A DNA stretch of 64,000 nt. It comes from Lentisphaerota bacterium (GTDB taxonomy: Bacteria > Verrucomicrobiota > Kiritimatiellia > RFP12 > JAAYNR01). The stretch is taken from the NCBI GenBank assembly GCA_016873675.1, contig VGWG01000003.1:3626-67625 (forward strand), read 5' to 3'. The number at the start of each line of letters is the position of its first letter. The first letter of the stretch is position 1. A program made the position numbers and the translations under genes. Positions 1 through 64,000 of the stretch are shown here, piece after piece. The notes under the pieces are model-generated. The model saw nothing but the letters and a program-made list of their open reading frames with translations. It ran no database searches and had not been told where the DNA came from.

Positions 1-1191
<1,191 letters not shown>

Positions 1192-1232
1192 CGCCTGCGT
1201 CCTTCATTTCATCGTGCGTATTTCAAATGGTT

Positions 1233-1859
1233 TCACGGGGCGGGGCATGAGGCCCGGTCCGTCAGTCCGGCCATCACCGTCTCGGCCAGGGCGTCACAGA
1301 CAAACGGCAGATTCCGGATGATCGCGGCATGTCCTTCCGCATTGGCCAGATCGCTCACACCCTTCACGAGGTGGCACGCCGCGCCACGTTCCCGGCAGAG
1401 GCTGACGACCGCAAATCCCTCCATGTCCACCAGCTCCGCAACTGTGGCGAGCGCCTGCCGCCGTCTGGCATCGAAGACCGGCTCGCCGACCGTCGCGAGA
1501 CGCGCCCGCTGCAAGCCCATCCAGGGACCCGTGGGCAGGCTCACCCCGGCGGTGGTCGTGCCCGCCAGCCATGCGTCGCCATCCAGCGCCTCGCTCACGG
1601 AAAACAGCGCGCCCGGCTCGCCACCGCCCAAGGAACCGCAAATGCCCGTGTTGATGACTCGGTCCGCATCCGGCTGGTCGAGCGCATACGCCGCCGCCCG
1701 CCGCGCTGCGGCGGCGCCCATGCCGCTGACGACAATGAGCCCGCCACCGGCCAATGCGAAGCGCCACGTGTCGAAGGGCCGCGCGGGAATGGGTTCGGCC
1801 GCCAGTCGCTCCAGCAACGGGCGGGCTTCCAGGTGGGTGGCAAGGAGCACGGCAATCAT
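1233..1859 (-). CDS. PNP/UDP-1 family nucleosidase. It resembles an MTA/SAH nucleosidase or a futalosine hydrolase (MqnB).
   Basis: 208 aa with MIAVLLATHLEARPLL, GMGAAAARRAAAYAL, VINTGICGSLGGG and DMEGFAVV, all typical of the nucleoside phosphorylase-I fold. There is a 4-nt overlap with the upstream gene. Confidence 0.6.
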   Translation of the reverse strand: MIAVLLATHLEARPLLERLAAEPIPARPFDTWRFALAGGGLIVVSGMGAAAARRAAAYALDQPDADRVINTGICGSLGGGEPGALFSVSEALDGDAWLAGTTTAGVSLPTGPWMGLQRARLATVGEPVFDARRRQALATVAELVDMEGFAVVSLCRERGAACHLVKGVSDLANAEGHAAIIRNLPFVCDALAETVMAGLTDRASCPAP

Positions 1860-2230
1860 GGTGATGTCTGTTCGGCGTCATCGGCCGATTTGGCTTTGAA
1901 ACGGAGGCACAGATCGGTCGCCTGGGTTTCTCGGTTCGTGATCCCGCACCGCTGGCTGAACGGATTGACCACAAAATGCGCGCACCACCCGCAGCATGTG
2001 CGGCGTTCGTCGTCGGCAAAGATATTCAGCAGAGACGGCTTATCCGCCGCCGTGAATACCTTCGGCCGCTCGGCGGCGGCGGCAAAAGGCGCGGCGTCGG
2101 CATAGCGATGACCGCACGCCGTGCAGACCACCTCCTCGCCGACCCGCTGAAAACCCTCGTAAACCGGCTCGATCCGCGCCCACGCGGTCTGTCCGCACGC
2201 CGTACATTCGATTTCGCGAGAACTGCCCAT
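1856..2230 (-). CDS. Small CxxC zinc-ribbon-like hypothetical protein.
   Basis: 124 aa with two CxxC pairs (CTACGQ...CTACGH) plus CCGWC. It is translationally coupled (ATGA) to the downstream nucleosidase gene. Confidence 0.45.
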   Translation of the reverse strand: MGSSREIECTACGQTAWARIEPVYEGFQRVGEEVVCTACGHRYADAAPFAAAAERPKVFTAADKPSLLNIFADDERRTCCGWCAHFVVNPFSQRCGITNRETQATDLCLRFKAKSADDAEQTSP

Positions 2231-2367
2231 AACGGCCGATAGCTTAGCCTATTATCGCCGCTTCGCGCAATTCGCAATCTTGAACGATACGTCGCACCCG
2301 GCAGCGAACCGTGTCGCGCTTCGTGCTCTTCCCGTCCACCAACCGCTCAGGCCGACTCGCTCGGACG

Positions 2368-3576
2368 TTAGAGAAACCGACTGATCGACTCCCCCAGCCG
2401 CTGCTCCAGCCACGGCGTCACCTTCCACAGGTCGCGCAGCGCGCGATATTCCGCAACGGCGTCGCCCTGACCGGGCGCCACGCCGTATTCGGCTCGAATC
2501 AGGAGGTTCTTGGCGGTCGCGTCGTGCGTGACGAATTCGACGATCTTCACACGATAGCCCAGGATGCGAAGCATTTGCGCGCGGAAAGTGTCGGTGAGCA
2601 GGTCGGCCAGCCGTTCGCGCAAAATGCCGTGCCGCAACATCGCCTTCATGGCTCCGCCCCCCGACAGCCCTTTGTTGAGTTCATGCTGGCAGCACGGCGC
2701 GCAGAGAATCCGGGGGCATTTCCACTCGACCGCGCGGGCCAGCGCCTCGTCGGTCGCCGTGTCACAGGCGTGCAGGCTGATCGTCAGGTTGGGCCGTACG
2801 TCCAGCGTGCTGTCGGCGAGTTCCCCCGCGACAAAGCGCACATCCTCATTCACGCCGAGATCGGCCGCCAGCCGTCGCGCGGCGGTGATCAACTCGACAT
2901 TGCGATCAATGCCGCGCACCTTGACGGAGCGCTTCCGCGCGTGCGTCAGATAACAATAGGCTGCAAACGTGATGTAGGCCTTGCCGCACCCGCAATCGGC
3001 GATGATGATCTCGTCCTCGGACCCTTTCCCGTCCGCGTCCCCGACCGTCGTGTCCAGAATCCGAAGGAACGCATTGACCTGATCGTATTTGCCCCGCATC
3101 GACGCCTTGATCCGGCCATCGGCATCGGCAATGCCCAGCGCTTTCAGCAGCGGCGCGGAATCAAAGTCGGTCAGCGGCTGTTGCTTGACCCGGTCGTGCG
3201 GCAGCGCCTCTTCGGCCTCGCGCGCCAGCGGCTTGCTGCGGGAGACCAGCTCCCGTCCCTTGTGCGTCACGCGGATATGGAGGTCGGCCGAGGCCGTCTG
3301 CACGTGCAGCTCGCGCGCGCCCGGCTGGCGGATGACCTCCTCGATGGCGGCGCGCGCGTCGGCGGCGTCCAGATTGGTGACGGTGATCCGGCCCGCCTCG
3401 CCCGTTTCGGCCTGCAGCACCCGCCCGGTCTTCAGCTCGACCGGCCGGAAACTCACGCGCGACAGGCGCCCGCCGTAACGCGCGACCTGCGTCAGCCGCA
3501 TAAAACCCGGCTCGTCAAACACGCGGCTACGCACCTCGTCTGCCAGCACCGCGCTCAATCCATCACTCGCTCCCAT
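2368..3576 (-). CDS. Class I SAM-dependent methyltransferase.
   Basis: It carries the SAM-binding motif IIADCGCGKAYITFAAY. The longest ORF runs to 3645, but a start at MGASDG (about 3576) avoids overlap with the upstream gene. The start is uncertain. Confidence 0.65.
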   Translation of the reverse strand: MGASDGLSAVLADEVRSRVFDEPGFMRLTQVARYGGRLSRVSFRPVELKTGRVLQAETGEAGRITVTNLDAADARAAIEEVIRQPGARELHVQTASADLHIRVTHKGRELVSRSKPLAREAEEALPHDRVKQQPLTDFDSAPLLKALGIADADGRIKASMRGKYDQVNAFLRILDTTVGDADGKGSEDEIIIADCGCGKAYITFAAYCYLTHARKRSVKVRGIDRNVELITAARRLAADLGVNEDVRFVAGELADSTLDVRPNLTISLHACDTATDEALARAVEWKCPRILCAPCCQHELNKGLSGGGAMKAMLRHGILRERLADLLTDTFRAQMLRILGYRVKIVEFVTHDATAKNLLIRAEYGVAPGQGDAVAEYRALRDLWKVTPWLEQRLGESISRFL

Positions 3577-4783
3577 GTCCGCTCCCTTGCGCCAGCCGTT
3601 CGAACCGGGCGGCCGCCTGCGCCACAAACGCCCGTTTTTCCACATACGATCCGGGAAAGAACGCCCCTTTGAATCCGGCGAGCACCAACTGTTTCACGCC
3701 CGCAATGTCGAGTTTGCAGCAATCCGCCACGCGGCACAGTTCCGCCGTCACCGTCGTGTGCGAGACCAGCCGGTTGTCGGTCGCCACGGCCACCGGAAGC
3801 TGCCGTTCGATCATCCGGCGCACCGGGTGGTTGGCCAAATCGCCACCCAGCTCAGGCATGGTCTGCAGGTTGCTCGTCGGGCAGACCTCGATCGTGATGC
3901 GCCGCGTGGCGATGTATTCGACCAGCGCGTTGACATACCCCTCGCGGTCGGCGATGGCGGCGCTGGCGATCCGGTCCGGGGCAAAAAGCCAGGTGCCGTG
4001 CCCGATTCGCTCGGCATGGCAGAGAGTGATCGCCTCATAGATCGATTCGGGGCCGTACGCCTCGCCCGCATGAACGGTCTTGCGCAGAAACCGGCTGTGC
4101 GCCTCCTGATAGGCGGCAGCGTGGTGCCCGGCGCGGTAGCCGGCCTCTTCACCCGCGAGGTCAAAACCCACAACGGGGAGGCCGTCGCGGTCGCGGCTAG
4201 CCACGGCCACCCGCGCCATCTCCTGGGACGCCAGGGCCACGATCTGCTTGTGCGGCATGCTGGGAAAGGCATCGAGCAGGGCGTCGTAATAGCCGCTCAT
4301 CCCCCGCTGAAAATTGCGCATCGCGCAGCAAATGATGCCCGATACGAACGGCATGTCCGCGCCGGAAGCCACAGCCACGCTGGCGCGGAAGTGACGCGCC
4401 GCCCGCGACAGCCCCGCCGCCACAGCCTGCAACACCCCGCCCAATTCACAGCCGCGCGTGACGAGCAACTGGGGCGCCAGCCGGACCTCCATGTAGCGCA
4501 CCCCATCGGTGATCGCATCTTGCGCCAGCTCATACGCCACCCGCTCAAGGGCCTCGCCATCCCGCATCACGGCGCAGGTATACTGAAACCCCTGCAAATA
4601 ATCGGCCAAGTCACGGTAAACCGGCTTGAACACCAGCTCCCGCAAGCCCGCTGGCGACTGAGAGGGAAGCGCAACGCCCCGTTCCCGCGCCAGCTCGATC
4701 AACGTCTCCAGACGCAACGATCCGTCCAGATGGACATGAATGTCGCTCTTCGGCGCCCGCGTGATCAGTTCGTGTAACGTCAT
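3563..4783 (-). CDS. add: Adenosine deaminase (amidohydrolase superfamily).
   Basis: 406 aa with HVHLDGS, HAGE...GP, ERIGHG and CPTSN, the hallmark ADA metal-binding motifs. Confidence 0.8.
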   Translation of the reverse strand: MTLHELITRAPKSDIHVHLDGSLRLETLIELARERGVALPSQSPAGLRELVFKPVYRDLADYLQGFQYTCAVMRDGEALERVAYELAQDAITDGVRYMEVRLAPQLLVTRGCELGGVLQAVAAGLSRAARHFRASVAVASGADMPFVSGIICCAMRNFQRGMSGYYDALLDAFPSMPHKQIVALASQEMARVAVASRDRDGLPVVGFDLAGEEAGYRAGHHAAAYQEAHSRFLRKTVHAGEAYGPESIYEAITLCHAERIGHGTWLFAPDRIASAAIADREGYVNALVEYIATRRITIEVCPTSNLQTMPELGGDLANHPVRRMIERQLPVAVATDNRLVSHTTVTAELCRVADCCKLDIAGVKQLVLAGFKGAFFPGSYVEKRAFVAQAAARFERLAQGSGHGSE

Positions 4784-4820
4784 GTGTAGAGAGTATACAA
4801 TGCCCGCCTCTCGGCCGCCA

Positions 4821-4850
4821 GTAATTCTAATTTTGGTAATTCTAATTTTG
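4821..4850. repeat. Perfect 2x15-bp tandem direct repeat (gtaattctaattttg x2) in an AT-rich promoter region.
   Basis: Read directly from the sequence. It lies 38-67 nt upstream of the add start codon (minus strand) and shows a local GC drop. Confidence 0.8.
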
Positions 4851-4894
4851 GTCGTCGATATCGGTAGCCAAATCGGCGTCTAGCGTGGCGTTTG

Positions 4895-5860
4895 TTAGCA
4901 CGATGCCTGTTCTTCTTGCTTCCCCGCGTCGCGCGGATATTCGCGAAACCCGACAGCCCACCCCTTATCCTGCCAAAAGTGCTTTTCATATGCCGCATAC
5001 CAATCGCGCGCCAGATCGGGCCAGAGCTCCGGCGCGAAAATCAGCGTGTGCGAATTGCCGGTGCCGCGGCTGCATTCAAAAACCTGGCCGGTGCGGTAAT
5101 CAGCCACGTAGGGCGGCAACCCGTGTGAGTCGAGCATGGGACCGGTAAAGGCACGCCGTTCGCGGTTCACGAAGTCGCGCACGTCCAGATCGAGCAGCGC
5201 CGCCGCCCGCTGGATGCAAGCCACGGCGCAAATGACGTCGATCGGATAGCACTCGCCCGGGTAATCCTCGATCAGGCCCGTGGGCGATGCGTCGAGCGTG
5301 GCGCGCAGCGTCTGGACCTGGTCGCGCAGCAGGGGCAGGTGTTGGCGGTCACCGGTGAGGCGGGTGTAGCTGGTGACACCGGCGATCAGCAACGACCGGA
5401 AGAAGCAGTTCTGGTTGTGCAGATAGTCATCGCCCCAGTGCTGCCGCACCCAGGTGTGATGCACCGGATCGAGGATCACGGCTATCGCCGCATCAATCGC
5501 CGGCCGCGCATAGACCGCCGGCGCCGGACCGCGACGGGCCGGGTTCTGCTTCTCCCAATCGGCCTGCAGCGCTTCCGTCGCCCACAGATAGAAGACCGAA
5601 CCGAAGATCGGCCATTCCGTCCGCGGCACATCGTGCAGCGGTAGATGCCCGGCGCGACCCGAAGCGATCCGTTCGCGCGCCCACGCCGTGAAGCGCGGCG
5701 CCAGCGTGCGATGCAACAGCCAGGCCTGCTGCGGAATCCCCGGATCGCGCAAGGCCGGATCGCACAGGTTGACGCAGACGATCACCCGGGCACCAGAAAG
5801 AAATAGAACGCCCCCGCCGCCAGCGCCCCCGCATACACCTGCCGAACCCGCCGCCACCAT
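4895..5860 (-). CDS. Hypothetical protein. The N-terminus is low-complexity and Gly-rich, so the start is uncertain.
   Basis: 321-aa ORF in the same orientation as, and 48 nt downstream of, the B12-rSAM gene. No motif was recognised. Confidence 0.4.
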   Translation of the reverse strand: MVAAGSAGVCGGAGGGGVLFLSGARVIVCVNLCDPALRDPGIPQQAWLLHRTLAPRFTAWARERIASGRAGHLPLHDVPRTEWPIFGSVFYLWATEALQADWEKQNPARRGPAPAVYARPAIDAAIAVILDPVHHTWVRQHWGDDYLHNQNCFFRSLLIAGVTSYTRLTGDRQHLPLLRDQVQTLRATLDASPTGLIEDYPGECYPIDVICAVACIQRAAALLDLDVRDFVNRERRAFTGPMLDSHGLPPYVADYRTGQVFECSRGTGNSHTLIFAPELWPDLARDWYAAYEKHFWQDKGWAVGFREYPRDAGKQEEQASC

Positions 5861-5908
5861 TCATCTCGGCTCGACGCATCATTCATGTTTCTTTCCTTCC
5901 CAATTAGA

Positions 5909-7351
5909 CTACGTTGTCATACGTTGGCCGGATAGGCGCGGCGCTACGCGCCCGCCGTGTGCATCATCCTGCCGGTCCCGTAGCAACCGACCTACTGGCT
6001 GCTCGGGTTCGCCGCCATAGGCGACCCACTTGGCCAAGCGCGCCACATTACGCATCCCCACCAGATGTCCCAGCATGGAAGCCGGGCGGCCAAATTTCCG
6101 GTAGAGGAGATTGAATTCCAAATATGCCCGCACCTGGGCCGTCGCGGTTGGCCAACGACGTGCGATCCCTTCCCAGGAGTAGAACCGGCGGTACATCCAC
6201 CGATGCCCCTGCTCCAGGTCTGTCGCCGACATGCGCGCCGGGCGAAAAACGGCGTGTGCCGTGTTGTAGTGTTCGTAATCGCGATCAATAATACGTCCTT
6301 CGGATGCCAATTGCGTGTGCAGCACGGTCCCCGGATATGGAGTGAGGATGTGCGCCGTCATGGAGGAGACGCGATTGCGCAACAACCAGTTCAACGTGTC
6401 GGGAAAGACATCCGGCGTGTCCTCATCAAAACCAAACACCATGCTGGCGTTGACCAACATGCCGCGCGCATGAATCCGGGCAATGGTGGCGTCATACTCC
6501 TCCGGCCGGTTTTGACCCTTTCCGCACCCCTGCAGGGCGGCGCGGCGCACGGTTTCAAAACCAATGAACAGACTCTTGCAGCCACTGGCCGCCATTTCGT
6601 CGAGCAAGTCCTCGTGTCGGCCAATGTCCGCCGAGACCGCTGTGTGCCACGTCAGATTCAGCGGCCGCAGCGCAGCTACTAATTCTCGTGTCTGTGCTGG
6701 ATTTCCCAGAAAGTTGTCGTCAATGAACATCACATGTCGCGTGCCCAGACTCTCGATCTCGCGCAGCACATGGCTGACGGGTTTCATGCGATACCGTGCG
6801 TCAATATTGGGAGAGCTGTTATAGCAGAAAGAACAACGCCACGGACAACCGCGCCCGGCTGTCAGCGTATTGGTAAACAGGTAACGTTGGGCATCGAGCA
6901 GTTCCCATCGTGGCACAGGGGAATCGGCCGGATCGACCAGTCGTGTGTTGCGATAGCATCGCTGCAGACACCCGGCCTCGACATGTTGCAGCAGTTCCGG
7001 CCATAAATACTCGGCTTCGCCAATCACCACGGCATCACAGTGCAGCAGGCAATCCTCCGGACAGGCTGTTGGATGAATGCCACCCATCACAACCGGGATG
7101 CCACGCCGCCGGTAGTCGGCCGCGATACGTGAAGCTCGAAGAAACGTATCGGCCTTGACCGTGATGCCAACCAAATCCGGCGTATCACTCCAATCCAGCG
7201 GCTGCACGTTCTCGTCCACCACTGTTACCCGATGCCGGTGGGGGGTCAGCGCGCCCAGCACCAGCAGGGCCAGCGGCGGTGCCATATGCGTCTTCCAGTC
7301 CGAATCCATCGGACGCCGCGTCACGGCCGGCGAGATCAGTTTGATCCACAT
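5909..7351 (-). CDS. B12-binding-domain radical SAM protein (class B radical SAM).
   Basis: 480 aa. The N-terminus has a cobalamin-binding-like region (GIPVVMGGIHPT). It is followed by CPWRCSFC (a CxxxCxxC radical SAM cluster motif) and a C-terminal region. Confidence 0.8.
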   Translation of the reverse strand: MWIKLISPAVTRRPMDSDWKTHMAPPLALLVLGALTPHRHRVTVVDENVQPLDWSDTPDLVGITVKADTFLRASRIAADYRRRGIPVVMGGIHPTACPEDCLLHCDAVVIGEAEYLWPELLQHVEAGCLQRCYRNTRLVDPADSPVPRWELLDAQRYLFTNTLTAGRGCPWRCSFCYNSSPNIDARYRMKPVSHVLREIESLGTRHVMFIDDNFLGNPAQTRELVAALRPLNLTWHTAVSADIGRHEDLLDEMAASGCKSLFIGFETVRRAALQGCGKGQNRPEEYDATIARIHARGMLVNASMVFGFDEDTPDVFPDTLNWLLRNRVSSMTAHILTPYPGTVLHTQLASEGRIIDRDYEHYNTAHAVFRPARMSATDLEQGHRWMYRRFYSWEGIARRWPTATAQVRAYLEFNLLYRKFGRPASMLGHLVGMRNVARLAKWVAYGGEPEQPVGRLLRDRQDDAHGGRVAPRLSGQRMTT

Positions 7352-7367
7352 GGTTGTGTTTTCCTCA

Positions 7368-8117
7368 CTATCGTGGCGCGCCCAGGGCTCCGAGCCACGG
7401 ACACATCACCTGAAACCAGAGATGCTCGAAGAAGTTGCTGGAAAAGGCGGCCGGATTCCAGAACGTGATCGCCAGATCCGGGCGTTGCACAAATGGACTC
7501 AGCAGCCAGGCGCACTGCGTGCCGACCAATCCCGTGGTCAGCACCCACGCCACCAGCACCCGCCACGCCACGCCGCAGTTCGGGGTCAGCGCGCGCAGCA
7601 GGCGGAACAAGCGCGCGTAGCCGACCACCCCGGCACACCCGACACTGATCACCAGCGCTGACAACAACACGCGATACGCCGCCAGGCCTCCGGACGCCTC
7701 CGGTCGCGGCGCCTGCGTGACCAGATAGGCCACCACCGGCGACAGCGACGCCAGCAGAACGGCGGTGATGGACATCGCCCCCAAGACACACCGACGCAAC
7801 TGCCGCACCGAGAGACCGCCGCCCAACAGCCAATTCAGCATGGTATTTGCCGCCACGCTCAGCCAGACCACGGCGTGCAGCATCAGCGGCATCTTGATGG
7901 CTCCGTACAGCGCCTGCCAGGGCGATCGCCAGCAGCCAAATGCCGCGCCAAACGCCGCCATGCCGAGAACAATCAGCAGGCTCCAGCCGAGGGAGAACAG
8001 CTCCGTGCTACGGTCTTCGCGCAACGCATCGACCAACGATTTCTCCATGCGGCACAGCCGCACGGGATCCATGGCCCTGCGTAGACCTCCGCTGGCACCG
8101 TTGCTTGGTCCGCACAT
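7368..8117 (-). CDS. Polytopic membrane protein, one of a tandem paralog pair. Possibly Yip1-like.
   Basis: The start was chosen at MCGPSN (8117), which has an aaggag RBS 8 nt upstream. The longest ORF runs to 8195 but would overlap the upstream gene by 56 nt. It is clearly similar to the next gene (LGMAAFGAAFG versus LGMAAYGVVVG, and others). Confidence 0.5.
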   Translation of the reverse strand: MCGPSNGASGGLRRAMDPVRLCRMEKSLVDALREDRSTELFSLGWSLLIVLGMAAFGAAFGCWRSPWQALYGAIKMPLMLHAVVWLSVAANTMLNWLLGGGLSVRQLRRCVLGAMSITAVLLASLSPVVAYLVTQAPRPEASGGLAAYRVLLSALVISVGCAGVVGYARLFRLLRALTPNCGVAWRVLVAWVLTTGLVGTQCAWLLSPFVQRPDLAITFWNPAAFSSNFFEHLWFQVMCPWLGALGAPR

Positions 8118-8139
8118 CTGCGCTGCTCCTTTGCGTCTC

Positions 8140-8880
8140 CTAATTAAACCAGGCATGCAGGAAGAAATCCCGCGGCGCAAAATCCCATCCCTCAAAGGGT
8201 CCCATCAGCGGCCGCAAGGTGGTCGTCATCTGGAGACACACGACGACAAAGATGATGCACCAGACCGGGAGCGCCTGCATGAACGTGCCGTTTAAATCGA
8301 CCAGCCAACCGCCCAGTCGCCGTAGCGCAAACACGCACGAGATCAGCCAAAGCAGAACATGCATTCCGCCCATAAAGCCGGCGGAATGCGTGGACTGCGT
8401 GAAGATCCACGCGACCGGCGCAAAGCCCGCCATCAAAACCACCAGCAGAGCCAGCGAAGCAGCCAGCAACCCGGTCAGATCGCGCGCCGACTGCCGGCCG
8501 CCGGACAGGCAGAGCAGAATGTAAAGACTGGGCCAGCAGATTACAGCGGACGCCAGCAAACCGCCTGCCAGTTTCACCGGCACAATCGCGATCTGCATGT
8601 CACCCGGAAACAGCCCCACGACTACGCCGTAGGCCGCCATGCCCAGAAGCCCCATGACGGTGAGTTGCCGCGTCAGGTATCCGCTGTCGGCGCCGGTCAA
8701 ACCCGCCGCCAGGCGGTCGGGTTGCTTGAGCAACGCATCCAGAATCGCGCCCCAACCGCGTATCGGACGACGGTCAACAACACGGACCGGAAACCCTAGA
8801 AGCGGCGGCGGAAGTTGCTGATCGAGAACATCTTCTGCGCCGATGCTGTTGTCTTTGACAGGATCTTGTTCTGTACTCAT
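8140..8880 (-). CDS. Polytopic membrane protein, paralog of 7368-8117.
   Basis: Start at MSTEQD (8880), giving an ATGA overlap with the upstream gene. It has multiple hydrophobic helices and similarity to the preceding ORF. Confidence 0.5.
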   Translation of the reverse strand: MSTEQDPVKDNSIGAEDVLDQQLPPPLLGFPVRVVDRRPIRGWGAILDALLKQPDRLAAGLTGADSGYLTRQLTVMGLLGMAAYGVVVGLFPGDMQIAIVPVKLAGGLLASAVICWPSLYILLCLSGGRQSARDLTGLLAASLALLVVLMAGFAPVAWIFTQSTHSAGFMGGMHVLLWLISCVFALRRLGGWLVDLNGTFMQALPVWCIIFVVVCLQMTTTLRPLMGPFEGWDFAPRDFFLHAWFN

Positions 8881-10040
8881 GATGGATCTCCTTTGCATTG
8901 CGGCCGCCACAGGCCAAAGACCATGGCCACGGCTGCACACTCCCAACCAAACGGGCCATACCCGGCAAATCCCAGCAACGGCATCTCGAAGACGTAGAAG
9001 CGACCGACATACGGCACGTCATAGACCCAGCGCGCCAAGCTGTACATGTTCCACATCTCCCAAAAACCTCCGCAGATCACCGCCGCCAGAGAAAGACGCA
9101 CGAGCGTGCGCCAGTCGCCGCGTCCCAGATCATCAAACAGCGTCTCCTGACCCGCCGCCGCCAACAACCCGCACAGCACGGCCAGCGGGGCCAGCCAGAG
9201 CAGTGGAAAGAGCACATTCGGAAACACGGGCAGGAGAAAGAGTCCGGCAGCCCCTGCCAGCGCAAATCCTGCGCCAGCCAGCCGCGGACGCGCAAACCGA
9301 ATGCGGCCCCAATCCTCCAGTCCGGCGGTCAGACGCGGCATCGTGGCCAGCCAGTCGTGCGTGCCCAGCACCGCCGGCAGCACCGTGGTGAAGGAAAGCG
9401 TGGCCATGAGCGCATACTCGAACGGCGAGAAACGTTCCACGTTCTGATAGAACCAGTTCTGCACGCTGCGATTGAGAAACTCGAATCCCCACCAGAAAAC
9501 CGCACTGCAGGCCGCCAATCCCGCGAGCGCGGCAGGCCGGCGCGTGAGCCAGCACGCACCCGCGCGGCGTTGCGTCAGCCCCAGAATCGTCACAATGTAC
9601 CCCATCCAAAGGAACACGTAGGTGTGGCGCTGGATCGGCGCGAGCGCCGGAATGCGAGTCCACGCAACCCCCCACGCCATCAGCATCCAGCCGAGTCCCG
9701 CCCAGCCCCATGCGGGCATTCCAAACCGGTCCGCAAAGCGGCCGTGGCGCGTTCCGATCGCGCATGACAGGGGGTCGGCGCGCATCACACGCCACACTAC
9801 CGGCAGAACCACCGCCACAATCGCCAGCGCCAGACCCACCCAAACCCACCCCACAAACGGCGCATGCTGCACGATCACCCGCTGCGGCGGGAATTCGAGC
9901 CAGACCGATGCCGGCAGTCCGACCCAGCGACCACCGGCTACCGGCAGCGCCACGATCAGCGCCAGCGCCAGCACGGCCACCGACAGGCGGCGCGCACGCC
10001 CGTCCATATTGGCAGAGTACTTTGCATGACAGAGTTTCAT
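8877..10040 (-). CDS. Integral membrane protein (387 aa), hypothetical.
   Basis: About 9-10 hydrophobic segments; W/G/F-rich (YVFEMPLLGFAGYGPFGWE). It is translationally coupled to the downstream membrane-protein pair. Confidence 0.5.
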   Translation of the reverse strand: MKLCHAKYSANMDGRARRLSVAVLALALIVALPVAGGRWVGLPASVWLEFPPQRVIVQHAPFVGWVWVGLALAIVAVVLPVVWRVMRADPLSCAIGTRHGRFADRFGMPAWGWAGLGWMLMAWGVAWTRIPALAPIQRHTYVFLWMGYIVTILGLTQRRAGACWLTRRPAALAGLAACSAVFWWGFEFLNRSVQNWFYQNVERFSPFEYALMATLSFTTVLPAVLGTHDWLATMPRLTAGLEDWGRIRFARPRLAGAGFALAGAAGLFLLPVFPNVLFPLLWLAPLAVLCGLLAAAGQETLFDDLGRGDWRTLVRLSLAAVICGGFWEMWNMYSLARWVYDVPYVGRFYVFEMPLLGFAGYGPFGWECAAVAMVFGLWRPQCKGDPS

Positions 10041-10097
10041 GACGTCACCTTGTCTTTCTTATTCCTATCGCCTGAAACCTGACACCTGGTCAACGCG

Positions 10098-10472
10098 CTA
10101 CGCCCGCACCGGCGCTGCCAGCGTCGTGCGCGCTGGCGCGTTTGCTCGCCGGGCCGCCCGGCGGGCCTCCTGCAACACCGACTCCAGTGTCTCCAGATAC
10201 TGGTGAAAGCGCGTCAGGCCTCCTCGCGTCAGCACAATCGTGGTGCGCGGCTTATCATTCACAAAAGCCTTTTGCACGCGAACGATCCCCGCCTCCTCCA
10301 GTGTCTTGAGATGGCGGTTGAGATTGCCGTCGGTCAAGCGGCAGGTGTCGCGCAGTTCCGTAAAGGCGAGTCCGTTGCGGGCCGTGCAGAGCGCCGATAA
10401 AATCGCGAGGCGCTTCGGCTCGTGAAACAGGCGCTCCAAGGCACCGGCCGGGTCATGCAGGGAATCCGTCAT
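10098..10472 (-). CDS. Winged helix-turn-helix transcriptional regulator (ArsR/MarR-like).
   Basis: LAILSALCTARNGLAFTELRDTCRLTDGNLNRHLKTLEEAGIV is a typical wHTH recognition helix. Start taken at MTDSLHD. Confidence 0.6.
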   Translation of the reverse strand: MTDSLHDPAGALERLFHEPKRLAILSALCTARNGLAFTELRDTCRLTDGNLNRHLKTLEEAGIVRVQKAFVNDKPRTTIVLTRGGLTRFHQYLETLESVLQEARRAARRANAPARTTLAAPVRA

Positions 10473-11073
10473 CTGCGGCCTCCTTTTCGTCGTTGCCACC
10501 CCGCAACGCCAGTCCGCCAGCCACTTCGCCCACCCCAAAGACCAGGCCCATGGGGCGGGGGTCGGTAAACTGCAGCCCGGGCATCATCAGGCAGACGGCG
10601 CCCGCGACCAGATAAAAGAACCCCACCAGATACACACCCACCGGCAGATTGCGGCGGTAGGCCAGGTGTACGAGTCCATAGCAGAGCATCCAGACGCCGG
10701 GAAGCAGGTCCATGGCGTCCACCCGCCAGAGCGCAATAGAAAGGGCTCCCCCGACACCCAGCGGCGGCAGCGACTCGAGCGCTGGCACCCATTCGGCCCG
10801 CCGTTGCCAGCGACCCGCCCGGCCCATCCAGAGCAGCAGCGCGCCGTAATTCACGCCGCCTGCAAGCACCAGCACCGCCGCCCACCCCGCCAGATGAACC
10901 AGCGGCGCGTCCGGCGGCGCGAAACGCCCCAATACGGCAGCGCCGATCAGGGCGACGCATCCGCCGATCATGCGCGCGCGGGACGAAAAACCACGGAACC
11001 GCAGACGGTCCTGCACGACCCCCTGCATCTCCCGCACCTGCGCCAGCGCCTCGTGTACACCCCTGTCCGCCAT
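10453..11073 (-). CDS. Small membrane protein (about 5 TM), hypothetical.
   Basis: 206 aa and hydrophobic. It overlaps the downstream regulator gene by about 20 nt, suggesting an operon. Confidence 0.45.
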   Translation of the reverse strand: MADRGVHEALAQVREMQGVVQDRLRFRGFSSRARMIGGCVALIGAAVLGRFAPPDAPLVHLAGWAAVLVLAGGVNYGALLLWMGRAGRWQRRAEWVPALESLPPLGVGGALSIALWRVDAMDLLPGVWMLCYGLVHLAYRRNLPVGVYLVGFFYLVAGAVCLMMPGLQFTDPRPMGLVFGVGEVAGGLALRGGNDEKEAADDGFPA

Positions 11074-11134
11074 GCCAATTCCCCTTTCGACGAAACCAGA
11101 TTAGCAAACGGCAAAGCGCTTTGCAACACAAAGT

Positions 11135-11356
11135 TTAACCGGCATAGATCAACGCAGGGGCCCCGGCGGCTTTCTCCCGCTCGCAGAAGATGCGAATCGG
11201 CTTGATGAAATCGGAATTGAATGTCATGGACGATTTGATTTCAACGGGCATCCATGAGCGCCCGTGCTGAACGATAAGATCGATTTCAAAACCCTTGTCG
11301 TCACGCAATGGGGTCTCTTCCTTTATGCGGGAACGGACAACCCATCCCCGGCGCAA
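11135..11356 (-). pseudogene. Remnant C-terminal fragment of a DUF4143/AAA ATP-binding protein.
   Basis: 73 aa (…GFEIDLIVQHGRSWMPVEIKSSMTFNSDF…) matches only the extreme C-terminus of DUF4143 ATPases. There is no upstream N-terminal part. The region is lower-GC. Confidence 0.45.
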
Positions 11357-11455
11357 ATATCAAGTAGAATCTTAAAAATGCGCTTCACCCCGCTTATCAT
11401 CAAGATAGACAGTCGGTAGGCCCGTCCCTATCGTTCCGCCCGATCAGACTTCGTG

Positions 11456-12622
11456 TTAATTCCTTTGTCTGCCCGCCGCGAGGATTGCATGATCTTCTGC
11501 CAGCGAGATAAGAGGAAATAGTTCGTTGTACTGCTTCTGGATGAACATCGGGGACTTCCGTCGAAATAGCCGCTCTGCCTGTCGATCTGCGATTCGCAGC
11601 GTAATCTGTTCATGTGCACAAAGGACCGGTGACACCTGGCCCAGAAGTCCGGTTGCCTGTCGATTGAGGCACCCGCAGAAATGATTGCAGCGTTCCCGTA
11701 TGGCGCATGGGAGGCATGCTTCTTTCTCCGTCGTATTTTCCAAATACAGTCTTTGGCGGCGCACTTCATCCACACCGGTTCGTACGTCTCCGATGCACCA
11801 CTCCGAATCCCCGCCGTCGCCCACAAACTGAACACAAGGGAAGATGCGCCCTGACGGCGCGATGGAAATCTGCCTACGCCCAAGTTCGCACCGTTCGTGC
11901 CGACAACTTCCCGGAAAGATGTGTCCGGCAATCTTCACATCAAATGGACTGAAATAGAACTTCTCTTCTCTGAGGGTCTGCGTCTCATACCAATCAGCCA
12001 ATTCGCCGTATTGCCGTTCAAGTTCTTTGAGTGCGCGCCGCGACCATGGTGTGCCATAGTTCAGGGAGCAAATCAGGTACCTGAATCCGCAAGCGAAGAA
12101 AAATCGGACAGATTCAGCGTACCACGACACCGTCTCGGGGGTCGTCACTAACATGACCGGCGCGTACGGTTTATGTGCGAGCAGAAGGTCGATGACCGGG
12201 CGCAGTCTTTCAAAGGTTCCGTTGCCCGACGCATCGATTCGATGAACATCGTGTGCGGCCTGCACCCCATCATGACTAAGCGCCACGAATACACCTGCGG
12301 TCAGGGGATCGGTCAGAAACGTCTTGTCGAGCAGAGCGCCATTTGTCGTTAGTTTGAAATGGAACAACTGGCCGGTCCTTGCTTCGATATCCCGACAGTA
12401 ACATATCGTCTCTCTAACAAGATCAGGACGCAACAACGGCTCGCCACCGAAGAATATAATCCCCAAGCTTTGCCCCTGCGACTGTTGCGCGCTGAGCCGC
12501 AGTGCGAGGTCAACTGCTGCTCGGGCCGTATCGGCCGTCATGGTGCCGCCCAGATGCGGTGCCGCGTAACAATACCGACAACGGAAGTTGCATTCCGACG
12601 TCAGATGGAGTGTGACGTGCAA
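11456..12622 (-). CDS. Radical SAM/SPASM-domain maturase (anaerobic sulfatase-maturating-enzyme-like).
   Basis: CNFRCRYCY (CxxxCxxC) at the N-terminus and C-terminal Cys clusters (CLPCAIRERCNHFCGC) typical of SPASM/twitch. 388 aa. GC is lower than the surroundings. Confidence 0.75.
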   Translation of the reverse strand: MHVTLHLTSECNFRCRYCYAAPHLGGTMTADTARAAVDLALRLSAQQSQGQSLGIIFFGGEPLLRPDLVRETICYCRDIEARTGQLFHFKLTTNGALLDKTFLTDPLTAGVFVALSHDGVQAAHDVHRIDASGNGTFERLRPVIDLLLAHKPYAPVMLVTTPETVSWYAESVRFFFACGFRYLICSLNYGTPWSRRALKELERQYGELADWYETQTLREEKFYFSPFDVKIAGHIFPGSCRHERCELGRRQISIAPSGRIFPCVQFVGDGGDSEWCIGDVRTGVDEVRRQRLYLENTTEKEACLPCAIRERCNHFCGCLNRQATGLLGQVSPVLCAHEQITLRIADRQAERLFRRKSPMFIQKQYNELFPLISLAEDHAILAAGRQRN

Positions 12623-12623
12623 A

Positions 12624-13460
12624 TCAGATGACTCCCTGTCCTTTCAGCCATTTCACAAAATCCTGCACTTGTTCGCGCAGCTCCTTTTCGCCAATGTCCT
12701 TAGCGGCTTTCTGTCTTGCTTCCCAGAAAGAGCGCCGTTCAGTATCGGTTGCCTCTTTCTTTGGATAATCCATATTAGGAGCAGAGGCGGCCGGGTCATA
12801 GAACACGGCCACAATGGTCTTTCCTTTTGTGTGAGTTAATCCATTGGTTAGGACTTGCGCTGTGGTTTTGAAATCGAAACTCGACACCGAGCACATGCGC
12901 GTGTGATCCTTCCTTTCCCAGTCGGCGAAATCCTTCCGGGTTACGACCTGGTAAGCGACGTCGTGCTGTTTGTCGTACCCGTCCAACACAAGGTCACGCT
13001 TTTGCGCGTTCGGCTTCTGTTTTCTCTCTTTCGTATTTTCGTCCCTCTCATCCAAGAACCCGAATTGATCGGTTACCGGAACCATCATATCCTTCAGCGT
13101 GAGCGCGTCTGCGGAAAAATCAATCCCCGCCTTTCTGGCCTCATCCTGGACCACTTGCCGTGCTTCGTCTTCAGAGAGGAATACGGGGGGATTCACGGCG
13201 ACACATCCGAAGCCACCCCGGCCTTCTCCGTGGATGAAAAGTGGCGCGACGCGAGGTGCGTCGACTGCCGCGTTCTTAGAGTCGCCAGCAACGGCCGGTT
13301 TCGATATAATCAGAGGGATGACCATGCTCAACACTCCCAGTACGAGGCGGTGCTGCCGCCAGCGTTCTGGAATCCATTGCAGTAGTTCCGGATGCTCCAT
13401 CAGGTATTGACGTGTCGGATAACATGGAGTTGTATATCGTCGGACTATTCGCATTTTCAT
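12624..13460 (-). CDS. Hypothetical single-TM protein (low-GC island).
   Basis: Start taken at MKMRIV (aaggaaa RBS). The longest ORF runs to 13538. There is one hydrophobic helix (LVLGVLSMVIPLII) and no recognisable domain. GC is about 52% versus about 66% in the flanks. Confidence 0.45.
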   Translation of the reverse strand: MKMRIVRRYTTPCYPTRQYLMEHPELLQWIPERWRQHRLVLGVLSMVIPLIISKPAVAGDSKNAAVDAPRVAPLFIHGEGRGGFGCVAVNPPVFLSEDEARQVVQDEARKAGIDFSADALTLKDMMVPVTDQFGFLDERDENTKERKQKPNAQKRDLVLDGYDKQHDVAYQVVTRKDFADWERKDHTRMCSVSSFDFKTTAQVLTNGLTHTKGKTIVAVFYDPAASAPNMDYPKKEATDTERRSFWEARQKAAKDIGEKELREQVQDFVKWLKGQGVI

Positions 13461-13762
13461 TGTTTTCCTTTCATAGGGCAACTCCTTAAGACGGTTGAGG
13501 GTCTTGCCTCCCGCGCAAAGCTGCGCCGACACAGGCACACATCATTTTCCAACATACGCCCTTTATTGTCTGCGCAGCGACATGCCGCACCCAAAACGAA
13601 TACTGCAAGTATGGCACGTTCCAGCGAACTTGTATAGCCCTCAAAAAATCCGATTCGGCGGTGCACTTGGTTTTACGCATTACACTGGAATCCTAGAAGG
13701 TTTTACGCTATCATCATCTGCGTCTTCGCGTTGCGCCTGTACTGAATGTGCGCCCATTTGCC

Positions 13763-15205
13763 ATGAACCATACCGTCATCGCCTGGCTCATTCCCGGCAC
13801 GGCCGCGCTGCTCGGCGCGGCCGTTCTGGCGGGCTGGCTTGCGTTTGATCCGGCGACCGATCTGGTCGTGCATGTTCCCGGCATGGATGGCGAACCCGTT
13901 CAGGCTGGCCCGACGGCGTCCGGGGCCACGGTTCGCATCGGCGATCACTTCCGGGCTGGCGATGGCACCGCCGCCGATCTCCCCGGTTCGTGGCCGGGAT
14001 TCCGCGGGGCCCGCACTGACAACCGGTGCGCCGATCCGGTGGCGCTGGCCGACCGCTGGGAGACCAACCAGCCGCCGATCCTGTGGCAGGTACAACTGGG
14101 CGAGGGCCACGCTGGCGCGGCCATCCATCGCGGCCGCGTCTATGTGCTGGATTATGACGAGACCGCGCGGCGTGATCTCTTGCGCTGCCTCTCTCTCGCG
14201 GACGGACGTGAACTCTGGCAGCGGGGGTATCCGGTGGAGGTTCCGCGCAACCACGGCTTTTCGCGTACCGTCCCGGCCGTAACCGACCGCCACGTCGTGA
14301 CGCTCGGCCCCCGCTGCCATGTCATGTGCGTGGATGCCGTCACCGGCGACCTGCGGTGGGGGCTGGACCTGGTCGCGACGTTCGGCTCCAAAGTCCCCAT
14401 GTGGCATGCCGGCCAATGTCCGCTGATTGTTGACGACACGGCCATCCTCGCGCCAGCCGGTCCCGAGACGCTGATGATGGGCGTGGATTGCGCGACGGGG
14501 CAGATCCGCTGGAAAACCCCCAACCCGGACGGTCTGGAGATGTCGCACGCCTCGATCATGCCTGCGGTAATCGGCGGCGAGCGCATGGTTGTCTATGCCG
14601 CGCTGGGCGGGATGGTCGGGGTCAGCGTCGAAGCTGGGCGGGAGGGCACGCTGCTGTGGTTTACACGGGACTGGGACCGCTCGGTAATCGCCCCCTCCCC
14701 GGTCATCCTGGAAGACGGCCGAATCTTCGTCACGGCGGGCTACGGCGGCGGCGGCATGATGCTCCAGGTGACGCGCGAGGGCGAGACGTTCCGCGTCGCC
14801 ACGCTGCAGACCTTCAAGGCCAACCAGGGATTCGCCTCGGAGCAGCAAACCCCCGTTCAGATTGACGGACACCTGTTCGGGGTGCTGCCCAACGATGCGG
14901 GGCCGCTGCGCAATCAGCTCGTCTGCGTCAGCCCCGATGACGCGCGAACCTTCGTCTGGACGAGCGGACGCGATCGCCGGTTCGGCCTCGGCCCCTACCT
15001 CGCCGCCGATGGCAAGCTCTACGTGCTCGCCGATGACGGAATGCTCACCATGCTGCGCGCGACGGCCGAGGGCTACCACGAGCTGGGGCGGAAACACATT
15101 CTGACCGGTCACGACGCCTGGGGCCCCCTGGCGCTGGCCGGCGGGTTGCTGGTCTTGCGCGATTCCACCCGCATGGTGTGCGTGGATTTGCGCGGAGGGC
15201 ACTAA
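13763..15205 (+). CDS. Secreted PQQ-like beta-propeller repeat protein.
   Basis: N-terminal signal/TM (MNHTVIAWLIPGTAALLGAAVLAG). It has repeated G-x-V/L-Y...D-G...W motifs of PQQ/BamB-like 8-blade propellers. Confidence 0.7.
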   Translation: MNHTVIAWLIPGTAALLGAAVLAGWLAFDPATDLVVHVPGMDGEPVQAGPTASGATVRIGDHFRAGDGTAADLPGSWPGFRGARTDNRCADPVALADRWETNQPPILWQVQLGEGHAGAAIHRGRVYVLDYDETARRDLLRCLSLADGRELWQRGYPVEVPRNHGFSRTVPAVTDRHVVTLGPRCHVMCVDAVTGDLRWGLDLVATFGSKVPMWHAGQCPLIVDDTAILAPAGPETLMMGVDCATGQIRWKTPNPDGLEMSHASIMPAVIGGERMVVYAALGGMVGVSVEAGREGTLLWFTRDWDRSVIAPSPVILEDGRIFVTAGYGGGGMMLQVTREGETFRVATLQTFKANQGFASEQQTPVQIDGHLFGVLPNDAGPLRNQLVCVSPDDARTFVWTSGRDRRFGLGPYLAADGKLYVLADDGMLTMLRATAEGYHELGRKHILTGHDAWGPLALAGGLLVLRDSTRMVCVDLRGGH

Positions 15206-16191
15206 TGCACAAGGGAACGACGCTTCTTTTTCTGGCTGGCGTACTGGCGTGTGCGGGCATCGTGGCCAAGCGGGGCTGCGCGACAGTCCCGCGGGCTGGT
15301 GACCGGATGATCGAAGCCAAAATATCCGCCTACGACGCACAGATTGCCTCCTTGGCCGTGATCGACCCAGCCCTGATCCTCTACCGTGAGGCCCGTCCGC
15401 TGGTGCCTCCCGGACTCACGGTTCTGCGCGCGATCGCGGTGGGTCCCGACGACCGGATCTATGCCGGCGGCGGGAGCAATCTGGTCGTCCTGTCAGCACA
15501 GGGAGAAACCATCCGGAGCCAAACGTTCGACGGCGACATCTCCTGTCTGGCCGTGGACGCGAAGGGCCGAATGTATGTCGGACTCGGCACTGCCGTTCGC
15601 GCCTTTGACGCGGAGGGCCGCCCGACCGCAACCTTCGCCGGTATCGGATCGGATGCGATCATCACGTCCCTGGCGGCCGCCGACGACGATGTGTTTGTGG
15701 CAGATGCCCGGAGCCTGACCGTGCTGCGCTACGCGCCCGACGGCGTTCTCAAGAACACGATCACCGGTCGGCACGGTCACCCGGAGGAGCGCGGTTTCAT
15801 TGTGCCGAGCCCCAGCTTCGACCTCATGCTCGGTCAGGGGGAAACCCTGTGGATCGTCAATCCCGGCCGACACCGGCTGGAGGACTACGCCTTTACCGGC
15901 GAGCGAATCGCCGTCTGGCCGGAGCGCCCCGGGATGGGAATTGAGAATTTCTCCGGCTGCTGCAACCCGGCCCATGTCGCCCGCCTCGCCGACGGCTCGG
16001 TCGTGACCAGCGAGAAGGGGCTCTCCCGTGTGAAGGTGTACGCGAAGCGCGGCGGCTTCACGGGCGTGGTCGCCGCCCCGGACCACTTCGACAGCGCCGC
16101 CGCAGGCTTGGACCTGACCGTGGATTCCAACGACCGGATTTTGGTGTGTGACACCGACCGCCTGCAGATCCGCGTGTTTGAGCTGAAATAA
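15205..16191 (+). CDS. NHL-repeat / six-bladed beta-propeller lipoprotein.
   Basis: TAATG overlap with the previous gene. Lipobox FLAGVLAC. Repeated …DG.IYVAD/…RI.V.D blades. Confidence 0.6.
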   Translation: MHKGTTLLFLAGVLACAGIVAKRGCATVPRAGDRMIEAKISAYDAQIASLAVIDPALILYREARPLVPPGLTVLRAIAVGPDDRIYAGGGSNLVVLSAQGETIRSQTFDGDISCLAVDAKGRMYVGLGTAVRAFDAEGRPTATFAGIGSDAIITSLAAADDDVFVADARSLTVLRYAPDGVLKNTITGRHGHPEERGFIVPSPSFDLMLGQGETLWIVNPGRHRLEDYAFTGERIAVWPERPGMGIENFSGCCNPAHVARLADGSVVTSEKGLSRVKVYAKRGGFTGVVAAPDHFDSAAAGLDLTVDSNDRILVCDTDRLQIRVFELK

Positions 16192-16203
16192 GGGGGGAAC
16201 GCC

Positions 16204-16437
16204 ATGACCACCATCAACGAGACCCGAAGTCGCCGCGAATTCATCCGATTCTGCGGCCGTTTGGCTGTGCTGGGCGGCGCCGCGTACTACGCCTCGCGGC
16301 TGTTCCTCCGCGGCCAAGTTTCTTTGCCCGGACAATCCTGCGAGAACCAGGGGATCTGCTCATCCTGTCGCGCCTACTCCCGCTGCGGCCTGCCGCAGGC
16401 GTTGTCCCGGCGCCGGGCACAGGGGGGCCGCTCATGA
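16204..16437 (+). CDS. Small (77 aa) twin-arginine-signal Cys-rich protein.
   Basis: SRREFIRF followed by a hydrophobic stretch (Tat-like), then CENQGICSSCRAYSRCGLP. There is a strong RBS (aagggggga), and the ATGA overlap couples it to the next gene. Confidence 0.5.
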   Translation: MTTINETRSRREFIRFCGRLAVLGGAAYYASRLFLRGQVSLPGQSCENQGICSSCRAYSRCGLPQALSRRRAQGGRS

Positions 16438-17024
16438 CAACACCCCAAAAAACCGACGCGCTGGCGGCTGGCGTCACCCGCAGACAGTTCATTAAGAACG
16501 GGCTGTGGGGACTGGCCGTGGCCGCCGTCGGCGCCGCCACCGGCCTGTCTGCATCGCGCAGCAGCCGATCATCGCGCGTCTGGCAGATCGATCCCACCCT
16601 GTGCGTGCAGTGCGGCCGATGCGAGACCGCGTGCGTGCTGACGCCGTCAGCCGTCAAGGCGGTTCATGCCTACGCCCTCTGCGGCTATTGCAAGCTGTGC
16701 GGCGGCTACCATCAGCCGCAGGCGCAACGGATTGACACGGCCGCCGAGAACCAGCTCTGCCCGGCGGGCGCGCTTATACGCACGTTCGTCGAGGATCCGT
16801 TCTACGAATACACGATCAACGAGGAGCGCTGCATCGGCTGCGCGGTCTGCGTGAAAGGCTGCAGCCAGTTTGGCAACGGCTCACTCTTCCTGCAAGTGCG
16901 GCACGACCGCTGCGTGAACTGCAACGACTGCGCCATCGCGCGCGCCTGCCCCGCAGGCGCGTTCCGGCGCGTGCCAGCCGACCAACCCTATCTTGTGAAG
17001 GGAGCGCCGGATGCGCACGTTTAA
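16434..17024 (+). CDS. Tat-exported NapG/MauM-like ferredoxin (4x[4Fe-4S]).
   Basis: It has a TRRQFIKNGLWGLAVAAVGAA Tat signal and four Cys clusters: CVQCGRCETAC, CGYCKLCGG...CPAG, CIGCAVCVKGC and CVNCNDCAIARACPAG. Confidence 0.8.
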   Translation: MTTPQKTDALAAGVTRRQFIKNGLWGLAVAAVGAATGLSASRSSRSSRVWQIDPTLCVQCGRCETACVLTPSAVKAVHAYALCGYCKLCGGYHQPQAQRIDTAAENQLCPAGALIRTFVEDPFYEYTINEERCIGCAVCVKGCSQFGNGSLFLQVRHDRCVNCNDCAIARACPAGAFRRVPADQPYLVKGAPDAHV

Positions 17025-18282
17025 AGCTCTGTGGATGGGCGTGGGCGTCTGGGTGACAGCGCTGACGCTCCGGGCGGCGGATCGTTTTCCGCGGCCAGAT
17101 TTCAAAACGGACTATGTGTCGCCCGACCTCCTCCTGCCCGGCGCCAGAGGGCCGCTACTGGAGTGGCTGGACGTCGCGGTTCTGGCTGCGGCTCTGGCGC
17201 TGGCGGGCTGGCTCGCCATCCGGAATCGGTCGCGGCGGGGGTTGGTGCTGCTCACCCTCTTCAGCCTGGGTTATTTCGGCTTCTGGCGACGCGGCTGTGT
17301 CTGCGCCGTCGGCGCCGTGCAAAATCTGGCGCTGGGGTGGGCCGATGCCAGTTGCGCGATTCCGCTGACGGTCATCGCGTTTTTTGTTCTGCCGTTGCTG
17401 GCGACGCTGCTCGTCGGCCGCGTGTTCTGCGCGTCGGTCTGTCCTCTGGGCGCGATCCAGGAACTGGCGTTGTGGCGGCCGATCAAGACGCCCATCTGGC
17501 TGAATCACACGCTTGGCCTTCTGCCCTGGGGGTATCTGAGCGTCGCCGTGCTGTTTGCCGCGACGGGCGCGGGTTTCCTGATTTGCGAATGGGATCCCTT
17601 TGTGGGCTTCTTCCGGCTGGGCGCGCCGTTCCATCTGGCGGTCACGGGCGCGCTGTTTCTTCTGGCGAGCCTGTTCATCGGCCGCCCCTACTGCCGGTTT
17701 GCGTGTCCGTACGGCGCGATCCTTGGGCTACTGTCCCGCGTCTCGCGGCGGCACACGACGATCACCCCGGACGCCTGCGTGCAATGCCGCCTCTGCGAGG
17801 ACGCGTGTCCCTACGGCGCCATCCGCAGTCCGCTGCCCGCCGCCGCGCCCGAGTCGCGCGCGACGGGCGTTCGGCGGCTGGCGCTGATTCTGGCGGCCGT
17901 ACCGCTCATCGCCGTCGCCGCCGCGGCAACGGGATATTTTTTCGGCAATCTGCTGTCGCGGGCGCATCCCCGCGTGGCGCTGGCGCTGGAGATTCATCGG
18001 GATGCGGCGCAGCCCATGAGCCTGGAGCGGGAGGCCTTCTTCACATCGGGCCGTGCGACCGTGGCGCTCGACGCCGAGGCGCGCGCGATTCAGAGGCGAT
18101 TTGCTGTGGGTGGCGTCTTTCTCGGCGCGCTGCTGGCGCTCACGGTTGGGGCTCAACTGATCGGACTGGCGCTCTGGCGGTCGCGAACCGACTACGAGCC
18201 GGACCGGGCGCGCTGCTTCAGTTGCGGCCGTTGCTTCGCGTATTGCCCGGTCGGTAGAAAGCGAAAGGAGTCGCCGAAATGA
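17011..18282 (+). CDS. NapH/MauN/NosR-family membrane polyferredoxin.
   Basis: Several TM helices with CxxC motifs, C-terminal CRFACPYGA and CVQCRLCEDACPYGA (2x[4Fe-4S]), and an additional CFSCGRCFAYCP motif. Confidence 0.8.
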   Translation: MRTFKALWMGVGVWVTALTLRAADRFPRPDFKTDYVSPDLLLPGARGPLLEWLDVAVLAAALALAGWLAIRNRSRRGLVLLTLFSLGYFGFWRRGCVCAVGAVQNLALGWADASCAIPLTVIAFFVLPLLATLLVGRVFCASVCPLGAIQELALWRPIKTPIWLNHTLGLLPWGYLSVAVLFAATGAGFLICEWDPFVGFFRLGAPFHLAVTGALFLLASLFIGRPYCRFACPYGAILGLLSRVSRRHTTITPDACVQCRLCEDACPYGAIRSPLPAAAPESRATGVRRLALILAAVPLIAVAAAATGYFFGNLLSRAHPRVALALEIHRDAAQPMSLEREAFFTSGRATVALDAEARAIQRRFAVGGVFLGALLALTVGAQLIGLALWRSRTDYEPDRARCFSCGRCFAYCPVGRKRKESPK

Positions 18283-20015
18283 CGCCCCCACTTTCTCCAG
18301 CGGAATCGCTGCGCGTGGTCATCGGCCGCCGGCTGGCGGCGGTCTCCGCCGTGTTCATCATCATCGTTTCGCTGTTGATGGCGACGAACCGGTATCTGCT
18401 CAATACCATTGATCCGCTCGATACGCCCGCGCTGAAGACGTTATCCGAAAAGCTGGAGCGGGATGGGGAGAATGCCGAGCTCCGGCAACAGGTGCGCGAA
18501 TTGGACTGGCTGGCCCGCCGGGCGTTCTTCGTGCGACAATGGCAGCTTGAGACCGGCGCCAGCCTGCTGGGCGTTGCGGGTGTCGTGTTCCTGTTGTCAT
18601 TACAGCTCATGGCATCGGGACGCCGCCCCACCCCCACCCCGCAACCCGCTTCCGGCAGGGATAATCGCTTTTGGCGGTCCGCCGCGCGCGCCCGGCGGGT
18701 CATCGCGATTAGCGGGGCGCTGATCCTGCTGGCGGCCTGGGGGCTACACCTCCGGATCGGTGGACAGTCACGGACACCCAATCCCATGCCGACGGCACCG
18801 CAGCCGGGACACTCTCCCGCGACGAATCCCCCCCTCGCTCCTGAAACCCTGATCGAACCGCTCGCAGGCGCTGGCGAGTGGCCCTTCTTCCGCGGACCCG
18901 GCGGCCTGGGCATCGCTCGCGAGGCCGATCCCCCCATCGCCTGGGACGGCGCAACCGGCACCGGCGTACTCTGGAAAACGGAGGTGCCGCGGGGCGGATT
19001 CAACTCGCCCGTGGTGTGGGGCAACCGCGTTTACCTGGCTGGCGCCGATGAACAGACGCGCGAAGTGTACGGGTACGACGCCGACACCGGCGTTCGGTTG
19101 TGGACGGCCGACACCGAGGGCGTCCCCGGAGCACCCGCCACGCCGCCAGAGGTCACCTCGGACACCGGTTATGCCGCGCCGTCGCTGGCCACTGACGGCC
19201 GGCGGGTGATTGCGATCTTCGGCACGGGCGTCATCCTTGGCCTCGACGCCGAGGGCCGCCGCCTCTGGGCGCGCCATCTGGGCACGCCCGGCAATCCCTA
19301 CGGACACGCCTCATCCCTGCTGATTCTGCGCAATCTGGTCTTCGTCCAATTCGACCATACCGGCGGCTCATCGGTCAAGGCGCTGGATGTGGAGACTGGA
19401 CAGGACCGCTGGGAACAGTCGCGGGAGGGCGCGATCTCCTGGGCGTCGCCCATCCTCACGGACGCGGACGGACGCCTGCGGCTGATCCTCTCGGCGGCGC
19501 CGATGGTGGCCGCCTATGACGCCCTGACAGGGGCTGAACTCTGGATGCAGGATGTGCTTAGCAACGAGATCGGCGCGTCTCCCGCCTATGCGAACGGCCG
19601 CGTGTTCGCCGCCAACCGGTACGCCCAGGCCGTCGCGCTCGACGTCGCCTCGGGCGACGTGATCTGGTCGTCCACCGATCTGGATTTGCCCGACGCCGGA
19701 AGCCCCGTCGCCGACGGCAACCACCTCTTCATGCCCACGAGCGACGGGACGTTTTCCTGCATCGCTGCGGCGGATGGTTCGCGGATCTGGCGCCACGAGT
19801 TTGACACGGGCGGCTACGGCTCGCCAATCCTCGCCGCAGGCCGCATCTACTGGATCACCGCCGATGGTCGGACGCGCATCTTCAAGGCCGCCGAAACCTT
19901 TGAATTGATCGCTGAACCGGACCTCGGAGAAGCCAGTGTCTGCACCCCGGCCGCCGTCGGTCGCCGCCTCTATATCCGGGGCGTCAAACACCTGTTCTGC
20001 ATCGGACCGAAATGA
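18279..20015 (+). CDS. Membrane-anchored PQQ-like beta-propeller repeat protein.
   Basis: N-terminal TM (VSAVFIIIVSLLMA) and a Pro-rich linker, followed by PQQ/BamB-like repeats (VYGYDADTGVRLW, VKALDVETGQDRW, ...). Confidence 0.7.
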   Translation: MTPPLSPAESLRVVIGRRLAAVSAVFIIIVSLLMATNRYLLNTIDPLDTPALKTLSEKLERDGENAELRQQVRELDWLARRAFFVRQWQLETGASLLGVAGVVFLLSLQLMASGRRPTPTPQPASGRDNRFWRSAARARRVIAISGALILLAAWGLHLRIGGQSRTPNPMPTAPQPGHSPATNPPLAPETLIEPLAGAGEWPFFRGPGGLGIAREADPPIAWDGATGTGVLWKTEVPRGGFNSPVVWGNRVYLAGADEQTREVYGYDADTGVRLWTADTEGVPGAPATPPEVTSDTGYAAPSLATDGRRVIAIFGTGVILGLDAEGRRLWARHLGTPGNPYGHASSLLILRNLVFVQFDHTGGSSVKALDVETGQDRWEQSREGAISWASPILTDADGRLRLILSAAPMVAAYDALTGAELWMQDVLSNEIGASPAYANGRVFAANRYAQAVALDVASGDVIWSSTDLDLPDAGSPVADGNHLFMPTSDGTFSCIAAADGSRIWRHEFDTGGYGSPILAAGRIYWITADGRTRIFKAAETFELIAEPDLGEASVCTPAAVGRRLYIRGVKHLFCIGPK

Positions 20016-20037
20016 AACCCCGCGAAGGCAACTGCCT

Positions 20038-22446
20038 GTGAGCACCCCGAATATCCAACTGGCTGATCCGGTCCGCGCCGAAGATCTCGACCGAATCCTC
20101 GACGAAACCGGACGCAACAGCGCGGCGGTCATTGCTGTGCTGCAGGGGATTCAGGCGCGGTATCGCTATCTGCCCGAGGCGGCCCTGCGCTACGTCTGCG
20201 ACCATTCCGAAATCACGCCGGCCGCCATCGTCGGCGTCTCGACCTTCTACACGCAGTTTCGACACACGCCCGCAGGCAGGCACACAGTCAGCGTCTGCGT
20301 GGGAACGGCCTGCCACGTCAAGGGTGCCAGTGGCATTCTGGCGGCGCTGCGTCGCCATTTGAAGCTCGCCGATGGTGCCGACACCGACGCCGACCGCCGC
20401 TTCACCCTGCGCGAGGTCAATTGCCTCGGTTGCTGCACGCTGGCCCCTGTGGTGCAGGTGGACAGCGTGATCTATGGCTACGCGACTCCCGAGACCGTGG
20501 GCAACATCCTGCAGGATTTTCTCAACCGGGGAGGCGGACAGGACTCGCGCGGCGCCTCCTCCGATCCGTCGCCAGGTCCGTCAGTCGGCGACATCCGCGT
20601 CGGCATGGGCTCCTGTTGCGTGGCCAGCGGCGCTTCGGAGATCGAAGCCGCGCTACATGACCGCGTGTCGGCGCTGCGCCTCCCCGTGCGCATTCAGCGG
20701 GTCGGCTGTCTCGGCCTCTGCTACGAGGAGCCGGTGATCGAAGTGGCGGCGCACGGGCGCCCGTCGCGCCTGTACACGCGGGTGAAGCCGGAAGATATCC
20801 CCGCGATCTTAACCGCGCATTTTCCCCCGCCCAGCCGCTGGACCCGTCTCCGTCACGCCGCCGGACACTGGGTCGAACAGCTCTACACCGACGCGGCTTG
20901 GACGGGCGCGCATTGCGCTGGCATGGACGCGCGCGACCCCCAGATCGCGCCCTATCTCGACCCTCAAGTGCCGATCGCCACCGAGGGCTGCGGCCAGCTC
21001 GATCCGCTCAGTCTCTCCGATTATTGCGGCGCGCACGGGTTCGAAGGATTCCAAGCGGCGCTGCGGCTGCGCCCTGAGGACGTGGTGCGCCAGATCGCCG
21101 ACAGCGGCCTGCGCGGCCGGGGTGGCGGCGGCTATCCGACCGGCCGCAAATGGGGCGAGGTCGCGCGCGAGGTGAACGACGTCAAGTATGTGGTCTGCAA
21201 TGGCGACGAGGGCGACCCGGGCGCGTTCATGGACCGCATGCTACTCGAATCGTTTCCCTACCGCATAATCGAGGGGATGCTGATCGCCGGATACGCAGTC
21301 GGAGCGACACAGGGCGTGCTCTACATCCGCGCCGAATATCCGCTGGCGATCCGGCGCGTCAGCGCGGCACTCGACGCCTGCCGCGCCGCCGGCTGGCTGG
21401 GACCCCACATCCTCGGCAGCGACTTTTCATTCGAACTCACGATCATGACGGGGGCAGGCGCGTTCGTCTGCGGCGAAGAGACCGCACTTATCGCCTCGAT
21501 TGAGGGCAAGCGCGGCATGCCCCGCATGCGGCCGCCCTATCCGTCTCAATGCGGTCTGCACGGCCGCCCCACGCTGGTGAACAACACCGAGACCTTCGCC
21601 CTGATTTCGTGGATCCTGCGCCACGGGCCCGCCGCATTCGCCGCCATCGGCTCCGCGCGCAGCAGAGGCACCAAGGTATTTGCGCTGGCCGGCAAGGTGC
21701 GGCGGGGAGGCCTGATCGAAGTACCCATGGGGATGACGATCCGCCGGGTGATCGACGACATCGGCGGCGGCATCGCCGACGGGCGCCGCCTGAAGGCGGT
21801 GCAGATTGGCGGGCCTTCCGGCGGATGTATTCCCGAACGGCTTGCCGATACGCCCATCGACTACGAGGCGCTGGTCGAGGCGGGCGCCATGATGGGCTCG
21901 GGCGGGCTGGTGGCGCTCGATGACGCAGATTGCATGGTGGAGATCGCCCGCTTCTTTCTCGCCTTCACCCAGCATGAGTCGTGCGGGAAATGCACCTTCT
22001 GCAGGATCGGCACCACCCGCATGCTGGACATACTCGAACGGCTGTGCGGCGGCACGGGCAAACCCTCCGATCTCGATGAGCTCGAGCGTTTGGCGTCCGT
22101 GGTCAAACGCGGCAGCCTCTGCGGTCTGGGAAAGTCCGCGCCTAACCCGGTGCTCACCACGCTGCGCTATTTTCGGGAAGAATACGAGGCGCACGCCGGA
22201 GGCGTATGCCCGGCGGGCCAATGCAAGGCACTGATCTCCTACCAGATCACCGACGACTGCATCGGCTGCACCCGCTGCGCGCAACAGTGTCCGGTCGGCG
22301 CCATCCCGCCGACCCCGTATGAACGGCACGCGATCAACCCCGAAACATGCGTGCGCTGCGACGGCTGCAGGACGGCCTGCCCGGCCGGGGCCGTCGTGGT
22401 GATGTCCGGAAACAGGATTGTGAAACATGGTTACGCTAAACATTGA
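20038..22446 (+). CDS. Fused NuoE-like [2Fe-2S] + NuoF-like (FMN, NADH-binding, [4Fe-4S]) flavoprotein with C-terminal 2x[4Fe-4S] ferredoxin. It is of the HydB/HoxF/FdhB type.
   Basis: It carries CVGTACHVKGA…CLGCC (NuoE), GRGGGGYPTGRKWG, CNGDEGDPGAF and ESCGKCTFCRIGT (NuoF). The C-terminus has CIGCTRCAQQCP and CVRCDGCRTACP. A GTG start at 20038 avoids overlap; the track ORF begins at 19936. Confidence 0.85.
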   Translation: MSTPNIQLADPVRAEDLDRILDETGRNSAAVIAVLQGIQARYRYLPEAALRYVCDHSEITPAAIVGVSTFYTQFRHTPAGRHTVSVCVGTACHVKGASGILAALRRHLKLADGADTDADRRFTLREVNCLGCCTLAPVVQVDSVIYGYATPETVGNILQDFLNRGGGQDSRGASSDPSPGPSVGDIRVGMGSCCVASGASEIEAALHDRVSALRLPVRIQRVGCLGLCYEEPVIEVAAHGRPSRLYTRVKPEDIPAILTAHFPPPSRWTRLRHAAGHWVEQLYTDAAWTGAHCAGMDARDPQIAPYLDPQVPIATEGCGQLDPLSLSDYCGAHGFEGFQAALRLRPEDVVRQIADSGLRGRGGGGYPTGRKWGEVAREVNDVKYVVCNGDEGDPGAFMDRMLLESFPYRIIEGMLIAGYAVGATQGVLYIRAEYPLAIRRVSAALDACRAAGWLGPHILGSDFSFELTIMTGAGAFVCGEETALIASIEGKRGMPRMRPPYPSQCGLHGRPTLVNNTETFALISWILRHGPAAFAAIGSARSRGTKVFALAGKVRRGGLIEVPMGMTIRRVIDDIGGGIADGRRLKAVQIGGPSGGCIPERLADTPIDYEALVEAGAMMGSGGLVALDDADCMVEIARFFLAFTQHESCGKCTFCRIGTTRMLDILERLCGGTGKPSDLDELERLASVVKRGSLCGLGKSAPNPVLTTLRYFREEYEAHAGGVCPAGQCKALISYQITDDCIGCTRCAQQCPVGAIPPTPYERHAINPETCVRCDGCRTACPAGAVVVMSGNRIVKHGYAKH

Positions 22447-23992
22447 CCGGCGCCCGGTGGACGTGCCTGCTGGAACAACCCTGCTGGTCGCGGCCCGCAG
22501 GCTCGGCATCGCCATCCCAACGCTCTGCTTTCGCGATGGCCTGGAGCACGTCACCTCCTGCATGCTCTGCGTGGTCGAGGACGTCCGGACGGGTTGCCTG
22601 CATCCCGCGTGCTCCACCCCGGTTCAGGACGGCATGGACATCGCGACCGCCAGCGGGACGGTACTGGAGGCGCGCCGCACGGCTCTGGAACTGCTGCTGG
22701 GGGATCATCTCGGCGATTGCGAAGGCCCCTGCGCGCGCGCCTGTGCGGCGGGTATGAACATCCCCGCCATGCTGCGCGCGATCCGCGACGGCGATTTGCG
22801 CGAGGCGATTCGCGTCGTCAAGCGGCACATCGCGCTCCCCGCAGCGCTGGGACGGATCTGCCCGGCGCCCTGCGAAAAGGCGTGCCGCCGCGGCACGCAC
22901 GACGCGCCGGTCGCAATCTGCAGGCTCAAGCGTTTCGTGGCCGACGCCGACCTCGCCTCGCCGGACCCGTATCTTCCCGAGCGCCTGGAATCGAGCGGCT
23001 TCCGGGTGGCCGTGGTCGGCGCCGGCCCGGCCGGGCTCTCCGCCGCCTGCGCGCTCGCGCGCGACGGACACGCATGCACCGTGTTTGAAAAAGGCGACAG
23101 GCCCGGCGGAGGCTTGCGCGCGCCGGAGCTGAGTGACACACTGCCGTCGGCCGTGCTCAACGCCGAAATCGCGCAAATCGCCCGCCTCGGCATGACCTTT
23201 GAGACCGGCGTGGAGATCGGCGTCACCTGCTCGCTTCACGACCTCAAACAGCGTTTTGACGCAATCATTCTGGCGTGGGGTGCCAGCGCATCCAGCCTCC
23301 TGGACCCCCTCGGACTCGAAAGTGGTCCGCACGGGATCACAGCAAACTGGAGAACCCACCGCACCGGCGACCCCGTGATCTTTGCGTGCGGCAACGCGGT
23401 GGTGCCTGGCCGACTGGCCGTGCGGGCGGTTGCGCAGGGACAGGCCGCCGCCCTCGCGGTCGGCCAGATGCTGCGCGGCGAGGCGGTCGTCGGAACGCGG
23501 CACCGCTACAATCACCGGCTCAGCGCTGCCCTGACGCCGGACGAGCTCGCGGCTTTCATGACCGGAACTGCGCCGGGGCCACGCACGGAGCCTGCGGATC
23601 ACGCGACGGGCGGCTACTCAACGGACGAGGCACCCGGAGAGGCGGCGCGGTGCCTCCACTGCGATTGCCGCAAACCCGAGGCCTGCCAATTGCGCCGCTA
23701 TGCCGACGACTACGGGGTGAATCCGCGCGGCTGGAAACCGGCCCATCGGCGTCCGGTCGAGATCGTGCGACACGGCAACACCGTCTACGAACCGGGAAAA
23801 TGCATCGCCTGCGGCATCTGCGTGCGCATCGCCAACGCCGCCCGGGAACCGCTGGGCCTAACCTTCATTGGCCGAGGCTTTACCGTGCGGATCGGGGTTC
23901 CCTTCCATGAGTCATTGGAGAAGGGATTGAGCCAAGTCGCCGCCGCCTGCGTTGAAGCCTGCCCCACCGGCGCGCTGGCCCATGACCGGTGA
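22427..23992 (+). CDS. [2Fe-2S] ferredoxin domain fused to a GltD-like NAD(P)H-dependent FAD oxidoreductase (glutamate synthase small-subunit family).
   Basis: The N-terminus has a NuoG-like 2Fe-2S (CFRDGLEHVTSCMLCVV). CPAPCEKACRRG is GltD Fe-S motif. VAVVGAGPAGLSAACALA is a Rossmann FAD/NAD motif. There is a C-terminal Cys cluster. Confidence 0.8.
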   Translation: MVTLNIDRRPVDVPAGTTLLVAARRLGIAIPTLCFRDGLEHVTSCMLCVVEDVRTGCLHPACSTPVQDGMDIATASGTVLEARRTALELLLGDHLGDCEGPCARACAAGMNIPAMLRAIRDGDLREAIRVVKRHIALPAALGRICPAPCEKACRRGTHDAPVAICRLKRFVADADLASPDPYLPERLESSGFRVAVVGAGPAGLSAACALARDGHACTVFEKGDRPGGGLRAPELSDTLPSAVLNAEIAQIARLGMTFETGVEIGVTCSLHDLKQRFDAIILAWGASASSLLDPLGLESGPHGITANWRTHRTGDPVIFACGNAVVPGRLAVRAVAQGQAAALAVGQMLRGEAVVGTRHRYNHRLSAALTPDELAAFMTGTAPGPRTEPADHATGGYSTDEAPGEAARCLHCDCRKPEACQLRRYADDYGVNPRGWKPAHRRPVEIVRHGNTVYEPGKCIACGICVRIANAAREPLGLTFIGRGFTVRIGVPFHESLEKGLSQVAAACVEACPTGALAHDR

Positions 23993-24348
23993 GTCAGGGC
24001 GGCCACATGGCCGTGTTGCGTTTCGCAAGCAATCCAACCAGCAGGAAGAGTCTAATCACCACTGGCCCCAGGGCAAAACGATCACGCTGGCCGAGCCTAT
24101 TCCTTCACCAGGCTAGTGGCTGCCGGTGGAGGGATCCTCTAACGGAGCTTCCGGTTCTGGAGGCGATGGGCAATGTCAAGACACGGTAATGGGGCGGTCG
24201 TTCTTGCTTGACGCATCCTTTCCGGTTCTGCTAACGTCTCACTTCCAAACGTGCGCTTTCAGCCCGGTTCACAGCGGGCGCGTGATCACGCCGTATGAGA
24301 AGCGATTGCGTATCACGGAGTGGACCACGGAATAAACGGAGAGAAGCC

Positions 24349-26727
24349 GTGTACTTTAAGAAACTCCATCATCCGGGCAATTTTGTGTTCGCTGACTCGT
24401 TCACCGCTGGCCGGTTGGGCGCAGGGAAAACGAAACTTCGGGCGAATGTGCAGGACTTTGGCGGCAACATTTTCCGGTTGCAGGTTTCCGACACGCGTTG
24501 GGGCACCAATTTGAGCCAGGCGGAGCTTGCGCCGGAAAAGGCCGTCGCCGTACCGGCCTCCGGCGCATGCAAGGCGGCTTTTTCCAAGGCCGCGCGCTTC
24601 ACGTTGTCGGATGCTGATGGCGCCGAGGTTCTTGTCGGCCTGGAGTCGGGTTCATTCGGCATTTGCGGCCAGGCCTGGATGATGCAATTCGAGTATGACG
24701 ATGTCCTTCGGTTCTATGGCTTTGGCGAGAAAGTATCGCCTGATCTGGAAAAGACCGGCCTGCGGACCAAGTTCTGGAACACCGATGTCATGAGCGATTT
24801 TGCGTGGGAGGATCTCCAACGCGCGAGGACCGATCCGCCTTATGTCTCCATCCCGTACCTGGCCATCCGGACGGCGCGAGGGTGGGTCGGCATACTCGTC
24901 AACAATCCCTTTGCCGTATTTGCCTGCGCAGGCGGTTCATTCGAGGAAAGCATTTCAACGGCTGGAACCACAAGGCCGAGACGATTCTATCTGGGCTCCG
25001 ACGACGGCATGCCGGAAGTCTGGTTTCTAACCGCCGGGTCGCTGGCCGAATTGACCCGCCGCTACCAGTTCCTGGTCGGAACGACACCCCTGCCGCCACT
25101 CTGGGCTTTGGGGCATCATCAATGCCGCTGGGGCTACGAAAGCGCGCAAGATCTTGCCTATATTAAAAAGCAGATGGCGCTGCATGATATTCCGAACAGC
25201 GGATTGTGGCTGGATATTGACTACATGGACGGGTACCGCGTCTTTTCGTGGAACAGCACCCACTTCCCCGATCCCGTCAAGGATCTCGCCGCGCTTCAGG
25301 CCGATGGCCAGCGCGTGGTGCCGATCCTGGACCCCGGCGTGAAAGACGAAACTGGCTATGGCGTGGCCGAGCGCGGACGGAAAGCTGACGCCTTGTGCCT
25401 GACCCCGGAAGGGACCCCTTACCAGGGCTTTGTGTGGCCCGGAACGACGCTTTTTCCCGATTTTTCAACGCATGCAGGGCGCAACTGGTGGGCCCGCGAG
25501 GTGCGGAAGTTTGCAGCAAACGGACTGGACGGTGCCTGGCTCGACATGAACGATCCCTCCGTGGGCGCGGCCGAGCTCGACCCGATGCGGTTCGACAAAG
25601 GCCAACTGCCCCACGCGGCGTTTCACAACCAGTACGCCACAGGCATGGCAAAGGCCTCGCGCGAAGGCTTCCTGGCGGCCCATCCGGATCGACGCCCCTT
25701 CTTGCTGTGTCGCTCGGGGTTTATCGGTTCACAACGCTATACCGCGCTCTGGACTGGCGACAACATGTCCAACGATGCCTACCTGACGGCGTCGATCCCC
25801 TGCGTGCTCAACCTGGCGCTATCCGGCGTGCCGATGTGCGGGCCTGACGTGCCCGGCTTTGTGGGCGCGGCAGACGAATGGCTGGCCCTGCGCTGGTACC
25901 AGCTCGGGTTCCTGTTCCCGGTGTTGCGCAATCATTGCTGCAAGAGCGATCGTGCGCAAGAGCCCTGGACCTTCACGAAACCGGTTCGCGAGATGATCGC
26001 CCACCTCATCCGCCTGCGCTACCGCCTGATGCCGTACCTGTACAATCTCTGGATAAACCAGGAACAAACGGGCGACGCGGTCTGGCGTCCTCTTTTTTAT
26101 GATTTTAAGGACTCCAGCGACATGCCGCTCGACCGCATTAACGACCAGTTTATGGTGGGGCCTGCCCTCATGCAGGCACCCCTCACCCACAGCAACCCAC
26201 ACGCCTGTTCACGCGATGTGATCCTGCCAGCGGGCGACTGGTACGACTTGCGCACCGGCGAATGGCTGACAGGCCCGGCCCGAGTCCGCGTCGAAATGGG
26301 GCAGTTCCAGACGCTGATGTACGCGCGTGGCGGCGCGCTGGTGCCGATGCTGCCGGAAGCGCCGACGACTCACCGCATCGCGATGGACCAGATTGACATG
26401 CACTGCTTCCTGCGGGACGGGCAAAGCGCCACATTCTGTTACGGTGCCGACGACGGCGAATCGTTCGCGTACACGAAGGGTGTTCGCAGTACGATAACCC
26501 TCACGGCACGCATGCAGGGAACAACGCTCTACGCCGACACTTCGGGGGCAACCGCTGCCTGGAAGCCGCTGAAGATCCGCTTCGTGGTTTATGCGCCCGT
26601 GGAACGGCTGATCGTCAACGGACGAAACGAGAAACTCGGACCCTTTACCTGGCGCGTCACGGGCAAGGAACTGCCTTGTTTGCGCAGCCTGCGGGCCGTG
26701 GGTTCAGGGACACGCACACCCGGCTGA
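24349..26727 (+). CDS. Glycoside hydrolase family 31 (alpha-glucosidase/alpha-xylosidase-like).
   Basis: WALGHHQCRWGY, LWLDIDYMDGYRVF, WPGTTLFPDF and GAWLDMNDP are GH31 catalytic-region motifs. A GTG start at 24349 has a ggagag RBS. The track ORF begins at 24295. Confidence 0.8.
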   Translation: MYFKKLHHPGNFVFADSFTAGRLGAGKTKLRANVQDFGGNIFRLQVSDTRWGTNLSQAELAPEKAVAVPASGACKAAFSKAARFTLSDADGAEVLVGLESGSFGICGQAWMMQFEYDDVLRFYGFGEKVSPDLEKTGLRTKFWNTDVMSDFAWEDLQRARTDPPYVSIPYLAIRTARGWVGILVNNPFAVFACAGGSFEESISTAGTTRPRRFYLGSDDGMPEVWFLTAGSLAELTRRYQFLVGTTPLPPLWALGHHQCRWGYESAQDLAYIKKQMALHDIPNSGLWLDIDYMDGYRVFSWNSTHFPDPVKDLAALQADGQRVVPILDPGVKDETGYGVAERGRKADALCLTPEGTPYQGFVWPGTTLFPDFSTHAGRNWWAREVRKFAANGLDGAWLDMNDPSVGAAELDPMRFDKGQLPHAAFHNQYATGMAKASREGFLAAHPDRRPFLLCRSGFIGSQRYTALWTGDNMSNDAYLTASIPCVLNLALSGVPMCGPDVPGFVGAADEWLALRWYQLGFLFPVLRNHCCKSDRAQEPWTFTKPVREMIAHLIRLRYRLMPYLYNLWINQEQTGDAVWRPLFYDFKDSSDMPLDRINDQFMVGPALMQAPLTHSNPHACSRDVILPAGDWYDLRTGEWLTGPARVRVEMGQFQTLMYARGGALVPMLPEAPTTHRIAMDQIDMHCFLRDGQSATFCYGADDGESFAYTKGVRSTITLTARMQGTTLYADTSGATAAWKPLKIRFVVYAPVERLIVNGRNEKLGPFTWRVTGKELPCLRSLRAVGSGTRTPG

Positions 26728-26872
26728 TCGGCGCGTTTTTTCAAGCCGTCCAGCCTTCGCACGCTCGCCACGAAACGAGGTCACGCATGCCGGGCATGCC
26801 CTTCAAGCATGAGGGGCATCCACGTCACGCCAGCCGCCAACCGAAGATGGACCGCGACGACCCAAGCCATCC

Positions 26873-29800
26873 TCACTGCGGCGCGGTGCGCGCGGCGCGC
26901 GCGCCAAAACGGCCGGTGCGGTCACAGTCAATACGATTAAACTTACCGAGCACCTCGTACATCTGCTCCGGCTGGACCCAGATCCCGATAATGGACGGTC
27001 CCTGCCACTGCCCCATGGAGACGCTGTCGCCCATGGCCGACCAGGGCCAGTCGTCCGGCACCGTGGCGATCCCCTTTCCATGGGTTCCCGCAAACGCCTT
27101 GGCGGGACCGCCATAACTCCGAATCAAAGCGGGCCATTCCTGCACACAGCCACTCAGGCTCAGATCCGGAATGCCCCAGTAGGAGGCGCCATAGTTCCCG
27201 AACGTCTTCGCCAGGCTGGGATCGGTCCCGAGCCCGACCGCAGGGCCGCATACCGCGCCCGTCCAGGCATCCGCTTCTCGCGCCACCGCCCGTGGCCCGC
27301 GACACGCCTTTTCATATTCCAGGCACGTCGGCGGACGCAACCCCGCCCAGGCCGTATAGGAAATGATATCAGGCCAGGACAGAAAGTTGCAGGGACGTTC
27401 CGGTTGCTTCGCGACAAACACCCCGTCCTCCGTGCGCGTAATGGTGTAGCCGTTGATGTCGGTGAGGTCGAGTCCGTAGCGCCAGACGTTCCCATTGCAC
27501 AGCGCGGTGTACCGTCCATGGTTATAGGCATAGGGCTTCTCACCGGGATTCGCGGTATTGAGCAGCGCCACGTACTGTCCCTGGCTGATCGGGTTCTTCA
27601 TGACGTAAAAGGCGCGGTAGCCATTCGGCCACGTCGCCCTCTCCGGCGCGCTGTTGGTCGCGCCCAAATACCCGCCCTCCCGTGTGGCGTCCGCCGTGTT
27701 GATCAGCGTCAACGGCCCACCAAAAACGCTTTTTGACTGGAACGGCCCTTCTGGCACGTAAACCATCTCGACGGCATAAACCTCGGGCTTGATCGTGGCG
27801 GGATCGGTGACGCCATCGGCAGTGTGTAACCAACGAACGGCAATGTTCTTGAACGCATTCGCCCCCCGTCCGACGGTTTTCCGAGAGATGAAAACCCCCA
27901 TGCCGCGCGCGCCATCGTCACTCGCGCCGACTTGCAGGGCGGCATCCGCCGGAACCGCGTGGTGCGTGGCATCCGTGTCGAGCGTGGCGTGCGAGAACGC
28001 GCTCGCCCCAGGGGGCAGGAACTTGACGAAAACCCAGGCGGCGTCCCAGCTTTCGATTTTGAGCGGCTTCCCCGTCACGTTTTTGTCGGCCGGCTCCTCC
28101 CATGCCGCGCGCCAGGAGTTGTCCCATGCGAGGTCGAACGTGATCGTGCGGAAGGGCTCCGCACCGGCCGTCACTTTGATATTCGTAACCTTGACGGAAT
28201 CCGCATGCGTAACCGCGACAGGCGCCGCTGTCGCAACGGGGCCTGGCTTCGGCGAGCCCCCGCCGCCGGAACGACGCCGCGGGCCGGACGGACCCACCAG
28301 GCGAATGGCGTTGCGCGCGTGTCGAGTGCCGCCCATGTGTTCGCCCCCAATCCAGGTCCGTTCCGAGATCAGAGCCCCCCTCATTCCCGTATGCGTTGGC
28401 TCACCCCACTCTTTCGGAGCCGTTTCAAAGGCGGGGGCGTTTTTGATTCGTTTCGGCGGGGCACCGGGCTTGCCGGCCGGCGTTCGGCCGTCACCCGGCG
28501 TACCGCGAAACGCACGCCCCGCGAGACTGCCGATCCGAAAGGCTTGTATTTCCGCGAAGTCCGGGAGTCCCCAATAAGTCGCACCGGCAGATTGCCGGTC
28601 ACTGTCGGCGGTCAGCATATTCCCCACGCGGGTTGCTTGGCCTTCGTCCAGAATCAGCCCGCCATCATACCGTTCGGTAGGCATGCCGAGATCGAGCACT
28701 TTGTTGCCCTTCTTCCATTTTTTGGTGAGGGCCTTGTTGTCGCTCACCTCACCCCAGGTCAATTCCCGGACCACGGCGCGGGCCGGGCCGCGACACGCCT
28801 TTTCGAACTCCAGCTCCGTCATCGGCCGCAACCCCGCCCAAACCGCGTACGAGAAGTAGTCTGCCGTGGAGAGATAACTGCAGCGGCGGAACGGCAGACG
28901 GGCGGTGTACACCGGCGGCTTGACATACTTCGAACGGGGATCCGCCATCGCATCGGCTAGAAACGCATGATCACCGTCCATCGTCTCGGACGCGTCCGGC
29001 TTCCCGGCCATGGTCTCCAACTTCGGAGCGGTGGCCGGCGCTTCCGCCGAAGAATGGATCGTGAATCCATCCAGTTCCCGCACAACAAAAGACGAGTGAC
29101 CGGCGATCCCTGGCATCGTGATCTCTTCCATGTCGCCCATACCGCCCTCGGGGTCCCAGCTGTCGCCGCTGATGAAGGCGCGGGTGGCGGCGACATCGGG
29201 CGGAAGCGAATTCAGAAAATCGGCGTACTGACCCTGTGTCGTCGGGTATTTCATACAATAGAAACCCTCGTAGCCGGTTGGATATTCGTCGTTCAGCGTG
29301 CCGGGCGTTCCGATGGACGTGCCGCCGGCCATTCGTTCCGCGTAAGTAAGTGTGCCCCAGAGTTGGCCGGCGACCGGGCCCAATCGCCGCGCGCGGGTTC
29401 CGTCGGCCACAGGTTTGTTCCACTCGGCATCGACCAAGAACGGAATCGTCGGGCCTCCGCGCCATGCGCCATCGGTCAGATTTCCGAGCGGATATCCATC
29501 AGCCGATTTAGCAACGGGCACTGTTGGTCCGTCCGTAAATGGAGGAAAGCCCGGATCGGCGCCGCATCCGACTCGGAACGGCCCTTCGGGCACATAGATC
29601 ATCGCCACCACATGCGCCTTGATCGCGGCCTGGGTCGGGTCCACTTTGTCGGTTCCGTGCAACCACCGCAGTTTTACACCCTTGAAGTTGTTCGCGCCAT
29701 GCCCGATCGCAGCGCGGTGAATATAGACCCCGAGTCCGCGGTCCCCCCCGATCGTCACGCCGACGGTGTTGGTCGCCCCGGCGGGCATCACGTGATGTGA

Positions 29801-30202
29801 GCCATCGGTGTCAAGAGACGCATGTTGCCAGTGGTTCCGTTCGATGCTCTCCTTGGAATCCTTATTGGGCAGGAACTTCAGAAACACCCAGGCGGCATCC
29901 CAGTTCTCGACTTCGATATCCTTGCCCGTGCAACTCGTTGCGGCTGGCTCGACCCACTTTGCCCGCCAGGACCATGACCACGACAGGTCAAACGTCACAT
30001 AACTGTAGTCCTTCGTCGCGGCCTCCCATTTCACGTTCGTGACCGCCAGGTCATAGGTCGGCGCGCCCTTGAACCGAGCGGCGGCATCGTCGTCGGCCGC
30101 GAGGCACGATGCGCCCAGCCACAACACCAACCCCGTCGTCAGTCTCACTACCCCGCGTGCGATTGGACTCCTGCCCCCCGTTGGATCATTCATCTCTCTC
30201 AT
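26873..30202 (-). CDS. Secreted two-module protein. Each module has an N-terminal Trp-rich beta-rich region plus an FGE/SUMF1-like domain.
   Basis: Signal peptide. Module 1 has TFDLSWSWSWR…ENWDAAWVFLKF and AVWAGLRPMTELEFEKACRGP. Module 2 has TFDLAWDNSWR…ESWDAAWVFVKF and TAWAGLRPPTCLEYEKACRGP. Confidence 0.7.
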   Translation of the reverse strand: MREMNDPTGGRSPIARGVVRLTTGLVLWLGASCLAADDDAAARFKGAPTYDLAVTNVKWEAATKDYSYVTFDLSWSWSWRAKWVEPAATSCTGKDIEVENWDAAWVFLKFLPNKDSKESIERNHWQHASLDTDGSHHVMPAGATNTVGVTIGGDRGLGVYIHRAAIGHGANNFKGVKLRWLHGTDKVDPTQAAIKAHVVAMIYVPEGPFRVGCGADPGFPPFTDGPTVPVAKSADGYPLGNLTDGAWRGGPTIPFLVDAEWNKPVADGTRARRLGPVAGQLWGTLTYAERMAGGTSIGTPGTLNDEYPTGYEGFYCMKYPTTQGQYADFLNSLPPDVAATRAFISGDSWDPEGGMGDMEEITMPGIAGHSSFVVRELDGFTIHSSAEAPATAPKLETMAGKPDASETMDGDHAFLADAMADPRSKYVKPPVYTARLPFRRCSYLSTADYFSYAVWAGLRPMTELEFEKACRGPARAVVRELTWGEVSDNKALTKKWKKGNKVLDLGMPTERYDGGLILDEGQATRVGNMLTADSDRQSAGATYWGLPDFAEIQAFRIGSLAGRAFRGTPGDGRTPAGKPGAPPKRIKNAPAFETAPKEWGEPTHTGMRGALISERTWIGGEHMGGTRHARNAIRLVGPSGPRRRSGGGGSPKPGPVATAAPVAVTHADSVKVTNIKVTAGAEPFRTITFDLAWDNSWRAAWEEPADKNVTGKPLKIESWDAAWVFVKFLPPGASAFSHATLDTDATHHAVPADAALQVGASDDGARGMGVFISRKTVGRGANAFKNIAVRWLHTADGVTDPATIKPEVYAVEMVYVPEGPFQSKSVFGGPLTLINTADATREGGYLGATNSAPERATWPNGYRAFYVMKNPISQGQYVALLNTANPGEKPYAYNHGRYTALCNGNVWRYGLDLTDINGYTITRTEDGVFVAKQPERPCNFLSWPDIISYTAWAGLRPPTCLEYEKACRGPRAVAREADAWTGAVCGPAVGLGTDPSLAKTFGNYGASYWGIPDLSLSGCVQEWPALIRSYGGPAKAFAGTHGKGIATVPDDWPWSAMGDSVSMGQWQGPSIIGIWVQPEQMYEVLGKFNRIDCDRTGRFGARAARTAPQ

Positions 30203-30352
30203 CCTTTCCCTGTGTCGGACGGATCTGACCGAACCATCCCCCCTTCGTGGCTTTGCGGCCTTCTGTTCAATATTCTTTTCGCTCCAAATCCTTCCCTCAA
30301 TTCGATTGATTCAATTCGTAAGGGACTACGCTAAAGGATTCTTCGCCTTCCT

Positions 30353-31852
30353 TCAGGGAGCCGTGCGCACGGCGCGGAACTTGCGAAAGTCGACCCGCTC
30401 CTTGTCCACCCGTACGGCATTGAAACGGTCGGACACGCGCGCGCGATTCCATTCCGGATAGGTCGTACATCGCATGCCTGATCCGATTCCATCGTCCTGT
30501 GGCCAATCCGCCGGCAGGGCCACCGATCCAAGGCCATGAGAGCCTTTGAACTTGCGTCCCGTCGCATTGCCGACTGTCACCACGCATTCGCTCATCGTGT
30601 CCCAGCCTTTGCCCGCTTCCCAAAGCCAGACTTGGAAGGCAGAGACACCCCAATAGGATGGGCCGGCTTCTTCCGGAATGGGAGGGCGGGGCCCCCGCAC
30701 AATCTTCTCCATTTCCAGTTCCGTCATCGGGCGCAGCCCCGCCCAAGCCATGTACGCCGCCATGTCCGCCCAGAGGAGCCGTCGTAAACCCGCCCCATTC
30801 CGAGCGCCACCCGCGTGCCACGTGTACACATAATTCGGGGACACACCCGAACGCTCGATGCTCTTGATCTCCGGACTCCAGCGGGCATCCGCCTGTGCCG
30901 GAGTCAACGTTTCCAGGAACTCGGCATAGCGCCGGGGCGTGAGGTGCTGCTTCATACAGTAAAAGGCCCGATAACCGTTGGGGAAAGCGGCAGGAATCTC
31001 GCCGCCGTCCTCCGGTTGGACGCTCTGCGCCCAGAGCTTGCCCGGCTGACGTCCGGTCGGGATCGCGTCAGCGCTCTTCACGCGGTACGGTGGATTACTC
31101 AAGCCATCCTCCGTATAGGCGTAGAACACACCTGTCTCTGTGCCGCCGGTGCCCAGGTAGAACGGCCCTTCAGCCACGTAGACCATTTCGAGGCCAAACG
31201 CCCGGATCTGCGCCCGCTGAATATCAGGGATATCCGGGATGCTCGTCAGGTCCAGAATCGCCGTAACGCCTCGGGCCTCGGCCCGACCTGCACCGTTCTT
31301 TGCCCGCCGCAGAAACAGACCCGTGAACCCGCCTGCCCCGAGCCCCGTCGAGGGATCATTGCCACGCGGCACAAGAAACTCCAACTGTGTCTCAACGCGC
31401 TCACGCGCAAAGAAGTCGAGACTGCGCTCCATGTCGCCCGACTTGCCGAAATCCGCCCGTCCCAGAAGATACCACGGCAGGAAACCGTCATTACTCGGCT
31501 GGGCAGACGGGGGTGTCGCCTGACCATAGCCTTTTGGGTTCAGCACCCGGTCGGCAGCCAGGCGGACGTGGCGCCATTCCGCCTGGGGATCATTGGCCCG
31601 AACCTTGAAAAAGACCCACGCCGCGTCGTGGTTGACCTCGTGGCGCCAGGAGCCATCCCAGGTAATGTCGAAACGAATCGTTGCGGTCTTGGCGTCACGC
31701 GCAACAACCGTCAGGTTCGTGAATCGCACTTCCGGGTCAAAGTGTCCCTCTGCGTGCACAGGCGAGACCGGAAAGGCCAGTTTGGAGGCCAGCAGCGCGC
31801 AAGCGATCCGGGCATAGGCAACGAACAAACGTTTGCCAGGCAATAGATTCAT
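30353..31852 (-). CDS. Secreted single-module FGE/SUMF1-like domain protein; paralog of its neighbours.
   Basis: Signal peptide, FDITWDGSWRHEVNHDAAWVFFKV and MAWAGLRPMTELEMEKIVRGP. Confidence 0.7.
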   Translation of the reverse strand: MNLLPGKRLFVAYARIACALLASKLAFPVSPVHAEGHFDPEVRFTNLTVVARDAKTATIRFDITWDGSWRHEVNHDAAWVFFKVRANDPQAEWRHVRLAADRVLNPKGYGQATPPSAQPSNDGFLPWYLLGRADFGKSGDMERSLDFFARERVETQLEFLVPRGNDPSTGLGAGGFTGLFLRRAKNGAGRAEARGVTAILDLTSIPDIPDIQRAQIRAFGLEMVYVAEGPFYLGTGGTETGVFYAYTEDGLSNPPYRVKSADAIPTGRQPGKLWAQSVQPEDGGEIPAAFPNGYRAFYCMKQHLTPRRYAEFLETLTPAQADARWSPEIKSIERSGVSPNYVYTWHAGGARNGAGLRRLLWADMAAYMAWAGLRPMTELEMEKIVRGPRPPIPEEAGPSYWGVSAFQVWLWEAGKGWDTMSECVVTVGNATGRKFKGSHGLGSVALPADWPQDDGIGSGMRCTTYPEWNRARVSDRFNAVRVDKERVDFRKFRAVRTAP

Positions 31853-31889
31853 AACTTTTTTCCTTTCTCCGCCAGTAACCCTCTGCTGG

Positions 31890-34800
31890 TTACTCCGGCT
31901 TGGTCACATCCAACACCAAATCATCCATAAGTTTGCCATCCTTGGCATCGCGAAACAGAACAAAGACGTTCGCCAGATTTTCGGGCTTGTCCCCATTCGC
32001 GCGACATTGAACCAGCATCGTGTTTCCGCCCTTGCGCAGGCGGAAGGTCTTCCCCTGAACGAAGTCGGAGGACTTTCGGCGTTCCTGCGCTTCGAGATGC
32101 GTATCGTACACGACATCGCCGTTGACCCAGACACGTCCGACAAAGGGCTTCGATCCAGGCGGCATGCCAAAGTCTTTACTCGCCAGCACCTTGTTGTCCA
32201 GCCAGGTCCATCCGACGGTTTCGCTCCCCACTTGAATGACCGCATCACGGTCAGCGGGCGCTGTGATGCGCGTCGCGGCGAGGACAATCGTATTCGCATC
32301 CGGCAACGGGTTGAGCTTCCCAAGCCACAGGCTGGCGCCATTTATGACCTGCTCCCAACGCTCGGGCAGTTTGCCGGACTGGAACACGTCGGCCGGTGCC
32401 GCCGCCCAGGCCGGATCATCGGATGCGGATTTTTTCTCGGGCTTCTTCATTCCGGAATTGCCCAACAATGCGTCCAGATCGTCTCCACCCCCCGGCGTCT
32501 GTGATTCATCGTTCACATCCATCGACGGACCTTTCTTCGGAAGTTGGCGTCGCCCGACCCACCACCGCGATTGAGCCCGAAGCTCTGCGGCCGTGTCGCC
32601 AGCCTGGGGAGCGCCACTGCCGACAGTAACCTGATAGCGGATCGAATAGACACCCGGGGAGACCGCCTGGCCTGGTACGGTCAAGGTTGTGCTGGCCAAG
32701 CCGCCAGGCGGGATATCGATGCGCCGATTCGTCTCGGACATCACCATACCTTGCGGCGGTTGGATCTCGATGGTCGCGGGGTGAGCGCGGTCGGTGGCAT
32801 TGGTGATCAACAGCGGCACCGCGCCACCGGTGATCACACCGACAACAGGCGGCGCCGGTGTCAACAGGGGATCTGGCAATGGCAGCCGAACCCTCTGCTC
32901 GGCCAGCACGTTGCCATCGGGCGTCTGGATCCGGCAAGACACCATCTGAACCTTGCGGATCGATCGCGCGGTCTGGCGCGTCAGCACGGTCAGTATCCGG
33001 AACGACGTACTGCTATCAGGCGCGGCTGTGAAAGCGCGCGATGCGGGTCCTTCCGGGAAACACGCGTCGGGCAGCGGCGACGCCAGTTCGACCTTCAGCG
33101 CCTTGCTTTCGGCATTGCGGAACTGTCCGGCGAGATAGAAAACGATGATGTCGGCGTTGCGCAGATCGGGCAGTGGATCCAGCTCAAGCTGGCTGTTGCT
33201 GAGCGGTTCTTTCTCTTTCTTTGCTGCCGTGGGCGCCAAGGCCGGCGCCGTACGCGCACCACGCCAGCCTTCGAAGTCATTGCTCGGAAGTGAGACGGCT
33301 TGATCGAGTATCGCGCGGCTCGTCGAGGTTTTGGAGCGGTAGGATGTGCGCGCCTGAGAGGCTTGATTGCCGAAGCAGGCGCCGCGCAGCATGATTCCAT
33401 TCCCTTCCGGCGGAGGCCAGTCGGCCGGCGCCTTCGTCACACCTCGCCCGTGCGTACCCGCGAAGCGGCGTCCGATGGCATCGCCCACCGAAACCGTCTG
33501 CTGGAATGGTCCACCGAGGTTCAGCAGCCGAATGCCCCAATATCCCGGACCGACCTCATCCGGGTTGGGTTGGCCTGGGCCGCGACAGGCTTTCTCATAT
33601 TCCAGTTCCGACATCGGCCGCAATCCCGCCCAAGCCCCGAACGCCGCGCCCTGCCACCAAGTCAACCCCACCCCTTTGGAGGGAGAGTATTTAAGGCAGA
33701 CAGGCCAATCTCCCCCGTGGAAGGCATGTGCATCCGACTGAACCTCGGACTGCATTTCGAGAAATCCGGCGAACTGGCCTTGTTTGAGCGGGAATTTCAT
33801 GCAGTAGAAAGCCTCGTAGCCAGTGGGGAACGCAGCCGGAATTTCGCCCGCATCTGTCGCGTCCGGCGTGACGCCCAAGGCCCAGAGCCGACCTTCCTGC
33901 GGACCGGTCGGGATGGCTCCGCTGTCCATAACTTGATACGGCCGTGTGTTCTGGCTGCCGTCGGTATATTGGTAGAACCGATTAGGCTCTGTCCCGCCCG
34001 ATCCCAGATAGAACGATCCCTCCGCCACATAGACCATTTCGATGCCGAAGGGTTGAATAGCGGTGTTCGGTGCCTGCGCATCGCACACGACCGTGACGCC
34101 CTTCGCCGATAGTGGCCCCGTGCCCGGCGCGGTGCGGCGCAGAAACACACCGGTGAAACCGTCCGGGCCGTCGGGCACAACGAATTCCAGCTTGGTTCCC
34201 GTCTCCTGGCCGTAGCCTGCGGGATTCAAAACCTGATCGGCGGCCAGCCTGACGTGATGCCAGTTCGTCGCGCCTTCACTGCGTGCCTTGAAGAACACCC
34301 AGGCGGCGTCATGATTGGTCGCGTTCCGCCACGATTCGTCCCAGGTAATGTCGAATCGGACCGTCGTTGTTTTGGCATCGCCTCGCTCAACCGCCACATT
34401 GTCGATGCGGAGCGCTTGATGGAACAACGTCTGCACCAGGCGCTTGAATTCGTCACGGCTCTCGGCGGGGGTGCTTGGCCTGGCAGTGCGCACACATCGA
34501 AAGCCCATGAATGATTTGTCTTTCAGTGATCCACGATCCGATACGCGCAAACAGGTTGGTGGGGACCACCAGCCGAAAACACCACATCCGCGAAGCAGAA
34601 AACTCGTCTCCCGAAGACGCCAGGCTGAATGCGTGATCGGGATGCCGTCACCATGCGTGCCCGGGAATTGACGCCCCAGTGGATTGCCGATCGTAACCGT
34701 TGGCTCAAACAGGTTTCCCGTTAACTCCATGATTCCCCAGTAGGAGGCACCCGCTCGGACCCGATCACTGTCCGGCGTGGCAAAAATTCCGCACCGTAGC

Positions 34801-36455
34801 GGCCGATTGATCTCGTTGATGGCATGGGAAACTTCTTTTCCGTTGTGCACGCTGCGCATGGTCGTCCCTGCCCAGGCGGCATTGCCGCGTTCCGCGTCGG
34901 GGCCGTTGGCGCCTTCCCAGACAACCCTTTCATTGGGCGTATAAGGGTCAACCACGGCATATCCGTCTTGAGGTGGCAGGGGCGCATTCGACCCGGCAAG
35001 CTTGTCCGTACCCCAGGCATATTCGCCGGGCACGGGCTTGAGCGGTCCGCGGCAGGCCTTCTCATATTCCAGTTCCGTCATAGGACGCAGCCCCGCCCAG
35101 GCGGCATACCGTGCGCCATCCAGATAACTGAATCCGTCGCAGGCCAGGTAGGGCGCGTCCGTGTCGTAAAGCGCCGGGGTTCCGGCAACGGCGACCTTGA
35201 TCCCGTGATGGCCAGAGCCCATGGCCCCCATCACGGCCGCTTGCTGTTTGCTGCTCAGTGTGTTGAGAAAGGCCGTGAATTCGCCCTGCGAGATTTCATA
35301 TCTCATGCAGTAGAAAGCGGCAAATCCCTTGGGAAACCCGGACGGGAGTTGCCGTCCCAGAATGCTGCTAAAGTCGTCAGCCCCGCGAATGCCGTCGCGG
35401 TTGCCAAGATACTTTGGATTCGCTCCGCCCAGCGTGAGCGCGGCTTCGCTTTCGATTCGGAACGGTTCGGTTCCGTTGCCGGCCGATAACTGGGCGGCAA
35501 CAATGGGTAACTGTTTTTTGGGGTACCCGCTAGCCGACAAATTCTCTTTCGCGGGAGGCTCCTTCTTCTTGGCCGACGGGTCGGCTTTCGGTGCAGGTTC
35601 CGACGCGCTCATTTCGTCGTCCTCGGGCGCATCTAACTCCGCCACGAGTTGGCTCTCATCGTTGGTTGCGACCACACCGTCGCCCACCCAGAAGGCCCCC
35701 TCCGGAACATAGACCATCGGAATGGCGAAAAGCGCGATCTCAATCCCATCGCTGGCGCTCTGTTTCGTCGCCGTCCCAGCTAGCGCGACATTCAACGCCT
35801 TCTCGAGATCGGGATCTCCCGCCGTGACACCCCCGCCGAAACTGGGGCCGCGCCCCCCCTTGACCTCCTGCGGGCGGGCCTTGCCCGCCGCAGCCACGGT
35901 CACCTTGTCGAGGCTGGTGACTCCATCCGCGCCGTGCAACCAGCGCAGGGTGACGCCTTTCCAGTTGTTCGGCCCGCTGCCGGGCGCATCACGATAAACA
36001 AAGACCCCGAGGCCACGCTGGCCGTCGTCGGTCGTGCCAACATCCAACCTGGCACCCGCAGGAACACCATGATGGGCGGCGTTCGTCGAGAGCGTCGCGT
36101 GCGACCACCCGTCAGCGCCAGGCTTGTGAAACTTGACGAACACCCAGGCTGCGTCCCAGTTTTCAAATTTTGCCGGACCTTTGCCGCCAAGCCTCGCATC
36201 CGGTTCGTCCCACACCGCTCGCCACGAGTGGTCCCAGGCGATGTCGAAAGCGATCATGCCGGAGCCTTTTTCGCCCGTCGGCTTGCTGATCACACTGCTG
36301 ATCCGGATGGGGTCAGCCTTGCCTGTGCCTTGAAACCGAGCGTCGGCAAAGCCTGCTTGGCCGACAGCGGGAGCCGTGGCCAACGCAAGTGCTCCGAATG
36401 CCAAGAGCAAGCCGCTGGACCGCTCCAGTTGCCGCGTGGACGATAGTTTCTTCAT
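31890..36455 (-). CDS. Secreted 1521-aa protein with two FGE/SUMF1-like modules plus an unassigned C-terminal domain of about 520 aa.
   Basis: Signal peptide MKKLSSTRQLERSSGLLLAFGALALA. It carries IAFDIAWDHSWR…ENWDAAWVFVKF with AAWAGLRPMTELEYEKACRGP, and VRFDITWDESWR…NHDAAWVFFKA with FGAWAGLRPMSELEYEKACRGP. Confidence 0.7.
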   Translation of the reverse strand: MKKLSSTRQLERSSGLLLAFGALALATAPAVGQAGFADARFQGTGKADPIRISSVISKPTGEKGSGMIAFDIAWDHSWRAVWDEPDARLGGKGPAKFENWDAAWVFVKFHKPGADGWSHATLSTNAAHHGVPAGARLDVGTTDDGQRGLGVFVYRDAPGSGPNNWKGVTLRWLHGADGVTSLDKVTVAAAGKARPQEVKGGRGPSFGGGVTAGDPDLEKALNVALAGTATKQSASDGIEIALFAIPMVYVPEGAFWVGDGVVATNDESQLVAELDAPEDDEMSASEPAPKADPSAKKKEPPAKENLSASGYPKKQLPIVAAQLSAGNGTEPFRIESEAALTLGGANPKYLGNRDGIRGADDFSSILGRQLPSGFPKGFAAFYCMRYEISQGEFTAFLNTLSSKQQAAVMGAMGSGHHGIKVAVAGTPALYDTDAPYLACDGFSYLDGARYAAWAGLRPMTELEYEKACRGPLKPVPGEYAWGTDKLAGSNAPLPPQDGYAVVDPYTPNERVVWEGANGPDAERGNAAWAGTTMRSVHNGKEVSHAINEINRPLRCGIFATPDSDRVRAGASYWGIMELTGNLFEPTVTIGNPLGRQFPGTHGDGIPITHSAWRLRETSFLLRGCGVFGWWSPPTCLRVSDRGSLKDKSFMGFRCVRTARPSTPAESRDEFKRLVQTLFHQALRIDNVAVERGDAKTTTVRFDITWDESWRNATNHDAAWVFFKARSEGATNWHHVRLAADQVLNPAGYGQETGTKLEFVVPDGPDGFTGVFLRRTAPGTGPLSAKGVTVVCDAQAPNTAIQPFGIEMVYVAEGSFYLGSGGTEPNRFYQYTDGSQNTRPYQVMDSGAIPTGPQEGRLWALGVTPDATDAGEIPAAFPTGYEAFYCMKFPLKQGQFAGFLEMQSEVQSDAHAFHGGDWPVCLKYSPSKGVGLTWWQGAAFGAWAGLRPMSELEYEKACRGPGQPNPDEVGPGYWGIRLLNLGGPFQQTVSVGDAIGRRFAGTHGRGVTKAPADWPPPEGNGIMLRGACFGNQASQARTSYRSKTSTSRAILDQAVSLPSNDFEGWRGARTAPALAPTAAKKEKEPLSNSQLELDPLPDLRNADIIVFYLAGQFRNAESKALKVELASPLPDACFPEGPASRAFTAAPDSSTSFRILTVLTRQTARSIRKVQMVSCRIQTPDGNVLAEQRVRLPLPDPLLTPAPPVVGVITGGAVPLLITNATDRAHPATIEIQPPQGMVMSETNRRIDIPPGGLASTTLTVPGQAVSPGVYSIRYQVTVGSGAPQAGDTAAELRAQSRWWVGRRQLPKKGPSMDVNDESQTPGGGDDLDALLGNSGMKKPEKKSASDDPAWAAAPADVFQSGKLPERWEQVINGASLWLGKLNPLPDANTIVLAATRITAPADRDAVIQVGSETVGWTWLDNKVLASKDFGMPPGSKPFVGRVWVNGDVVYDTHLEAQERRKSSDFVQGKTFRLRKGGNTMLVQCRANGDKPENLANVFVLFRDAKDGKLMDDLVLDVTKPE

Positions 36456-36633
36456 CGCATCTCCTTAACGATTCATGCGGGACATTGTTTCATTTTCGGG
36501 CTCTTTGTGCAAGGACCTTTGCAGACTCTGAATTCCAGGTTGACAAGCGGCGCCCGGATTCGGTAGGCTTGCGGTCTCGTTCGTTTTCCGTCTTTTGTTC
36601 TTTTGAGTCCGCGTTAGGGAAGGATGTGGGATC

Positions 36634-37338
36634 GTGACCGTCATGGAGCCATTGCTGGCATTGCAGGAGATTGATGGGCGCATTCGGGCTTTGCAGCAGG
36701 AGATTCAAGATCTGCCCGAGCGCAAAGAGCAGGAGAAGTCCCGTCTGAAGGGGGCGCTGGGCGTCCTCGCAGCCGCCCAGTCCAATCTGAAGATTACGCA
36801 GCTCACCCTAAACGCCGCCGAGGGCGAGGTGACCAACCGCAAGGAGCGGCTGGAGAAACTGCGACAGCAGCAGCAAGCGCTGAAGACCAACCGGGATTTC
36901 CAAGCCATGACCCACGAAATCACGCGGGCGATGGAGGAGGTTGAGCAGTGCGAGGCGCGGCAAATCGCCCTGATGGATGAGGTCACGCCGGCTGCGGCCC
37001 GTGTGGCGGAGGCACAGGCGAAACTCAGCGACGAGACGGAGATCGTGAACCGTTATCTGCAGGAGCTGGACCGGCGCATGGCCGACGGGCAGACGGAGTT
37101 GAGCCGGTGTCTGGCCGAACGGACCGACGCTTTGAAGGCGGTGACATCGCAACAGGCGCTGCTGGCCTACACCCGTCTGCTGCCGAAGCGCTGGCCGGTG
37201 CTCGTCCCGCTTGAGGGCGGCACGGTCTGCGGCGGCTGCCATCTGACTCAGCCCCCGCAAATGGCGCATCTCGTTCGGCGTAACGCGGGCATTGTGTCCT
37301 GCCAAACGTGCGGGAGGATTTTGTATTCGGCCGATTGA
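36634..37338 (+). CDS. C4-type zinc-ribbon/coiled-coil protein (DUF164/COG1579 family).
   Basis: It begins MTVMEPLLALQEIDGRIRALQQE and has a long coiled coil. The C-terminus has CGGCH…CQTCGRIL (zinc ribbon). Confidence 0.7.
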   Translation: MTVMEPLLALQEIDGRIRALQQEIQDLPERKEQEKSRLKGALGVLAAAQSNLKITQLTLNAAEGEVTNRKERLEKLRQQQQALKTNRDFQAMTHEITRAMEEVEQCEARQIALMDEVTPAAARVAEAQAKLSDETEIVNRYLQELDRRMADGQTELSRCLAERTDALKAVTSQQALLAYTRLLPKRWPVLVPLEGGTVCGGCHLTQPPQMAHLVRRNAGIVSCQTCGRILYSAD

Positions 37339-37349
37339 CTCTGACAGGT

Positions 37350-37728
37350 TCGCAGGAGGTGACCGACCGCCCGCGCGCGGGAGACCGCTGCACGGGAGGA
37401 AAGTCCGGACTCCAGAGGGCGGGATGCCCCGTGGTTAACGCGGGGAAGGCGCTGCCATATCGGCGCCGATGGAAAGTGCCACAGAGACATACCGCCGACG
37501 GCTTCGGCCGTCGGTAAGGGTGAAAAGGCGGTGTAAGAGACCACCGGGCGGTTGCGTAAGCGCCGTCGCCAGGCAAACCCCATCCGGAGCAAGACCAAAT
37601 AGGGAGTTTCAGGCGCTGCCCGCGCCGCCCGGCTTCGGCCGGAAGACTCCGGGTTGGTCGCATAGTCGAATGGTCGGGTGGACGCCGCAAGGTATCCAAC
37701 AGAATCCGGCTTATGATCCTCCTGCGGG
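37350..37728 (+). ncRNA. rnpB: RNase P RNA, bacterial type A.
   Basis: GGAAAGUCCGGACUCCAGAGGGC (P4 and flanks), AAGGGUGAAAAGG and ACAGAAUCCGGCUUA are universally conserved RNase P RNA blocks. The P1 stem is GCAGGAGG…CCUCCUGC. It lies directly downstream of the Zn-ribbon gene. Ends are +/- 5 nt. Confidence 0.9.
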
Positions 37729-37737
37729 CCTGTCACT

Positions 37738-38955
37738 TTAGCGCATGGTGATTGTGCTGTCACATCGTTCGCCGGGACGGCTGCCGGTGACGGTGAGAAG
37801 CACCCGGATACTCTGTGCATCGGCGGGGATCGTGAGCGGTGTGCCGGTCTGGCCCTGCACCCAGAAGATCCGGCGCATACCGGTCGCGGCATCACAAACG
37901 ATTTGGATGGTCATGTCGCGGTACAGGATGGACTGGGTGAACACCTGCGGGCGTGCCTTGCCGCATTGAACGATGATCTGCACGGCAGGACCGGTGTCCC
38001 TGCTGGGTGCCAGAGCCTTGGAGGTGATCTGGAACGTCGCCTCCAACTGTTTGGCCGACGGGACCAACCAGCGAATCGCCTTGCCCATCCACACGAGATC
38101 ACGCATATCGACGGACCGCTGGGCGACCACGCGCACCCCATCGGCTCGGATCTGGCCGAGTTCCTTGTCAAACGTGAGCGACAGTTCGTCGGGCAGGTCG
38201 GGATGGTCAAAAAGCGATCCCTCCTGAGCGTAGCTGGCGACTTTATCGAGCGTCCACGTGCGCCAGGGGGCTTCGGCCCGCGCGCCGGATGTTTCCTCAG
38301 CCGGACCGCCCTGCATGGGCGGCACCCGTCCCAACCGTTCAAGCGCGCGGCTTTCGATCGCGACGAACAGCTGATTCTCGGCCAGCATCTTGCGCCAGTA
38401 ATCGGCCTCCTTTTTGACGAGCACCGCATCGGAGATGCGGTTGCGGATCGTCAGATCTTTGATGATCGCATCGAGCCGTGCGGTGAGCCGCGCGGTGAGA
38501 TCGGCAAGCTGCTTGTTTCGAAGTTCGGCCTGGTCCACTCGGCTCTTCAGATAGGCGTCCTGCAACTGGCGGAGCACCGCAGGCGTTTTGACCAGCGCGG
38601 ATTCGGGCATCTCGGGAACCAGTTCAAACGGATCGGCGTCGCCCGTGATGGCCTTGATGAACCGATCCGTCTCATCCCTGATGGCCAGAATGCCTTCCAG
38701 ATCACCGGCGTCCTGCAACCTGCGTCTGACCACCGCGAGCTGGTTCGTGTAATTACGCGGCGGAGCGGCCACCATTTCCTCGTGCTGGCTTTGGATCTTG
38801 GCGCACTCGGCATCAAACACCGCCAGCGCTTGGACGACTTCGGGGTGCGTTCCGTTCTGGGCGGCTGCGGACACAGCCAGCGCAAGTGCAGCGCACAGCG
38901 CCCCACACCCGGTCAAGGCCGCACGAACTGGTTGAAGAATAGTCATAATGGGCAT
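37738..38955 (-). CDS. Hypothetical secreted protein.
   Basis: Start at MPIMTIL with a signal peptide (AALTGCGALCAALALAVSAAAQ). It is alpha-helical and charged; no domain was recognised. It is divergent from the sigma54 regulator gene. Confidence 0.5.
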   Translation of the reverse strand: MPIMTILQPVRAALTGCGALCAALALAVSAAAQNGTHPEVVQALAVFDAECAKIQSQHEEMVAAPPRNYTNQLAVVRRRLQDAGDLEGILAIRDETDRFIKAITGDADPFELVPEMPESALVKTPAVLRQLQDAYLKSRVDQAELRNKQLADLTARLTARLDAIIKDLTIRNRISDAVLVKKEADYWRKMLAENQLFVAIESRALERLGRVPPMQGGPAEETSGARAEAPWRTWTLDKVASYAQEGSLFDHPDLPDELSLTFDKELGQIRADGVRVVAQRSVDMRDLVWMGKAIRWLVPSAKQLEATFQITSKALAPSRDTGPAVQIIVQCGKARPQVFTQSILYRDMTIQIVCDAATGMRRIFWVQGQTGTPLTIPADAQSIRVLLTVTGSRPGERCDSTITMR

Positions 38956-39186
38956 GCTCTCGTAAAAAAACGTCAGAAAATTATCACAAGCGGCGGACGG
39001 ATTCAACCTAAAACCGACACCCCTTGCAATCGCTTTCCCTCGACCGCAGGCTCGCCTCTTTTTCCTATGCTTGCAATTCTCACCCAGTCGCGATATCCTC
39101 AATCCCGAAAAACGGTGGAGTCGTGATCATGATGTCTTGTGTCTTTGTGACTTTTCCTGCTTGAAAAATACACATACGGAGCCGAT

Positions 39187-40593
39187 ATGCCTTCGGTCTT
39201 GATAGTTGACGACGAACCGCGGATTCTGACGTTGCTCAGCAGCCTGCTCAAAACGAACGCGATCGAGTCCGTCTCGGCGCGGGACGGCACGCAAGCGCTG
39301 AAAGCCCTCACCGAGCAGACGTTTGACTGCATCGTTTCCGATATCCGCATGTCGCCCATGGATGGCATGGAGTTGTTCCGCAAAGTGTGCGTCGCGAACC
39401 CGGATATCCCTTTTGTCATGCTGACGGCGTACGGCACGGTTGAGAGCGCCATCGAGGCCATGCGTCTGGGGGCCTTTGATTATCTCACCAAGCCCTTCAA
39501 GATCGACGACTTCCTCACGGTGATCCGTCGCGCCATCGCGTACAAAAGCGTCGTCGGCAATCAGGCGCAGGTGCCGATCACCGCCGAGCAAACCCGGTTC
39601 GAACATGTCATCGCGGAAAGCGATCCGATGAAGAAAGCCTGTGAGGTGGTGAGGCGCGTGGCCCCCACCGACGCCACCGTCCTGATCGAGGGAGAAAGCG
39701 GCACCGGCAAAGAGGTCATCGCGCGCGCGCTACACGAGAACAGCCTGCGCAAAGACAAGCCATTCATTGCCGTCAACTGCGCCGCCATCCCCGAGAATCT
39801 GATGGAGTCGGAAATGTTCGGCCACATCCGCGGCTCATTCACCGGCGCGACCACCGATAAGATGGGGCTCTTCGAGGCCGCAAACGGCGGCACCCTCTTT
39901 CTGGATGAGGTCACGTCCCTGCCGTTGGCGCTGCAGGGCAAGCTCCTCCGCGTCCTGCAGGAGCAGGAGATCCGGCGTGTCGGCGCCACCGCATCCATGA
40001 AAGTCGACGTGCGGGTGCTCGCCGCCTCAAACGCGAAACTCGAGGAGAAGGTCAAGAAAAACGCCTTCCGGCAGGATCTGTACTACCGCATCGCCGTCAT
40101 CACCATTGACCTCCCTCCGCTTCGCGAGCGGATCGCGGACATCCTCCCGCTCGCGCGGCATTTCCTCTCCTGCGAGACCATCCGGGGCCGCGGCGAACAC
40201 CGCCTCTCCCGGGAGGCGGCCGACATTCTGATCCGGCATGTGTGGCCGGGCAATGTCCGAGAACTCGAGAACGCCATCCGCCACGCCGTCACGTTTGCCG
40301 ATGGCGACGAGATCACCCAAGACCTCCTGCCGCCGCGGATCGTCTCCTCGGCCGCGAGCAACCCCACCCCGGCCATCGCCGCATCCGAGGTGGAAGCCGC
40401 CAGCGATTGTTACCGCAACCAATCGCTCCGCGCCTTCCTGCGTGAGAAGGAGAAGGAATACCTCGAACAGATTCTTTCCAAGTCCAACGGCAACAAGGAG
40501 AAAGCGGCCAAAGCCCTCAAGATCAGCCTCGCCACCCTCTATCGCAAACTCCCCGAAGGCGAAGCCAGCCCGTCGGTCGATGATCAGGAGTAA
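39187..40593 (+). CDS. Sigma-54-dependent response regulator (NtrC/Fis family).
   Basis: REC domain (LIVDDEP…D…), AAA+ sigma54-interaction domain ([21 protein letters not shown]) and a C-terminal Fis-type HTH. Confidence 0.9.
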
Positions 40594-40599
40594 GAATCA

Positions 40600-41877
40600 A
40601 TGGCGTACGAAGTGCTGGCCCGAAAGTGGCGTCCCGCGCAGTTTGACGATGTGGTGGGGCAGTCGCATGTGACCCGGACGCTGAAGAACGCGATCGAGAG
40701 CAACCGCGTGGCGCATGCGTATCTGTTCGTGGGGCCCCGCGGCATCGGCAAGACCACCCTCTCGCGCATTTTCGCCAAAGCGCTCAACTGCCTGGCGTCG
40801 GACAGGCCCACCATCACTCCGTGCGGCGTCTGTGACCTGTGCCGCGAGATCGCGACGGGAAATTCGTTTGACGTGCTGGAAATCGACGGCGCGTCGAACA
40901 ACGGGGTCGATCAGGTGCGCGACCTGCGCGATCAGGTGCAGTTCGCCCCCGCCAGGGGCCGCTTCCGCATCATCATCATCGACGAAGTTCACATGCTGTC
41001 GGCCTCCGCGTTCAACGCGCTGCTCAAGACGCTCGAGGAGCCGCCGCCGCACGTCAAGTTCATCTTCGCCACCACCGAGGGCGACAAGATCCCGCCGACG
41101 ATCATCTCGCGCTGCCAGCGCTTCGACCTGCGCCGCATCCACACCGCGCTCATCGTCGAACGGTTGCGCATGATCTGCGAACAGGAGCATGTGGCGATCA
41201 CCGACGACGCCCTGCTGGCCGTGGCCCGCGGTGCGGACGGCGGCATGCGCGACGCCCAGTCCGCCCTGGACCAGTTGATCTCATTCAAGGGCGATACGCT
41301 CACGGAGGACGACGTCCTCGCCGTTTTCGGCCTCGTATCGCGCCGGTCGCTCGAAACGCTCGCCGGCCACATCCTCACCGGCGGCCTGGCCGACATCCTC
41401 CGGCTGGTCGCCCTGTTCGATAGCGCCGGCAAGGACCTGCGGCGGCTCGTCGCCGAGTTGCTCGACCATTTCCGCAACCTCCTCGTGTTCCAGCATGTCG
41501 GCGCCGATGCGGGGAGCCTCGACGCCACCCCGGAGCAGATTCACACGCTGGCCCTGCAAGCCGAGACGTCCGACCCGGCGCGCGTGTTGAGGGTGGCCGA
41601 GATGCTCGCCGAAACCGAAGGCCGACTGCGCCATGCGCTGAACGTACGCACCCTGCTCGAGACCGCCCTGATCCGCTGCGCGCGCGCCAGTACAACCGTC
41701 ACCCTGGAGGACGTGATCAAGCGACTGAACGCGATCCGGAGCGCCGAGCCGCCGCCCGCCGCCCCGGCGGCGCCCGAGCGGAATCCGGCGGCGCGGCGGC
41801 AGCAGGTTTTCGACGATCCGGCGGTCAAGCGGGCGATGGAGCTCTTTGACGGAGACGTGGTCGGCATCGAGGAGTGA
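40600..41877 (+). CDS. dnaX: DNA polymerase III subunit gamma/tau, short 425-aa form.
   Basis: KWRPAQFDDVVGQSHV, GPRGIGKTT, CGVCDLCREI (Zn module) and DEVHMLS. Confidence 0.9.
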   Translation: MAYEVLARKWRPAQFDDVVGQSHVTRTLKNAIESNRVAHAYLFVGPRGIGKTTLSRIFAKALNCLASDRPTITPCGVCDLCREIATGNSFDVLEIDGASNNGVDQVRDLRDQVQFAPARGRFRIIIIDEVHMLSASAFNALLKTLEEPPPHVKFIFATTEGDKIPPTIISRCQRFDLRRIHTALIVERLRMICEQEHVAITDDALLAVARGADGGMRDAQSALDQLISFKGDTLTEDDVLAVFGLVSRRSLETLAGHILTGGLADILRLVALFDSAGKDLRRLVAELLDHFRNLLVFQHVGADAGSLDATPEQIHTLALQAETSDPARVLRVAEMLAETEGRLRHALNVRTLLETALIRCARASTTVTLEDVIKRLNAIRSAEPPPAAPAAPERNPAARRQQVFDDPAVKRAMELFDGDVVGIEE

Positions 41878-41888
41878 GGCGGGGCGTG

Positions 41889-42656
41889 ATGCAAGGCGTG
41901 AAGAAGAACCGGCTCGACGCCATCGTCGTGGCGCGCGGCCTCGCCGCGAGCCGCGAACAGGCGCAGCGGCTCATCCTCGCGGGCGCCGTGCGGGTCAACG
42001 GTCAGGTCGCCGCCAAGGCGGGGCACACCTTCGATGACGATGCCGTGATCGAGCGGACCGCGCAGCCGCGCTTTGTCAGCCGCGGCGGCGATAAGCTCGA
42101 GGGCGCCTTCGCCGCCTTCCCGATCACCGTCGCGGGACTCGACTGCGTGGACGTCGGCGCCTCCACGGGCGGCTTCACCGACTGTCTCCTGCAGCATGGC
42201 GCGGCGCGGGTCGTGGCGGTGGACGTGGGACGGGCGCAGTTGCACGGACGGCTGCGGCAGGATCCGCGGGTCACCGTGATCGAGGGGTTGAACGCGCGTT
42301 ATCTCACGCCGGCGCATCTCCCGTTTGTGCCGCAGTTCGGTGTGACCGATGTCTCGTTCATCTCGCTGCGGCTGATCCTGCCGCCGCTGGCCGCCGCGCT
42401 GGCGCCGGGCAGCGGGCTGATCTCGCTGATCAAGCCGCAGTTCGAGGCCGGGCGCGGCCAAGCCCCCAAAGGCGTCGTACGCGACCCGACGGTGCGCGAG
42501 GCGGTCGTGGCCGCGATTCGCGCCTTCGGTACGGGCGTGATCGGACTGGAATGGCTGGGGGTCGAGACGTCGCCGCTGCTCGGCCCCGAGGGCAATGTGG
42601 GGGTTATGGCCTATTGGCGGACACCGGGAAGAAAACAACGGGAGGCGAACGCATGA
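41889..42656 (+). CDS. tlyA: TlyA-family 16S/23S rRNA (cytidine-2'-O)-methyltransferase.
   Basis: An N-terminal S4-like domain (RLDAIVVARGLAASREQAQRLILAGAV) precedes an FtsJ-like methyltransferase (VDVGASTGGFTDCLL). The start may instead be the GTG at 41874. Confidence 0.8.
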   Translation: MQGVKKNRLDAIVVARGLAASREQAQRLILAGAVRVNGQVAAKAGHTFDDDAVIERTAQPRFVSRGGDKLEGAFAAFPITVAGLDCVDVGASTGGFTDCLLQHGAARVVAVDVGRAQLHGRLRQDPRVTVIEGLNARYLTPAHLPFVPQFGVTDVSFISLRLILPPLAAALAPGSGLISLIKPQFEAGRGQAPKGVVRDPTVREAVVAAIRAFGTGVIGLEWLGVETSPLLGPEGNVGVMAYWRTPGRKQREANA

Positions 42657-43513
42657 AACGGGTCGGCGTGATGGTCAATTGTCGCAAGGCGCATGCCGCA
42701 GAAGCCGTGCGTCTGGTCGCAGCCGAGGCCGCTGCGGCCGGGCTGGAACTGCTGGCCGACAGCCGGGCCGCCGTCGTCGCCGGCGCGGTGCCGCTGTGCC
42801 CGCTCGCGGACTTCCAGACGCGCGTCGAAGCGGTGCTCGTTCTGGGCGGGGATGGCACGGTGCTCGAGGCCGCTCGCCAGTTTCAAGGCCAGGATCTGCC
42901 GCTCATGGGACTGAACATCGGGTCGCTCGGCTATCTCACCTGTGTCGGCGACGCCCAGTTCGGCGAGGCGGTTCGTGCCCTGCGACACGATGCCGTCACC
43001 CGTGATCGGCGCTCGACCCTCGCCGGCCGGATTGCTCGGACGGGCCGGGACGGGGAGGAGCTGGCAGATGCCCTCAATGAAGTCGTGATCAGCCGCGGCG
43101 CGGCGGGCCGGCTGATCTGGCTCGATCTGGAACTCGACGGCGAAGCGGTGATGACGACGGCCTGCGACGGCCTCGTGGTCTCCACGCCCACGGGCAGCAC
43201 TGCCTATGCGCTGGCGACGGGCGGGCCGATCCTCCTCCCCGCGACACCCGCGCTGGAGATCGCCGTGATTTGCCCCCACTCCCTCTCCTTCCGGCCGCTG
43301 GTGGTGCCCGACTCGACGACCGTGGCGATCCGCCTGGCGCGGGCCTCCGCCGCCGCTCCGGTGGTCTCGGTGGACGGTCAGGACGACATCCCGCTCGCCT
43401 TCGGCGACCGGGTCGAACTGCGGCGCAGCCCGCGCGGCGTGACCCTCCTCCATCTCCCCGGTTACAACCCCTGCTCCGTGATGAACCGCAAACTCGGCTG
43501 GGGCGGCCGGTGA
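42653..43513 (+). CDS. nadK: NAD(+) kinase.
   Basis: It starts MKRVGV (ATGA overlap with tlyA). GGDGT motif (VLGGDGTVLEAAR); NEVVISRG and DGLVVSTPTGSTAY. Confidence 0.85.
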   Translation: MKRVGVMVNCRKAHAAEAVRLVAAEAAAAGLELLADSRAAVVAGAVPLCPLADFQTRVEAVLVLGGDGTVLEAARQFQGQDLPLMGLNIGSLGYLTCVGDAQFGEAVRALRHDAVTRDRRSTLAGRIARTGRDGEELADALNEVVISRGAAGRLIWLDLELDGEAVMTTACDGLVVSTPTGSTAYALATGGPILLPATPALEIAVICPHSLSFRPLVVPDSTTVAIRLARASAAAPVVSVDGQDDIPLAFGDRVELRRSPRGVTLLHLPGYNPCSVMNRKLGWGGR

Positions 43514-43537
43514 TCCGGGAGGCGGGAGGCGCAGCGC

Positions 43538-44206
43538 TCACGCCTTCAGTCCGGGCAGAAACTGCAGCGCATCCTGGACGGGGCGGAAGCTCCGACGGTG
43601 CTGGGGACAGGGACCGTGGCGGAAGAGCGCCGCGATATGGTCGCGCACGCCATACCCCTTGTTCGAGTCAAACCCGTACGCCGGATAACGCGCCGCCAAT
43701 TCTTCCATATGCCGGTCACGCAGCACCTTGGCGACCACGCTGGCGGCGGCGATGAGAAAGCTTTTGGCATCGCCCCTGACAATCGCGGTGGATGGGCAGG
43801 GAAGTCCCGAAACCGGCAGGCCATCGACCAACACGTGGCCGGCCAGCAGCGGCAGCGCCGCCACGGCGCGGCGCATCGCCAAGTGGGTCGCGCCCAAGAT
43901 GTTGAGGTCGTCGATCTCGGCAGGGCTGCACCAGCCGACGCCGATTTGGATGTCGGGAGCGCACGTCAGGAGGTCGTAGAATGCGGCGCGACGGGCGGGG
44001 GTGAGCTGTTTGCTATCCGTCAGACCGGCGAGCGGTCCCGCATAGGCGCGTTCGGCCGTAAGCGGCGCCATCGTCACGGCGCCCGCCACGACCGGGCCCG
44101 CCAGCGGCCCCCGGCCGGCCTCGTCCACGCCGGCGAGCACCTGGTCGGGAAACCTCCGCCACCAAACCCGTTCCTCGGCCAGCAAATCAATGGGAATGCG
44201 GAGCAT
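43538..44206 (-). CDS. rnhB: Ribonuclease HII.
   Basis: GVDEAGRGPLAGPVV, DSKQL and LIAAASVVAK. Confidence 0.9.
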   Translation of the reverse strand: MLRIPIDLLAEERVWWRRFPDQVLAGVDEAGRGPLAGPVVAGAVTMAPLTAERAYAGPLAGLTDSKQLTPARRAAFYDLLTCAPDIQIGVGWCSPAEIDDLNILGATHLAMRRAVAALPLLAGHVLVDGLPVSGLPCPSTAIVRGDAKSFLIAAASVVAKVLRDRHMEELAARYPAYGFDSNKGYGVRDHIAALFRHGPCPQHRRSFRPVQDALQFLPGLKA

Positions 44207-44236
44207 ACCCGGCCTGTCGCGATCACGCTGTCCGGC

Positions 44237-44584
44237 TCACGCCTGGCGCAGGCGGGCCTTTTTGCCGGTCAATTCGCGCAGATAATAGAGCTTCGCCCGG
44301 CGGATCTTGGACGAACGCTCGATCTCGATCTTTTCGATAAAAGGCGAGTTCACGGGAAAGACCTTCTCGACGCCGACGCCAAAGGAGATGCGGCGCACCG
44401 TGAACGTCGCCGTGGCGGCCTTGCCGCCGTCGCAAGCGATCACCGTTCCAGCGAAGACCTGCACGCGTTCCTTGTCTCCTTCTTTGATCTTAACGTGTAC
44501 GCGCACGCTGTCGCCGATTTTATACGACAGCGGATCCTGCTTCATGGACTCTTTGTTGATCGTGTCAATCGCGTTCGCAATCAT
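44237..44584 (-). CDS. rplS: 50S ribosomal protein L19.
   Basis: 115 aa. [27 protein letters not shown]…[21 protein letters not shown]. Confidence 0.92.
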
Positions 44585-44614
44585 CGTGTTTCTCCTCGTT
44601 CTGCAAATCCGTTT

Positions 44615-45322
44615 TTATCCGTTCGTTGTCGCCGGCCGCGCGGCCAGTAAATCCGGCCTGCGCGCCGCCGTCCGTTCAAGCGCCTCACGCCGCCGCCAAG
44701 CTGCGATCGTGCCATGGTCGCCGCTCAGCAGCACATCCGGCACCCGCAGCCCCCGGTATTCAGGCGGGCGGGTGTACTGCGGATGTTCGAGCCGATTCTC
44801 CGTGAAGGACTCGTCCTGCGTCGCCTGAGGTCCGCCGCCCAGCACGCCGGGCAGCAGCCGCACCACCGCGTCAATCACCACCGCCGCCGGCAGCGCGCCG
44901 TTCGTCAGCACATAATCGCCGATCGACAGCTCATCCGTCACGCACGCCTCGCGCACCCGCTCATCCACCCCCTCATAGTGGCCGCAGATGAACACCAGGT
45001 GCGTTTCGTGCGCCAGCCGCCGCGCCTCGCCCTGATCGAACCGGCGTCCCGAGGGGGACATCAGGATCACCCGCGAGGCCGGAGTCCGCACCGCATCCAC
45101 CGCCTTCATCACGGGCTCGGGCTTCAGAATCATCCCGGGCCCCCCGCCGTATGGCCGGTCATCCACCGTCCGGCGCACATCCTGCGAATAGTCCCGCAGG
45201 TCAATGGTCCGCAGTTCCACCGCCTTGAAATTCACCGCCCGCTTGATCATGCTTTCCGCGAAGAAGCCGGCCAGCATGCCTGGGAACACGGTGATCACAT
45301 CAATGCGCAGGGGGGTTGCCAT
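44615..45322 (-). CDS. trmD: tRNA (guanine37-N1)-methyltransferase.
   Basis: It starts MATPLRIDVITVFPGM. DDRPYGGGPGM and FICGHYEGVDERV. The longer ORF to 45433 would overlap rpsP. Confidence 0.9.
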   Translation of the reverse strand: MATPLRIDVITVFPGMLAGFFAESMIKRAVNFKAVELRTIDLRDYSQDVRRTVDDRPYGGGPGMILKPEPVMKAVDAVRTPASRVILMSPSGRRFDQGEARRLAHETHLVFICGHYEGVDERVREACVTDELSIGDYVLTNGALPAAVVIDAVVRLLPGVLGGGPQATQDESFTENRLEHPQYTRPPEYRGLRVPDVLLSGDHGTIAAWRRREALERTAARRPDLLAARPATTNG

Positions 45323-45351
45323 GGGGGTCCGATCCCCGCCCGCCGGGGCGT

Positions 45352-45606
45352 TCAAGCCTGAACGGCGGCGCGTTTGCCGCGACGCACCAGATTGGCGACG
45401 GTTTCGCTCATCTGGGCGCCCTGGCTCCGCCAATAGTCAATGCGTTCCTGATCCAGCTTGTAGTTCTCTCCCTCGAGCTTGGGGTCATACCACCCCAGCA
45501 TCTCAAGGAACTTCCCGTCGCGCGGCGAACGCCCGTCCGCCGCCACGACGCGATACGACACACAGTTGTTGCAACCTGTCCTGCGAAGTCTGATTTTGAC
45601 TGCCAT
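45352..45606 (-). CDS. rpsP: 30S ribosomal protein S16.
   Basis: MAVKIRLRRTG…YRVVAADGRSPRDGKFLEMLGWYDP. Confidence 0.92.
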   Translation of the reverse strand: MAVKIRLRRTGCNNCVSYRVVAADGRSPRDGKFLEMLGWYDPKLEGENYKLDQERIDYWRSQGAQMSETVANLVRRGKRAAVQA

Positions 45607-45752
45607 TGCTCCTCCATGAAACCCGTACTATAGCATCCCCGCCGTCGGCTGGCAAGCGCAATTCTGACCCCATTCTGACCTTCCGTATTTCCTGTTGACT
45701 CATCTGCTATTCGCGAATATCGTATGGGCGAGAATGGGTCAGGGGAATACGC

Positions 45753-46034
45753 GTGAAAAGGCTTCATCTACACGTATTTGGCCGGGTGCAGGGGGTGGGG
45801 TTTCGCTTCACCTGCTGCCGCCAGGCGCGTGCGCTGGGGTTGTCCGGCTGGGTGCGCAACCTTCCTGACGACAGCGTGGAGATCGTCGCGGAGGGTTCCC
45901 CCGCCGCTCTCAAAGCCCTCAGCGACTGGTGCCACCGGGGTCCGACCTTTGCCGAAGTCGAACGCATCACCGAGACTCCCGAACCCGCGCTTGGGGACAT
46001 GACTGCGTTCGAAATCAAAGACCTGCTCTTTTGA
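45753..46034 (+). CDS. acyP: Acylphosphatase.
   Basis: 93 aa. VFGRVQGVGFRF…GWVRNLPDDSVEIVAEG matches the acylphosphatase signature. Confidence 0.85.
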   Translation: MKRLHLHVFGRVQGVGFRFTCCRQARALGLSGWVRNLPDDSVEIVAEGSPAALKALSDWCHRGPTFAEVERITETPEPALGDMTAFEIKDLLF

Positions 46035-46060
46035 TAGCCACCCCCCTGTTGCCGGGGAAG

Positions 46061-46085
46061 AAAGGCCATGAGAATGGCCTTTTTG
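46061..46085 (+). terminator. Rho-independent terminator after acyP.
   Basis: AAGGCCAT-GAGA-ATGGCCTT hairpin followed by TTTT. Confidence 0.7.
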
Positions 46086-46089
46086 AAGC

Positions 46090-46174
46090 TGGTGCACCCG
46101 GAGGGACTTGAACCCCCACGCCTCTCGGCATAAGAACCTGAATCTTACGTGTCTGCCAATTTCACCACGGGTGC
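46090..46174 (-). tRNA. tRNA-Leu (anticodon CAG), class II with a long variable arm; CCA is encoded.
   Basis: The reverse complement folds as GCACCCG acceptor, 3-bp D stem, anticodon stem TAAGA/TCTTA with loop TTCAGGT, 13-nt variable arm, and T arm GGGGG-TTCAAGT-CCCTC. 85 nt. Confidence 0.85.
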
Positions 46175-46328
46175 GAACATTGCGCGGATAATGACAAAAA
46201 AACGGCCACCCGTCAATGTGAATTTGAATCGGTGAATCTGAATGGGCTCAACCGACGTCACGCGCCGACCGTCTGGACCCATCGGTCGAAGGCGTGGCCG
46301 GGCCCGTCGGCAAGCCGGTGTTTGAGGG

Positions 46329-46550
46329 CTACAAGGCGCGAACGACGGTGATCTCGGGATCGACCGACTCGCGGAGCGCCCGTTCAATGCCGTGCTTGAG
46401 CGTGGCGGCGGCGTGGGGGCAGCAGCCGCAGGCGCCGCGCAGCTTGAGGGTAACGGTCTTGCCCGCGATCGATACGAGTTCCAGATCGCCCCCATCGGCC
46501 TGCAACAGGCCGCGGAGTTCTTCGAGTTTTACTTGGATGGCTTGGTCCAT
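46329..46550 (-). CDS. NifU/Nfu C-terminal-domain Fe-S cluster scaffold protein.
   Basis: GGDLELVSIAGKTVTLKLRGACGCCP is the Nfu CxxC motif. Start at MDQAIQ. Confidence 0.75.
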   Translation of the reverse strand: MDQAIQVKLEELRGLLQADGGDLELVSIAGKTVTLKLRGACGCCPHAAATLKHGIERALRESVDPEITVVRAL

Positions 46551-46750
46551 GGCTGATCCTTTCATCACGTGAGCGGCGTCATGCGCTCATTCGAGCGCCC
46601 GTACTTAAACAGATTTTGCAGCGCTTGTCCACTTCCAACACTGTGGATTCGCAATGCTTGTTTCTGGACTTGCCCCGCGTGACGGTTTGTGATTACATGT
46701 GCCCAAGGGAATCAGGAACCGGAGCACACACCTCCTCAAAGGGCTGACGT

Positions 46751-47194
46751 ATGCAGGATCCGGGAGCGGTTATCGAAGTGGATGAGACGGGCGAACCGAT
46801 CACGCGGGTGGATCTGCAGCTCGAACGGGAGAAAATCCAGCTCGAGCGTGAGCGAATGGCGCTGGAGCGCGAGAAGCTGGTGACCGAGCGCGAACGGTGG
46901 AAGCTGGAGGATGGCTGGCGGCAGGCCAGCGAACGGGTCGTTAAGATCCGGATGGGCACGGTGTTCTTGATCGGCGCCTGCTGCATACTCCTCGGCTATG
47001 TGATGGGCGGCATCTGGCTGGCCTCGCAGCAGGAGCATCTGCGCGAGAAACGCGAGGCCGTTGCCGCTCACCGGCGGCAGGAGCTGGTCCGGGCGTTGAG
47101 GGCCGACACCAACAGCGCCAGCCGCGCGGAAACGCTGCTCCAGACGCTTCAGGGACGCGACGGATCGGGCGGCATCCTGCTGTTCCTGGACTGA
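46751..47194 (+). CDS. Hypothetical coiled-coil protein with one TM helix.
   Basis: ELEREKIQLERERMALEREK coiled coil and a hydrophobic helix (VFLIGACCILLGYVMGGIWLA). Confidence 0.45.
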   Translation: MQDPGAVIEVDETGEPITRVDLQLEREKIQLERERMALEREKLVTERERWKLEDGWRQASERVVKIRMGTVFLIGACCILLGYVMGGIWLASQQEHLREKREAVAAHRRQELVRALRADTNSASRAETLLQTLQGRDGSGGILLFLD

Positions 47195-47203
47195 GGGCGT
47201 ACC

Positions 47204-48568
47204 ATGAGCGCTTTCAAGGCCTACGACATCCGCGGGGTCTACGGCACCGACTTTGACGCAGAAACGGTCTACCGGATCGGACGCTGTCTGCCGGAGCTGC
47301 TGGGCGCGCGTCGGGTGTTGGTCGGGCGGGACGCGCGGCTGTCGTCGCCCGCCATGCGCGACGCCCTCGTCCGCGGCCTCACCGAGGCGGGATGCGCCGT
47401 CGATGATTTGGGGCTCAGCACCACGCCGATGGTCTATTATTTCACAGCCATCGACGGTTACGACGCCTCGGTGCAGATCACCGCGTCTCACAATCCGGCG
47501 GACTATAACGGTCTCAAAATCTCTCGGCGTGAGGCTGTCCCGGTGGGCTATGCCACCGGCCTGTGCGAGCTGGAGCGCCGGATTGGAGCGGCCGGTCTCC
47601 CGCCGCCGGCCGCGCAGCTTGGCGCGTACCGCCTGATCGACCGCACCGCCGCATTTCTTGCCTTCCTGCGGACCTGGCTGCCCGACCTTTCGGGGCTGCG
47701 GCTCGCGATCGATTGCTCCGACGGCATGGCGTCCCTGCTGGTCCATGAGCTGTTCGGCGACGGGACGGTCTATCTGAACGACACTCCCGACGGCCGGTTC
47801 CCTCACCATGCGCCCAATCCGCTGGAGATCGAGAACTGCGCGGCCCTCATGGCCGTGGTGAGGGCGCGCCACTGCGACGCGGGCGTGATTTTTGACGGCG
47901 ACGCCGACCGGGTGATGTTTATCGACGAAACGGGCGCATTCATCCAGCCCGACCTGCTGATTCCGATCATCGCGCGCCGTTTTCTCCGCGCCGAGCCCGG
48001 GGCGCGGGTGATCCACGACATCCGCACCTCGCGCGGCGTGATCGAGGCGCTTTGCGCCGACGGCGCCGAGCCGGTGATCGGCAAAGTGGGCCACGCCTTC
48101 GCCAAGGTCCTGCTGCGCGCCTGTGGCGCGGTATGCGGCGGCGAACTGGCGGGCCACTACTACTTTCGCGATTTCTGCTGGTGCGACTCGGGCGAGCTGG
48201 CCGCGCTCATCGTCCTGGGCCAGTTGGCGGCGGCCCGCCGTTGCGGCGAAACCTTCAGCGACCTCATCGCCCCCATCCGGCGTTACGCCACGACCGGCGA
48301 GGTCAACTTCCGCGTCGAGCGGAAAGACGACGCCATCCGCGCCGTGCGCGCCGCCGCCGAGTCGCACGGCCCGCCAACCACGGTCTATGACTTCGACGGG
48401 CTGCGCCTGGAGTTCCCCGCGTGGTGGATCAGCGTTCGGCCCTCCAACACCGAGCCCTACCTGCGGCTGATCATCGAGGCCGCGACGCCCGAAATGCTCG
48501 CCACCCGCCGCGCGGAGCTGGAGGCGGCGCTCGGGCCGTTTCTGTTGTCCCGCGCGGCTCAGGTGTGA
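47204..48568 (+). CDS. Phosphomannomutase/phosphoglucomutase (alpha-D-phosphohexomutase family).
   Basis: MSAFKAYDIRG, active-site TASHNPADYNG and GDGDADR. Confidence 0.88.
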   Translation: MSAFKAYDIRGVYGTDFDAETVYRIGRCLPELLGARRVLVGRDARLSSPAMRDALVRGLTEAGCAVDDLGLSTTPMVYYFTAIDGYDASVQITASHNPADYNGLKISRREAVPVGYATGLCELERRIGAAGLPPPAAQLGAYRLIDRTAAFLAFLRTWLPDLSGLRLAIDCSDGMASLLVHELFGDGTVYLNDTPDGRFPHHAPNPLEIENCAALMAVVRARHCDAGVIFDGDADRVMFIDETGAFIQPDLLIPIIARRFLRAEPGARVIHDIRTSRGVIEALCADGAEPVIGKVGHAFAKVLLRACGAVCGGELAGHYYFRDFCWCDSGELAALIVLGQLAAARRCGETFSDLIAPIRRYATTGEVNFRVERKDDAIRAVRAAAESHGPPTTVYDFDGLRLEFPAWWISVRPSNTEPYLRLIIEAATPEMLATRRAELEAALGPFLLSRAAQV

Positions 48569-48603
48569 CATACTACCCGGACTCTTTGCAAGGAGGCACG
48601 CTC

Positions 48604-50454
48604 ATGTCTGTGACAACCGTTTGGGATGACCTGATTCCGGTGCCGCGCCGCGTCGAGGCGCAGGCTGGCGTGTTCGCCGGGAACGGCGGGGTGATCGCGC
48701 TCAGTGGCCCGGTCGCCGAACTGCTGCCCGCGCTCCAGGCGTTGGAGGCGGACTTCGGTCCGGCGTGGCACCCGGCTGTCAATCCGCCGTCGGCCGACGT
48801 CCAGCGCGCCGCCGTTCGGATTGAGTGTCAGCCGGGCAGGCATCCAGCGCAGGGGTACGCGCTGCACATCGGCGTCGACTCGGTCACGATCGACGCCTCC
48901 GACGCGGCAGGGCTGTTTTATGCGGCAATGGCGCTGCGTCAGATGCGGCGGCTCACGGGCGGGGCGCTGCCCGCCTGCCGCATCACCGACCATCCCGACT
49001 TCCCTGTGCGCGGCGTGATGCTCGACATCAGCCGTGACAAGGTGCCGACGATGGCGACGCTGTTTGCGCTGGTGGATCGCCTCGCGGAGTGGCGTATCAA
49101 CCATCTGGAGCTCTACACCGAACACACGTTTGCCTATTCCGCCCATGCGGCGGTCTGGCAAGCCGCCAGCCCCATGACCGCCGAGGAAATCCGCAGTCTC
49201 GATGCCTATTGCAAAACGCGCTGCGTGGCACTGGTGCCCAACCAGAACTCGTTTGGCCATCTGGAACGGTGGCTCACGCATGATGCCTATCGTCCGCTGG
49301 CCGAGTGCCCGGACGGCGGCTTCCTGTTCCCGTGGTCCAAGACCCCGTGTCCGCACCCGTTCAGCCTGTGTCCAACCGACTCCGCGAGCGTGGCCTTCCT
49401 TCGCGGGCTCTACGCGGAGCTGCTGCCGCTGTTCACCGCGCCGCTGTTCAACGTCGGCTGTGACGAGACATGGGATGTCGGCTGCGGGCGGTCCCGTGAT
49501 CAGGCGGCGCGCATCGGGCGCGGGCGGGTCTATTTCGACTTCCTGCTGGAAATCCACAAGCTGGTTTCGGCGCACGGGCGCACGATGACCTTCTGGGGCG
49601 ACATCATCATCCATCATCCCGAGCTGGTGCCCGAGCTGCCGCGGGACGTCATCGCGCTGGAGTGGGGCTACGAGGCGGACCACCCCTATGCCGCGCATGG
49701 CGAGAAATTCGCGGCCGCAGGCATTCCGTTCTTCGTTTGTCCCGGCACCTCAGCGTGGAACAGTCTGGCGGGGCGCGTGACCAATGCCCGGGCGAATCTG
49801 GTGTCGGCGGCCGAGAACGGGCTCCGCCACGGCGCCTCGGGCTATCTGATCACCGACTGGGGGGACAACGGCCACTGGCAGACACTGCCCGTGAGCCTTC
49901 CGGGGTTCGTGACGGGCGCGGCGGTCTCGTGGTGTCTGGCCGCCAACCGGAACCTGAATCTGGCGGCCGTGCTCGACCGTCAGGTCTTTCAAGACGCCGC
50001 CGGCGCGCTCGGCCGGGTGACGCTCGACTTGGGCGATGCCTACCTGCGCTGCGGCCGGCAGCTCTCCAACAGCACCGAGCTGTTTCACATTCTCTGCAAC
50101 GGACGCGACCGGCAGCCGGGGGCGGGTGTCACCGATGCCACCTTGGCGGTGGTGGCCGAAACGGCCGCCCGCGCCGCCGCCGCCGTCGAGCAGGCGCGGT
50201 GCGCGGCACCCGACGCGCACGCGATGGAAGAGGAGCTGCGCCAATCGGCGCATCTCGTGGCCCATGCCGCCTCGCGCGGCCGCGTTCTGCTTGCAGGCAC
50301 GCTGACCGACGCATCCACGCGCACCGCACTGCGCCGCGACTGGGAGGCGCTCGTCGCCGGGCACAGCCGCGTGTGGCTCGGGCGCAACCGTCCCGGCGGC
50401 CTTGCCGATAGCCTCGCCCGGTTTGACCGGGCGGGCGGAGACTATGCCCCATGA
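48604..50454 (+). CDS. Glycoside hydrolase family 20-like (beta-N-acetylhexosaminidase-like).
   Basis: aggagg RBS then ATG at 48604. RGVMLDISRDKVP, LVPNQNSFGHLE, FNVGCDETWD and ITDWGDNGHWQ resemble GH20 TIM-barrel blocks. Confidence 0.6.
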   Translation: MSVTTVWDDLIPVPRRVEAQAGVFAGNGGVIALSGPVAELLPALQALEADFGPAWHPAVNPPSADVQRAAVRIECQPGRHPAQGYALHIGVDSVTIDASDAAGLFYAAMALRQMRRLTGGALPACRITDHPDFPVRGVMLDISRDKVPTMATLFALVDRLAEWRINHLELYTEHTFAYSAHAAVWQAASPMTAEEIRSLDAYCKTRCVALVPNQNSFGHLERWLTHDAYRPLAECPDGGFLFPWSKTPCPHPFSLCPTDSASVAFLRGLYAELLPLFTAPLFNVGCDETWDVGCGRSRDQAARIGRGRVYFDFLLEIHKLVSAHGRTMTFWGDIIIHHPELVPELPRDVIALEWGYEADHPYAAHGEKFAAAGIPFFVCPGTSAWNSLAGRVTNARANLVSAAENGLRHGASGYLITDWGDNGHWQTLPVSLPGFVTGAAVSWCLAANRNLNLAAVLDRQVFQDAAGALGRVTLDLGDAYLRCGRQLSNSTELFHILCNGRDRQPGAGVTDATLAVVAETAARAAAAVEQARCAAPDAHAMEEELRQSAHLVAHAASRGRVLLAGTLTDASTRTALRRDWEALVAGHSRVWLGRNRPGGLADSLARFDRAGGDYAP

Positions 50455-52388
50455 TTCCGTACGAAAAAATCCTCAATCCCGAGCAGCGGCAGGCCGCGAC
50501 CGCTGGCGACGGCCCGATGCTCGTGCTAGCTGCCGCTGGCACGGGCAAGACCCACACCATCGTCTATCGCGTGGCCTATCTCCTCGAGCGGGGCGTGCCG
50601 CCGGATGCGATTTTGCTGCTGACCTTCACCAACCGCGCCGCACTGGAGATGCTCGAACGGGCGCGGACGGTGTGCGGCGACGCCGTCGGCGGCGTCTGGA
50701 GCGGCACCTTCCACCATGTGTGCAATCGCTTCCTGCGCCGCTATGCCGACCGGCTCGGCTTCCGCAACGACTTTACCATTCTGGATCGCGACGACGCCCG
50801 TTCGCTGATTGAAGGCTGCGTGAAGGAGCTGCGTATCCAGTCGAAGGACTTTCCAAAAAAGGATGTGCTCGCCAGCTTGTTCAGCAACGCCGCCAGCCGG
50901 GGTCTGGCCATCGGTGACGTGATTGACGAGAACCTCGAGGCGCTGCGGGTGGACGTCGCCGACATCATCCGCGTCGGCGAGGCGTACGCAGCCCGGAAAG
51001 TCGGTTTGCAGGCCATGGACTTTGATGATCTGCTGACCCACGGGCTGCGGCTCCTCACCGAGCATGCCGACATCTGCAGGGGCTATCAGGAGCGATTTGA
51101 GCACATTCTGGTCGACGAATATCAGGACACCAACGGCCCGCAGGCGAAGCTGGTGGATCTGCTCGCCGCGCAGCGGCGCAACGTCATGGCCGTCGGCGAC
51201 GACTTTCAGTGCATCTACTCCTGGCGCGGCGCCGACTTCCGGAACATCATGGATTTTCCCAAACGCTACCCGTCGTGCGCGCTCGTCACGCTCGAGCGCA
51301 ACTACCGCAGCGGGCCGGAAATTCTGGCGGTGGCCAATGCGTGCATTGCGAGGAACCCCGACCAGTTTCAAAAAGTGCTCCGGGCGACGCGGCCCGAGCG
51401 GGCCAAGCCGCGGGTGCTCCGGCTGCGCGACGGCAACGAACAAGCCGATGCGGTGATCCGGCTGATCCGCCGCTACCGCGACGACGGCTACCGCTTCGCC
51501 GATATGGTTGTGCTCTATCGCGCCCATTTCCATTCGATCGAATTGCAGGTTGCCTTGGGGCGCGCGGGCATTGCCTGCCGGATCACCTCGGGCGTGGGGG
51601 TGTTTGAGCAGGCGCACGTCAAAGACGTGCTGGCGATGCTGCGGGTCTGCGCGCGTCCCGATGACCGCCTGGGCTTTGATCGCCTCCTGGGGATGCTGCG
51701 CGGCGTGGGCATCAAGACACTGGATGGCTGGTGGGCCAAGCTCGGCGAGCGATTCGACGCCGCCAACCCGGCGCAGCGCCAGACGCTGGCGGCGCTGATG
51801 CGGCCGTCTATGCGTGGCGAGTGGGAGCCGATCGAGAGGCTTCTCGCGGAGTACCACGACGAGGGACTCGCTTCCAACGGCGGGGAGTTGATCGAGCGGT
51901 TTTATGAGCGGTTCTACAAGACGTACCTGGCCCGCACCTACGAATTCGCCGACCGCCGCGCCGAGGATATCCGGGAACTCGAGGTCCAGATCATGCGCGC
52001 AGCCAGTGTGCCTGCCTTTCTCTCGGAGGTGGCGCTGCTGACCAATGTGGATCACGAGTACAACCGCCGGAATCGCGGCGAAGAAGAGGATGCGGTGCAA
52101 CTCGGCACGGTCCATCAGGCCAAGGGGCTGGAGTGGCCGGTGGTCTTTGTGATCTGGGCCACCGAGGGGATGTTTCCCTCGAGCCGCACCTTGGACGATC
52201 CGGGTGGCGATGCCGAAGAGCGCCGGCTCTTCTACGTCGCCGTGACCCGCGCCCGCGACGAGCTGGTGCTCGCCGTTCCTGAGATCCGCCGCACCCGCGA
52301 CGGCGGCATGTTTTTCTGCAAGCCCTCGCGGTTCATCAGCGAACTGCCGCGCGGACTCGTTCGGGAGTCTTTTGGCACCCGGATCTAG
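50451..52388 (+). CDS. UvrD/PcrA/Rep-family ATP-dependent DNA helicase.
   Basis: LNPEQRQAA, AAAGTGKTHT (Walker A), VDEYQDTN and helicase C-terminal motifs (VHQAKGLEWPVVFV). Confidence 0.9.
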   Translation: MIPYEKILNPEQRQAATAGDGPMLVLAAAGTGKTHTIVYRVAYLLERGVPPDAILLLTFTNRAALEMLERARTVCGDAVGGVWSGTFHHVCNRFLRRYADRLGFRNDFTILDRDDARSLIEGCVKELRIQSKDFPKKDVLASLFSNAASRGLAIGDVIDENLEALRVDVADIIRVGEAYAARKVGLQAMDFDDLLTHGLRLLTEHADICRGYQERFEHILVDEYQDTNGPQAKLVDLLAAQRRNVMAVGDDFQCIYSWRGADFRNIMDFPKRYPSCALVTLERNYRSGPEILAVANACIARNPDQFQKVLRATRPERAKPRVLRLRDGNEQADAVIRLIRRYRDDGYRFADMVVLYRAHFHSIELQVALGRAGIACRITSGVGVFEQAHVKDVLAMLRVCARPDDRLGFDRLLGMLRGVGIKTLDGWWAKLGERFDAANPAQRQTLAALMRPSMRGEWEPIERLLAEYHDEGLASNGGELIERFYERFYKTYLARTYEFADRRAEDIRELEVQIMRAASVPAFLSEVALLTNVDHEYNRRNRGEEEDAVQLGTVHQAKGLEWPVVFVIWATEGMFPSSRTLDDPGGDAEERRLFYVAVTRARDELVLAVPEIRRTRDGGMFFCKPSRFISELPRGLVRESFGTRI

Positions 52389-52414
52389 ACGATGTTCACT
52401 CTGGAGGATTACCC

Positions 52415-53329
52415 ATGCACTATCCCGACATTGCTACCCTCAACACCCGTTACGGCGCGCGGGGCAGGATCGCGTTCCGCGCGAGCGAGAAGGGACTGCC
52501 CATCGCCGCGCTTGCCGGCGTCACCGGCTCGTGCGAGGTCTCGCTCTATGGTGGCCACGTCCTCTCCTACCGGCCGGCCGGACACCTGCCGGTCTTGTTC
52601 ATGAGCAAGTCCTCACGGTTCGAACCCGGAAAACCGATCCGAGGTGGAATACCGGTCTGCTGGCCGTGGTTCGGCCCGCATCCGGTCGATCCCTCCCTGC
52701 CCGCGCACGGCTTTGCCCGGATCGTCCCGTGGCGGCTCGCGGCGACGGAATACACCTCGCGCAGCGCCGAGATTCGGCTGGCGCTGGACGACACCGACCA
52801 AACCCGCGTCTGGTGGCCTCACCGTTTTTCCCTCACGCTCCGCGTCGCGCTCGAGAATGCGCTCAAGGTGGAGCTGACCACCCGCAACAACGACACCCAC
52901 CCCTTTACGGTGAGTGAGGCCTTGCACAGCTATTTCGGGGTGAGGCAGATTATGGACGTGACCGTGCGGGGACTCGAGGGGGCGGCGTTTACCGACGCGG
53001 TCACCGGCACCGCCGGATGCCCGCAGGAAACGCCGCTGGTGATCCGACAGGAGGTGGATCGCGTCTATACCGACACCGAGGCGGAGTGCGTCATTGACGA
53101 TGCCGGCTTGGAGCGGCAGATTGTCGTGACCAAGCGGGGCAGCCGCACGACCGTCGTCTGGAACCCATGGATCGACAAGGCGAAGCGGATGCCCGACTTC
53201 GGTGATGATGAGTACACGCGCATGATCTGCGTCGAGACCGCCAACGCGCGAGGAAACGCCCTCTCCCTGGAACCCGGCGAATCCCATACCCTCGTCACAA
53301 CGATTTCGGCCGATGCGAAGGCGGAGTGA
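52415..53329 (+). CDS. Glucose-6-phosphate 1-epimerase (aldose-1-epimerase family, YeaD-like).
   Basis: GGIPVCWPWFG, HGFAR and ALHSYF are conserved in D-hexose-6-P mutarotases. Confidence 0.75.
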   Translation: MHYPDIATLNTRYGARGRIAFRASEKGLPIAALAGVTGSCEVSLYGGHVLSYRPAGHLPVLFMSKSSRFEPGKPIRGGIPVCWPWFGPHPVDPSLPAHGFARIVPWRLAATEYTSRSAEIRLALDDTDQTRVWWPHRFSLTLRVALENALKVELTTRNNDTHPFTVSEALHSYFGVRQIMDVTVRGLEGAAFTDAVTGTAGCPQETPLVIRQEVDRVYTDTEAECVIDDAGLERQIVVTKRGSRTTVVWNPWIDKAKRMPDFGDDEYTRMICVETANARGNALSLEPGESHTLVTTISADAKAE

Positions 53330-53330
53330 C

Positions 53331-54830
53331 CTACAGCGCCGGGCTCATGAGATTGAAGAAGTTTTCGAGGTAATGGGCGTAGCGCGGCCGCGCGCGCCAG
53401 GCCGCGAGGGTGATTTCATCGGCGCGGGCAAAGTCGTCCAGCAGGGTCTGCTTGAGCCGCGCGGCAAATTCCGGATCGAACGCCACGAGCGTGGTTTCGT
53501 AGCTAAGCCGCAGACTGCGCGCGTCGAGGTTGGCGCTGCCGATGAGCGCGATCCGGCCATCAACCACCAGCGCCTTGGCATGGATGAACGGCGGGCGGCG
53601 CAGGAAGAGACGCACCCCGGAAAGCAGCAGCTCGTCATAGGACGCGCGGGCGGCCCAGTCCACCGACGGATGGTTGTTGACCGCCGGGAGGAGCACCTTG
53701 ACGGCGACGCCGCGGAGGGCGGCGGCACGAAACGCCCGCCTCAAATCTTCGGAGAGTACCAGGTAGGGCGTAACCACCAGCACTTGATGGCGGGCGGTTC
53801 CGAGCAAGGTGAACAGGGCGTCCACCAGCGGCTGCTCGATGGCATTGGGGCTGGCGTTGAGCAATCGCAGAGGCGTCTTCCCGGCAGCCTCAGACTGAGG
53901 GAAATGTCCGGGGACCAACAGCGCGCGGGCGTCCTCGTCGCACATGTAGAACCAATCGCGCAGGAAGGTGTATTGCAGTTCCAGCACGGCGGGACCGCAG
54001 ACGCGGAAATGATAGTCGTGGATCGCCTCGCGGCGCGATCCCGGAAGGTAGACATCGTGAAAATTGACGCCGCCCAGAAAGCCAACCCGGCCATCAATAA
54101 TCAGATTCTTGCGGTGGTTGCGCAGATTGAGCTGAAACTGCCGTTTGATGAGATTGGCCTGGGTGAAACCGACGCAACGCATGTTGGGAACGCGGCTGTA
54201 CCGGCGGAAAAGCCCGGTGAGGTAGGCCGCCCGCGAGCCGTACTGGTCAAACAGCACCCGCACCTGGATACCCGTCCGCGCCTGATCGGCGAGACGGTCC
54301 AGCAGGGCGCGCCCGACGGCGTCACGGCCGATGATGTACGACTGCACATGGATGTGGTGGCGGGCGGCGGCGATCGCCTTGAACATGGCATCGAGCGCCA
54401 GACCGCCGTCCGCGATGACCTCGACCGCGTTGCCGCCGAGCAGTGGATGATCGTGTGCGACGCGGTCGAGGATGGTGTTGACCGCCGCCTCTGCGGAATC
54501 CGGCGCCAGCGGCGGACAGCACCCGGCGCGCAACGCGCGCCAATAGGCCAGCGGCTGTTCCTCCTGCTCGGTCTGAGAGCGGGTCGAGCCGAACCGCACG
54601 TCCGAACGTAGCTTGTGCCAGCCGCGTCGGGGCACGTGGTTGATGCCAAAAGCCAGATAAGTGAGCGGCCCGACAATTGGGAAAAGGCCGGTGACGAACA
54701 GCCACAGCAGCGTCGAGCGGGGTTCGCGCGGCAGCCGCAGACAATGCGCGGCGACCATCAGGAACGCCAGAATGTGGAGCAATGTTCCCAGTTCGAGCGA
54801 CGGCACGTGTTCCATATTTGACAGATTCAT
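53331..54830 (-). CDS. cls: Cardiolipin synthase (phospholipase D superfamily).
   Basis: N-terminal 2 TM helices and two HKD motifs (HRKNLIIDGRVGFLGGVN and HAKALVVDGRIALIGSANLD). Confidence 0.85.
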   Translation of the reverse strand: MNLSNMEHVPSLELGTLLHILAFLMVAAHCLRLPREPRSTLLWLFVTGLFPIVGPLTYLAFGINHVPRRGWHKLRSDVRFGSTRSQTEQEEQPLAYWRALRAGCCPPLAPDSAEAAVNTILDRVAHDHPLLGGNAVEVIADGGLALDAMFKAIAAARHHIHVQSYIIGRDAVGRALLDRLADQARTGIQVRVLFDQYGSRAAYLTGLFRRYSRVPNMRCVGFTQANLIKRQFQLNLRNHRKNLIIDGRVGFLGGVNFHDVYLPGSRREAIHDYHFRVCGPAVLELQYTFLRDWFYMCDEDARALLVPGHFPQSEAAGKTPLRLLNASPNAIEQPLVDALFTLLGTARHQVLVVTPYLVLSEDLRRAFRAAALRGVAVKVLLPAVNNHPSVDWAARASYDELLLSGVRLFLRRPPFIHAKALVVDGRIALIGSANLDARSLRLSYETTLVAFDPEFAARLKQTLLDDFARADEITLAAWRARPRYAHYLENFFNLMSPAL

Positions 54831-55249
54831 GCCCGGTCCTCCGCAGCGTCAAGCGACAAGTCGCCCGCAATCTTCCAGACTGCACCGTCGCGAATCAGGC
54901 TGAGTTTCCGCCCTGGAAAGGCTTCGGGGAGGCGCGCGCGGAGGCGCGTGATCGCCTCCTGCTCAATGGTTGCGCGATCAGCGGCGCTCACCGGCTCCAG
55001 CGTGGAAAACCCGATCGTGAGCACATAGCCTGGCCCGACCTCCGATCCGAAGCCGGCCGTGAAGTTGGCGGTGATGCGGAAGAGCCCGTCATACTGCCGA
55101 TTGCCCGTTGCACCGTTGGCTGGCCGGACCGGGTGCAGGTTGTACAGCTCGCCGAAACGCGCCTCCAACTCCTGATCCACCTCCTGCAAGATCGCATCCA
55201 ACCGCCGTTCCCATTCCTCTACCAAAGGATGTCGCATAGTGTCTACCAT
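54827..55249 (-). CDS. Hypothetical protein (co-transcribed upstream of cls).
   Basis: Start at MVDTMRHPLVEEW. The longest ORF runs to 55357. ATGA overlap with cls. No motif recognised. Confidence 0.4.
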   Translation of the reverse strand: MVDTMRHPLVEEWERRLDAILQEVDQELEARFGELYNLHPVRPANGATGNRQYDGLFRITANFTAGFGSEVGPGYVLTIGFSTLEPVSAADRATIEQEAITRLRARLPEAFPGRKLSLIRDGAVWKIAGDLSLDAAEDRA

Positions 55250-55532
55250 TATAACCCAGCCCGCCAGCCAGCAGCCCGTGTTGCACGGGATGCTGGCTAG
55301 CGGGACCGCGAAATCGCGGACATCGGAGATACGCAAATAATAGCAAAATTTTTCCATCTCTTGTGAAATTTGTGCCTCCTCGACGTTTGATGTTTGGCAG
55401 ACTCATTGCCTCTACCCTGGGGGCATTTACTTTGACAAGCCACCCAAAATAAATTGGATTGCAATGGGAGTTGACAACGATGGGGGGCTATCTGTATGCT
55501 TATCAAGCCCGTTAATAGTGGACTGTAATAAC

Positions 55533-55557
55533 GAGTGGGGTCCACCCACTCTTTTTT
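55533..55557 (+). terminator. Intrinsic-terminator-like hairpin in the nusA leader (candidate attenuator).
   Basis: GAGTGGG-gtcca-CCCACTC followed by TTTTTT, 53 nt upstream of the nusA ATG in an AT-rich region. Confidence 0.5.
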
Positions 55558-55609
55558 ATTGGAAGCCCGATCCCCTTGACCGGGTTCTTTGAAAGCAGGT
55601 TGAACGGCC

Positions 55610-56866
55610 ATGAACAACGAATTGTTGACCGTGATCAGTTACTTGGAGCGCGACCGCGGAGTCGACCGAGAAGTCATCATTCATGCTATTGAGTCGGCGC
55701 TGCAGCAGGCCGGTCGGAAGGGCTTGTCCGGAACAGGCGATACCCGCGTCCAGATTGATCGCAAGACGTTCGAAATCAGGACGTTCGAGATGTGTACGGT
55801 GTCGGATATGGAGATTGGCCACGGTTTTGTCACCCTCCGCCGCGCCCGTGAGATCAACCCCGCCGCGCAACCCGGTGACACCATCGAGGTGGAGGGTCCG
55901 GCGGGCAAACTGGGCCGCATTGCGGCCCAGACCGCGCGCCAGATGATCGTGCAGAAACTCCGACAAGCCGAGCGGGAGAATGTGTTTGATGAATTTAAGG
56001 ACCGGATCGGCGACATTGTCAGCGGCTCGGTTCGCCAGATCATCCACCGCGACCTGATTGTCGAGCTCGGTAAGGTCGAGGCGATCATCCCGGGCAAGGA
56101 GCGGATACCCACGGAGGAGTATCAGGTCGGCGACCGCATCCGTGCCTATGTCCATAGCGTCCAGACCAATGCCAACGGCCCCGCCGTGATTCTCTCCCGC
56201 GCCTGCCCCGAGTTCGTCAAGGCGCTTTTTCGGCTGGAGGTCTCGGAAATCGCCGATGGCATCGTCGAAGTGATGGGCGTGGCCCGCGATCCCGGCTACC
56301 GTAGCAAGATCGCGGTCCGTTCGCACGATGAGAAGGTTGACCCGGTCGGCGCGTGCGTCGGCCTCCGCGGCAACCGCGTCAAGAACATCGTCCGAGAGCT
56401 CTCGGGCGAAAAGCTCGATATTGTCCGCTGGCACGAGGACATCCGCCAGTTCGTGACCCAGGCGCTCGCGCCCGCGCATCTTTCGGAAATCACCATCGAT
56501 CCGAACCTGCCGTCAACTGTGGCGATCCTCGTGGAACCCGACCAGCTGTCGCTGGCGATCGGTCGGCATGGCCAGAACGTCCGGCTGGCGTCGCGCCTGA
56601 CCGGCTGGCGCATCGACATTCAGAAGCGCGAGGCGGCCGAGTCCTTCGAAGAGCAGGTGACCCACGCCATCGATGCGCTGGCCGCGATTCCCGGTATTTC
56701 CCGCGAGGACGCCGATCTACTGGTGACGAACGGATTCCTGACGGCCGACGGCATCCTGACCACCGAGATCCCCTATATTATGGAAGTAACCGGTTTGGAC
56801 GAAACCAACGCCAAGCGCATCTGGGAGGCCGCCGCGGCCACCGCATCCGGAGAGGACGGCGAATAA
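55610..56866 (+). CDS. nusA: Transcription termination/antitermination factor NusA.
   Basis: Conserved N-terminal domain, S1 (GDIVSGSVRQ), KH1/KH2 (GACVGLRGNRVKNIVRELSGEKLDIV). Confidence 0.93.
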   Translation: MNNELLTVISYLERDRGVDREVIIHAIESALQQAGRKGLSGTGDTRVQIDRKTFEIRTFEMCTVSDMEIGHGFVTLRRAREINPAAQPGDTIEVEGPAGKLGRIAAQTARQMIVQKLRQAERENVFDEFKDRIGDIVSGSVRQIIHRDLIVELGKVEAIIPGKERIPTEEYQVGDRIRAYVHSVQTNANGPAVILSRACPEFVKALFRLEVSEIADGIVEVMGVARDPGYRSKIAVRSHDEKVDPVGACVGLRGNRVKNIVRELSGEKLDIVRWHEDIRQFVTQALAPAHLSEITIDPNLPSTVAILVEPDQLSLAIGRHGQNVRLASRLTGWRIDIQKREAAESFEEQVTHAIDALAAIPGISREDADLLVTNGFLTADGILTTEIPYIMEVTGLDETNAKRIWEAAAATASGEDGE

Positions 56867-56870
56867 GACG

Positions 56871-59387
56871 ATGAGAGTATTCGAACTTGCCCGGTCGCTC
56901 AATACGACGAGTGCCGATGTGCTGAGACTGGCCGCCGCCTTGGATATCGAGGCGTCCACGGCGCTTTCACGCTTGGAAACGACTGACATCGCCACCATCC
57001 GTGCCCGGGTCGTCGCCGCGCCCGACACCGACGCCGCCAGCCGCGTCGAGCGCCGGGAGGCGAAGCGCCAAGCCAACGCCGTCCAACGTGCGGCACGCGA
57101 GCGCGTCGAAGCCGACGCGCTCGCAGCCGCCATCAGCCGCTCTCTGGCAGCCGAGGCCGAGGTCCGCGGACTCCCTCCCCCCCAACTGGCGGCGCCCCAG
57201 TTGGTCGTGCAACCGGAAGCGCCAATCCCGACCCCCGCTGCTGCACCTGCGCAACCCGCACCGGTCGCCCCGCCAGCGGTTGTCGCACCGGTCGCTCCAC
57301 CACCGGTTGTCGCACCAGTTGCCCCACCGGCCGCCAAACCCGCCATCCATCCGGCCAGACAGAAAGTGACGCCCCCCCCCGCCAGCGCCGAGGAGCGGAC
57401 CGACCCAGACGAAGAGATTGCCGCTACGTGGAACGCCCGCCCGCCGCCACGCATGGTTGCCAACAAGCCGCCGCCGATAAAACCGTCGCAGACTAGCCGC
57501 GATCACGGCGATCTCGCGCGTCGCCAGCCCCCCTCACGCCCCCCCCCACCACCGCCGATGCCGTTCGGGCGCCCAGCCGCCAACGCTCCCGCGCCCGTCG
57601 AAGCGGAACGCGTCATCCAGTTGCGCGGCGCCACGATTGTCAAGGACCTTGCAGAACTGATTGGGTTGCGCCCCAACCGGGTGATCGCCGACCTCATGCA
57701 CCTGAACGTTCTGGCCTCGATCAACCAGCGCGTCGAACTGGACGTGGCGACCAAAATCGCCGAGAAATACGGCTTCAAGGTCGAAATCGAACGCCAGAAG
57801 CGCTCCACGGAACGCAAGCCGGTCTTGCGCCGTGACGACGCCGACGACGTGATTCCTGACGATAAGCCGGAAGATCTCGTTCCCCGCCCTCCCGTCGTCA
57901 CCTTCCTCGGCCATGTCGACCATGGCAAGACCTCGCTGATGGACCGGATTCGCAATGCCCAAGTGGCCTCGGGAGAGGCGGGCGGCATCACCCAGCATAT
58001 CGGCGCGTACACGGTCGATGTCAACGGCCGACGAATCACTTTTCTCGACACCCCGGGCCACGCCGCCTTCTCGGCCATGCGCGCCCGCGGGGCCAGCCTC
58101 ACCGATATCGCCGTCATCATCATCGCCGCCGACGATGGCGTGATGCCTCAGACCAAGGAGGCCATCAAGCACGCGAAACAGGCCGGCGTCCAGATTCTGG
58201 TCGCCATCAACAAGTGCGATCTGCCGCAGGCCAAGCCCGAACTTGTGCGCCAGCAACTCTCGGGAGAAGGCCTCACCCCCGAAGAGTGGGGTGGCGACAT
58301 CGTCTGTTGCGAGGTTTCCGCCATGACCGGAAAAGGCCTGGATCACCTGCTTGAAATGATTCTGATCCAGGCCGACGTTCTCGAACTCACCGCCAGCCTC
58401 AGTCGGCGCGCCGACGGCTATGTGATCGAGGCGCAGCTTGAACAGGGTCGCGGGCCGACCGCCAGCGTACTGGTCTCGGGCGGCATCCTCCGCGTGGGCG
58501 ACGTCATCCTCTGCGGCGAACATTTCGGGCGGATCCGCGGGCTGATCGACGACCGCGGCCGCAAGGTCAAGGAGGCCACGCCCGGAACCGCCGCGCGCAT
58601 CATGGGCCTTTCCGGTGTCCCCGAAGCGGGTGCCCACTTCCGGGTGATGCTCAACGAGAAACGGGCGCGCGAGTTGGCAGAAAAAGAGACCGAATCGCGC
58701 AAACTCAGCGAGCTTTCGTCGTCGGTGGCCACCTCGCTCGACACGCTCATGCAGAAGTACCAGGAACAGGGCCAGTTGGAAATCCACGTCATCGTCAAGG
58801 CCGACATGCAGGGGTCCTGCGAGGCGATCCAGGATTCGCTCAACAGCATCAAGAGCGCGAAAGTCGCGCTCCAGATCGTCAGCAGCGGCATCGGCCTCAT
58901 TAACGCCAACGACGTCCAGCGCGCGGCCTCGGGCCGCGCCATCATCGTCGGCTTCCACGTCGGTTGCGAACCGGGCGTGCAGAGCCTCGCCCGCCATGAC
59001 GGCGTGCGCATCAGCACCCACCGCATCATCTACGAGCTGATCGACCATGTGAAGCAGGAAATGCTCAACATGCTCCATCCCGAATACAAGGAGATCATCC
59101 GCGGCCATGCCGAGATCCGCGCGACCTTCAACCACGGCAAGCGGGGCATGATCGCCGGCTGCCAGATGCTCGACGGCATGCTGCGGATGGACTCGCGGGC
59201 CCGCGTGTTACGACAGACTCAGGTGGTCTTTGATGGCAAGTTCCTCTCGCTGTTCCACTTTCAGGATGAAGTCGCCCGTGTGGACGGATCGCAGGAGTGC
59301 GGCGCACGCTTCGTCGACTTCGCGGCTTTCGCTGTGGGGGACATCATCGAGTGCTATTCGCTCGAAGAGAAGGAACGGGTGCTCTAG
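56871..59387 (+). CDS. infB: Translation initiation factor IF-2.
   Basis: G domain [25 protein letters not shown] and NKCD. Ala/Pro-rich N-terminal region. Confidence 0.95.
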
Positions 59388-59390
59388 GCC

Positions 59391-59771
59391 ATGGCCGTCG
59401 ACCGCCTGGAACGGGTGAACGCGCTGCTCCGCCGTGAGATCGGCGAGGCGCTCTATCATGTCTTCAACGGCGAGATCGACCTCGCGGCCGTGACGATCAC
59501 CCGCGTCGAGACCGCGCGCAACCTCCGCACCGCCAGCGTCTCGGTGTCGGTCTTCGGCCATGAGTCCGAACGCGGCCGGATCCTGCGCGCCCTCGCCGAC
59601 AAGCATTCCGCGCTTCAGGCCATGATCAACCGCGATTGCCATCTCAAATACACGCCCCGCCTCCGCTTCATACTCGACACCTCAATTGAAAAGGGCGATC
59701 ACATCCTCGCCCTCCTCGGCAAGATGGACGGGGAAGTCGAGGATGAGATGAATCCACCGGAATCAAACTGA
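59391..59771 (+). CDS. rbfA: Ribosome-binding factor A.
   Basis: RLERVNALLRREIGEAL…VTITRVETARNLRTASVSVSV. Confidence 0.9.
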   Translation: MAVDRLERVNALLRREIGEALYHVFNGEIDLAAVTITRVETARNLRTASVSVSVFGHESERGRILRALADKHSALQAMINRDCHLKYTPRLRFILDTSIEKGDHILALLGKMDGEVEDEMNPPESN

Positions 59772-59845
59772 ATGACTTGTCCCGCGACTCGCTTTGATGC
59801 GGGCGCTGACCCTTTACCAGCCACCCTCCACCCTCTGTTATCCTC

Positions 59846-60607
59846 ATGCCCATGATCCGCACCTTCTCCGCCCCGCCACCCGTCGAGTACGGTCCGTTCG
59901 ACGGCTTGCTGCTGGTCGACAAGCCGGCCGGACCGACGTCCCATGACGTTGTCCATAAGATTCGCAGAACCTTCCGCATCGAGAAGGTCGGCCACGGCGG
60001 CACGCTCGACCCGGCCGCGACGGGCCTGCTGGTCATCCTCCTGGGCCGGGCCACGCGCCTCTCCGACCAGATCATGGGGGGCGAGAAAACCTACGCGGGA
60101 GTCCTCCGCCTCGGCACCGTCACCAACTCTCAGGACTTGGATGGCCAGATCATCGCGGAACAGCCCTTCGACGCCGTCACGCGCGATCAGGCCGAGACGG
60201 CGCTCGCAGCCCTCCGCGGCGACATCTACCAGACGCCCCCCATGGTCTCGGCGATCAAGCTCAACGGCGTCCCGCTCTACAAGCTGGCCCGCAAGGGGCA
60301 GGAGGTGGCGCGCGAACCGCGCCTCGTTCACATCTTCCGCTTCGCCATCACCGCCTGGGTGCCGCCGCTGGTCTCCTTCGAGGTGCGCTGCACCAAGGGC
60401 ACCTATGTCCGCACCCTCGCCCACGACCTCGGCCAGGCGCTCGGCTGCGGCGCCTGCCTGCACTCCCTCCGGCGCACCGCCTCGGGTTCGTTCGATGTCG
60501 CCGCCGCCGCCCCGCTTGACGCCCTGCTCGCCGGATCCAAGGAGTCTCTCGCAGCCCGGATCATCCCCTATATGCAAGTCGGCCCGGTCCTGGCCTCCCC
60601 CCGCTGA
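59846..60607 (+). CDS. truB: tRNA pseudouridine(55) synthase.
   Basis: GLLLVDKPAGPTSHDVV, HGGTLDPAATGLLVILLGRATR and catalytic Asp. Confidence 0.9.
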   Translation: MPMIRTFSAPPPVEYGPFDGLLLVDKPAGPTSHDVVHKIRRTFRIEKVGHGGTLDPAATGLLVILLGRATRLSDQIMGGEKTYAGVLRLGTVTNSQDLDGQIIAEQPFDAVTRDQAETALAALRGDIYQTPPMVSAIKLNGVPLYKLARKGQEVAREPRLVHIFRFAITAWVPPLVSFEVRCTKGTYVRTLAHDLGQALGCGACLHSLRRTASGSFDVAAAAPLDALLAGSKESLAARIIPYMQVGPVLASPR

Positions 60608-60659
60608 TTGCGACACACCGGATCACGCTCGCCCATGTCAACCCTGGAGGCATCTGGAA

Positions 60660-61856
60660 TTGAACATCAGGGAAGCATCCGCACCGCGAACCGTCCGCAC
60701 CGGTCTTGACCGCGCCTTGCGCGCGGACGGCGAGGTGTTCCGGGGCAGGCGGCTGGCGGTGTTGTGCAACCGGGCGGCCGTCGACGGAACGGGACGGCCG
60801 ATCGTGGAGGCGCTCACGCAGGTCCCGGACCTGCGCCTGTGCCGCATCTACAGTCCGGAGCACGGGTTTGCGGTGAACGCCGAAGCCGGTGAACACGTCG
60901 GCTCGCGGACCGTCGGGCCGGTGCCGGTGGTCAGCCTGTACGGGGATCGTTCACAACCCTCGGCGGAGGAGCTGGCGACCATTGATTTGTTTGTGGTCGA
61001 CCTCCCCGACGTCGGGGCGCGCTACTACACCTACATGGCCACGATGAAGGCCTGCATGGCTTCCTGCGCGGCCCACGGCGTTCCGATGCTGATCCTCGAC
61101 CGCCCGAACCCGCTGGGCGGCGTGATCCGCGAAGGCGCCGTCGCCGCCGTCTTCGGCTCGCTGGTGTGCTGTGCCCCGATTCCGATCCGCCATGGCCTGA
61201 CGCTGGGCGAGTTGGCCCGTTTCTTTCAAGCCTTGTTCTTTTCTGGAACCGATCTGCGGGTGGACGTTCTGACCGTCGAAAATTGGCGGCGCGACCGGAT
61301 GTTCGCCGAGTGCGGACTGCCGTGGGTGGCGCCTTCGCCGAATCTCCCGGGCGTCGAGAACGCCCTGATGTACGTTGGCTCTTGTCTGTTGGAGGGTCTA
61401 AACCTGAACGAGGGACGGGGAACAGAAACGCCGTTTCTCCTGTGCGGCGCGCCCTGGCTGGCGCCGGAGCCGGTCCTGGCGGAGATCCCCGAGCCGGAGC
61501 GAACAGGCGTGGCGCTGACGGCCGTTCGGTACACGCCCCGTGCGATTTCCGGCAAGGCCGCCAATCCCCGCTATCGTGATGCCGCCTGCCAAGGCATCGC
61601 GATGCGGGTGACCAATCCGCAGGCTGCTCGTCCGCTGACCACCGTCCTCGCGCTCATCGGCGCCATTTGGCGGCGACATCCCGAGTTGGAATGGACGCCG
61701 TTTTTCGATACCTTGGCCGGAGGCCCGTGGATCCGGGAGCAGATCCAGTCAGGGTGTTCATGCTCCGACAGCCTTGTTGGTATCCGGGAGGACCTTGCGG
61801 CGTTCGACACGAAACGGCCGTTGCTCTATGCGCCTGAGCCCCCGGCGAATGGATGA
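60660..61856 (+). CDS. DUF1343-family protein (exo-beta-N-acetylmuramidase NamZ-like).
   Basis: [39 protein letters not shown] and LDRPNPLGG are DUF1343 blocks. The start is a putative TTG at 60660 (ctggagg RBS). The track ORF 59943-61856 is an artefactual in-frame extension across truB. Confidence 0.7.
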
Positions 61857-61943
61857 GCTTCCGGCGTCTCCAAAAAACCTGACTGGTTTTGCTTGCTTGC
61901 CGCCCATGTGCTGGTGTAAGGTATGCGCGTTTCGCATCACACC

Positions 61944-62027
61944 GCTCGGGTGGTGGAATGGCAGACACGTATGTTTGAGGGGCATATGGGGAAACCCGTG
62001 GGGGTTCAAGTCCCCCCCCGAGCACCA
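61944..62027 (+). tRNA. tRNA-Leu (anticodon GAG), class II; CCA is encoded.
   Basis: GCTCGGG acceptor, anticodon stem TATGT/GCATA with loop TTGAGGG, 13-nt variable arm, and T arm GGGGG-TTCAAGT-CCCCC. 84 nt. Confidence 0.85.
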
Positions 62028-62033
62028 CTCTTA

Positions 62034-62085
62034 AACAGCGTAACATGTAAAAACCAAAACATGTTGCGCTGTTTTTTGTTTTTTA
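62034..62085 (+). terminator. Strong rho-independent terminator after tRNA-Leu(GAG).
   Basis: AACAGCGTAACATG…CATGTTGCGCTGTT, a 13/14-bp stem, followed by TTTTGTTTTTT. Confidence 0.75.
62065..62074 (+). promoter_or_regulatory. Putative extended -10 promoter (TGcTATACT) for the ABC substrate-binding-protein gene.
   Basis: tgctatact lies about 125 nt upstream of the ATG at 62199 in an AT-richer stretch. No good -35, consistent with the extended -10 class. Weak. Confidence 0.3.
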
Positions 62086-62198
62086 CTCGGGCTCAGATAT
62101 GGCCCTTCTGGGTTATCGCGGGAATGATTCATTAGGCGCTCAAGCAAAAAATGACCCACGCAATATGCTATACTATCGCCCTGACAGGAGGTTTGCGC

Positions 62199-64000
62199 AT
62201 GCGTTACCTACGCCCCAGTCTCTCCCTCGCCGCCGGGCTCGTCCTCTTCACGGCCGCCTGTGCGCGGGCCGATGAGCAGTTCCCCAAGCCCGATTGGACT
62301 GATCGGCCCAGCCCGCTTGCGTCTCCCCACGCCATCCCGGGCGGCGCAATCACCCTCTCCGGCATCCAGCCCAAGAGCTTCAACGGCTACCTCGATAATT
62401 TCCGCTCCACTCAGGAGGTTTTCGACATGATGTACGAAACCCTCCTCGGCACCGATCCCCTCACGACCGATCTCGTTCCGGGACTGGCCAGCCGGTGGAC
62501 GGTCTCGGACGATAAGCAGACCTTCACCTTCCACCTCGATCCTGCCGCTCGCTGGTCCGACGGCAAGCCCGTCACCGCCGCCGATGTCCGCTGGACCTTC
62601 GACGCGATCATGGATGCCAAGAACGAAACCGGCCCGCACAAGGTGTCGCTCGGCGTCTTTGCCCCGCCCGAAGTTGTTGACGAGCGGACGGTCCGCTTCA
62701 CGGCCCGCGAGGCTCACTGGCGCAATCTCCTCGCCGCAAGCGGATTCGCCATTCTTCCCCGCCACGCATTTGAGGGGCTTGATTTCAACACGATCAACTT
62801 CGAGTTTCCCGTGGTCTCCGGCCCCTACCGCTTTGCGGCGATGCGCGAAAACAGCGATCTGCGCCTGGAACGCCGCGCCGACTGGTGGGCCCGCAACCGC
62901 CCGTCAAACGCCGGCATCTACAACTTCCAGACCCTCATCTACCGCTTTTTCACCGATCAGGACAACGCCTTCGAGGCGATGAAGAAGGGCGACATTGATG
63001 TCTACGCCGTCTATACCGCCCGCATCTGGGCCAACGAGACCCGCGGTCCCCGCTTCGACAACAACTGGATCGTCCGCCGCCGCGTGCGGAACCACAACCC
63101 CGTCGGATTCCAGGGATTTGGCATGAACCTGCGGCGCCCGCCTTTCGACGACCTGCGCGTTCGCCACGCCCTCGCCGCCCTCCTCGACCGCGAAACCCTG
63201 AACAGCACACTGATGTTCAACGCGTATTTCCTGCATCGCTCCTATTTTGAGGATCTCTACGACGCCCGCACCCCCTGTACCAACACGCTCATCGCCTATG
63301 ATCCCGTCCGAGCCTCGGCCCTGCTGAAGGAGGCCGGTTGGGCCGCCAACCCCAAAACCGGCGTCCTCGAGAAGGAGGGCCGACCGCTGGTGATCCGCTT
63401 CCTGACCCGCGACGGCGGAGGCGACCGCTTCCTGGCCATCTATGCCGAAGCCCTCAAAAAGGCGGGGATCGACCTCGTCATCGAGCGCAAGGATTTCGCC
63501 TCGTGGATGCGCGACATGGATGCCTTCAATTTCGACATGACCTGGTGCAGTTACGGCAGCGGACTCTTCCGCGACCCCGAACACATGTGGCACTCGCGAG
63601 AGGCCGACCGCCCTGCGGGCAACAACATCACTGGCTTCAAGGACTCCCGCGTCGATGCCTGGATCGAGAGCCAGAAGACCGAGTTCGACCCCGCCCGCCG
63701 CAACACAATCCTCCGCGAGATCGATGGCGTCCTCGCCTCCAGCGTCCCCTTCGTCCTCCTCTGGAACAGCGATGCCACCCGCCTCCTCTACTGGGATAAG
63801 TTCGGCATGCCCGACACCGTCCTCTCCAAATACGGCACGGAGGGCGCCGTCGTTGCCTACTGGTGGTTCGACCCTGACTCGTCCGCCGACCTCAAGACGG
63901 CCATGACCGCCGGCAAGCCCCTCCCCGCGCGTCCCTTTGAAGTTGATTTCGACACGGTCTTCAAGGCAACGGCCCCCGTCCGAAAGAAGGCGGACACGCC
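62199..64000 (+). CDS. Family-5 ABC transporter substrate-binding protein (oligopeptide/nickel/MppA-like), 3'-truncated by the window.
   Basis: aggagg RBS then ATG at 62199. Signal peptide MRYLRPSLSLAAGLVLFTAACA. Length over 600 aa. Conserved SBP_bac_5 blocks (GPYRF…, W…DG.P.TA.DV). Confidence 0.75.
   Translation, partial: MRYLRPSLSLAAGLVLFTAACARADEQFPKPDWTDRPSPLASPHAIPGGAITLSGIQPKSFNGYLDNFRSTQEVFDMMYETLLGTDPLTTDLVPGLASRWTVSDDKQTFTFHLDPAARWSDGKPVTAADVRWTFDAIMDAKNETGPHKVSLGVFAPPEVVDERTVRFTAREAHWRNLLAASGFAILPRHAFEGLDFNTINFEFPVVSGPYRFAAMRENSDLRLERRADWWARNRPSNAGIYNFQTLIYRFFTDQDNAFEAMKKGDIDVYAVYTARIWANETRGPRFDNNWIVRRRVRNHNPVGFQGFGMNLRRPPFDDLRVRHALAALLDRETLNSTLMFNAYFLHRSYFEDLYDARTPCTNTLIAYDPVRASALLKEAGWAANPKTGVLEKEGRPLVIRFLTRDGGGDRFLAIYAEALKKAGIDLVIERKDFASWMRDMDAFNFDMTWCSYGSGLFRDPEHMWHSREADRPAGNNITGFKDSRVDAWIESQKTEFDPARRNTILREIDGVLASSVPFVLLWNSDATRLLYWDKFGMPDTVLSKYGTEGAVVAYWWFDPDSSADLKTAMTAGKPLPARPFEVDFDTVFKATAPVRKKADT

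Follow-up and report, generated by a model that had tools for sequence, protein, structure and literature searches.

Which substrate does the radical SAM (rSAM)/SPASM enzyme encoded on a short low-GC segment of this Lentisphaerae metagenome-assembled genome act on, and how did the segment arrive there? The window, i.e. the whole 64-kb stretch of DNA that was analyzed, contains at 11143..13684 a foreign island with two intact genes on the minus strand: the enzyme gene (11456..12622; 388 aa, TTG start) and, directly upstream, a gene for a probably exported protein of 278 aa (12624..13460; ATG start; alignment A1), here called the partner and regarded as the putative substrate. The TTG lies 1 nt past the partner's stop codon TGA, as the first-pass annotation of this DNA had described it, and is supported as the start because homologs start at the same residue. 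Both genes are under purifying selection, with a dN/dS of 0.105 for the enzyme and of 0.13 for the partner relative to its nearest relative. The rSAM/SPASM enzymes are a main source of new post-translational chemistry. To our knowledge, almost all characterized members work on short peptides; the anaerobic sulfatase maturase anSME and QhpD are rare protein-modifying cases.

Membership of the radical SAM superfamily is evident from the PF04055 match (57.4 bits, cut-off 29.5; E 2.6e-15), and the cluster motif C11-x3-C15-x2-C18 (12569..12592, minus strand) can be read directly from the sequence; in 30 homologs (alignment A2), C15 and C18 never vary and conservation of C11 reaches at least 90%. 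The SPASM region (residues 240-335; 11618..11905, minus strand) contains nine cysteines that are invariant in 30 homologs, namely C240, C245-x12-G258-x4-C263, C303-x2-C306-x5-C312-x3-C316, C318 and C335. Apart from the extra C240 and C318, these correspond to the seven-Cys SPASM motif (CX9-15GX4C ... CX2CX5CX3C ... C); the Pfam SPASM HMM itself gives only 18.4 bits against 21.5. Because the SPASM domain is full, two auxiliary Fe-S clusters are implied. The first-pass annotation was right to see a CxxxCxxC + SPASM peptide or protein maturase, but the anSME identity that it also considered does not hold: the anSME models TIGR03942 and PRK13758 score 64.8 and 41.8 bits against cut-offs of 349 and 441.

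The four top-scoring NCBIfam families – PapB (NF047865; 196 bits, cut-off 340), Nif11 (132 bits), SCIFF (132 bits) and QhpD (127 bits) – all form thioethers from cysteine, and weaker scores are obtained for DynA (88 bits), YhhB (78 bits) and FxsB (56 bits). None of the curated cut-offs is reached, and for this reason the chemistry of a known family cannot be transferred. Among PDB entries, CteB is the best match by sequence (7e-27), while similarity to anSME is confined to the rSAM core (query residues 8-184); in a Foldseek search with the AF2 model (pLDDT 86.4), CteB is again the best match, with a TM of 0.78 (rmsd 2.8 Å), and anSME is, nearly as close, with 0.74-0.80. In sequence, the cytoplasmic enzyme is nearest to the thioether-forming maturases PapB and CteB, and it belongs to no curated family.

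PapB links the sulfur of cysteine to the carbon alpha to a carboxylate in a leader-dependent reaction (PMC10739248, PMC12373016). The match to the model of this enzyme, which together with PapA makes the ranthipeptide freyrasin, is full-length (query 3-326 to model 5-326 of 330), and both proteins share a compact rSAM + SPASM layout starting at CxxxCxxC; the window enzyme, however, continues past the PapB model with a conserved C-terminal extension of ~55 residues. PapA is a short peptide with six C-x3-D/E motifs, whereas the partner is a probably exported 278-aa protein with one conserved cysteine and no C-x3-D/E motif, and neither the score nor an adjacent precursor of that type places the pair in the PapB family. 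CteB (PDB 5WGG), the thioether-forming SPASM enzyme of the SCIFF system, differs in its model score (TIGR03974: 132 against 425 bits) and in its six-Cys peptide, which has no counterpart here. Since the alignment starts only at CteB residue 100, the window enzyme, whose rSAM motif begins at residue 11, does not possess the N-terminal RRE-type domain either, and both the score and the domain of a SCIFF maturase are missing.

QhpD (TIGR03906) installs Cys-to-Asp/Glu thioethers in the periplasmic gamma subunit of quinohemoprotein amine dehydrogenase, QhpC, whose N-terminal leader is removed on export. It resembles the window enzyme as an rSAM/SPASM maturase of a periplasmic protein subunit. In contrast to the partner, QhpC is small and has several cysteines, and the Qhp operon also codes for QhpE, which is a leader protease, for the exporter QhpF and for dehydrogenase subunits, none of which accompanies the cassette; accordingly, neither the score (127 against 453 bits) nor a qhpA/B/C/E/F operon indicates a QhpD.

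The partner starts with a conserved 37-residue extension, YxxPxYPTRxxLxxHPELLxxxPxRW (13350..13460, minus strand), in which P12, L27, P31, R33 and W34 are invariant. It precedes a signal-like hydrophobic segment (residues 38-53), the sequence A-V-A|G, a variable tether, an alpha/beta domain of ~200 residues that begins with the glycine-rich loop HGxGxGxxGC, and a long C-terminal helix ending in ...WLKGQGVI; the C-terminus of the family is conserved to the last residue. When an HMM of the extension was compared with all fetched loci, all of the 161 matches were partner-family ORFs. Of the 278-304 aa initially proposed for this protein, the lower value is retained: the additional residues of the 304-aa GTG-start version have no homolog. 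The 233-aa version in GenBank starts too late and is too short. This corrects the start codon, and the analysis delimits a family for which a model should be built: it comprises ~1,900 clusters at 50% identity without a Pfam or NCBIfam model, and matches to either library are absent among 40 members examined. Far from being an orphan, as had been supposed, the protein belongs to a large unannotated family and is the constant neighbor of the enzyme.

A single hydrophobic segment is indeed present, yet this TM helix of the first-pass annotation probably serves as a signal-peptide h-region rather than as a stable membrane anchor. The best 15-residue hydropathy window (residues 39-53) is followed by A-V-A|G, a site of the signal peptidase I type, and among 98 homologous copies that were scored, 61 have a lipobox after the segment, some variants having long S/T/P-rich tethers from lipobox to domain. 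The n-region of 37 residues is atypical for a signal peptide.

The pair is conserved far beyond this genome. We distinguish 79 loci at which one to six tandem full-length partner copies directly precede one rSAM/SPASM gene, a multi-copy layout like that of precursor arrays; the order of partner(s) followed by enzyme, on the same strand and with tight spacing, applies to 80 of the 88 fetched loci. The module is spread over more than ten bacterial phyla, with loci in Lentisphaerales, Verrucomicrobia, Planctomycetota, Acidobacteriota, Armatimonadota, Clostridia, WOR-3, Nitrospirales and others, and cultured carriers include Hungatella hathewayi DSM 13479, Pseudobacteroides cellulosolvens and Candidatus Formimonas warabiya. 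Clustering of all neighboring ORFs revealed no third conserved gene, and no small ORF is conserved at the loci. A description of the module was found neither in family libraries nor in the searchable literature. Based on this gene linkage, the partner is most likely the substrate of the enzyme; of the three candidates listed initially (a sulfatase elsewhere, the adjacent protein, a Cys-rich Tat peptide), it is the one favored by the evidence.

Within the partner, attention is drawn to the stretch H77-E99, HGEGRGGFGCVAVNPPVFLSEDE (13164..13232, minus strand), as the proposed modification site. Its Cys86 (TGT, 13203-13205, minus strand) is invariant in alignment A1, and across the family the cysteine occurs in at least one copy at 79 of 79 rSAM loci, in the copy adjacent to the enzyme at 77 of 78, and in all 51 single-copy loci. 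Eleven full-length paralogs without the cysteine keep all other conserved positions and have lost only the loop at positions 70-84. They also retain the N-terminal extension perfectly, which weakens the idea that the extension is a leader solely for modification of the cysteine. The constant requirement for Cys86 in at least one copy could also stem from what the protein itself does, and not from its being a target of the enzyme.

On balance, by a small preponderance, we favor a two-gene protein-maturation module in which the enzyme modifies Cys86 before export. The enzyme gene is translationally coupled to the partner gene, and the enzyme would bind the still-unfolded partner in the cytoplasm, where a 5'-deoxyadenosyl radical would initiate modification of the Cys86 loop. 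The likeliest product would be an intramolecular thioether in which the cysteine sulfur is joined to a carbon atom of an acidic residue, comparable to those made by PapB, QhpD and CteB. The nearest invariant acid is E97; because it is 11 residues away and is kept in the Cys-less paralogs, it cannot be assigned the role of acceptor. The modified partner would be exported by Sec, and signal peptidase would cut off the N-terminal extension and the signal peptide together. Removal by signal peptidase could explain why the pair has neither a protease gene nor a transporter gene beside it. The module would represent a third, compact protein-modifying case, with the clear and testable prediction that a single enzyme acts on the product of a single adjacent gene at a single invariant cysteine. 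Were the extended signal peptide to act as the leader, this would be a new mode of coupling maturation to export.

More tentatively, and with less confidence than we place in the module as such, the family may form an unrecognized class of exported proteins or lipoproteins in which a single cysteine of a Gly-rich loop is modified by the rSAM enzyme and the leader is hidden inside the extended signal peptide. Signal peptidases would then double as leader peptidase, and a two-gene module would therefore suffice. If true, RiPP logic would be applied to a folded protein of ~200 residues, spread horizontally over more than ten phyla, with a substrate that diversified in tandem.

The most serious alternative accepts the module and Cys86 but replaces the cross-link by anSME-like chemistry, i.e. 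conversion of Cys86 to formylglycine or another product that is not a cross-link. Several features agree with this model, which we consider rather improbable nevertheless. anSME (PDB 4K36-4K39) has the same compact, RRE-less SPASM architecture, the Foldseek TM of 0.74-0.80 to anSMEcpe extends over the whole length, and at least eight cysteines in the SPASM region would permit two fully ligated auxiliary clusters. Furthermore, the substrate of anSME is a full-length exported protein in which a single Cys or Ser is modified while it is still in the cytoplasm, and the partner would resemble sulfatases in being such a protein that needs its modification before export. Against it stand the low scores of both anSME models and the restriction of sequence similarity to the rSAM core; the cysteine that corresponds to anSME C276 by its place in the motif is followed by an invariant Val instead of the Asp, which we take to be the catalytic base of anSME. 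On the substrate side, the partner does not have a sulfatase fold, and its sequence from Cys86 onwards (C-V-A-V-N-P-P) departs from C/S-x-P/A-x-R, which is absent from the whole protein. Hence neither the model scores nor a sulfatase substrate motif identify an anSME, an enzyme that is usually not tied to a single adjacent substrate gene. If such chemistry did apply, the exported partner would be a new type of enzyme that carries a reactive aldehyde.

The partner could also be modified at a site other than Cys86: the enzyme would either make a C-C cross-link (of the cyclophane or Trp-Lys type) in the tail ...DFxxW-L-K-xQGVI-COOH or modify the N-terminal extension. Both W266-L-K268 and the extension occur in all copies, including the Cys-less ones, and conservation of the C-terminus to its last residue is compatible with such a target; DynA, YhhB and FxsB are weaker yet real matches. 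Enzymes with rSAM/SPASM domains whose targets are W-x-K-type or C-terminal motifs are known, namely DarE, the 3-residue cyclophane enzymes and FxsB, the last of which is paired with FxsA (FXSXX-COOH, TIGR04269), a protein whose motif at the extreme C-terminus is likewise conserved to the last residue. We nonetheless judge this model unlikely: the thioether families score much higher, the FxsB model reaches only 56 of 370 bits, and motif, cyclophane chemistry and gene set of FxsB differ. The AF2 model of the partner (pLDDT 81.8) places the tail in a long, confident helix (pLDDT 92-97), and the Cys-bearing copy beside the enzyme at every rSAM locus would be left unexplained.

Similarly doubtful is the view that the partner is no substrate at all but an accessory, e.g. 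a membrane anchor, regulator, immunity protein or effector, while the enzyme works on an unlinked peptide, protein or small molecule, possibly in a conflict or defense system. In PVC-group genomes the surroundings of the cassette are often variable and contain transposases, VapBC, nucleases or DUF4143 ATPases; in size, the partner greatly exceeds the usual RiPP precursors; and a fold search with it, although yielding no significant match, repeatedly showed weak resemblance of the mature domain to PD-(D/E)xK nuclease folds. On the other hand, in Armatimonadota and Clostridia the cassette resides in ordinary chromosomal contexts and has the composition of its host, and the loci share no third gene or small ORF. 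PADLOC reports generic rSAM-core matches to viperins for the enzyme and nothing for the partner. Characterized full SPASM enzymes, moreover, mostly target peptides or proteins.

That the enzyme matures an unlinked sulfatase or the Tat-signal peptide at 16204-16437, the other two candidates of the first-pass annotation, is very improbable: four related loci of Armatimonadota do have a sulfatase gene after the cassette, but this linkage is limited to one lineage and fails the neighbor clustering, no ORF of at least 200 aa in the window has a sulfatase signature, and the anSME score is far below cut-off, while the Tat-like ORF (77 aa, four spaced cysteines) lies on the other strand in native high-GC DNA as part of a PQQ/NHL/ferredoxin operon and follows the NHL gene in cassette-less relatives, too.

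As to the origin of the cassette, recent horizontal acquisition of 11143-13684 is well supported. The GC drop noticed at 11100-13700 is real: GC is 0.50-0.56 over this region and 0.64-0.71 on either side, and the island (0.532, against 0.644 for the remainder of the window) is the lowest-GC 2.6-kb stretch in the 64 kb (mean 0.639, sd 0.029). Codon usage and tetranucleotides, properly computed, deviate just as clearly, with GC3 values of 0.59 (enzyme gene) and 0.58 (partner gene) compared with 0.68-0.82 for 18 other genes of the window, and with the largest tetranucleotide deviation in the 64 kb (z = 4.8). The borders follow from alignment with close relatives (L106-L111), whose homology ends at 11142 and restarts at 13685; a Logan contig of 100% identity stops at 11136. 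In L106-L109 both flanks are kept at 84-87% nucleotide identity and the cassette is absent; in L110-L111 the m206 flank is kept, again without the cassette. At the syntenic site the relatives possess a different 3.7-kb segment with a DUF4143 ATPase and an FGE-sulfatase-domain gene. The proposal of a horizontally acquired maturase cassette is thus supported by deviant composition and by absence from the relatives' site.

That the stretch is native and owes its composition to local constraints is hardly credible. This view could appeal to the fact that typical insertion marks were not found: there is no tRNA within 30 kb of the island, no recombinase or integrase gene inside it, and no convincing pair of flanking repeats, only a single 10-nt repeat, GCGTAAAACC, at one junction. 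Such constraints do not account for different genes between flanks of 84-87% identity, nor for the shift in GC3. Elsewhere, cassette GC follows host GC (mean difference 0.0005 in 71 other loci; hosts from 0.34 to 0.70), and the difference of -0.11 in the window is the most extreme value in comparison. The nearest cassette DNA, 79-80% identical and covering the two genes only, is located on contigs with a GC of 0.50-0.54, i.e. in genomes of ~52% GC. In this Lentisphaerae lineage the site, which lies between an ArsR-type operon and the PQQ/NHL operon, is a variable slot.

At the downstream end, the 73-aa ORF at 11135..11356 (minus strand) is, as the initial reading had recognized, the relic of a DUF4143 ATPase gene; it is of the AAA_14+DUF4143 type and is truncated at both ends. 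Its residues 18-73 are homologous to a genuine ATPase of this type (381 aa), with 45% identity (E 2e-13) in the alignment to residues 305-359, whereas the Pfam DUF4143 model (PF13635) is matched over its last 28 positions only and below cut-off (20.3 against 28.1 bits). Because of this partial match and the short aligned region, we regard the ORF as a gene fragment instead of a family member, for which both domains (PF13173 and PF13635) and a sufficient score would be expected. PADLOC gives weak C-terminal matches to PDC-S01. The relic is not orthologous to the intact 440-aa DUF4143 gene at the relatives' site, with which it shares 43% identity over just 21 aa and which has the opposite orientation. 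The leader upstream of the partner gene (13461..13684, minus strand; GC 0.50) is island-borne and non-coding; it has no Rfam match, its small ORFs have no homologs in other loci, and a ribosome-binding site, AGGA, lies 6 nt before the ATG. A non-coding spacer (11357..11455, minus strand) extends from the stop codon of the enzyme gene to the relic; with a GC of 0.485 there and of 0.498 at 13461-13747, the non-coding flanks are AT-rich, as had been noted.

The GC content of the window falls to 0.50–0.56 over about 11100-13700, compared with 0.64–0.71 on both sides. This island (11143-13684; GC 0.532 versus 0.644 for the remainder of the window) is the lowest-GC 2.6-kb segment in the 64 kb (mean 0.639, sd 0.029) and the place where tetranucleotide deviation is greatest (z = 4.8); third-position GC is 0.59 in its radical-SAM gene and 0.58 in the adjacent partner gene, versus 0.68–0.82 for 18 other genes of the window. 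The drop described in the first-pass annotation is sharp and is upheld by all of these measures. The two genes are translationally coupled on the minus strand: the partner gene (12624-13460; 278 aa) begins with ATG, preceded by AGGA 6 nt upstream, and the radical-SAM gene (11456-12622; 388 aa) begins with TTG 1 nt past the TGA of the partner. GenBank (locus tags FJ222_00755-00775) names them "hypothetical protein" and "radical SAM protein", respectively. For the partner a length of 278–304 aa had been proposed; the lower value stands, with the family N-terminus aligning from the ATG, and the 26 additional residues of the 304-aa GTG form have no homologue. The start annotated in GenBank, which gives 233 aa (MBM4162973.1), makes the protein too short. 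Downstream of the pair, a 73-aa ORF (11135-11356, minus strand) scores under the Pfam cut-off for DUF4143. It is nevertheless 45% identical (E = 2e-13) to a stretch, residues 305-359, of a protein of 381 aa that contains full AAA_14 and DUF4143 domains; judged from this similarity, it is, as previously suggested, a DUF4143 gene fragment, and it is truncated at both ends. No riboswitch or other RNA was matched in the flanks by Rfam at E up to 1.

The enzyme matches Radical_SAM (E = 2.6e-15), Fer4_12 and, weakly, SPASM in Pfam. An alignment of 30 homologues (60–79% identity) bears out the CxxxCxxC and SPASM assignments of the first reading: C15 and C18 are invariant, C11 is at least 90% conserved, and the conserved C-terminal cysteines – C240; C245-x12-G-x4-C263; C303-x2-C306-x5-C312-x3-C316; C318; C335 – read as a complete SPASM signature plus two extra cysteines. 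None of the curated NCBIfam families scored reaches its own cut-off; the scores descend from PapB (196 bits, cut-off 340) through the Nif11-type maturase (132 bits, cut-off 518.7), the SCIFF maturase (132 bits, cut-off 425) and QhpD (127 bits, cut-off 453) to anSME (65 bits, cut-off 349). PapB forms a thioether to the carbon adjoining a carboxylate (PMC10739248, PMC12373016). The best relative among PDB sequences is CteB (E = 7e-27), aligned only from CteB residue 100; hence the enzyme has no N-terminal RRE-type domain. At the other end, a conserved extension of about 55 residues continues past the end of the PapB model. The AF2 model (pLDDT 86.4) superposes on CteB with a TM-score of 0.78, on anSMEcpe with 0.74–0.80 and on ChlB with about 0.70. 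These comparisons show a full SPASM enzyme nearest to the Cys-dependent thioether synthases and suggest that it works like a peptide or protein maturase of this class.

The partner had been called an orphan, a description that no longer fits: a word-indexed search returned 250 homologues at E up to 1e-3, and the family profile run against 1.84 billion representatives returned 1,897 clusters at 50% identity, 1,458 of them with E up to 1e-10. When the partner was scanned together with 39 homologues (n = 40) against Pfam, NCBIfam and PADLOC, no family model emerged; the scans gave only a Cu_amine_oxidN1 domain, inserted in some members just before the C-terminal helix, and a spurious weak W2 match. 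The alignment begins with an N-terminal extension, YxxPxYPTRxxLxxHPELLxxxPxRW (P12, L27, P31, R33 and W34 invariant), followed by a hydrophobic segment, a variable linker and the motif (R)VAPxFxHGxGxGxxGCxxxxPPxFLSE[DE]EA, whose invariant cysteine is Cys86 in the window (codon 13203-13205). Beyond it lie the blocks LDGxD...IAFEFVS and VFYDP and a C-terminal helix, LRxQVxDFxxWLKxQGVI, conserved up to the final residue. A lipobox follows the hydrophobic segment in 61 of 98 scored copies (A-V-A|G in the window copy), and some variants carry long S/T/P-rich tethers between lipobox and domain, which fit a predicted lipoprotein-like layout. Within the fetched loci, a profile of the extension is found in the partner family only; against the database it gave one match, a 72-aa fragment, in a search too insensitive to judge whether other families share the extension as a general targeting signal. 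The AF2 model of the partner (m8e387cbb158e; pLDDT 81.8) consists of an alpha/beta domain and a 37-residue terminal helix. Neither the family profile against PDB sequences nor this model against PDB and BFVD gave a significant match; the weak structural matches, all at E of at least 0.01, are mostly PD-(D/E)xK-nuclease-like (AbaSI, PvuRts1I, Vsr/DUF559, TnsA-N, Holliday-junction resolvases). The LDGxD...E-F-V-S blocks are loosely reminiscent of the PD-(D/E)xK layout, which we treat as only a lead.

The gene pair forms a conserved module. Of the 88 fetched loci, 80 have one to six partner genes in tandem and then one radical-SAM gene on the same strand, usually a few nucleotides apart; higher partner counts, with degenerate copies included, are rare. 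This multiplicity of the partner resembles that of a substrate. This linkage is strict across phyla, with hosts in Lentisphaerales, Verrucomicrobia, Planctomycetota, Acidobacteriota, Armatimonadota, WOR-3, Nitrospirales, others, and many Clostridia, among them Hungatella hathewayi DSM 13479, Pseudobacteroides cellulosolvens and Candidatus Formimonas warabiya. Since 161 stretches among 185,579 species genomes encode a relative, the module is uncommon, if widespread. When all neighbouring ORFs of 90 aa or more were clustered against one another, partner and enzyme were the only conserved families; the remaining recurrent clusters are their antisense shadows, and no third conserved gene such as a protease or transporter emerged. 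Likewise, no conserved small ORF that could be a hidden precursor peptide accompanies the pair, and none of the small ORFs in the island leader has a homologue at another locus. A search of freely accessible full-text literature, including sequence-motif strings, found no description of the pair. Deviating arrangements occur as well. At a Fimbriimonadaceae locus (L039, 4365-7400), the radical-SAM gene and two intact Cys-bearing copies are preceded by an array of six partner-like ORFs that are highly degenerate; these keep the N-terminal extension and have lost the loop and C-terminal helix. In Chthoniobacteraceae CP170506.1, partner copies lie at two loci (L019, L047) without an adjacent radical-SAM gene, one of them without the Cys loop, and the chromosome also encodes a radical-SAM protein of the family (P0217). 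These orphan copies point to maturation in trans, and some paralogues would have roles that do not depend on the cysteine.

Presence of the cysteine follows the enzyme. With duplicate contigs removed, the cysteine is found in the copy directly upstream of the radical-SAM gene at 77 of 78 loci, in at least one copy at all 79 radical-SAM loci, and in every single-copy locus (51/51). The copies without it (23 of 147) are distal array paralogues or orphan copies. Eleven full-length Cys-less paralogues retain essentially all other conserved positions – the extension, E95, D153, E164, D170, FYxP and the whole C-terminal helix – and have lost only the glycine-rich loop (profile positions 70-84), with Cys replaced by Gly in seven. 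Because loop and cysteine alone are lost together, they behave like one functional unit whose occurrence is tied to the enzyme. Co-loss names no acceptor for a cross-link, as nothing but the Gly-rich loop disappears; E97 and E99, 11–13 residues downstream of Cys86, are not assignable as acceptor because Cys-less copies keep them too.

The partner carries predicted export signals; the enzyme has none. We propose that the cytoplasmic enzyme would act on the unfolded partner and modify its Cys86 loop ahead of Sec export, and that signal peptidase would afterwards cut off the extension along with the signal peptide; this removal would account for two genes sufficing. The likeliest product would be a thioether cross-link from Cys86 to a carbon adjoining a carboxylate, as made by PapB and QhpD. 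That the partner is the substrate of the enzyme we consider probable; the odds that Cys86 is the modified site seem to us even, and the thioether chemistry in particular is a tentative suggestion. That Cys-less paralogues retain the N-terminal extension perfectly weakens the case for a leader role, whose one support is family specificity within the fetched loci. As a whole, the biochemical claim is a well-posed hypothesis.

Among competing explanations, an anSME-like oxidation of Cys86 to formylglycine agrees with the fold and architecture of the enzyme, but HMM score, target motif and sequence similarity disagree with anSME. Another would move the modification away from Cys86, with a carbon-carbon cross-link formed either within the N-terminal extension or within the conserved W-L-K tail at the C-terminus. 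The partner could also be an accessory protein of a conflict system, in keeping with the variable contexts of the cassette in PVC genomes; however, PADLOC returns no specific match, and the context in Armatimonadota and Clostridia is ordinary. Of the other substrates initially put forward, a sulfatase is rejected on NCBIfam scores, neighbour clustering and the lack of a sulfatase signature in window ORFs of at least 200 aa, and a Tat-like Cys-rich peptide because it is part of a native operon. With the partner as proposed substrate, the module is similar to anSME-sulfatase and QhpD-QhpC in that its target would be an exported protein, and its enzyme resembles PapB and CteB in sequence. It differs in its obligate adjacent putative substrate, which has about 278 residues and one cysteine, in the predicted extended signal peptide and the tandem diversification of that putative substrate, and in the lack of any processing or export genes.

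Close relatives without the cassette at this site (L106-L111) encode a B12-binding radical-SAM protein in the same 90%-identity cluster as that of the window, and their flanking DNA is 84–87% identical. Window 17017-13685 is matched by L106 and L107, and 11142-8900 by all four of the aligned contigs; the flank alignments stop at 13685 and 11142, which delimits the island as 11143-13684 and marks the slot as variable in the lineage. Between these ends the relatives carry another segment of 3.7 kb (L106 3951-7696; also L107-L109) that encodes an AAA_14+DUF4143 ATPase (440 aa, intact) and an FGE-sulfatase-domain protein (535-549 aa). The slot looks like a gene-replacement hotspot. The ATPase gene has a GC of 0.58, itself under that of its flanks. 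Two unrelated DUF4143 genes occur at one slot, intact in the relatives and as a relic in the other orientation in the window, which is odd; descent of the relic from the resident gene was rejected (43% identity over only 21 residues, opposite orientation), and no such relic was found beside the cassette in its nearest relatives.

In 71 other loci the GC of the cassette equals that of its flanks (mean difference 0.0005; host GC 0.30–0.70), and compared with these the difference in the window, -0.11, is the most extreme. The nearest cassette DNA is 79–80% identical over about 2,040 nt, covering the two genes only (roughly window 13488-11451), on contigs of GC 0.50–0.54 that include a 174-kb scaffold (GC 0.526) where the cassette composition is native. 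Relative to the nearest cassette relative both genes are under purifying selection (dN/dS 0.13 for the partner, 0.105 for the radical-SAM gene). The deviant composition and the other segment held by close relatives sustain the earlier claim, and recent horizontal acquisition of the island is a solid conclusion; we take the donor to be a lineage of about 52% GC. No tRNA, recombinase or terminal repeat was found at the island as a mark of insertion. A 10-nt direct repeat, GCGTAAAACC, spans the 13685 junction, with copies at 13669-13678 inside the island and at 13699-13708 in the conserved flank (GGTTTTACGC on the plus strand); it may be microhomology used in insertion. One Logan contig (L104, SRR7008372) is 100% identical to window 11136-2453 over 8,684 nt and ends exactly at the island edge (11136), as would fit a population that is heterogeneous at this junction. 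A 98%-identical cassette is found alone on short contigs of 1.3-3.1 kb; together with the end of L104, these suggest assembly breaks from population heterogeneity or differing coverage.

Elsewhere in the window, 7358-8899 is a second strain-specific indel, about 1.54 kb extra compared with L106-L111, in which a 387/391-aa membrane-protein gene directly adjoins the B12-binding radical-SAM gene. The extra DNA encodes, on the minus strand, two weakly related hypothetical membrane proteins (28% identity over 107 aa) at 7368-8195 and 8140-8946, neither with a Pfam match. The B12-binding protein itself (5909-7351, minus strand; 480 aa; PF02310 and PF04055; GC 0.60, somewhat under its neighbours) shares an operon with a 206-aa membrane protein and an ArsR/HTH_34 regulator. 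Two proteins of 1109 and 1521 aa (26873-30202 and 31890-36455, minus strand), unrelated to the cassette, have an FGE-sulfatase domain as their sole Pfam match. The Tat-like peptide is a 77-aa ORF (16204-16437, plus strand) with an SRREFI signal and a CxxxxxCxxCxxxxxC pattern, conserved between an NHL-repeat gene and a polyferredoxin-like gene in both distant (L094, L098, L100, L103) and close (L106-L109) relatives; it probably encodes a small subunit, either Fe-S or Cys-rich, that belongs to the native PQQ/NHL/ferredoxin/NuoF-like operon.

Follow-up and report, generated by a model that had tools for sequence, protein, structure and literature searches.

An eight-gene set that appears to encode a previously undescribed iron-sulfur wire between a Bfu-type flavoprotein and the periplasm

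Eight adjacent genes in a Lentisphaerota bacterium appear to encode a previously undescribed Fe-S wire. We consider it moderately probable that their products form one membrane-bound complex which connects a Bfu-type flavoprotein to the periplasm through Fe-S clusters alone, with electrons likely flowing outward. In such a complex, a periplasmic acceptor would replace the NADP+ or H+ used as third substrate of the core in known Bfu enzymes. The window, meaning the whole 64,000-nucleotide stretch of DNA analyzed, spans positions 3,626 to 67,625 of the forward strand of contig VGWG01000003.1 (assembly GCA_016873675.1), labeled here a Lentisphaerae MAG (GTDB lineage Bacteria; Verrucomicrobiota; Kiritimatiellia; RFP12; JAAYNR01). 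A first-pass annotation had placed eight co-directional, overlapping genes at positions 13763 to 23992, and reading the ORFs from the sequence bears this out, as all eight (g1 to g8) are present on the plus strand, tightly packed or overlapping. Likewise supported is its claim that the set joins a cytoplasmic flavoprotein of the NuoEF type to periplasmic propellers by way of a NapH-type membrane protein and Tat-exported proteins that carry Fe-S motifs, and the domain assignments were confirmed by Pfam and NCBIfam. In the literature searched, we found no published description of the system and no characterized complex with this gene order. The gene set is carried by hundreds of sediment and gut-type bacteria belonging to many phyla.

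The cytoplasmic module and the proposed membrane crossing

Two proteins form the cytoplasmic end of the system: an NADH-FMN core of Bfu type (HydBC/NfnBC-like), fused to a NuoE-like subunit, and an NfnA/StnC-like subunit. The core is g7 (20038 to 22446, plus strand), an 802-residue fusion matching the Pfam families 2Fe-2S_thioredx, Complex1_51K, SLBB, NADH_4Fe-4S, and Fer4, which fits its earlier description as a NuoE-NuoF fusion with extra ferredoxin domains. Its domains run from a NuoE-like [2Fe-2S] domain through a thioredoxin-like domain and a NuoF-like FMN/NADH domain to a C-terminal 2x[4Fe-4S] domain, so that in Bfu terms g7 is BfuC fused to BfuB. Bfu enzymes are defined by a [B1-FMN-C1] site and the B3/B4 clusters (PMC11829005). 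The FMN, NADH, and cluster ligands are kept in g7; across 59 orthologues, its FMN loop (RGGGGYPTGRKW), its NADH loop (GAGAFVCGEETAL), and all cluster cysteines show 95% conservation or more. The closest solved relatives are the NfnB chain 9n5u_B (687 bits), 9bov_B (681 bits), and 8oh5_B (653 bits), with HydB chains scoring below the NfnB-type chains, which places g7 nearest to NfnB/StnB. With its NADH/FMN sites and the [2Fe-2S]/[4Fe-4S] ligands of the BfuBC core intact in sequence, g7 would take in NADH at its FMN. Ferredoxin is probably a second input, by analogy with solved Bfu enzymes in which the counterpart of the C-terminal two-cluster domain binds ferredoxin.

The second subunit, g8 (22427 to 23992, plus strand), is a 521-residue BfuA-type protein recognized from solved-structure matches and a motif search. 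It is made up of an N-terminal [2Fe-2S] domain, a His-ligated cluster, two GltD-type clusters, an FAD-type Rossmann motif, and C-terminal clusters, and contains neither the NADPH domain nor the pterin-like C-terminal domain. Its closest solved relatives are 9bov_A (1178 residues), 8oh5_C (1172 residues), and 9n5u_A. Residues 2 to 295 align with 4 to 296 of the solved chain, and the alignment resumes at about 296 with chain residue 445 or so, skipping roughly 150 chain residues where the NADPH domain lies. There is a single GxGxxG (dinucleotide-binding) motif, at 198 to 203. The NADPH domain is deleted in all 55 orthologues aligned, and one subclade of 362 to 367 residues is missing the whole FAD domain as well; because of these losses, g8 is, judging from sequence, an Fe-S wire and not the 2Fe-2S plus GltD-like FAD/NAD(P) oxidoreductase it had been taken for. 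The NAD(P)H input proposed earlier thus survives as NADH at the NuoF-like FMN, while a second NAD(P)H site falls with the missing domain. Having descended from an NADPH-using Nfn-Bfu/Stn subunit, g8 would have lost the usual third substrate with that domain, leaving only the cluster chain. Membership of the Bfu family would also suggest electron bifurcation or confurcation.

From the g8 chain, electrons would pass to the cytoplasmic clusters of g5 (17011 to 18282, plus strand), a 423-residue NapH-type membrane Fe-S protein that matches Pfam Fer4_5 twice. Besides a signal peptide, it contains about seven helices and two CX3CP motifs, and its cytoplasmic 2x[4Fe-4S] domain is interrupted by an extra helical hairpin. 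Fifteen cysteines are invariant (C96, C98, C140, C144, C192, C228, C232, C256/259/262/266, and C402/405/408/412). On the basis of hydropathy and the positive-inside rule, C96, C98, and C192 are predicted to face the periplasm, with both CX3CP motifs and both ferredoxin motifs on the cytoplasmic side; the crossing would then run between the CX3CP sites and Cys96/98/192. A structure search returned no solved homologue of the membrane part. Genes of the g5 type are present in at least 597 species genomes. The NapGH-like pair named in the first-pass annotation holds as a design only, since family membership fails for both proteins: g4 reaches 22 bits with the MauM/NapG model (cut-off 178.85), and g5 reaches 56.4 bits with the NapH model TIGR02163 (cut-off 213) over residues 121 to 268 alone, so both were rejected as NapG/MauM and NapH/MauN members.

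NapGH is a quinol dehydrogenase in which the NapH clusters are cytoplasmic and the NapG clusters periplasmic (PMC5449189). It is possible, although we think it rather unlikely, that g5 and g4 work in the same way, as a menaquinol dehydrogenase or menaquinone reductase, so that the route is not direct. Here g7 and g8 would reduce menaquinone via g5, giving an NADH/ferredoxin:quinone oxidoreductase that does not pump and is comparable with the predicted Nuo-Bfu; in a separate or additional step, menaquinol would feed g4 and the periplasmic proteins. The NapH-type core is retained in g5, and Schut et al. predict that Bfu enzymes may use quinones as their third substrate (PMC9304861). However, g5 falls far short of the NapH cut-off and carries extra helices and cysteines outside the NapH match, and the fact that periplasmic and cytoplasmic genes are strictly linked within one operon speaks for a single path. 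NapH-like proteins have also been proposed to be modular transmembrane electron carriers, some of them partnered with propeller enzymes of the periplasm, ExaA and NirS among these (PMC8238504).

Exported Fe-S proteins and the tethered propellers

On the direct route, electrons leaving g5 would reach two small Tat-exported proteins. The first, g4 (16434 to 17024, plus strand), is a 196-residue ferredoxin with four Cys motifs whose TAT_signal score of 18.9 bits passes the cut-off of 16.7. R16, R17, and 16 cysteines are invariant in 77 orthologues, and with these cysteines arranged in four motifs g4 most likely carries 4 x [4Fe-4S]. It resembles the four-cluster ferredoxins WorS and HycB; among solved relatives, 9mqx_E (E 3.4e-9) ranks best, a chain of the WorABCSL structure (entry 9mqx) that we assign as most likely the WorS 4x[4Fe-4S] subunit. 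The second, g3 (16204 to 16437, plus strand), is a 77-residue mini-protein known by its twin-arginine motif and Cys pattern and matching nothing in Pfam or NCBIfam. An SRREFI motif is followed by a weakly hydrophobic segment, which lies under the transmembrane threshold as expected of Tat signals, and then by C46-x5-C52-x2-C55-x5-C61 and LPQA. Across 29 orthologues, conservation reaches 95% or more at the four cysteines and at one Arg of the twin-arginine motif, in keeping with the Tat-signal, Cys-rich protein described earlier, and at least 51 of 73 loci show the pattern between g2 and g4. The cysteine spacing suggests that g3 binds an Fe-S cluster. The eight genes contain no haem subunit or CxxCH motif, and no FMN_bind, molybdopterin, or hydrogenase domain.

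Three propellers, all membrane-tethered, accompany these carriers. The eight-blade g1 (13763 to 15205, plus strand; 480 residues; Pfam PQQ_2, 64 bits) is the most conserved periplasmic component, with about 55% identity across phyla, and its single N-terminal helix anchors it to the membrane, contrary to its previous description as freely secreted. Invariant or nearly so are R162, N163, H164, S167, R168, T169, Q218, C219, M260, S261, H262, S264, and E360-T363, all absent from g1 paralogues; predicted strand positions assign them to loops entering the innermost strand of successive blades, on the top face. The six-blade NHL propeller g2 (15205 to 16191, plus strand; 328 residues; Pfam NHL, E 1.5e-7; AlphaFold2 pLDDT 91.4) has an N-terminal anchor. 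It was called an NHL lipoprotein, and the window copy does carry a lipobox, but this is confined to the window and its nearest relatives (6 of 49 homologues), most homologues having a plain N-terminal membrane anchor. Its invariant residues are F249-x-G251-C252-C253-N254-P255, with vicinal cysteines, and E226, T268, E270, R275, K277, D316, and R323, while D167 is nearly so; the conserved polar and vicinal-Cys residues are assigned to top-face loops. Finally, g6 (18279 to 20015, plus strand; 578 residues) is translationally coupled to g5 and has three N-terminal hydrophobic helices by hydropathy and a periplasmic propeller with a PQQ_2 score of 130.8 bits, in agreement with the membrane-anchored PQQ-like propeller proposed for it. 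Most of its conserved residues are Trp/Gly with a structural role in the repeat; R73, D76, and R80 in the N-terminal part are conserved as well.

The propellers matched no cofactor-binding family, and by fold they come nearest to BamB and the NHL/TRIM-NHL binding domains, which are non-catalytic. Both the PQQ-dehydrogenase and the BamB family were rejected for all three propellers: g1 lies far under the BamB and PQQ-dehydrogenase cut-offs in NCBIfam, and g6 scores 80.9 bits against 285.2 for BamB and 46.5 against 480 for PQQ alcohol dehydrogenase. The PQQ cofactor once suggested is therefore unlikely on these models. The invariant polar, His/Cys/Met, and vicinal-Cys residues of g1 and g2 nevertheless supply the conserved candidate active-site residues that the first-pass annotation allowed might be missing. 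Electrons may be used at, or passed on by, the propellers, which is the weakest step of the proposed path, the candidate sites being a predicted funnel of invariant g1 residues (Arg/His/Cys/Met/His/Glu) and the g2 vicinal-Cys loop.

A more specific form of this explanation, which we regard as doubtful, makes the periplasmic end a reductase of S-S bonds, whether of the disulfide, persulfide, polysulfide, or thiosulfate type, with the small [4Fe-4S] protein acting beside the vicinal cysteines of g2 and Cys219 of g1. The arrangement recalls ferredoxin:thioredoxin reductase or heterodisulfide reductase, and Cys252-Cys253 of g2 is invariant. A low-potential donor would also suit thiosulfate or polysulfide reduction. 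Against this, the whole case is one of resemblance, the neighborhoods hold no linked rhodanese, Psr/Phs, DsbD, or thioredoxin gene, and several conserved cysteines of g1 and g6, which occupy a repeating strand position, probably have a structural role.

Direction of electron flow

Outward flow is the most likely direction, in which the complex would offer fermentative FCB/PVC bacteria an electron sink for NADH and, probably, for reduced ferredoxin. In the reverse case, a propeller would oxidize a low-potential periplasmic substrate and send electrons via g3, g4, g5, and g8 to the Bfu core, which would bifurcate them to NAD+ and ferredoxin and build a membrane potential in the manner of a periplasmic hydrogenase/formate dehydrogenase loop. 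Solved Bfu enzymes do work this way with NADPH, H2, or aldehydes as third substrate, and NapH-like proteins have also been proposed to draw electrons from oxidases of the periplasm, for example ExaA (PMC8238504). We nonetheless judge inward flow quite improbable, as the propellers fail the PQQ-dehydrogenase models and the known low-potential oxidases (hydrogenase, Fdh, CODH, and WOR) are absent from all 80 loci. In addition, the substrates of PQQ-type propellers are too high in potential to reduce NAD+. The claimed absence of hydrogenase, formate dehydrogenase, and molybdo-enzyme subunits from the operon was upheld by Pfam, NCBIfam, and neighborhood searches across phyla.

Gene order and boundaries

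The order g1-g2-g4-g5-g6-g7-g8 is kept in 46 of the 52 loci with enough flank for a gene-order test, in Bacteroidota, Planctomycetota, Kiritimatiellae, Lentisphaerae, Calditrichota, KSB1, Aminicenantes, and others. This recurrence is far beyond chance and, with the overlapping codons, supports the single operon-like unit that had been proposed. That the locus is a syntenic mosaic of unrelated systems (a soluble transhydrogenase of the Nfn kind, a NapGH-like pair, and propellers for envelope assembly similar to BamB) is highly improbable: every part resembles a known free-standing system and one g1 orthologue occurs on its own, but the order and overlaps are held across many phyla, the BamB models are far under cut-off, and g8, lacking predicted NADPH binding, could not form a transhydrogenase with g7. 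That solitary orthologue, in locus L088, lies apart from the other genes of the set.

Most junctions read as first annotated, with TAATG in common to g1 and g2 (TAA 15203-15205, ATG 15205-15207) and ATGA shared by g3 and g4 (16434-16437) and by g5 and g6 (18279-18282). The exception is g4/g5, a 14-nucleotide overlap (ATG 17011, stop 17022-17024) rather than an ATGA. The g3 ATG at 16204 follows the g2 end at 16191 and is preceded by a GGGGGG run, and g7 and g8 overlap by 20 nucleotides (ATG 22427, stop 22444-22446). The end of g6 lies at 20015, and the most likely g7 start is GTG 20038 rather than 19936, because of the 802-residue gene call in locus L001.

A divergent intergenic region (13539 to 13762) lies 5' of g1 and presumably contains the promoter. 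Its AT content is higher than that of the operon (GC is 0.55 in 12001-14000 and 0.67 within the operon), and a sequence scan and Rfam found no sigma-70 consensus and no Rfam family in it; the scan likewise found no sigma-70-like site within the eight-gene block. A GC-rich hairpin (23999 to 24014, plus strand) begins 7 bases past the g8 stop. It is only suggestive as a transcript end because its T-tract is weak and the region holds as many terminator-like sites as chance predicts (6 seen, 6.3 expected). Downstream of g8, a 300-nucleotide gap precedes a GH31 gene.

Operon layout and distribution

The eight genes considered here, g1 to g8, are all encoded on the + strand within 13763-23992, with neighbouring ends that overlap or almost touch. 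The g1/g2 junction is a TAATG at 15203-15207, 12 nt separate g2 from g3, g3 and g4 meet in an ATGA at 16434, g4 and g5 overlap by 14 nt (17011-17024), g5 and g6 meet in an ATGA at 18279, and g7 and g8 overlap by 20 nt (22427-22446). The gap between g6 and g7 is 22 nt if g7 starts where the public gene call puts it, at the GTG at 20038. Ahead of g1 lies a divergent, AT-richer spacer of 224 nt, and g8 is followed on its 3' side by a GC-rich hairpin and then a 300-nt gap. No promoter-like sites were found inside the eight-gene block, terminator-like sites are no more frequent there than expected by chance, and no Rfam families or riboswitches were found upstream of or inside the operon at E values up to 1.

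Relatives of g5, scanned for in a survey of one genome per species, are present in at least 597 genomes. By the phylum labels in their record titles, the best 80 loci from these genomes are made up of 53 from Bacteroidota, 12 from Planctomycetota, 3 that are Lentisphaerae-like, 2 each from Kiritimatiellae, Calditrichota, and KSB1, 1 each from Aminicenantes and Poribacteria, and 4 with doubtful labels. The order g1-g2-g4-g5-g6-g7-g8 is colinear within ~10.4 kb in 46 of the 52 loci having enough flank, so that the gene-order co-occurrence which the first-pass annotation had proposed to look for in other genomes is found across many phyla. The same order occurs on two complete-genome-scale contigs and on one Gemmatimonadetes-labelled contig, and the cluster is present in cultured strains, among them Marinifilum fragile JCM 15579, Labilibaculum sp. 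K2S, and Ancylomarina sp. DW003. The whole cluster is also carried by two MAG contigs with 'Akkermansia' in their titles (loci L007 and L008), whose g5 is 85% identical to the Lentisphaerae-labelled protein of the window; these titles are probably taxonomic mislabels. Identical copies of the window g5 are on record in Lake Tanganyika-type JGI metagenomes.

The cytoplasmic pair g7 and g8

The domain order of g7 is NuoE-like [2Fe-2S], thioredoxin-like four-Cys, NuoF FMN/NADH, NuoF [4Fe-4S], and a C-terminal 2x[4Fe-4S] ferredoxin. Pfam searches found the 2Fe-2S_thioredx domain (residues 52-194 of the 836-aa reading) as well as Complex1_51K, NADH_4Fe-4S, and Fer4 domains. Among solved structures, g7 is closest to B subunits of Nfn-Bfu/Stn enzymes (NfnB 9n5u_B, 687 bits; 9bov_B, 681 bits; 8oh5_B, 653 bits), with HydB chains scoring lower. 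The domains bear out the first-pass description of g7 as a NuoE-NuoF fusion with extra ferredoxin domains. In 59 orthologues, conservation is 95% or higher for the FMN and NADH loops and for all of the cluster ligands, including the Cys C683/686/689/729, C775-785, and C805-815, and the NuoE-like [2Fe-2S] ligands C121, C126, C163, and C167 are invariant. The core of the electron-bifurcating Bfu family, BfuBC, is defined by a [B1-FMN-C1] 'flavobicluster' plus clusters B3 and B4 (PMC11829005). Judged by its sequence, g7 combines the NADH/FMN site with B1 and the C-terminal B3 and B4 of a BfuB with the NuoE-like part and [2Fe-2S] cluster C1 of a BfuC, which, unlike in the Nfn-Bfu/Stn enzymes, is fused to BfuB here.

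These enzymes, NfnABC from Caldicellulosiruptor saccharolyticus and Thermococcus sibiricus and StnABC from Sporomusa ovata, are the closest relatives of both proteins, with g7 corresponding to NfnB/StnB and g8 to NfnA/StnC (closest solved chains 9bov_A, 8oh5_C, and 9n5u_A). g8 resembles NfnA/StnC in its N-terminal clusters, GltD-type clusters, FAD motif, and subsequent clusters. In the alignments to 9bov_A and 8oh5_C, query residues 2-295 match chain residues 4-296, and the match continues near query residue 296 at chain position ~445, skipping ~150 residues that lie between the N- and C-terminal parts of the FAD domain and that in GltD/NfnB-type proteins form the NADPH-binding Rossmann domain. 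Only one GxGxxG motif is present, and g8 stops once the next clusters are passed, which leaves it without the pterin-like C-terminal domain of ~500 residues as well. The NADPH-domain deletion is common to 55 of 55 aligned orthologues. A short g8 of 362-367 aa in five Bacteroidales loci (L027:15379-16464, L062:15301-16401, L069:15361-16455, L075:15301-16401, and L076:15301-16401) has lost the entire FAD domain and kept the Fe-S parts. The earlier view of g8 as a GltD-like FAD/NAD(P) oxidoreductase is therefore abandoned. Nfn-Bfu/Stn enzymes contain a BfuA with a GltD/NfnB-type FAD and NADPH-binding domain; since g8 is without the NADPH domain, g7 and g8 are not a transhydrogenase, and g8 is best read as a putative cluster chain left from an Nfn-type ancestor.

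Membrane and periplasmic proteins

g5 contains two Fer4_5 (CX3CP) units and two CxxCxxCxxxCP motifs, and 15 of its Cys are invariant among 28 homologues that are 46-74% identical to the window protein. By hydropathy and the positive-inside rule, g5 is predicted to have a signal peptide followed by about seven helices, with both CX3CP and both ferredoxin motifs on the cytoplasmic face, the latter split by an extra helical hairpin, and with C96, C98, and C192 on the periplasmic face. g5 scores 56.4 bits against NapH/MauN TIGR02163 (cut-off 213), matching over residues 121-268 only, and 53 bits against the NapH equivalog NF007013 (cut-off 234). These scores place it outside that family; the NapH/MauN motifs are present, but g5 has a split ferredoxin domain and about seven predicted helices, against four in NapH/MauN. 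No solved structure homologous to its membrane part was found. g4 carries 16 invariant Cys, arranged in four motifs, and a Tat signal that scores above the cut-off of its model, a design that agrees with NapG/MauM, although it reaches only 22 bits against TIGR00397 (cut-off 178.85). Its best solved relative is 9mqx_E, a chain of the WorABCSL structure (entry 9MQX) that is most likely WorS, the four-cluster 'nanowire' subunit of that Bfu enzyme. What remains of the NapG/NapH-like pair seen at first pass is thus the CX3CP units, [4Fe-4S] motifs, and Tat signal, but not family membership, as both proteins fall far under the cut-offs.

NapGH has been described as a pair of cytoplasmic-cluster and periplasmic-cluster proteins (PMC5449189), and NapH-like proteins have been proposed to be modular transmembrane carriers that at times serve propeller enzymes (PMC8238504). 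Like NapGH, NosGH, MauMN, and the fused NapH-NapG polyferredoxin of strain MLMS-1, g5 and g4 pair a polytopic CX3CP protein with cytoplasmic [4Fe-4S] motifs with a Tat-exported periplasmic four-[4Fe-4S] protein encoded alongside it. They differ in the signal peptide, helix number, split ferredoxin domain, and extra invariant Cys of g5, in the likely WorS kinship of g4, in being linked to a cytoplasmic NADH flavoprotein and not to the quinone pool alone, and in having no nap, nos, or mau partner genes; no napA, nosZ, or mauA/B was found in the window block or in any of the best 80 related loci. The flavinylated NapH-like systems (Meheust et al. 2021), some of which are paired with the propeller enzymes ExaA or NirS, share the idea of a NapH-type carrier serving a periplasmic enzyme, but the periplasmic carrier here is Fe-S rather than flavin, and the propellers are not ExaA or NirS. 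FMN_bind and ApbE had no match in the eight proteins and no such recurrent neighbour among the loci, which sets the cluster apart from the flavinylated group.

g3 has no family match. Its features (an RR motif, a weakly hydrophobic segment, and C-x5-C-x2-C-x5-C-x-LP(E/Q)A) are found in at least 51 of 73 loci, again with g2 and g4 on either side, and its ~35 mature residues include four Cys. The [4Fe-4S] loop of endonuclease III, C-x6-C-x2-C-x5-C, is close to this spacing, which together with Tat targeting suggests that g3 may be a small Fe-S protein. The c-type haem motif CxxCH is absent from all eight proteins. The methylamine dehydrogenase cluster has a cast like that of g1 to g8, with a mauB propeller, the small Cys-rich Tat subunit mauA, and mauM/mauN, but here there are no MauG, amicyanin, or MauE/D genes, and a cytoplasmic Bfu module is present. 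A TTQ/CTQ-type cofactor peptide was also considered for g3 and rejected, as no aromatic residue, Trp included, is conserved.

Of the periplasmic proteins, g1 is the best conserved, with ~55% identity between phyla. Its invariant polar residues are R162, N163, H164, S167, R168, T169, Q218, C219, M260, S261, H262, and S264, together with E360-T363, R406, D451, W453, R466, and D467. From predicted strand positions, these are judged to lie in the loops entering the innermost strand of successive blades, the face on which ligands are bound in propeller enzymes. In other genomes, g1 has secreted or lipoprotein paralogues that are without these residues. Arrays of one to five such paralogues (~410 aa, WRGPNRDG motif) immediately precede g1 in Bacteroidales, Calditrichota, and a Gemmatimonadetes-labelled MAG (L019:132-6544, L082:4098-6673, L016:5432-6697, and L087:7469-10004); the window has none. 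A lone g1 orthologue, 53% identical, follows glycosyltransferase and methyltransferase genes at a Cloacimonetes-labelled locus (L088:9209-10645), with no g2 to g8 adjacent.

The predicted model of g2 (pLDDT 91.4) is a six-bladed NHL propeller in which the loop F-x-G-C-C-N-P is invariant and a set of acidic and basic residues is conserved; its nearest folds are TRIM NHL domains, PknD, PAL, NHLRC2, and SOQ1. The lipobox, and with it lipoprotein status, is not conserved. g6 has a PQQ_2-type propeller, in which conservation falls mainly on structural residues, and three helices. Against TIGR03075/TIGR03074 (PQQ alcohol/glucose dehydrogenases), g6 scores 46.5 bits vs. 480 and 18.9 vs. 832, and g1 has no match. 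The first-pass annotation had allowed that the propellers might be merely BamB-like. This is true of the fold of g1 and g6, but both score far below the BamB cut-off (TIGR03300, 285.2; g6 80.9 bits, g1 18.3 bits), both are helix-anchored in the inner membrane whereas BamB is a ~390-aa lipoprotein, and g1 and g2 hold invariant residues.

A candidate membrane complex and its surroundings

The predicted parts are of known kinds, i.e., the Bfu family, a NapH-type membrane Fe-S protein, HycB/WorS-type ferredoxins, and BamB-like and NHL propellers. The whole assembly matches no known system: by its sequence it has a Bfu core, and it falls outside Nfn, NapG, NapH, PQQ dehydrogenases, BamB, and flavinylated NapH. 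No published description of the gene set was found in open-access full text, including work on Marinifilaceae and deep-sea electron transfer. The best-supported reading is that the eight genes encode one membrane complex. NADH would enter at the FMN of g7, and the cluster chain of g8 would take the place of the lost NADPH site, two steps established at the sequence level. Ferredoxin probably docks at the C-terminal clusters of g7, as in solved Bfu enzymes. g5 would move electrons across the membrane, g4 and g3 would lengthen the chain into the periplasm, and the tethered propellers may serve either as a docking scaffold or as the place where the chain ends. Contacts between the proteins, passage through the membrane, the direction in which electrons flow, and the final reaction are all inferred.

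We tentatively propose, as one possibility, a Bfu core with an extracytoplasmic third substrate that is reached through a haem-free, non-flavinylated Fe-S wire, with NADH and ferredoxin co-oxidised (or co-reduced) and a new catalytic site on the propellers, at a His/Cys/Met/His funnel in g1 and the vicinal-Cys loop in g2. Alternatively, electrons may be coupled to quinone via g5, which seems rather unlikely. A specific thiol or sulfur reductase role is doubtful, and inward flow from a periplasmic donor is improbable. That the genes are unrelated neighbours is the weakest alternative and highly improbable, because the NADPH site has been lost and the synteny spans phyla.

With an extracytoplasmic third substrate, the proposed complex would stand apart from its family. 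Schut et al. (PMC9304861) left 17 BfuB clades without an assigned function and predicted membrane-bound Bfu enzymes with complex I or Mbh modules only. These predicted Nuo-Bfu and Mbh-Bfu enzymes (Schut et al. 2022) likewise place a Bfu core on a membrane module, but they use complex I or Mbh-type proton-pumping modules and quinone or H+, whereas a NapH-type protein, periplasmic Fe-S proteins, and propellers are found here. In none of the described Bfu enzymes is the third substrate replaced by a membrane and periplasmic module.

In sediments, digesters, and comparable habitats without oxygen, polysaccharides are broken down mainly by fermentative FCB/PVC bacteria, whose disposal of NADH and reduced ferredoxin is only partly known. 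If the proposed reading is true, periplasmic electron export without a haem or molybdo-enzyme would be a new branch of their energy metabolism. The complex would then also be the first in the Bfu family to have its partner reaction outside the cytoplasm, and a respiratory or electron-sink enzyme of a new type that is common among anaerobic Bacteroidota, Planctomycetota, Kiritimatiellae, and related phyla. The widespread cluster bears on NapH-type transmembrane electron transfer, for which it offers a clean system to address a question open since NapGH and NosR were described, and on third-substrate change in the Bfu family, for which the NADPH-domain loss in g8 is a natural experiment. The idea is directly testable because cultured carriers exist.

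The genes flanking the operon in the window are housekeeping genes and glycoside hydrolases and are uninformative. A GH31 alpha-glucosidase/xylosidase-like gene (24295-26727, +) begins 300 nt past the operon and is not kept beside the cluster elsewhere. Divergent from the operon are a radical SAM/SPASM gene (11456-12622, -), nearest to PapB-type ranthipeptide maturases (196 bits vs. a cut-off of 340), and a 304-aa ORF with no family match (12624-13538, -); the adjacent small ORF showed no obvious precursor peptide. This pair is conserved in the closest relatives only (L001 and L002). A role of the PapB-like protein as PQQ or quinone-cofactor maturase of the system was rejected on account of its sub-cut-off score and narrow distribution. 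Farther out, two proteins of 1109 and 1521 aa (26873-30202, -, and 31890-36455, -) have one FGE-sulfatase (SUMF1-like) domain apiece as their sole Pfam match, and a B12-binding radical SAM protein (5909-7351, -) adjoins a 321-aa ORF without a family match. Absent from the 64-kb window, a second block accompanies the cluster in other phyla and is made up of a BamB-like propeller (~375 aa), a GT4 glycosyltransferase that has the motif GSGxxFYCxNCxRD at its N-terminus, a LolD-like ABC ATPase, and a duplicated FtsX/MacB permease (L051:16-6625, L061:28-6576, L073:3-6487, L016:16922-21281, L059:17278-21185, and ~30 other loci). It follows g8 in Bacteroidales, Calditrichota, KSB1, and Kiritimatiellae and precedes g1 in Planctomycetota.

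What the first reader, a model, noticed from the sequence alone, without database searches (positions are those of the whole stretch)
16204..16437. 77-aa Tat-signal Cys-rich micro-protein wedged between the propeller genes and the NapG-like ferredoxin
The ORF has a strong RBS and an ATGA overlap with the next gene, so it is probably real. It has a twin-arginine motif (SRREFIRF + hydrophobic h-region) followed by only about 40 mature residues containing CENQGICSSCRAYSRCGLP.

The next gene carries its own, different Tat signal, so this is not a split gene. A Tat-exported peptide with a C-x5-C-x2-C-x5-C tail could be a small metallo- or cofactor-carrier subunit, a chaperone for the neighbouring Fe-S protein, or a post-translationally modified peptide (a SPASM radical-SAM enzyme is encoded 4 kb away).
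Basis: seen in the sequence. Interest (0 to 1): 0.6.

Follow-up and report, generated by a model that had tools for sequence, protein, structure and literature searches.

The report
Conserved Tat-signal four-cysteine mini-protein
The 77-residue ORF is a real gene from a large, unnamed family of tiny export-signal proteins with four invariant cysteines, always encoded beside, and in one lineage fused to, an NHL propeller protein in an uncharacterised periplasmic electron-transfer operon.

Summary
ORF 16204-16437(+) exists, with a G-rich ribosome-binding site, an SRREFIR twin-arginine motif and an ATGA overlap with the next gene.

It is not a chance ORF. A profile search finds 988 cluster representatives, nearly all 70-120 aa. 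All 157 examined carry C-x5-C-x2-C-x5-C-x-LP-x-A-x-S-x-[KR]. The RR motif usually lies 36 residues upstream of the first Cys. No Pfam, NCBIfam or PDB family matches.

In 92 of 99 non-redundant loci the gene lies next to an NHL propeller gene; the other 7 are cut by contig ends. The operon is PQQ-like propeller, NHL, small protein, Tat NapG-like ferredoxin, NapH-like membrane Fe-S protein, second propeller, NuoE/F fusion, GltD-like. One Verrucomicrobia clade (at least 25 clusters) fuses it as Tat signal, Cys4 module, NHL.

Best reading (inferred): a Tat-targeted, probably membrane-tethered small subunit of the NHL enzyme. Its Cys4 loop probably binds a metal or [4Fe-4S] centre and relays electrons from the NapG-like ferredoxin.

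The RiPP idea is not supported. The SPASM enzyme sits in a low-GC insertion absent from every other locus.

Metal binding, signal cleavage and the system's substrate are untested.

The parts
16190..16199 (+). Shine-Dalgarno-like G-rich run (AAGGGGGGAA) ending about 6 nt before the ATG
   Evidence: Sequence. Purine-rich equivalents sit at the same position in 7 orthologous loci.
16204..16437 (+). Gene for the 77-aa Tat-signal Cys4 mini-protein
   Evidence: ORF. Nine close homologues. 988 family representatives. dN/dS 0.24-0.63 with no indels.
16228..16248 (+). Twin-arginine motif S-R-R-E-F-I-R (residues 9-15)
   Evidence: R10, R11 and F13 are invariant in alignment A3. An RR-type motif is found in 264 of 273 family members. 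The NCBIfam TAT_signal profile scores 12.6 bits, below its 16.7-bit cut-off.
16258..16311 (+). Invariant R19, a short A/G/L-rich hydrophobic segment, and a basic cluster (residues 19-36): signal h-region or signal-anchor helix
   Evidence: Column profile. The uncharged run is 15-16 residues in most members and 12 here. AlphaFold2 predicts a helix for residues 6-37 with pLDDT 92-96 over residues 11-30.
16339..16413 (+). Cys4 module C46-x5-C52-x2-C55-x5-C61-GLPQALSRR (residues 46-70)
   Evidence: The four Cys and the Pro are invariant in 157 of 157 sequences, Leu in 155, Ala in 153 and Ser in 149. AlphaFold2 confidence is about 50 here.
16434..16437 (+). ATGA stop/start overlap with the ferredoxin gene (translational coupling)
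   Evidence: ATGA overlaps occur in 55 of 97 related loci.
15178..16191 (+). NHL six-bladed propeller gene, the constant neighbour and fusion partner. The true start is probably the ATG at 15205.
   Evidence: Pfam NHL. Adjacent to the small gene in 92 of 99 loci. Fused to it in at least 25 clusters. The propeller is modelled at pLDDT above 90 and resembles NHL domains in the PDB.
16434..17024 (+). Tat-signal NapG-like ferredoxin with four Cys4 cluster motifs
   Evidence: Pfam Fer4 families; NCBIfam TAT_signal and a weak MauM/NapG match. Conserved in all loci long enough to include it.
17011..18282 (+). NapH-like polytopic membrane Fe-S protein
   Evidence: Pfam Fer4_5 twice; NCBIfam NapH/MauN at E = 3e-15, below the cut-off. 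Syntenic.
13748..15205 (+). First PQQ_2 (BamB-like) propeller gene of the operon
   Evidence: Pfam PQQ_2. Syntenic.
18279..20015 (+). Second PQQ_2 propeller gene, with an N-terminal membrane region
   Evidence: Pfam PQQ_2. Syntenic.
19936..23992 (+). NuoE/NuoF fusion (to 22446; start uncertain) and GltD-like Fe-S flavoprotein (22427-23992): the cytoplasmic NAD(P)H module of the operon
   Evidence: Pfam domains of the orthologues. Synteny.

Best explanation
The ORF encodes a genuine, widely conserved small subunit of an uncharacterised periplasmic redox system.

Shown:
- It belongs to a large family of 70-120-aa proteins with a fixed layout: a twin-arginine motif, an invariant Arg nine residues after the RR pair, a 12-16-residue A/G/L-rich segment, a basic cluster, a short linker, then the invariant loop C-x5-C-x2-C-x5-C-x-LP-x-A-x-S-x-[KR].
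- It is always encoded in one operon: PQQ-like propeller, NHL propeller, Tat-signal NapG-like tetra-cluster ferredoxin, NapH-like membrane Fe-S protein, a second propeller, and a NuoE/F plus GltD-like NAD(P)H module.
- It is always next to the NHL gene, and in one clade it is fused to the N-terminus of the NHL propeller, where it replaces that protein's own signal.

Inferred:
- The protein is targeted by the Tat pathway after acquiring a cofactor in the cytoplasm.
- The N-terminal helix probably stays attached as a signal-anchor. It would tether the NHL enzyme at the membrane beside the NapH-like and NapG-like proteins.
- The 16-residue Cys4 loop binds a metal centre, most likely a [4Fe-4S] cluster. 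This centre would be the last electron-transfer step in the chain NAD(P)H module, NapH-like protein, NapG-like ferredoxin, Cys4 module, NHL propeller (or the reverse direction).

The substrate of the system is unknown.
For: The gene is real:
- Orthologues of identical length with dN/dS 0.24-0.63.
- Conserved ribosome-binding site.
- 988 profile hits, 149 of them at E <= 1e-10, almost all 70-120 aa.
- 834 hits in a second database, all unnamed.

The motif is invariant: four Cys and the Pro in 157 of 157 sequences.

The layout is fixed: the RR-to-first-Cys distance is 36 residues in 186 of 264 members and 34-38 in 249 of 264. The cleavable signal of the neighbouring NHL protein varies from 25 to 41.

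Operon membership:
- 29 loci are NHL-small-ferredoxin, 63 are small-NHL-ferredoxin, and 7 are cut by contig ends, out of 99 non-redundant loci.
- Source records name Lentisphaerae, Kiritimatiellia, Verrucomicrobiia, Phycisphaerae and Pirellulales.

Fusion:
- At least 25 clusters of about 360 aa read RR signal, Cys4 loop, NHL propeller.
- In two such loci the fusion occupies the place of both genes in the same operon.

Periplasmic side and Tat targeting:
- In the small-NHL arrangement the NHL protein has its own RR signal in 63 of 63 loci.
- The ferredoxin has one too.
- The fusion uses the small protein's RR segment as the only signal.

Cofactor:
- The Cys spacing is one residue off the Cys-X6-Cys-X2-Cys-X5-Cys [4Fe-4S] loop of endonuclease III/MutY (PMC11138216).
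- A sub-clade of the fusions has exactly C-x6-C-x2-C-x5-C.
- AlphaFold2 leaves the loop at pLDDT about 50 despite 125 aligned sequences, as expected for a fold that needs a cofactor or a partner.
- Every other redox protein in the operon is Fe-S or flavin based, and none has a CxxCH haem motif.

General framework: NapH-like proteins serve as modular transmembrane electron conduits for extracytosolic enzymes (PMC8238504).
Against: - No experiment and no structural model shows metal binding. AlphaFold2 gave low confidence for the Cys loop both alone and in the fusion, so docking onto the propeller is not supported computationally.
- The curated Tat-signal profile is not passed: 12.6 bits against a 16.7-bit cut-off for the window protein, and only 20 of 125 members match it even weakly.
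- The hydrophobic stretch (12-16 residues) is short for a membrane anchor. A loose small-x-small pattern before the first Cys occurs in 180 of 264 members, so cleavage cannot be excluded.
- In the window's own lineage the NHL protein has a Sec-type or lipoprotein-like N-terminus rather than an RR signal. The propeller therefore does not universally need folded export.
- Four cysteines could equally bind Zn or Fe alone, or form two disulfides.
Confidence: 0.5

Rival explanations
1. Assembly factor or metallochaperone. The small membrane-tethered Cys4 protein transiently holds Fe, an Fe-S cluster or another metal and delivers it to the NHL propeller or the NapG/NapH-like proteins. This would parallel the proposed role of NqrM, a roughly 70-aa single-helix protein with four conserved Cys, in Na+-NQR maturation (own knowledge).
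For: - Same size class and layout: one N-terminal helix plus four invariant Cys.
- The NHL family has five near-invariant Cys of its own (C136, FCGCCNP, C290) that could form an acceptor site.
- The Cys loop does not fold on its own in AlphaFold2.
Against: - A whole clade fuses the module permanently, one to one, to the N-terminus of the NHL propeller. That fits a subunit or domain better than a transient factor.
- There is no sequence match to NqrM or to any maturation family.
- Translational coupling within the structural operon is conserved.
Confidence: 0.2
2. Metal-free tether or thiol relay. The N-terminal segment only anchors or targets. The four Cys form two disulfides that make a rigid knot binding the NHL propeller, or a CxxC redox-active dithiol that exchanges with the propeller's vicinal Cys.
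For: - The motif contains a C-x2-C pair.
- The NHL partner has a conserved CGCC motif.
- In the window lineage the NHL protein seems to be exported unfolded by a Sec-type signal.
- The weak PDB profile matches include a disulfide-knotted conotoxin at E = 8.9, which is not significant.
Against: - The RR motif is retained in more than 95% of members in all lineages. This is hard to explain for a peptide that would fold and oxidise only after export, because Sec would suffice.
- All neighbouring carriers are Fe-S proteins.
- The symmetric 5-2-5 spacing followed by a helix resembles a cluster-binding loop.
Confidence: 0.17
3. RiPP precursor. The N-terminal part is a leader and the Cys-rich tail is cross-linked by the radical-SAM/SPASM enzyme encoded 3.6 kb upstream.
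For: - A SPASM radical-SAM gene lies at 11456-12622(-). Its best matches are PapB-type ranthipeptide and other Cys-peptide maturases, all below the family cut-offs.
- The tail is Cys-rich.
Against: - The radical-SAM gene and its neighbour are on the opposite strand, in a 2.5-kb block of 53-55% GC inside 65-70% GC DNA.
- Neither gene has a homologue in any of the other loci examined, including the closest one (81% identical small protein).
- The peptide is invariant across phyla and locked into a redox operon.
- It is fused to a propeller in one clade.
Confidence: 0.03
4. Spurious ORF, or a decaying duplicate of the ferredoxin's signal peptide.
For: - Many chance ORFs exist in this GC-rich DNA.
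- Both proteins start MTT...RR.FI.
Against: - Purifying selection, a fixed length of 77 aa, and about a thousand family representatives.
- Similarity to the ferredoxin is limited to the RR motif (E = 0.13).
Confidence: 0.01

Closest known systems
NCBIfam TIGR02811 'formate dehydrogenase region TAT target'
   Same: A protein of about 70 aa consisting of a twin-arginine signal plus a short conserved tail, encoded inside the operon of a periplasmic oxidoreductase, with unknown role. 47 of 125 family members give weak matches.
   Different: The matches cover only profile positions 1-40, the signal part, at 12-15 bits against a 48.45-bit cut-off. To my knowledge the conserved tail of TIGR02811 is Tyr/His-rich with no Cys motif. 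The operon partner here is an NHL propeller, not formate dehydrogenase.
[4Fe-4S] cluster loop of endonuclease III / MutY (Cys-X6-Cys-X2-Cys-X5-Cys)
   Same: Four Cys within 17-18 residues near a C-terminus, followed by a helix. The spacing differs by one residue, and is identical in a sub-clade of the fusion proteins.
   Different: No detectable homology and no Pfam hit. Those enzymes are cytoplasmic DNA glycosylases, and the loop there is part of a large domain.
HiPIP and Rieske-type Tat substrates (own knowledge)
   Same: Small Fe-S proteins that acquire their cluster in the cytoplasm and use the Tat pathway. Rieske proteins keep the Tat signal as a membrane anchor.
   Different: The HiPIP Cys spacing (Cys-X2-Cys-X8-16-Cys-X10-13..Cys; PMC11138216) and the Rieske CxH/CxxH ligands are absent. 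The folded part here is only about 30 residues. No sequence match.
N-terminal FS0 [4Fe-4S] domain of Tat-exported Mo/W-bisPGD enzymes
   Same: The fusion proteins have the same order: Tat signal, then a short Cys4 segment, then the catalytic domain. The best PDB profile hit aligns the family to the signal plus the first Cys motif of a formate dehydrogenase FdhA.
   Different: That hit is not significant (E = 1.5). The Cys spacing differs, and the catalytic domain here is a six-bladed NHL propeller.
NqrM (DUF539), Na+-NQR maturation factor (own knowledge)
   Same: A protein of about 70 aa with one N-terminal helix and four conserved Cys, encoded with a membrane redox complex.
   Different: No sequence match. 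NqrM has no RR motif. The family here is fused to a structural subunit in one clade.
NapGH / MauMN-type and other NapH-like extracytosolic electron-transfer systems
   Same: The operon contains a Tat NapG-like tetra-cluster ferredoxin and a NapH-like membrane protein. NapH-like modules are known to serve many periplasmic enzymes, most of unknown reaction (PMC8238504). To my knowledge, mau clusters likewise combine a propeller subunit, a small Cys-rich subunit and MauM/MauN.
   Different: Both proteins score far below the NapG/NapH family cut-offs. No nitrate reductase, flavinylation gene or cytochrome is present. The small protein has no Trp, so it cannot carry a TTQ/CTQ-type cofactor.

Membership tests
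Twin-arginine (Tat) signal peptides (NCBIfam TIGR01409) | S/T-R-R-x-F-L-K consensus at the end of a polar n-region | tested here: met
   S-R-R-E-F-I-R at residues 9-15. R10, R11 and F13 are invariant in A3. An RR-type motif occurs in 264 of 273 members.
Twin-arginine (Tat) signal peptides (NCBIfam TIGR01409) | Score above the curated profile cut-off | tested here: not met
   12.6 bits against a 16.7-bit cut-off. Only 20 of 125 members match at E <= 1. Short signals often miss this cut-off, so this weakens the reading without excluding it.
Twin-arginine (Tat) signal peptides (NCBIfam TIGR01409) | Moderately hydrophobic h-region followed by a c-region with an A-x-A peptidase site | tested here: inconclusive
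   The h-region is present: 12-16 uncharged residues, mean Kyte-Doolittle hydropathy 1.87, followed by a basic cluster. No conserved A-x-A was found. A loose small-x-small pattern occurs in 180 of 264 members.
Twin-arginine (Tat) signal peptides (NCBIfam TIGR01409) | Tat-dependent export | not testable with these tools
   Needs a reporter assay in tat mutants. SignalP and TatP were not available.
TIGR02811 formate dehydrogenase region TAT target | Profile score of at least 48.45 bits, including the conserved C-terminal tail | tested here: not met
   12-15 bits over profile positions 1-40 only.
Ferredoxin-type 4Fe-4S domains (Pfam Fer4 families) and HiPIP | CxxCxxCxxxCP or HiPIP Cys spacing, and a profile match | tested here: not met
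   No Pfam or NCBIfam hit at E <= 0.1. The spacing is 5-2-5.
Fe-S or metal-binding protein (generic) | Four invariant Cys at a spacing compatible with a known cluster loop | tested here: met
   Invariant in 157 of 157. The spacing is one residue off the endonuclease III/MutY motif, and identical to it in a sub-clade.
Fe-S or metal-binding protein (generic) | Bound metal or cluster | not testable with these tools
   Needs metal analysis and spectroscopy.
NqrM (PF04400) | Profile match | tested here: not met
   No Pfam hit.
RiPP precursor of a radical-SAM/SPASM maturase | Conserved co-occurrence of the precursor with its maturase | tested here: not met
   The maturase gene is absent from all other loci examined and lies in a low-GC insertion.
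Subunit of the NHL / NapG-like / NapH-like operon | Conserved adjacency, same strand, translational coupling | tested here: met
   92 of 99 loci are adjacent to the NHL gene and the rest are truncated. 55 of 97 have an ATGA overlap with the next gene.
Subunit of the NHL / NapG-like / NapH-like operon | Gene fusion with a partner (Rosetta-stone evidence) | tested here: met
   At least 25 fusion clusters, in the same operon position.
Subunit of the NHL / NapG-like / NapH-like operon | Physical complex | not testable with these tools
   Single-chain AlphaFold2 of the fusion left the module at pLDDT about 40. No multimer prediction was available.

The most novel reading that the evidence does not exclude
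The family is a new, minimal (about 30-residue) Tat-exported [4Fe-4S] module. It plugs an NHL beta-propeller, a fold not known as a redox enzyme, into a haem-free and flavin-free NapG/NapH-type transmembrane wire fed by an Stn/Nfn-like NAD(P)H module. That would define a previously unrecognised periplasmic reductase or oxidase system that is widespread in Verrucomicrobiota, Kiritimatiellia/Lentisphaerae and Planctomycetota of anoxic soils and sediments.
Probability: 0.3. Interest if true: 0.75.

Novelty: new variant of a known kind. Interest (0 to 1): 0.55.

Why it matters
Small proteins are routinely missed or left as 'hypothetical'. This one is a universally retained part of an eight-gene redox operon found in about a thousand sequence clusters from environmentally abundant PVC-group bacteria, and no curated family describes it.

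If the Cys4 loop is a cluster site, it would be among the smallest Tat-exported Fe-S modules. It would also mark the NHL propeller as the catalytic end of a new periplasmic electron-transfer chain.

The natural fusion gives a ready-made construct for expression, spectroscopy and structure determination. The operon gives a defined target for finding the unknown substrate.

Tried and rejected
- Pfam and NCBIfam scans of the 77-aa protein found nothing at E <= 0.1.
- A PDB profile search gave only non-significant hits: FdhA signal region E = 1.5, UBR1 E = 2.3, a conotoxin E = 8.9.
- AlphaFold2 of the protein with 125 homologues gave a confident N-terminal helix, but the Cys loop stayed at pLDDT about 50.
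- AlphaFold2 of a natural fusion modelled the propeller well (above 90) but left the Cys4 module at about 40, so it gave no docking information.
- Foldseek of that model returned only generic NHL and WD40 propellers, with no functional clue.
- Sequence searches of the NHL and NapH-like proteins against the PDB gave only eukaryotic NHL domains and generic ferredoxin repeats.
- Literature searches for the operon or the motif found no description. They gave only the general NapH-like framework and the endonuclease III motif.
- Rejected: RiPP precursor, because the maturase is not conserved.
- Rejected: relic of the ferredoxin signal, because there is no similarity beyond RR.
- Rejected: hitchhiker signal for an unsignalled NHL protein, because unfused NHL proteins have their own signals.
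- P0010, a 668-aa repetitive hit, was set aside as a translated tandem repeat.

Full report
**1. The observation**

The ORF at 16204-16437 (+) is present as described and encodes 77 residues.
- A G-rich Shine-Dalgarno run ends 6 nt before the ATG. Equivalent purine-rich sites are found in seven orthologous loci.
- The stop codon overlaps the start of the next gene as ATGA.
- Residues 9-15 read S-R-R-E-F-I-R, followed by a short A/G/L-rich stretch and a basic cluster.
- The tail holds C46-x5-C52-x2-C55-x5-C61-GLPQALSRR.
- The downstream gene has its own RR signal (TRRQFIK) and sixteen Cys in four ferredoxin-type motifs.

ORFs of this length are common by chance in this GC-rich DNA: one search lists 112 of at least 50 aa in 15 kb. 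The case for a gene therefore rests on conservation.

**2. It is a real gene and a large unnamed family**

- Nine close homologues (53-100% identity) keep the RR pair, the four Cys and GLPQALSRR. The identical protein is annotated only as a hypothetical protein of a Lentisphaerae MAG.
- Eight orthologous genes are all exactly 231 nt with no indels. dN/dS against the window gene is 0.24-0.63 for the seven pairs where dS is not saturated.
- A profile search of 1.84 billion cluster representatives found 988 proteins at E <= 0.001 and 149 at E <= 1e-10. Nearly all are 70-120 aa.
- A second database gave 834 hits, none with a name or a Pfam domain.
- Anchoring 157 sequences on the first Cys shows the four Cys and the Pro in 157 of 157, Leu in 155, Ala in 153, Ser in 149, and Lys/Arg two positions later in 155.
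- The RR motif lies 36 residues before the first Cys in 186 of 264 members and 34-38 in 249 of 264. The cleavable signal of the neighbouring NHL protein varies from 25 to 41.
- No Pfam, NCBIfam or PDB family matches.
- Weak NCBIfam matches to the 'formate dehydrogenase region TAT target' family cover only its signal part, at 12-15 bits against a 48-bit cut-off.

**3. Genomic context**

Loci came from encoding-contig look-ups, a scan of species-representative genomes and a metagenome scan. Window proteins were compared to all of them.

Among 99 non-redundant loci:

| Arrangement | Loci |
|---|---|
| NHL, small, ferredoxin (as in the window) | 29 |
| small, NHL, ferredoxin | 63 |
| Cut by a contig end next to the small gene | 7 |

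- Wherever the contig is long enough, the operon is the same: PQQ_2 propeller, NHL propeller and small gene (in either order), Tat NapG-like ferredoxin, NapH-like membrane Fe-S protein, second PQQ_2 propeller, NuoE/NuoF fusion, GltD-like flavoprotein.
- Source records name Lentisphaerae, Kiritimatiellia, Verrucomicrobiia, Phycisphaerae and Pirellulales.
- An ATGA overlap with the next gene occurs in 55 of 97 loci.
- No protein of the operon has a CxxCH haem motif.

**4. Fusion with the NHL propeller**

- One representative (P0133, 363 aa) joins the small protein to an NHL propeller.
- Searching with it found at least 25 clusters of about 360 aa that carry the Cys4 motif in front of the propeller. 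They come from several sources and long contigs.
- A further group has C-x6-C-x2-C-x5-C spacing.
- In two such loci the fusion gene sits between the first propeller gene and the ferredoxin gene, and no separate small gene is present.
- In the fusion, the small protein's RR segment replaces the NHL protein's own signal.

This is strong comparative evidence that the small protein and the NHL propeller act together, in the same compartment, at one-to-one stoichiometry.

**5. Which side of the membrane, and which export route**

- In all 63 loci of the small-NHL arrangement, the unfused NHL protein has its own RR signal with a typical small-residue cleavage region. The ferredoxin also has one.
- In the window's arrangement, the NHL protein instead begins with a Sec-type, anchor-like or lipoprotein-like segment. 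The small protein keeps its RR motif there too.
- The NHL domain and the Cys4 module are therefore periplasmic.
- Retention of RR in the small protein across all lineages argues for Tat export, which is typical of proteins that acquire a cofactor in the cytoplasm (own knowledge).
- Caveats: the curated Tat profile is not passed. The hydrophobic stretch is only 12-16 residues. No conserved A-x-A site exists.
- The fixed length of the N-terminal part, an invariant Arg at position 19 and a confidently predicted helix suggest that the segment is kept as a signal-anchor. This is an inference.

**6. What the Cys4 loop does**

- The spacing C-x5-C-x2-C-x5-C followed by a helix is one residue off the Cys-X6-Cys-X2-Cys-X5-Cys loop that binds the [4Fe-4S] cluster of endonuclease III and MutY (PMC11138216). 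It is identical to that loop in one fusion sub-clade.
- AlphaFold2 cannot fold the loop either alone or in the fusion (pLDDT 40-50). That fits dependence on a cofactor or a partner, but it is not positive evidence.
- All neighbouring carriers are Fe-S proteins.
- NapH-like proteins are known as modular transmembrane electron conduits for extracytosolic enzymes, most of unknown reaction (PMC8238504).

The most economical model is a Tat-exported, membrane-tethered mini Fe-S subunit that links the NapG-like ferredoxin to the NHL propeller. The propeller itself carries five near-invariant Cys (C136, FCGCCNP, C290).

Three alternatives remain open: an NqrM-like metal-delivery factor, a Zn or disulfide knot that merely tethers the propeller, and a dithiol relay.

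**7. Rejected readings**

- **RiPP precursor.** The SPASM enzyme and the adjacent 304-aa ORF lie in a 53-55% GC block inside 65-70% GC DNA. In the closest syntenic locus the flanking genes are about 1 kb apart, and neither gene has a homologue in any other locus.
- **Relic of the ferredoxin signal.** Similarity is limited to the RR motif (E = 0.13).
- **Hitchhiker signal for the NHL protein.** Unfused NHL proteins have their own signals.

**8. Verdict**

- The RiPP reading is not supported.
- The family is uncharacterised and absent from curated libraries, but it fits a known kind: small Tat-signal subunits of periplasmic redox enzymes.
- Metal content, signal cleavage and the reaction catalysed by the operon are unknown and need experiments.

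Noticed in passing
window 11000-13600: A block of about 2.5 kb has 53-55% GC inside 65-70% GC DNA. It carries a radical-SAM/SPASM gene (11456-12622, minus; best match PapB-type ranthipeptide maturase, below cut-off), a 304-aa ORF with no family (12624-13538, minus) and a 73-aa fragment (11135-11356, minus). The block is absent from the closest syntenic locus and from all other loci, so it looks like a lineage-specific insertion. No precursor peptide was looked for.
   Followed up: partly
window 15178-16191 and alignment A5: The NHL propeller family of this operon has five near-invariant Cys (C136, F-C-G-C-C-N-P, C290-EKGLPRVK in P0133 numbering) and many invariant polar residues. These suggest a metal or redox site on a fold not known for redox chemistry.
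   Followed up: partly
window 15178-15260; loci L014-L100: The export signal of the NHL protein differs by lineage. It is a twin-arginine signal in all 63 'small-NHL' loci. In the window-type 'NHL-small' loci it is a Sec-type, anchor-like or lipoprotein-like N-terminus. The annotated GTG start at 15178 is probably wrong: the ATG at 15205 overlaps the upstream stop.
   Followed up: partly
window 16189-16206: The NHL stop codon (TAA, 16189-16191) and the small ORF are in the same reading frame, 12 nt apart, so one stop codon separates them. The spacing and frame are not conserved in other loci, and the natural fusions have the opposite domain order.
   Followed up: no
window 19936-23992: The operon ends with a NuoE/NuoF fusion and a GltD-like Fe-S flavoprotein. 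To my knowledge this combination resembles Stn/Nfn-type NAD(P)H transhydrogenase modules. Here it is coupled to a NapH-like membrane protein instead of a soluble ferredoxin. The NuoE/F start codon is uncertain.
   Followed up: no
protein P0010: A 668-aa repetitive protein with ten weak matches to the family profile (repeats containing CGLPQG). It looks like a translated tandem DNA repeat rather than a family member.
   Followed up: no
window 8877-11073 (minus strand): Three divergently oriented genes are conserved next to the operon in the closest relative (L001): a 387-aa membrane protein, a 146-aa HTH regulator and a 206-aa membrane protein. The HTH protein could be the operon's regulator.
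   Followed up: no
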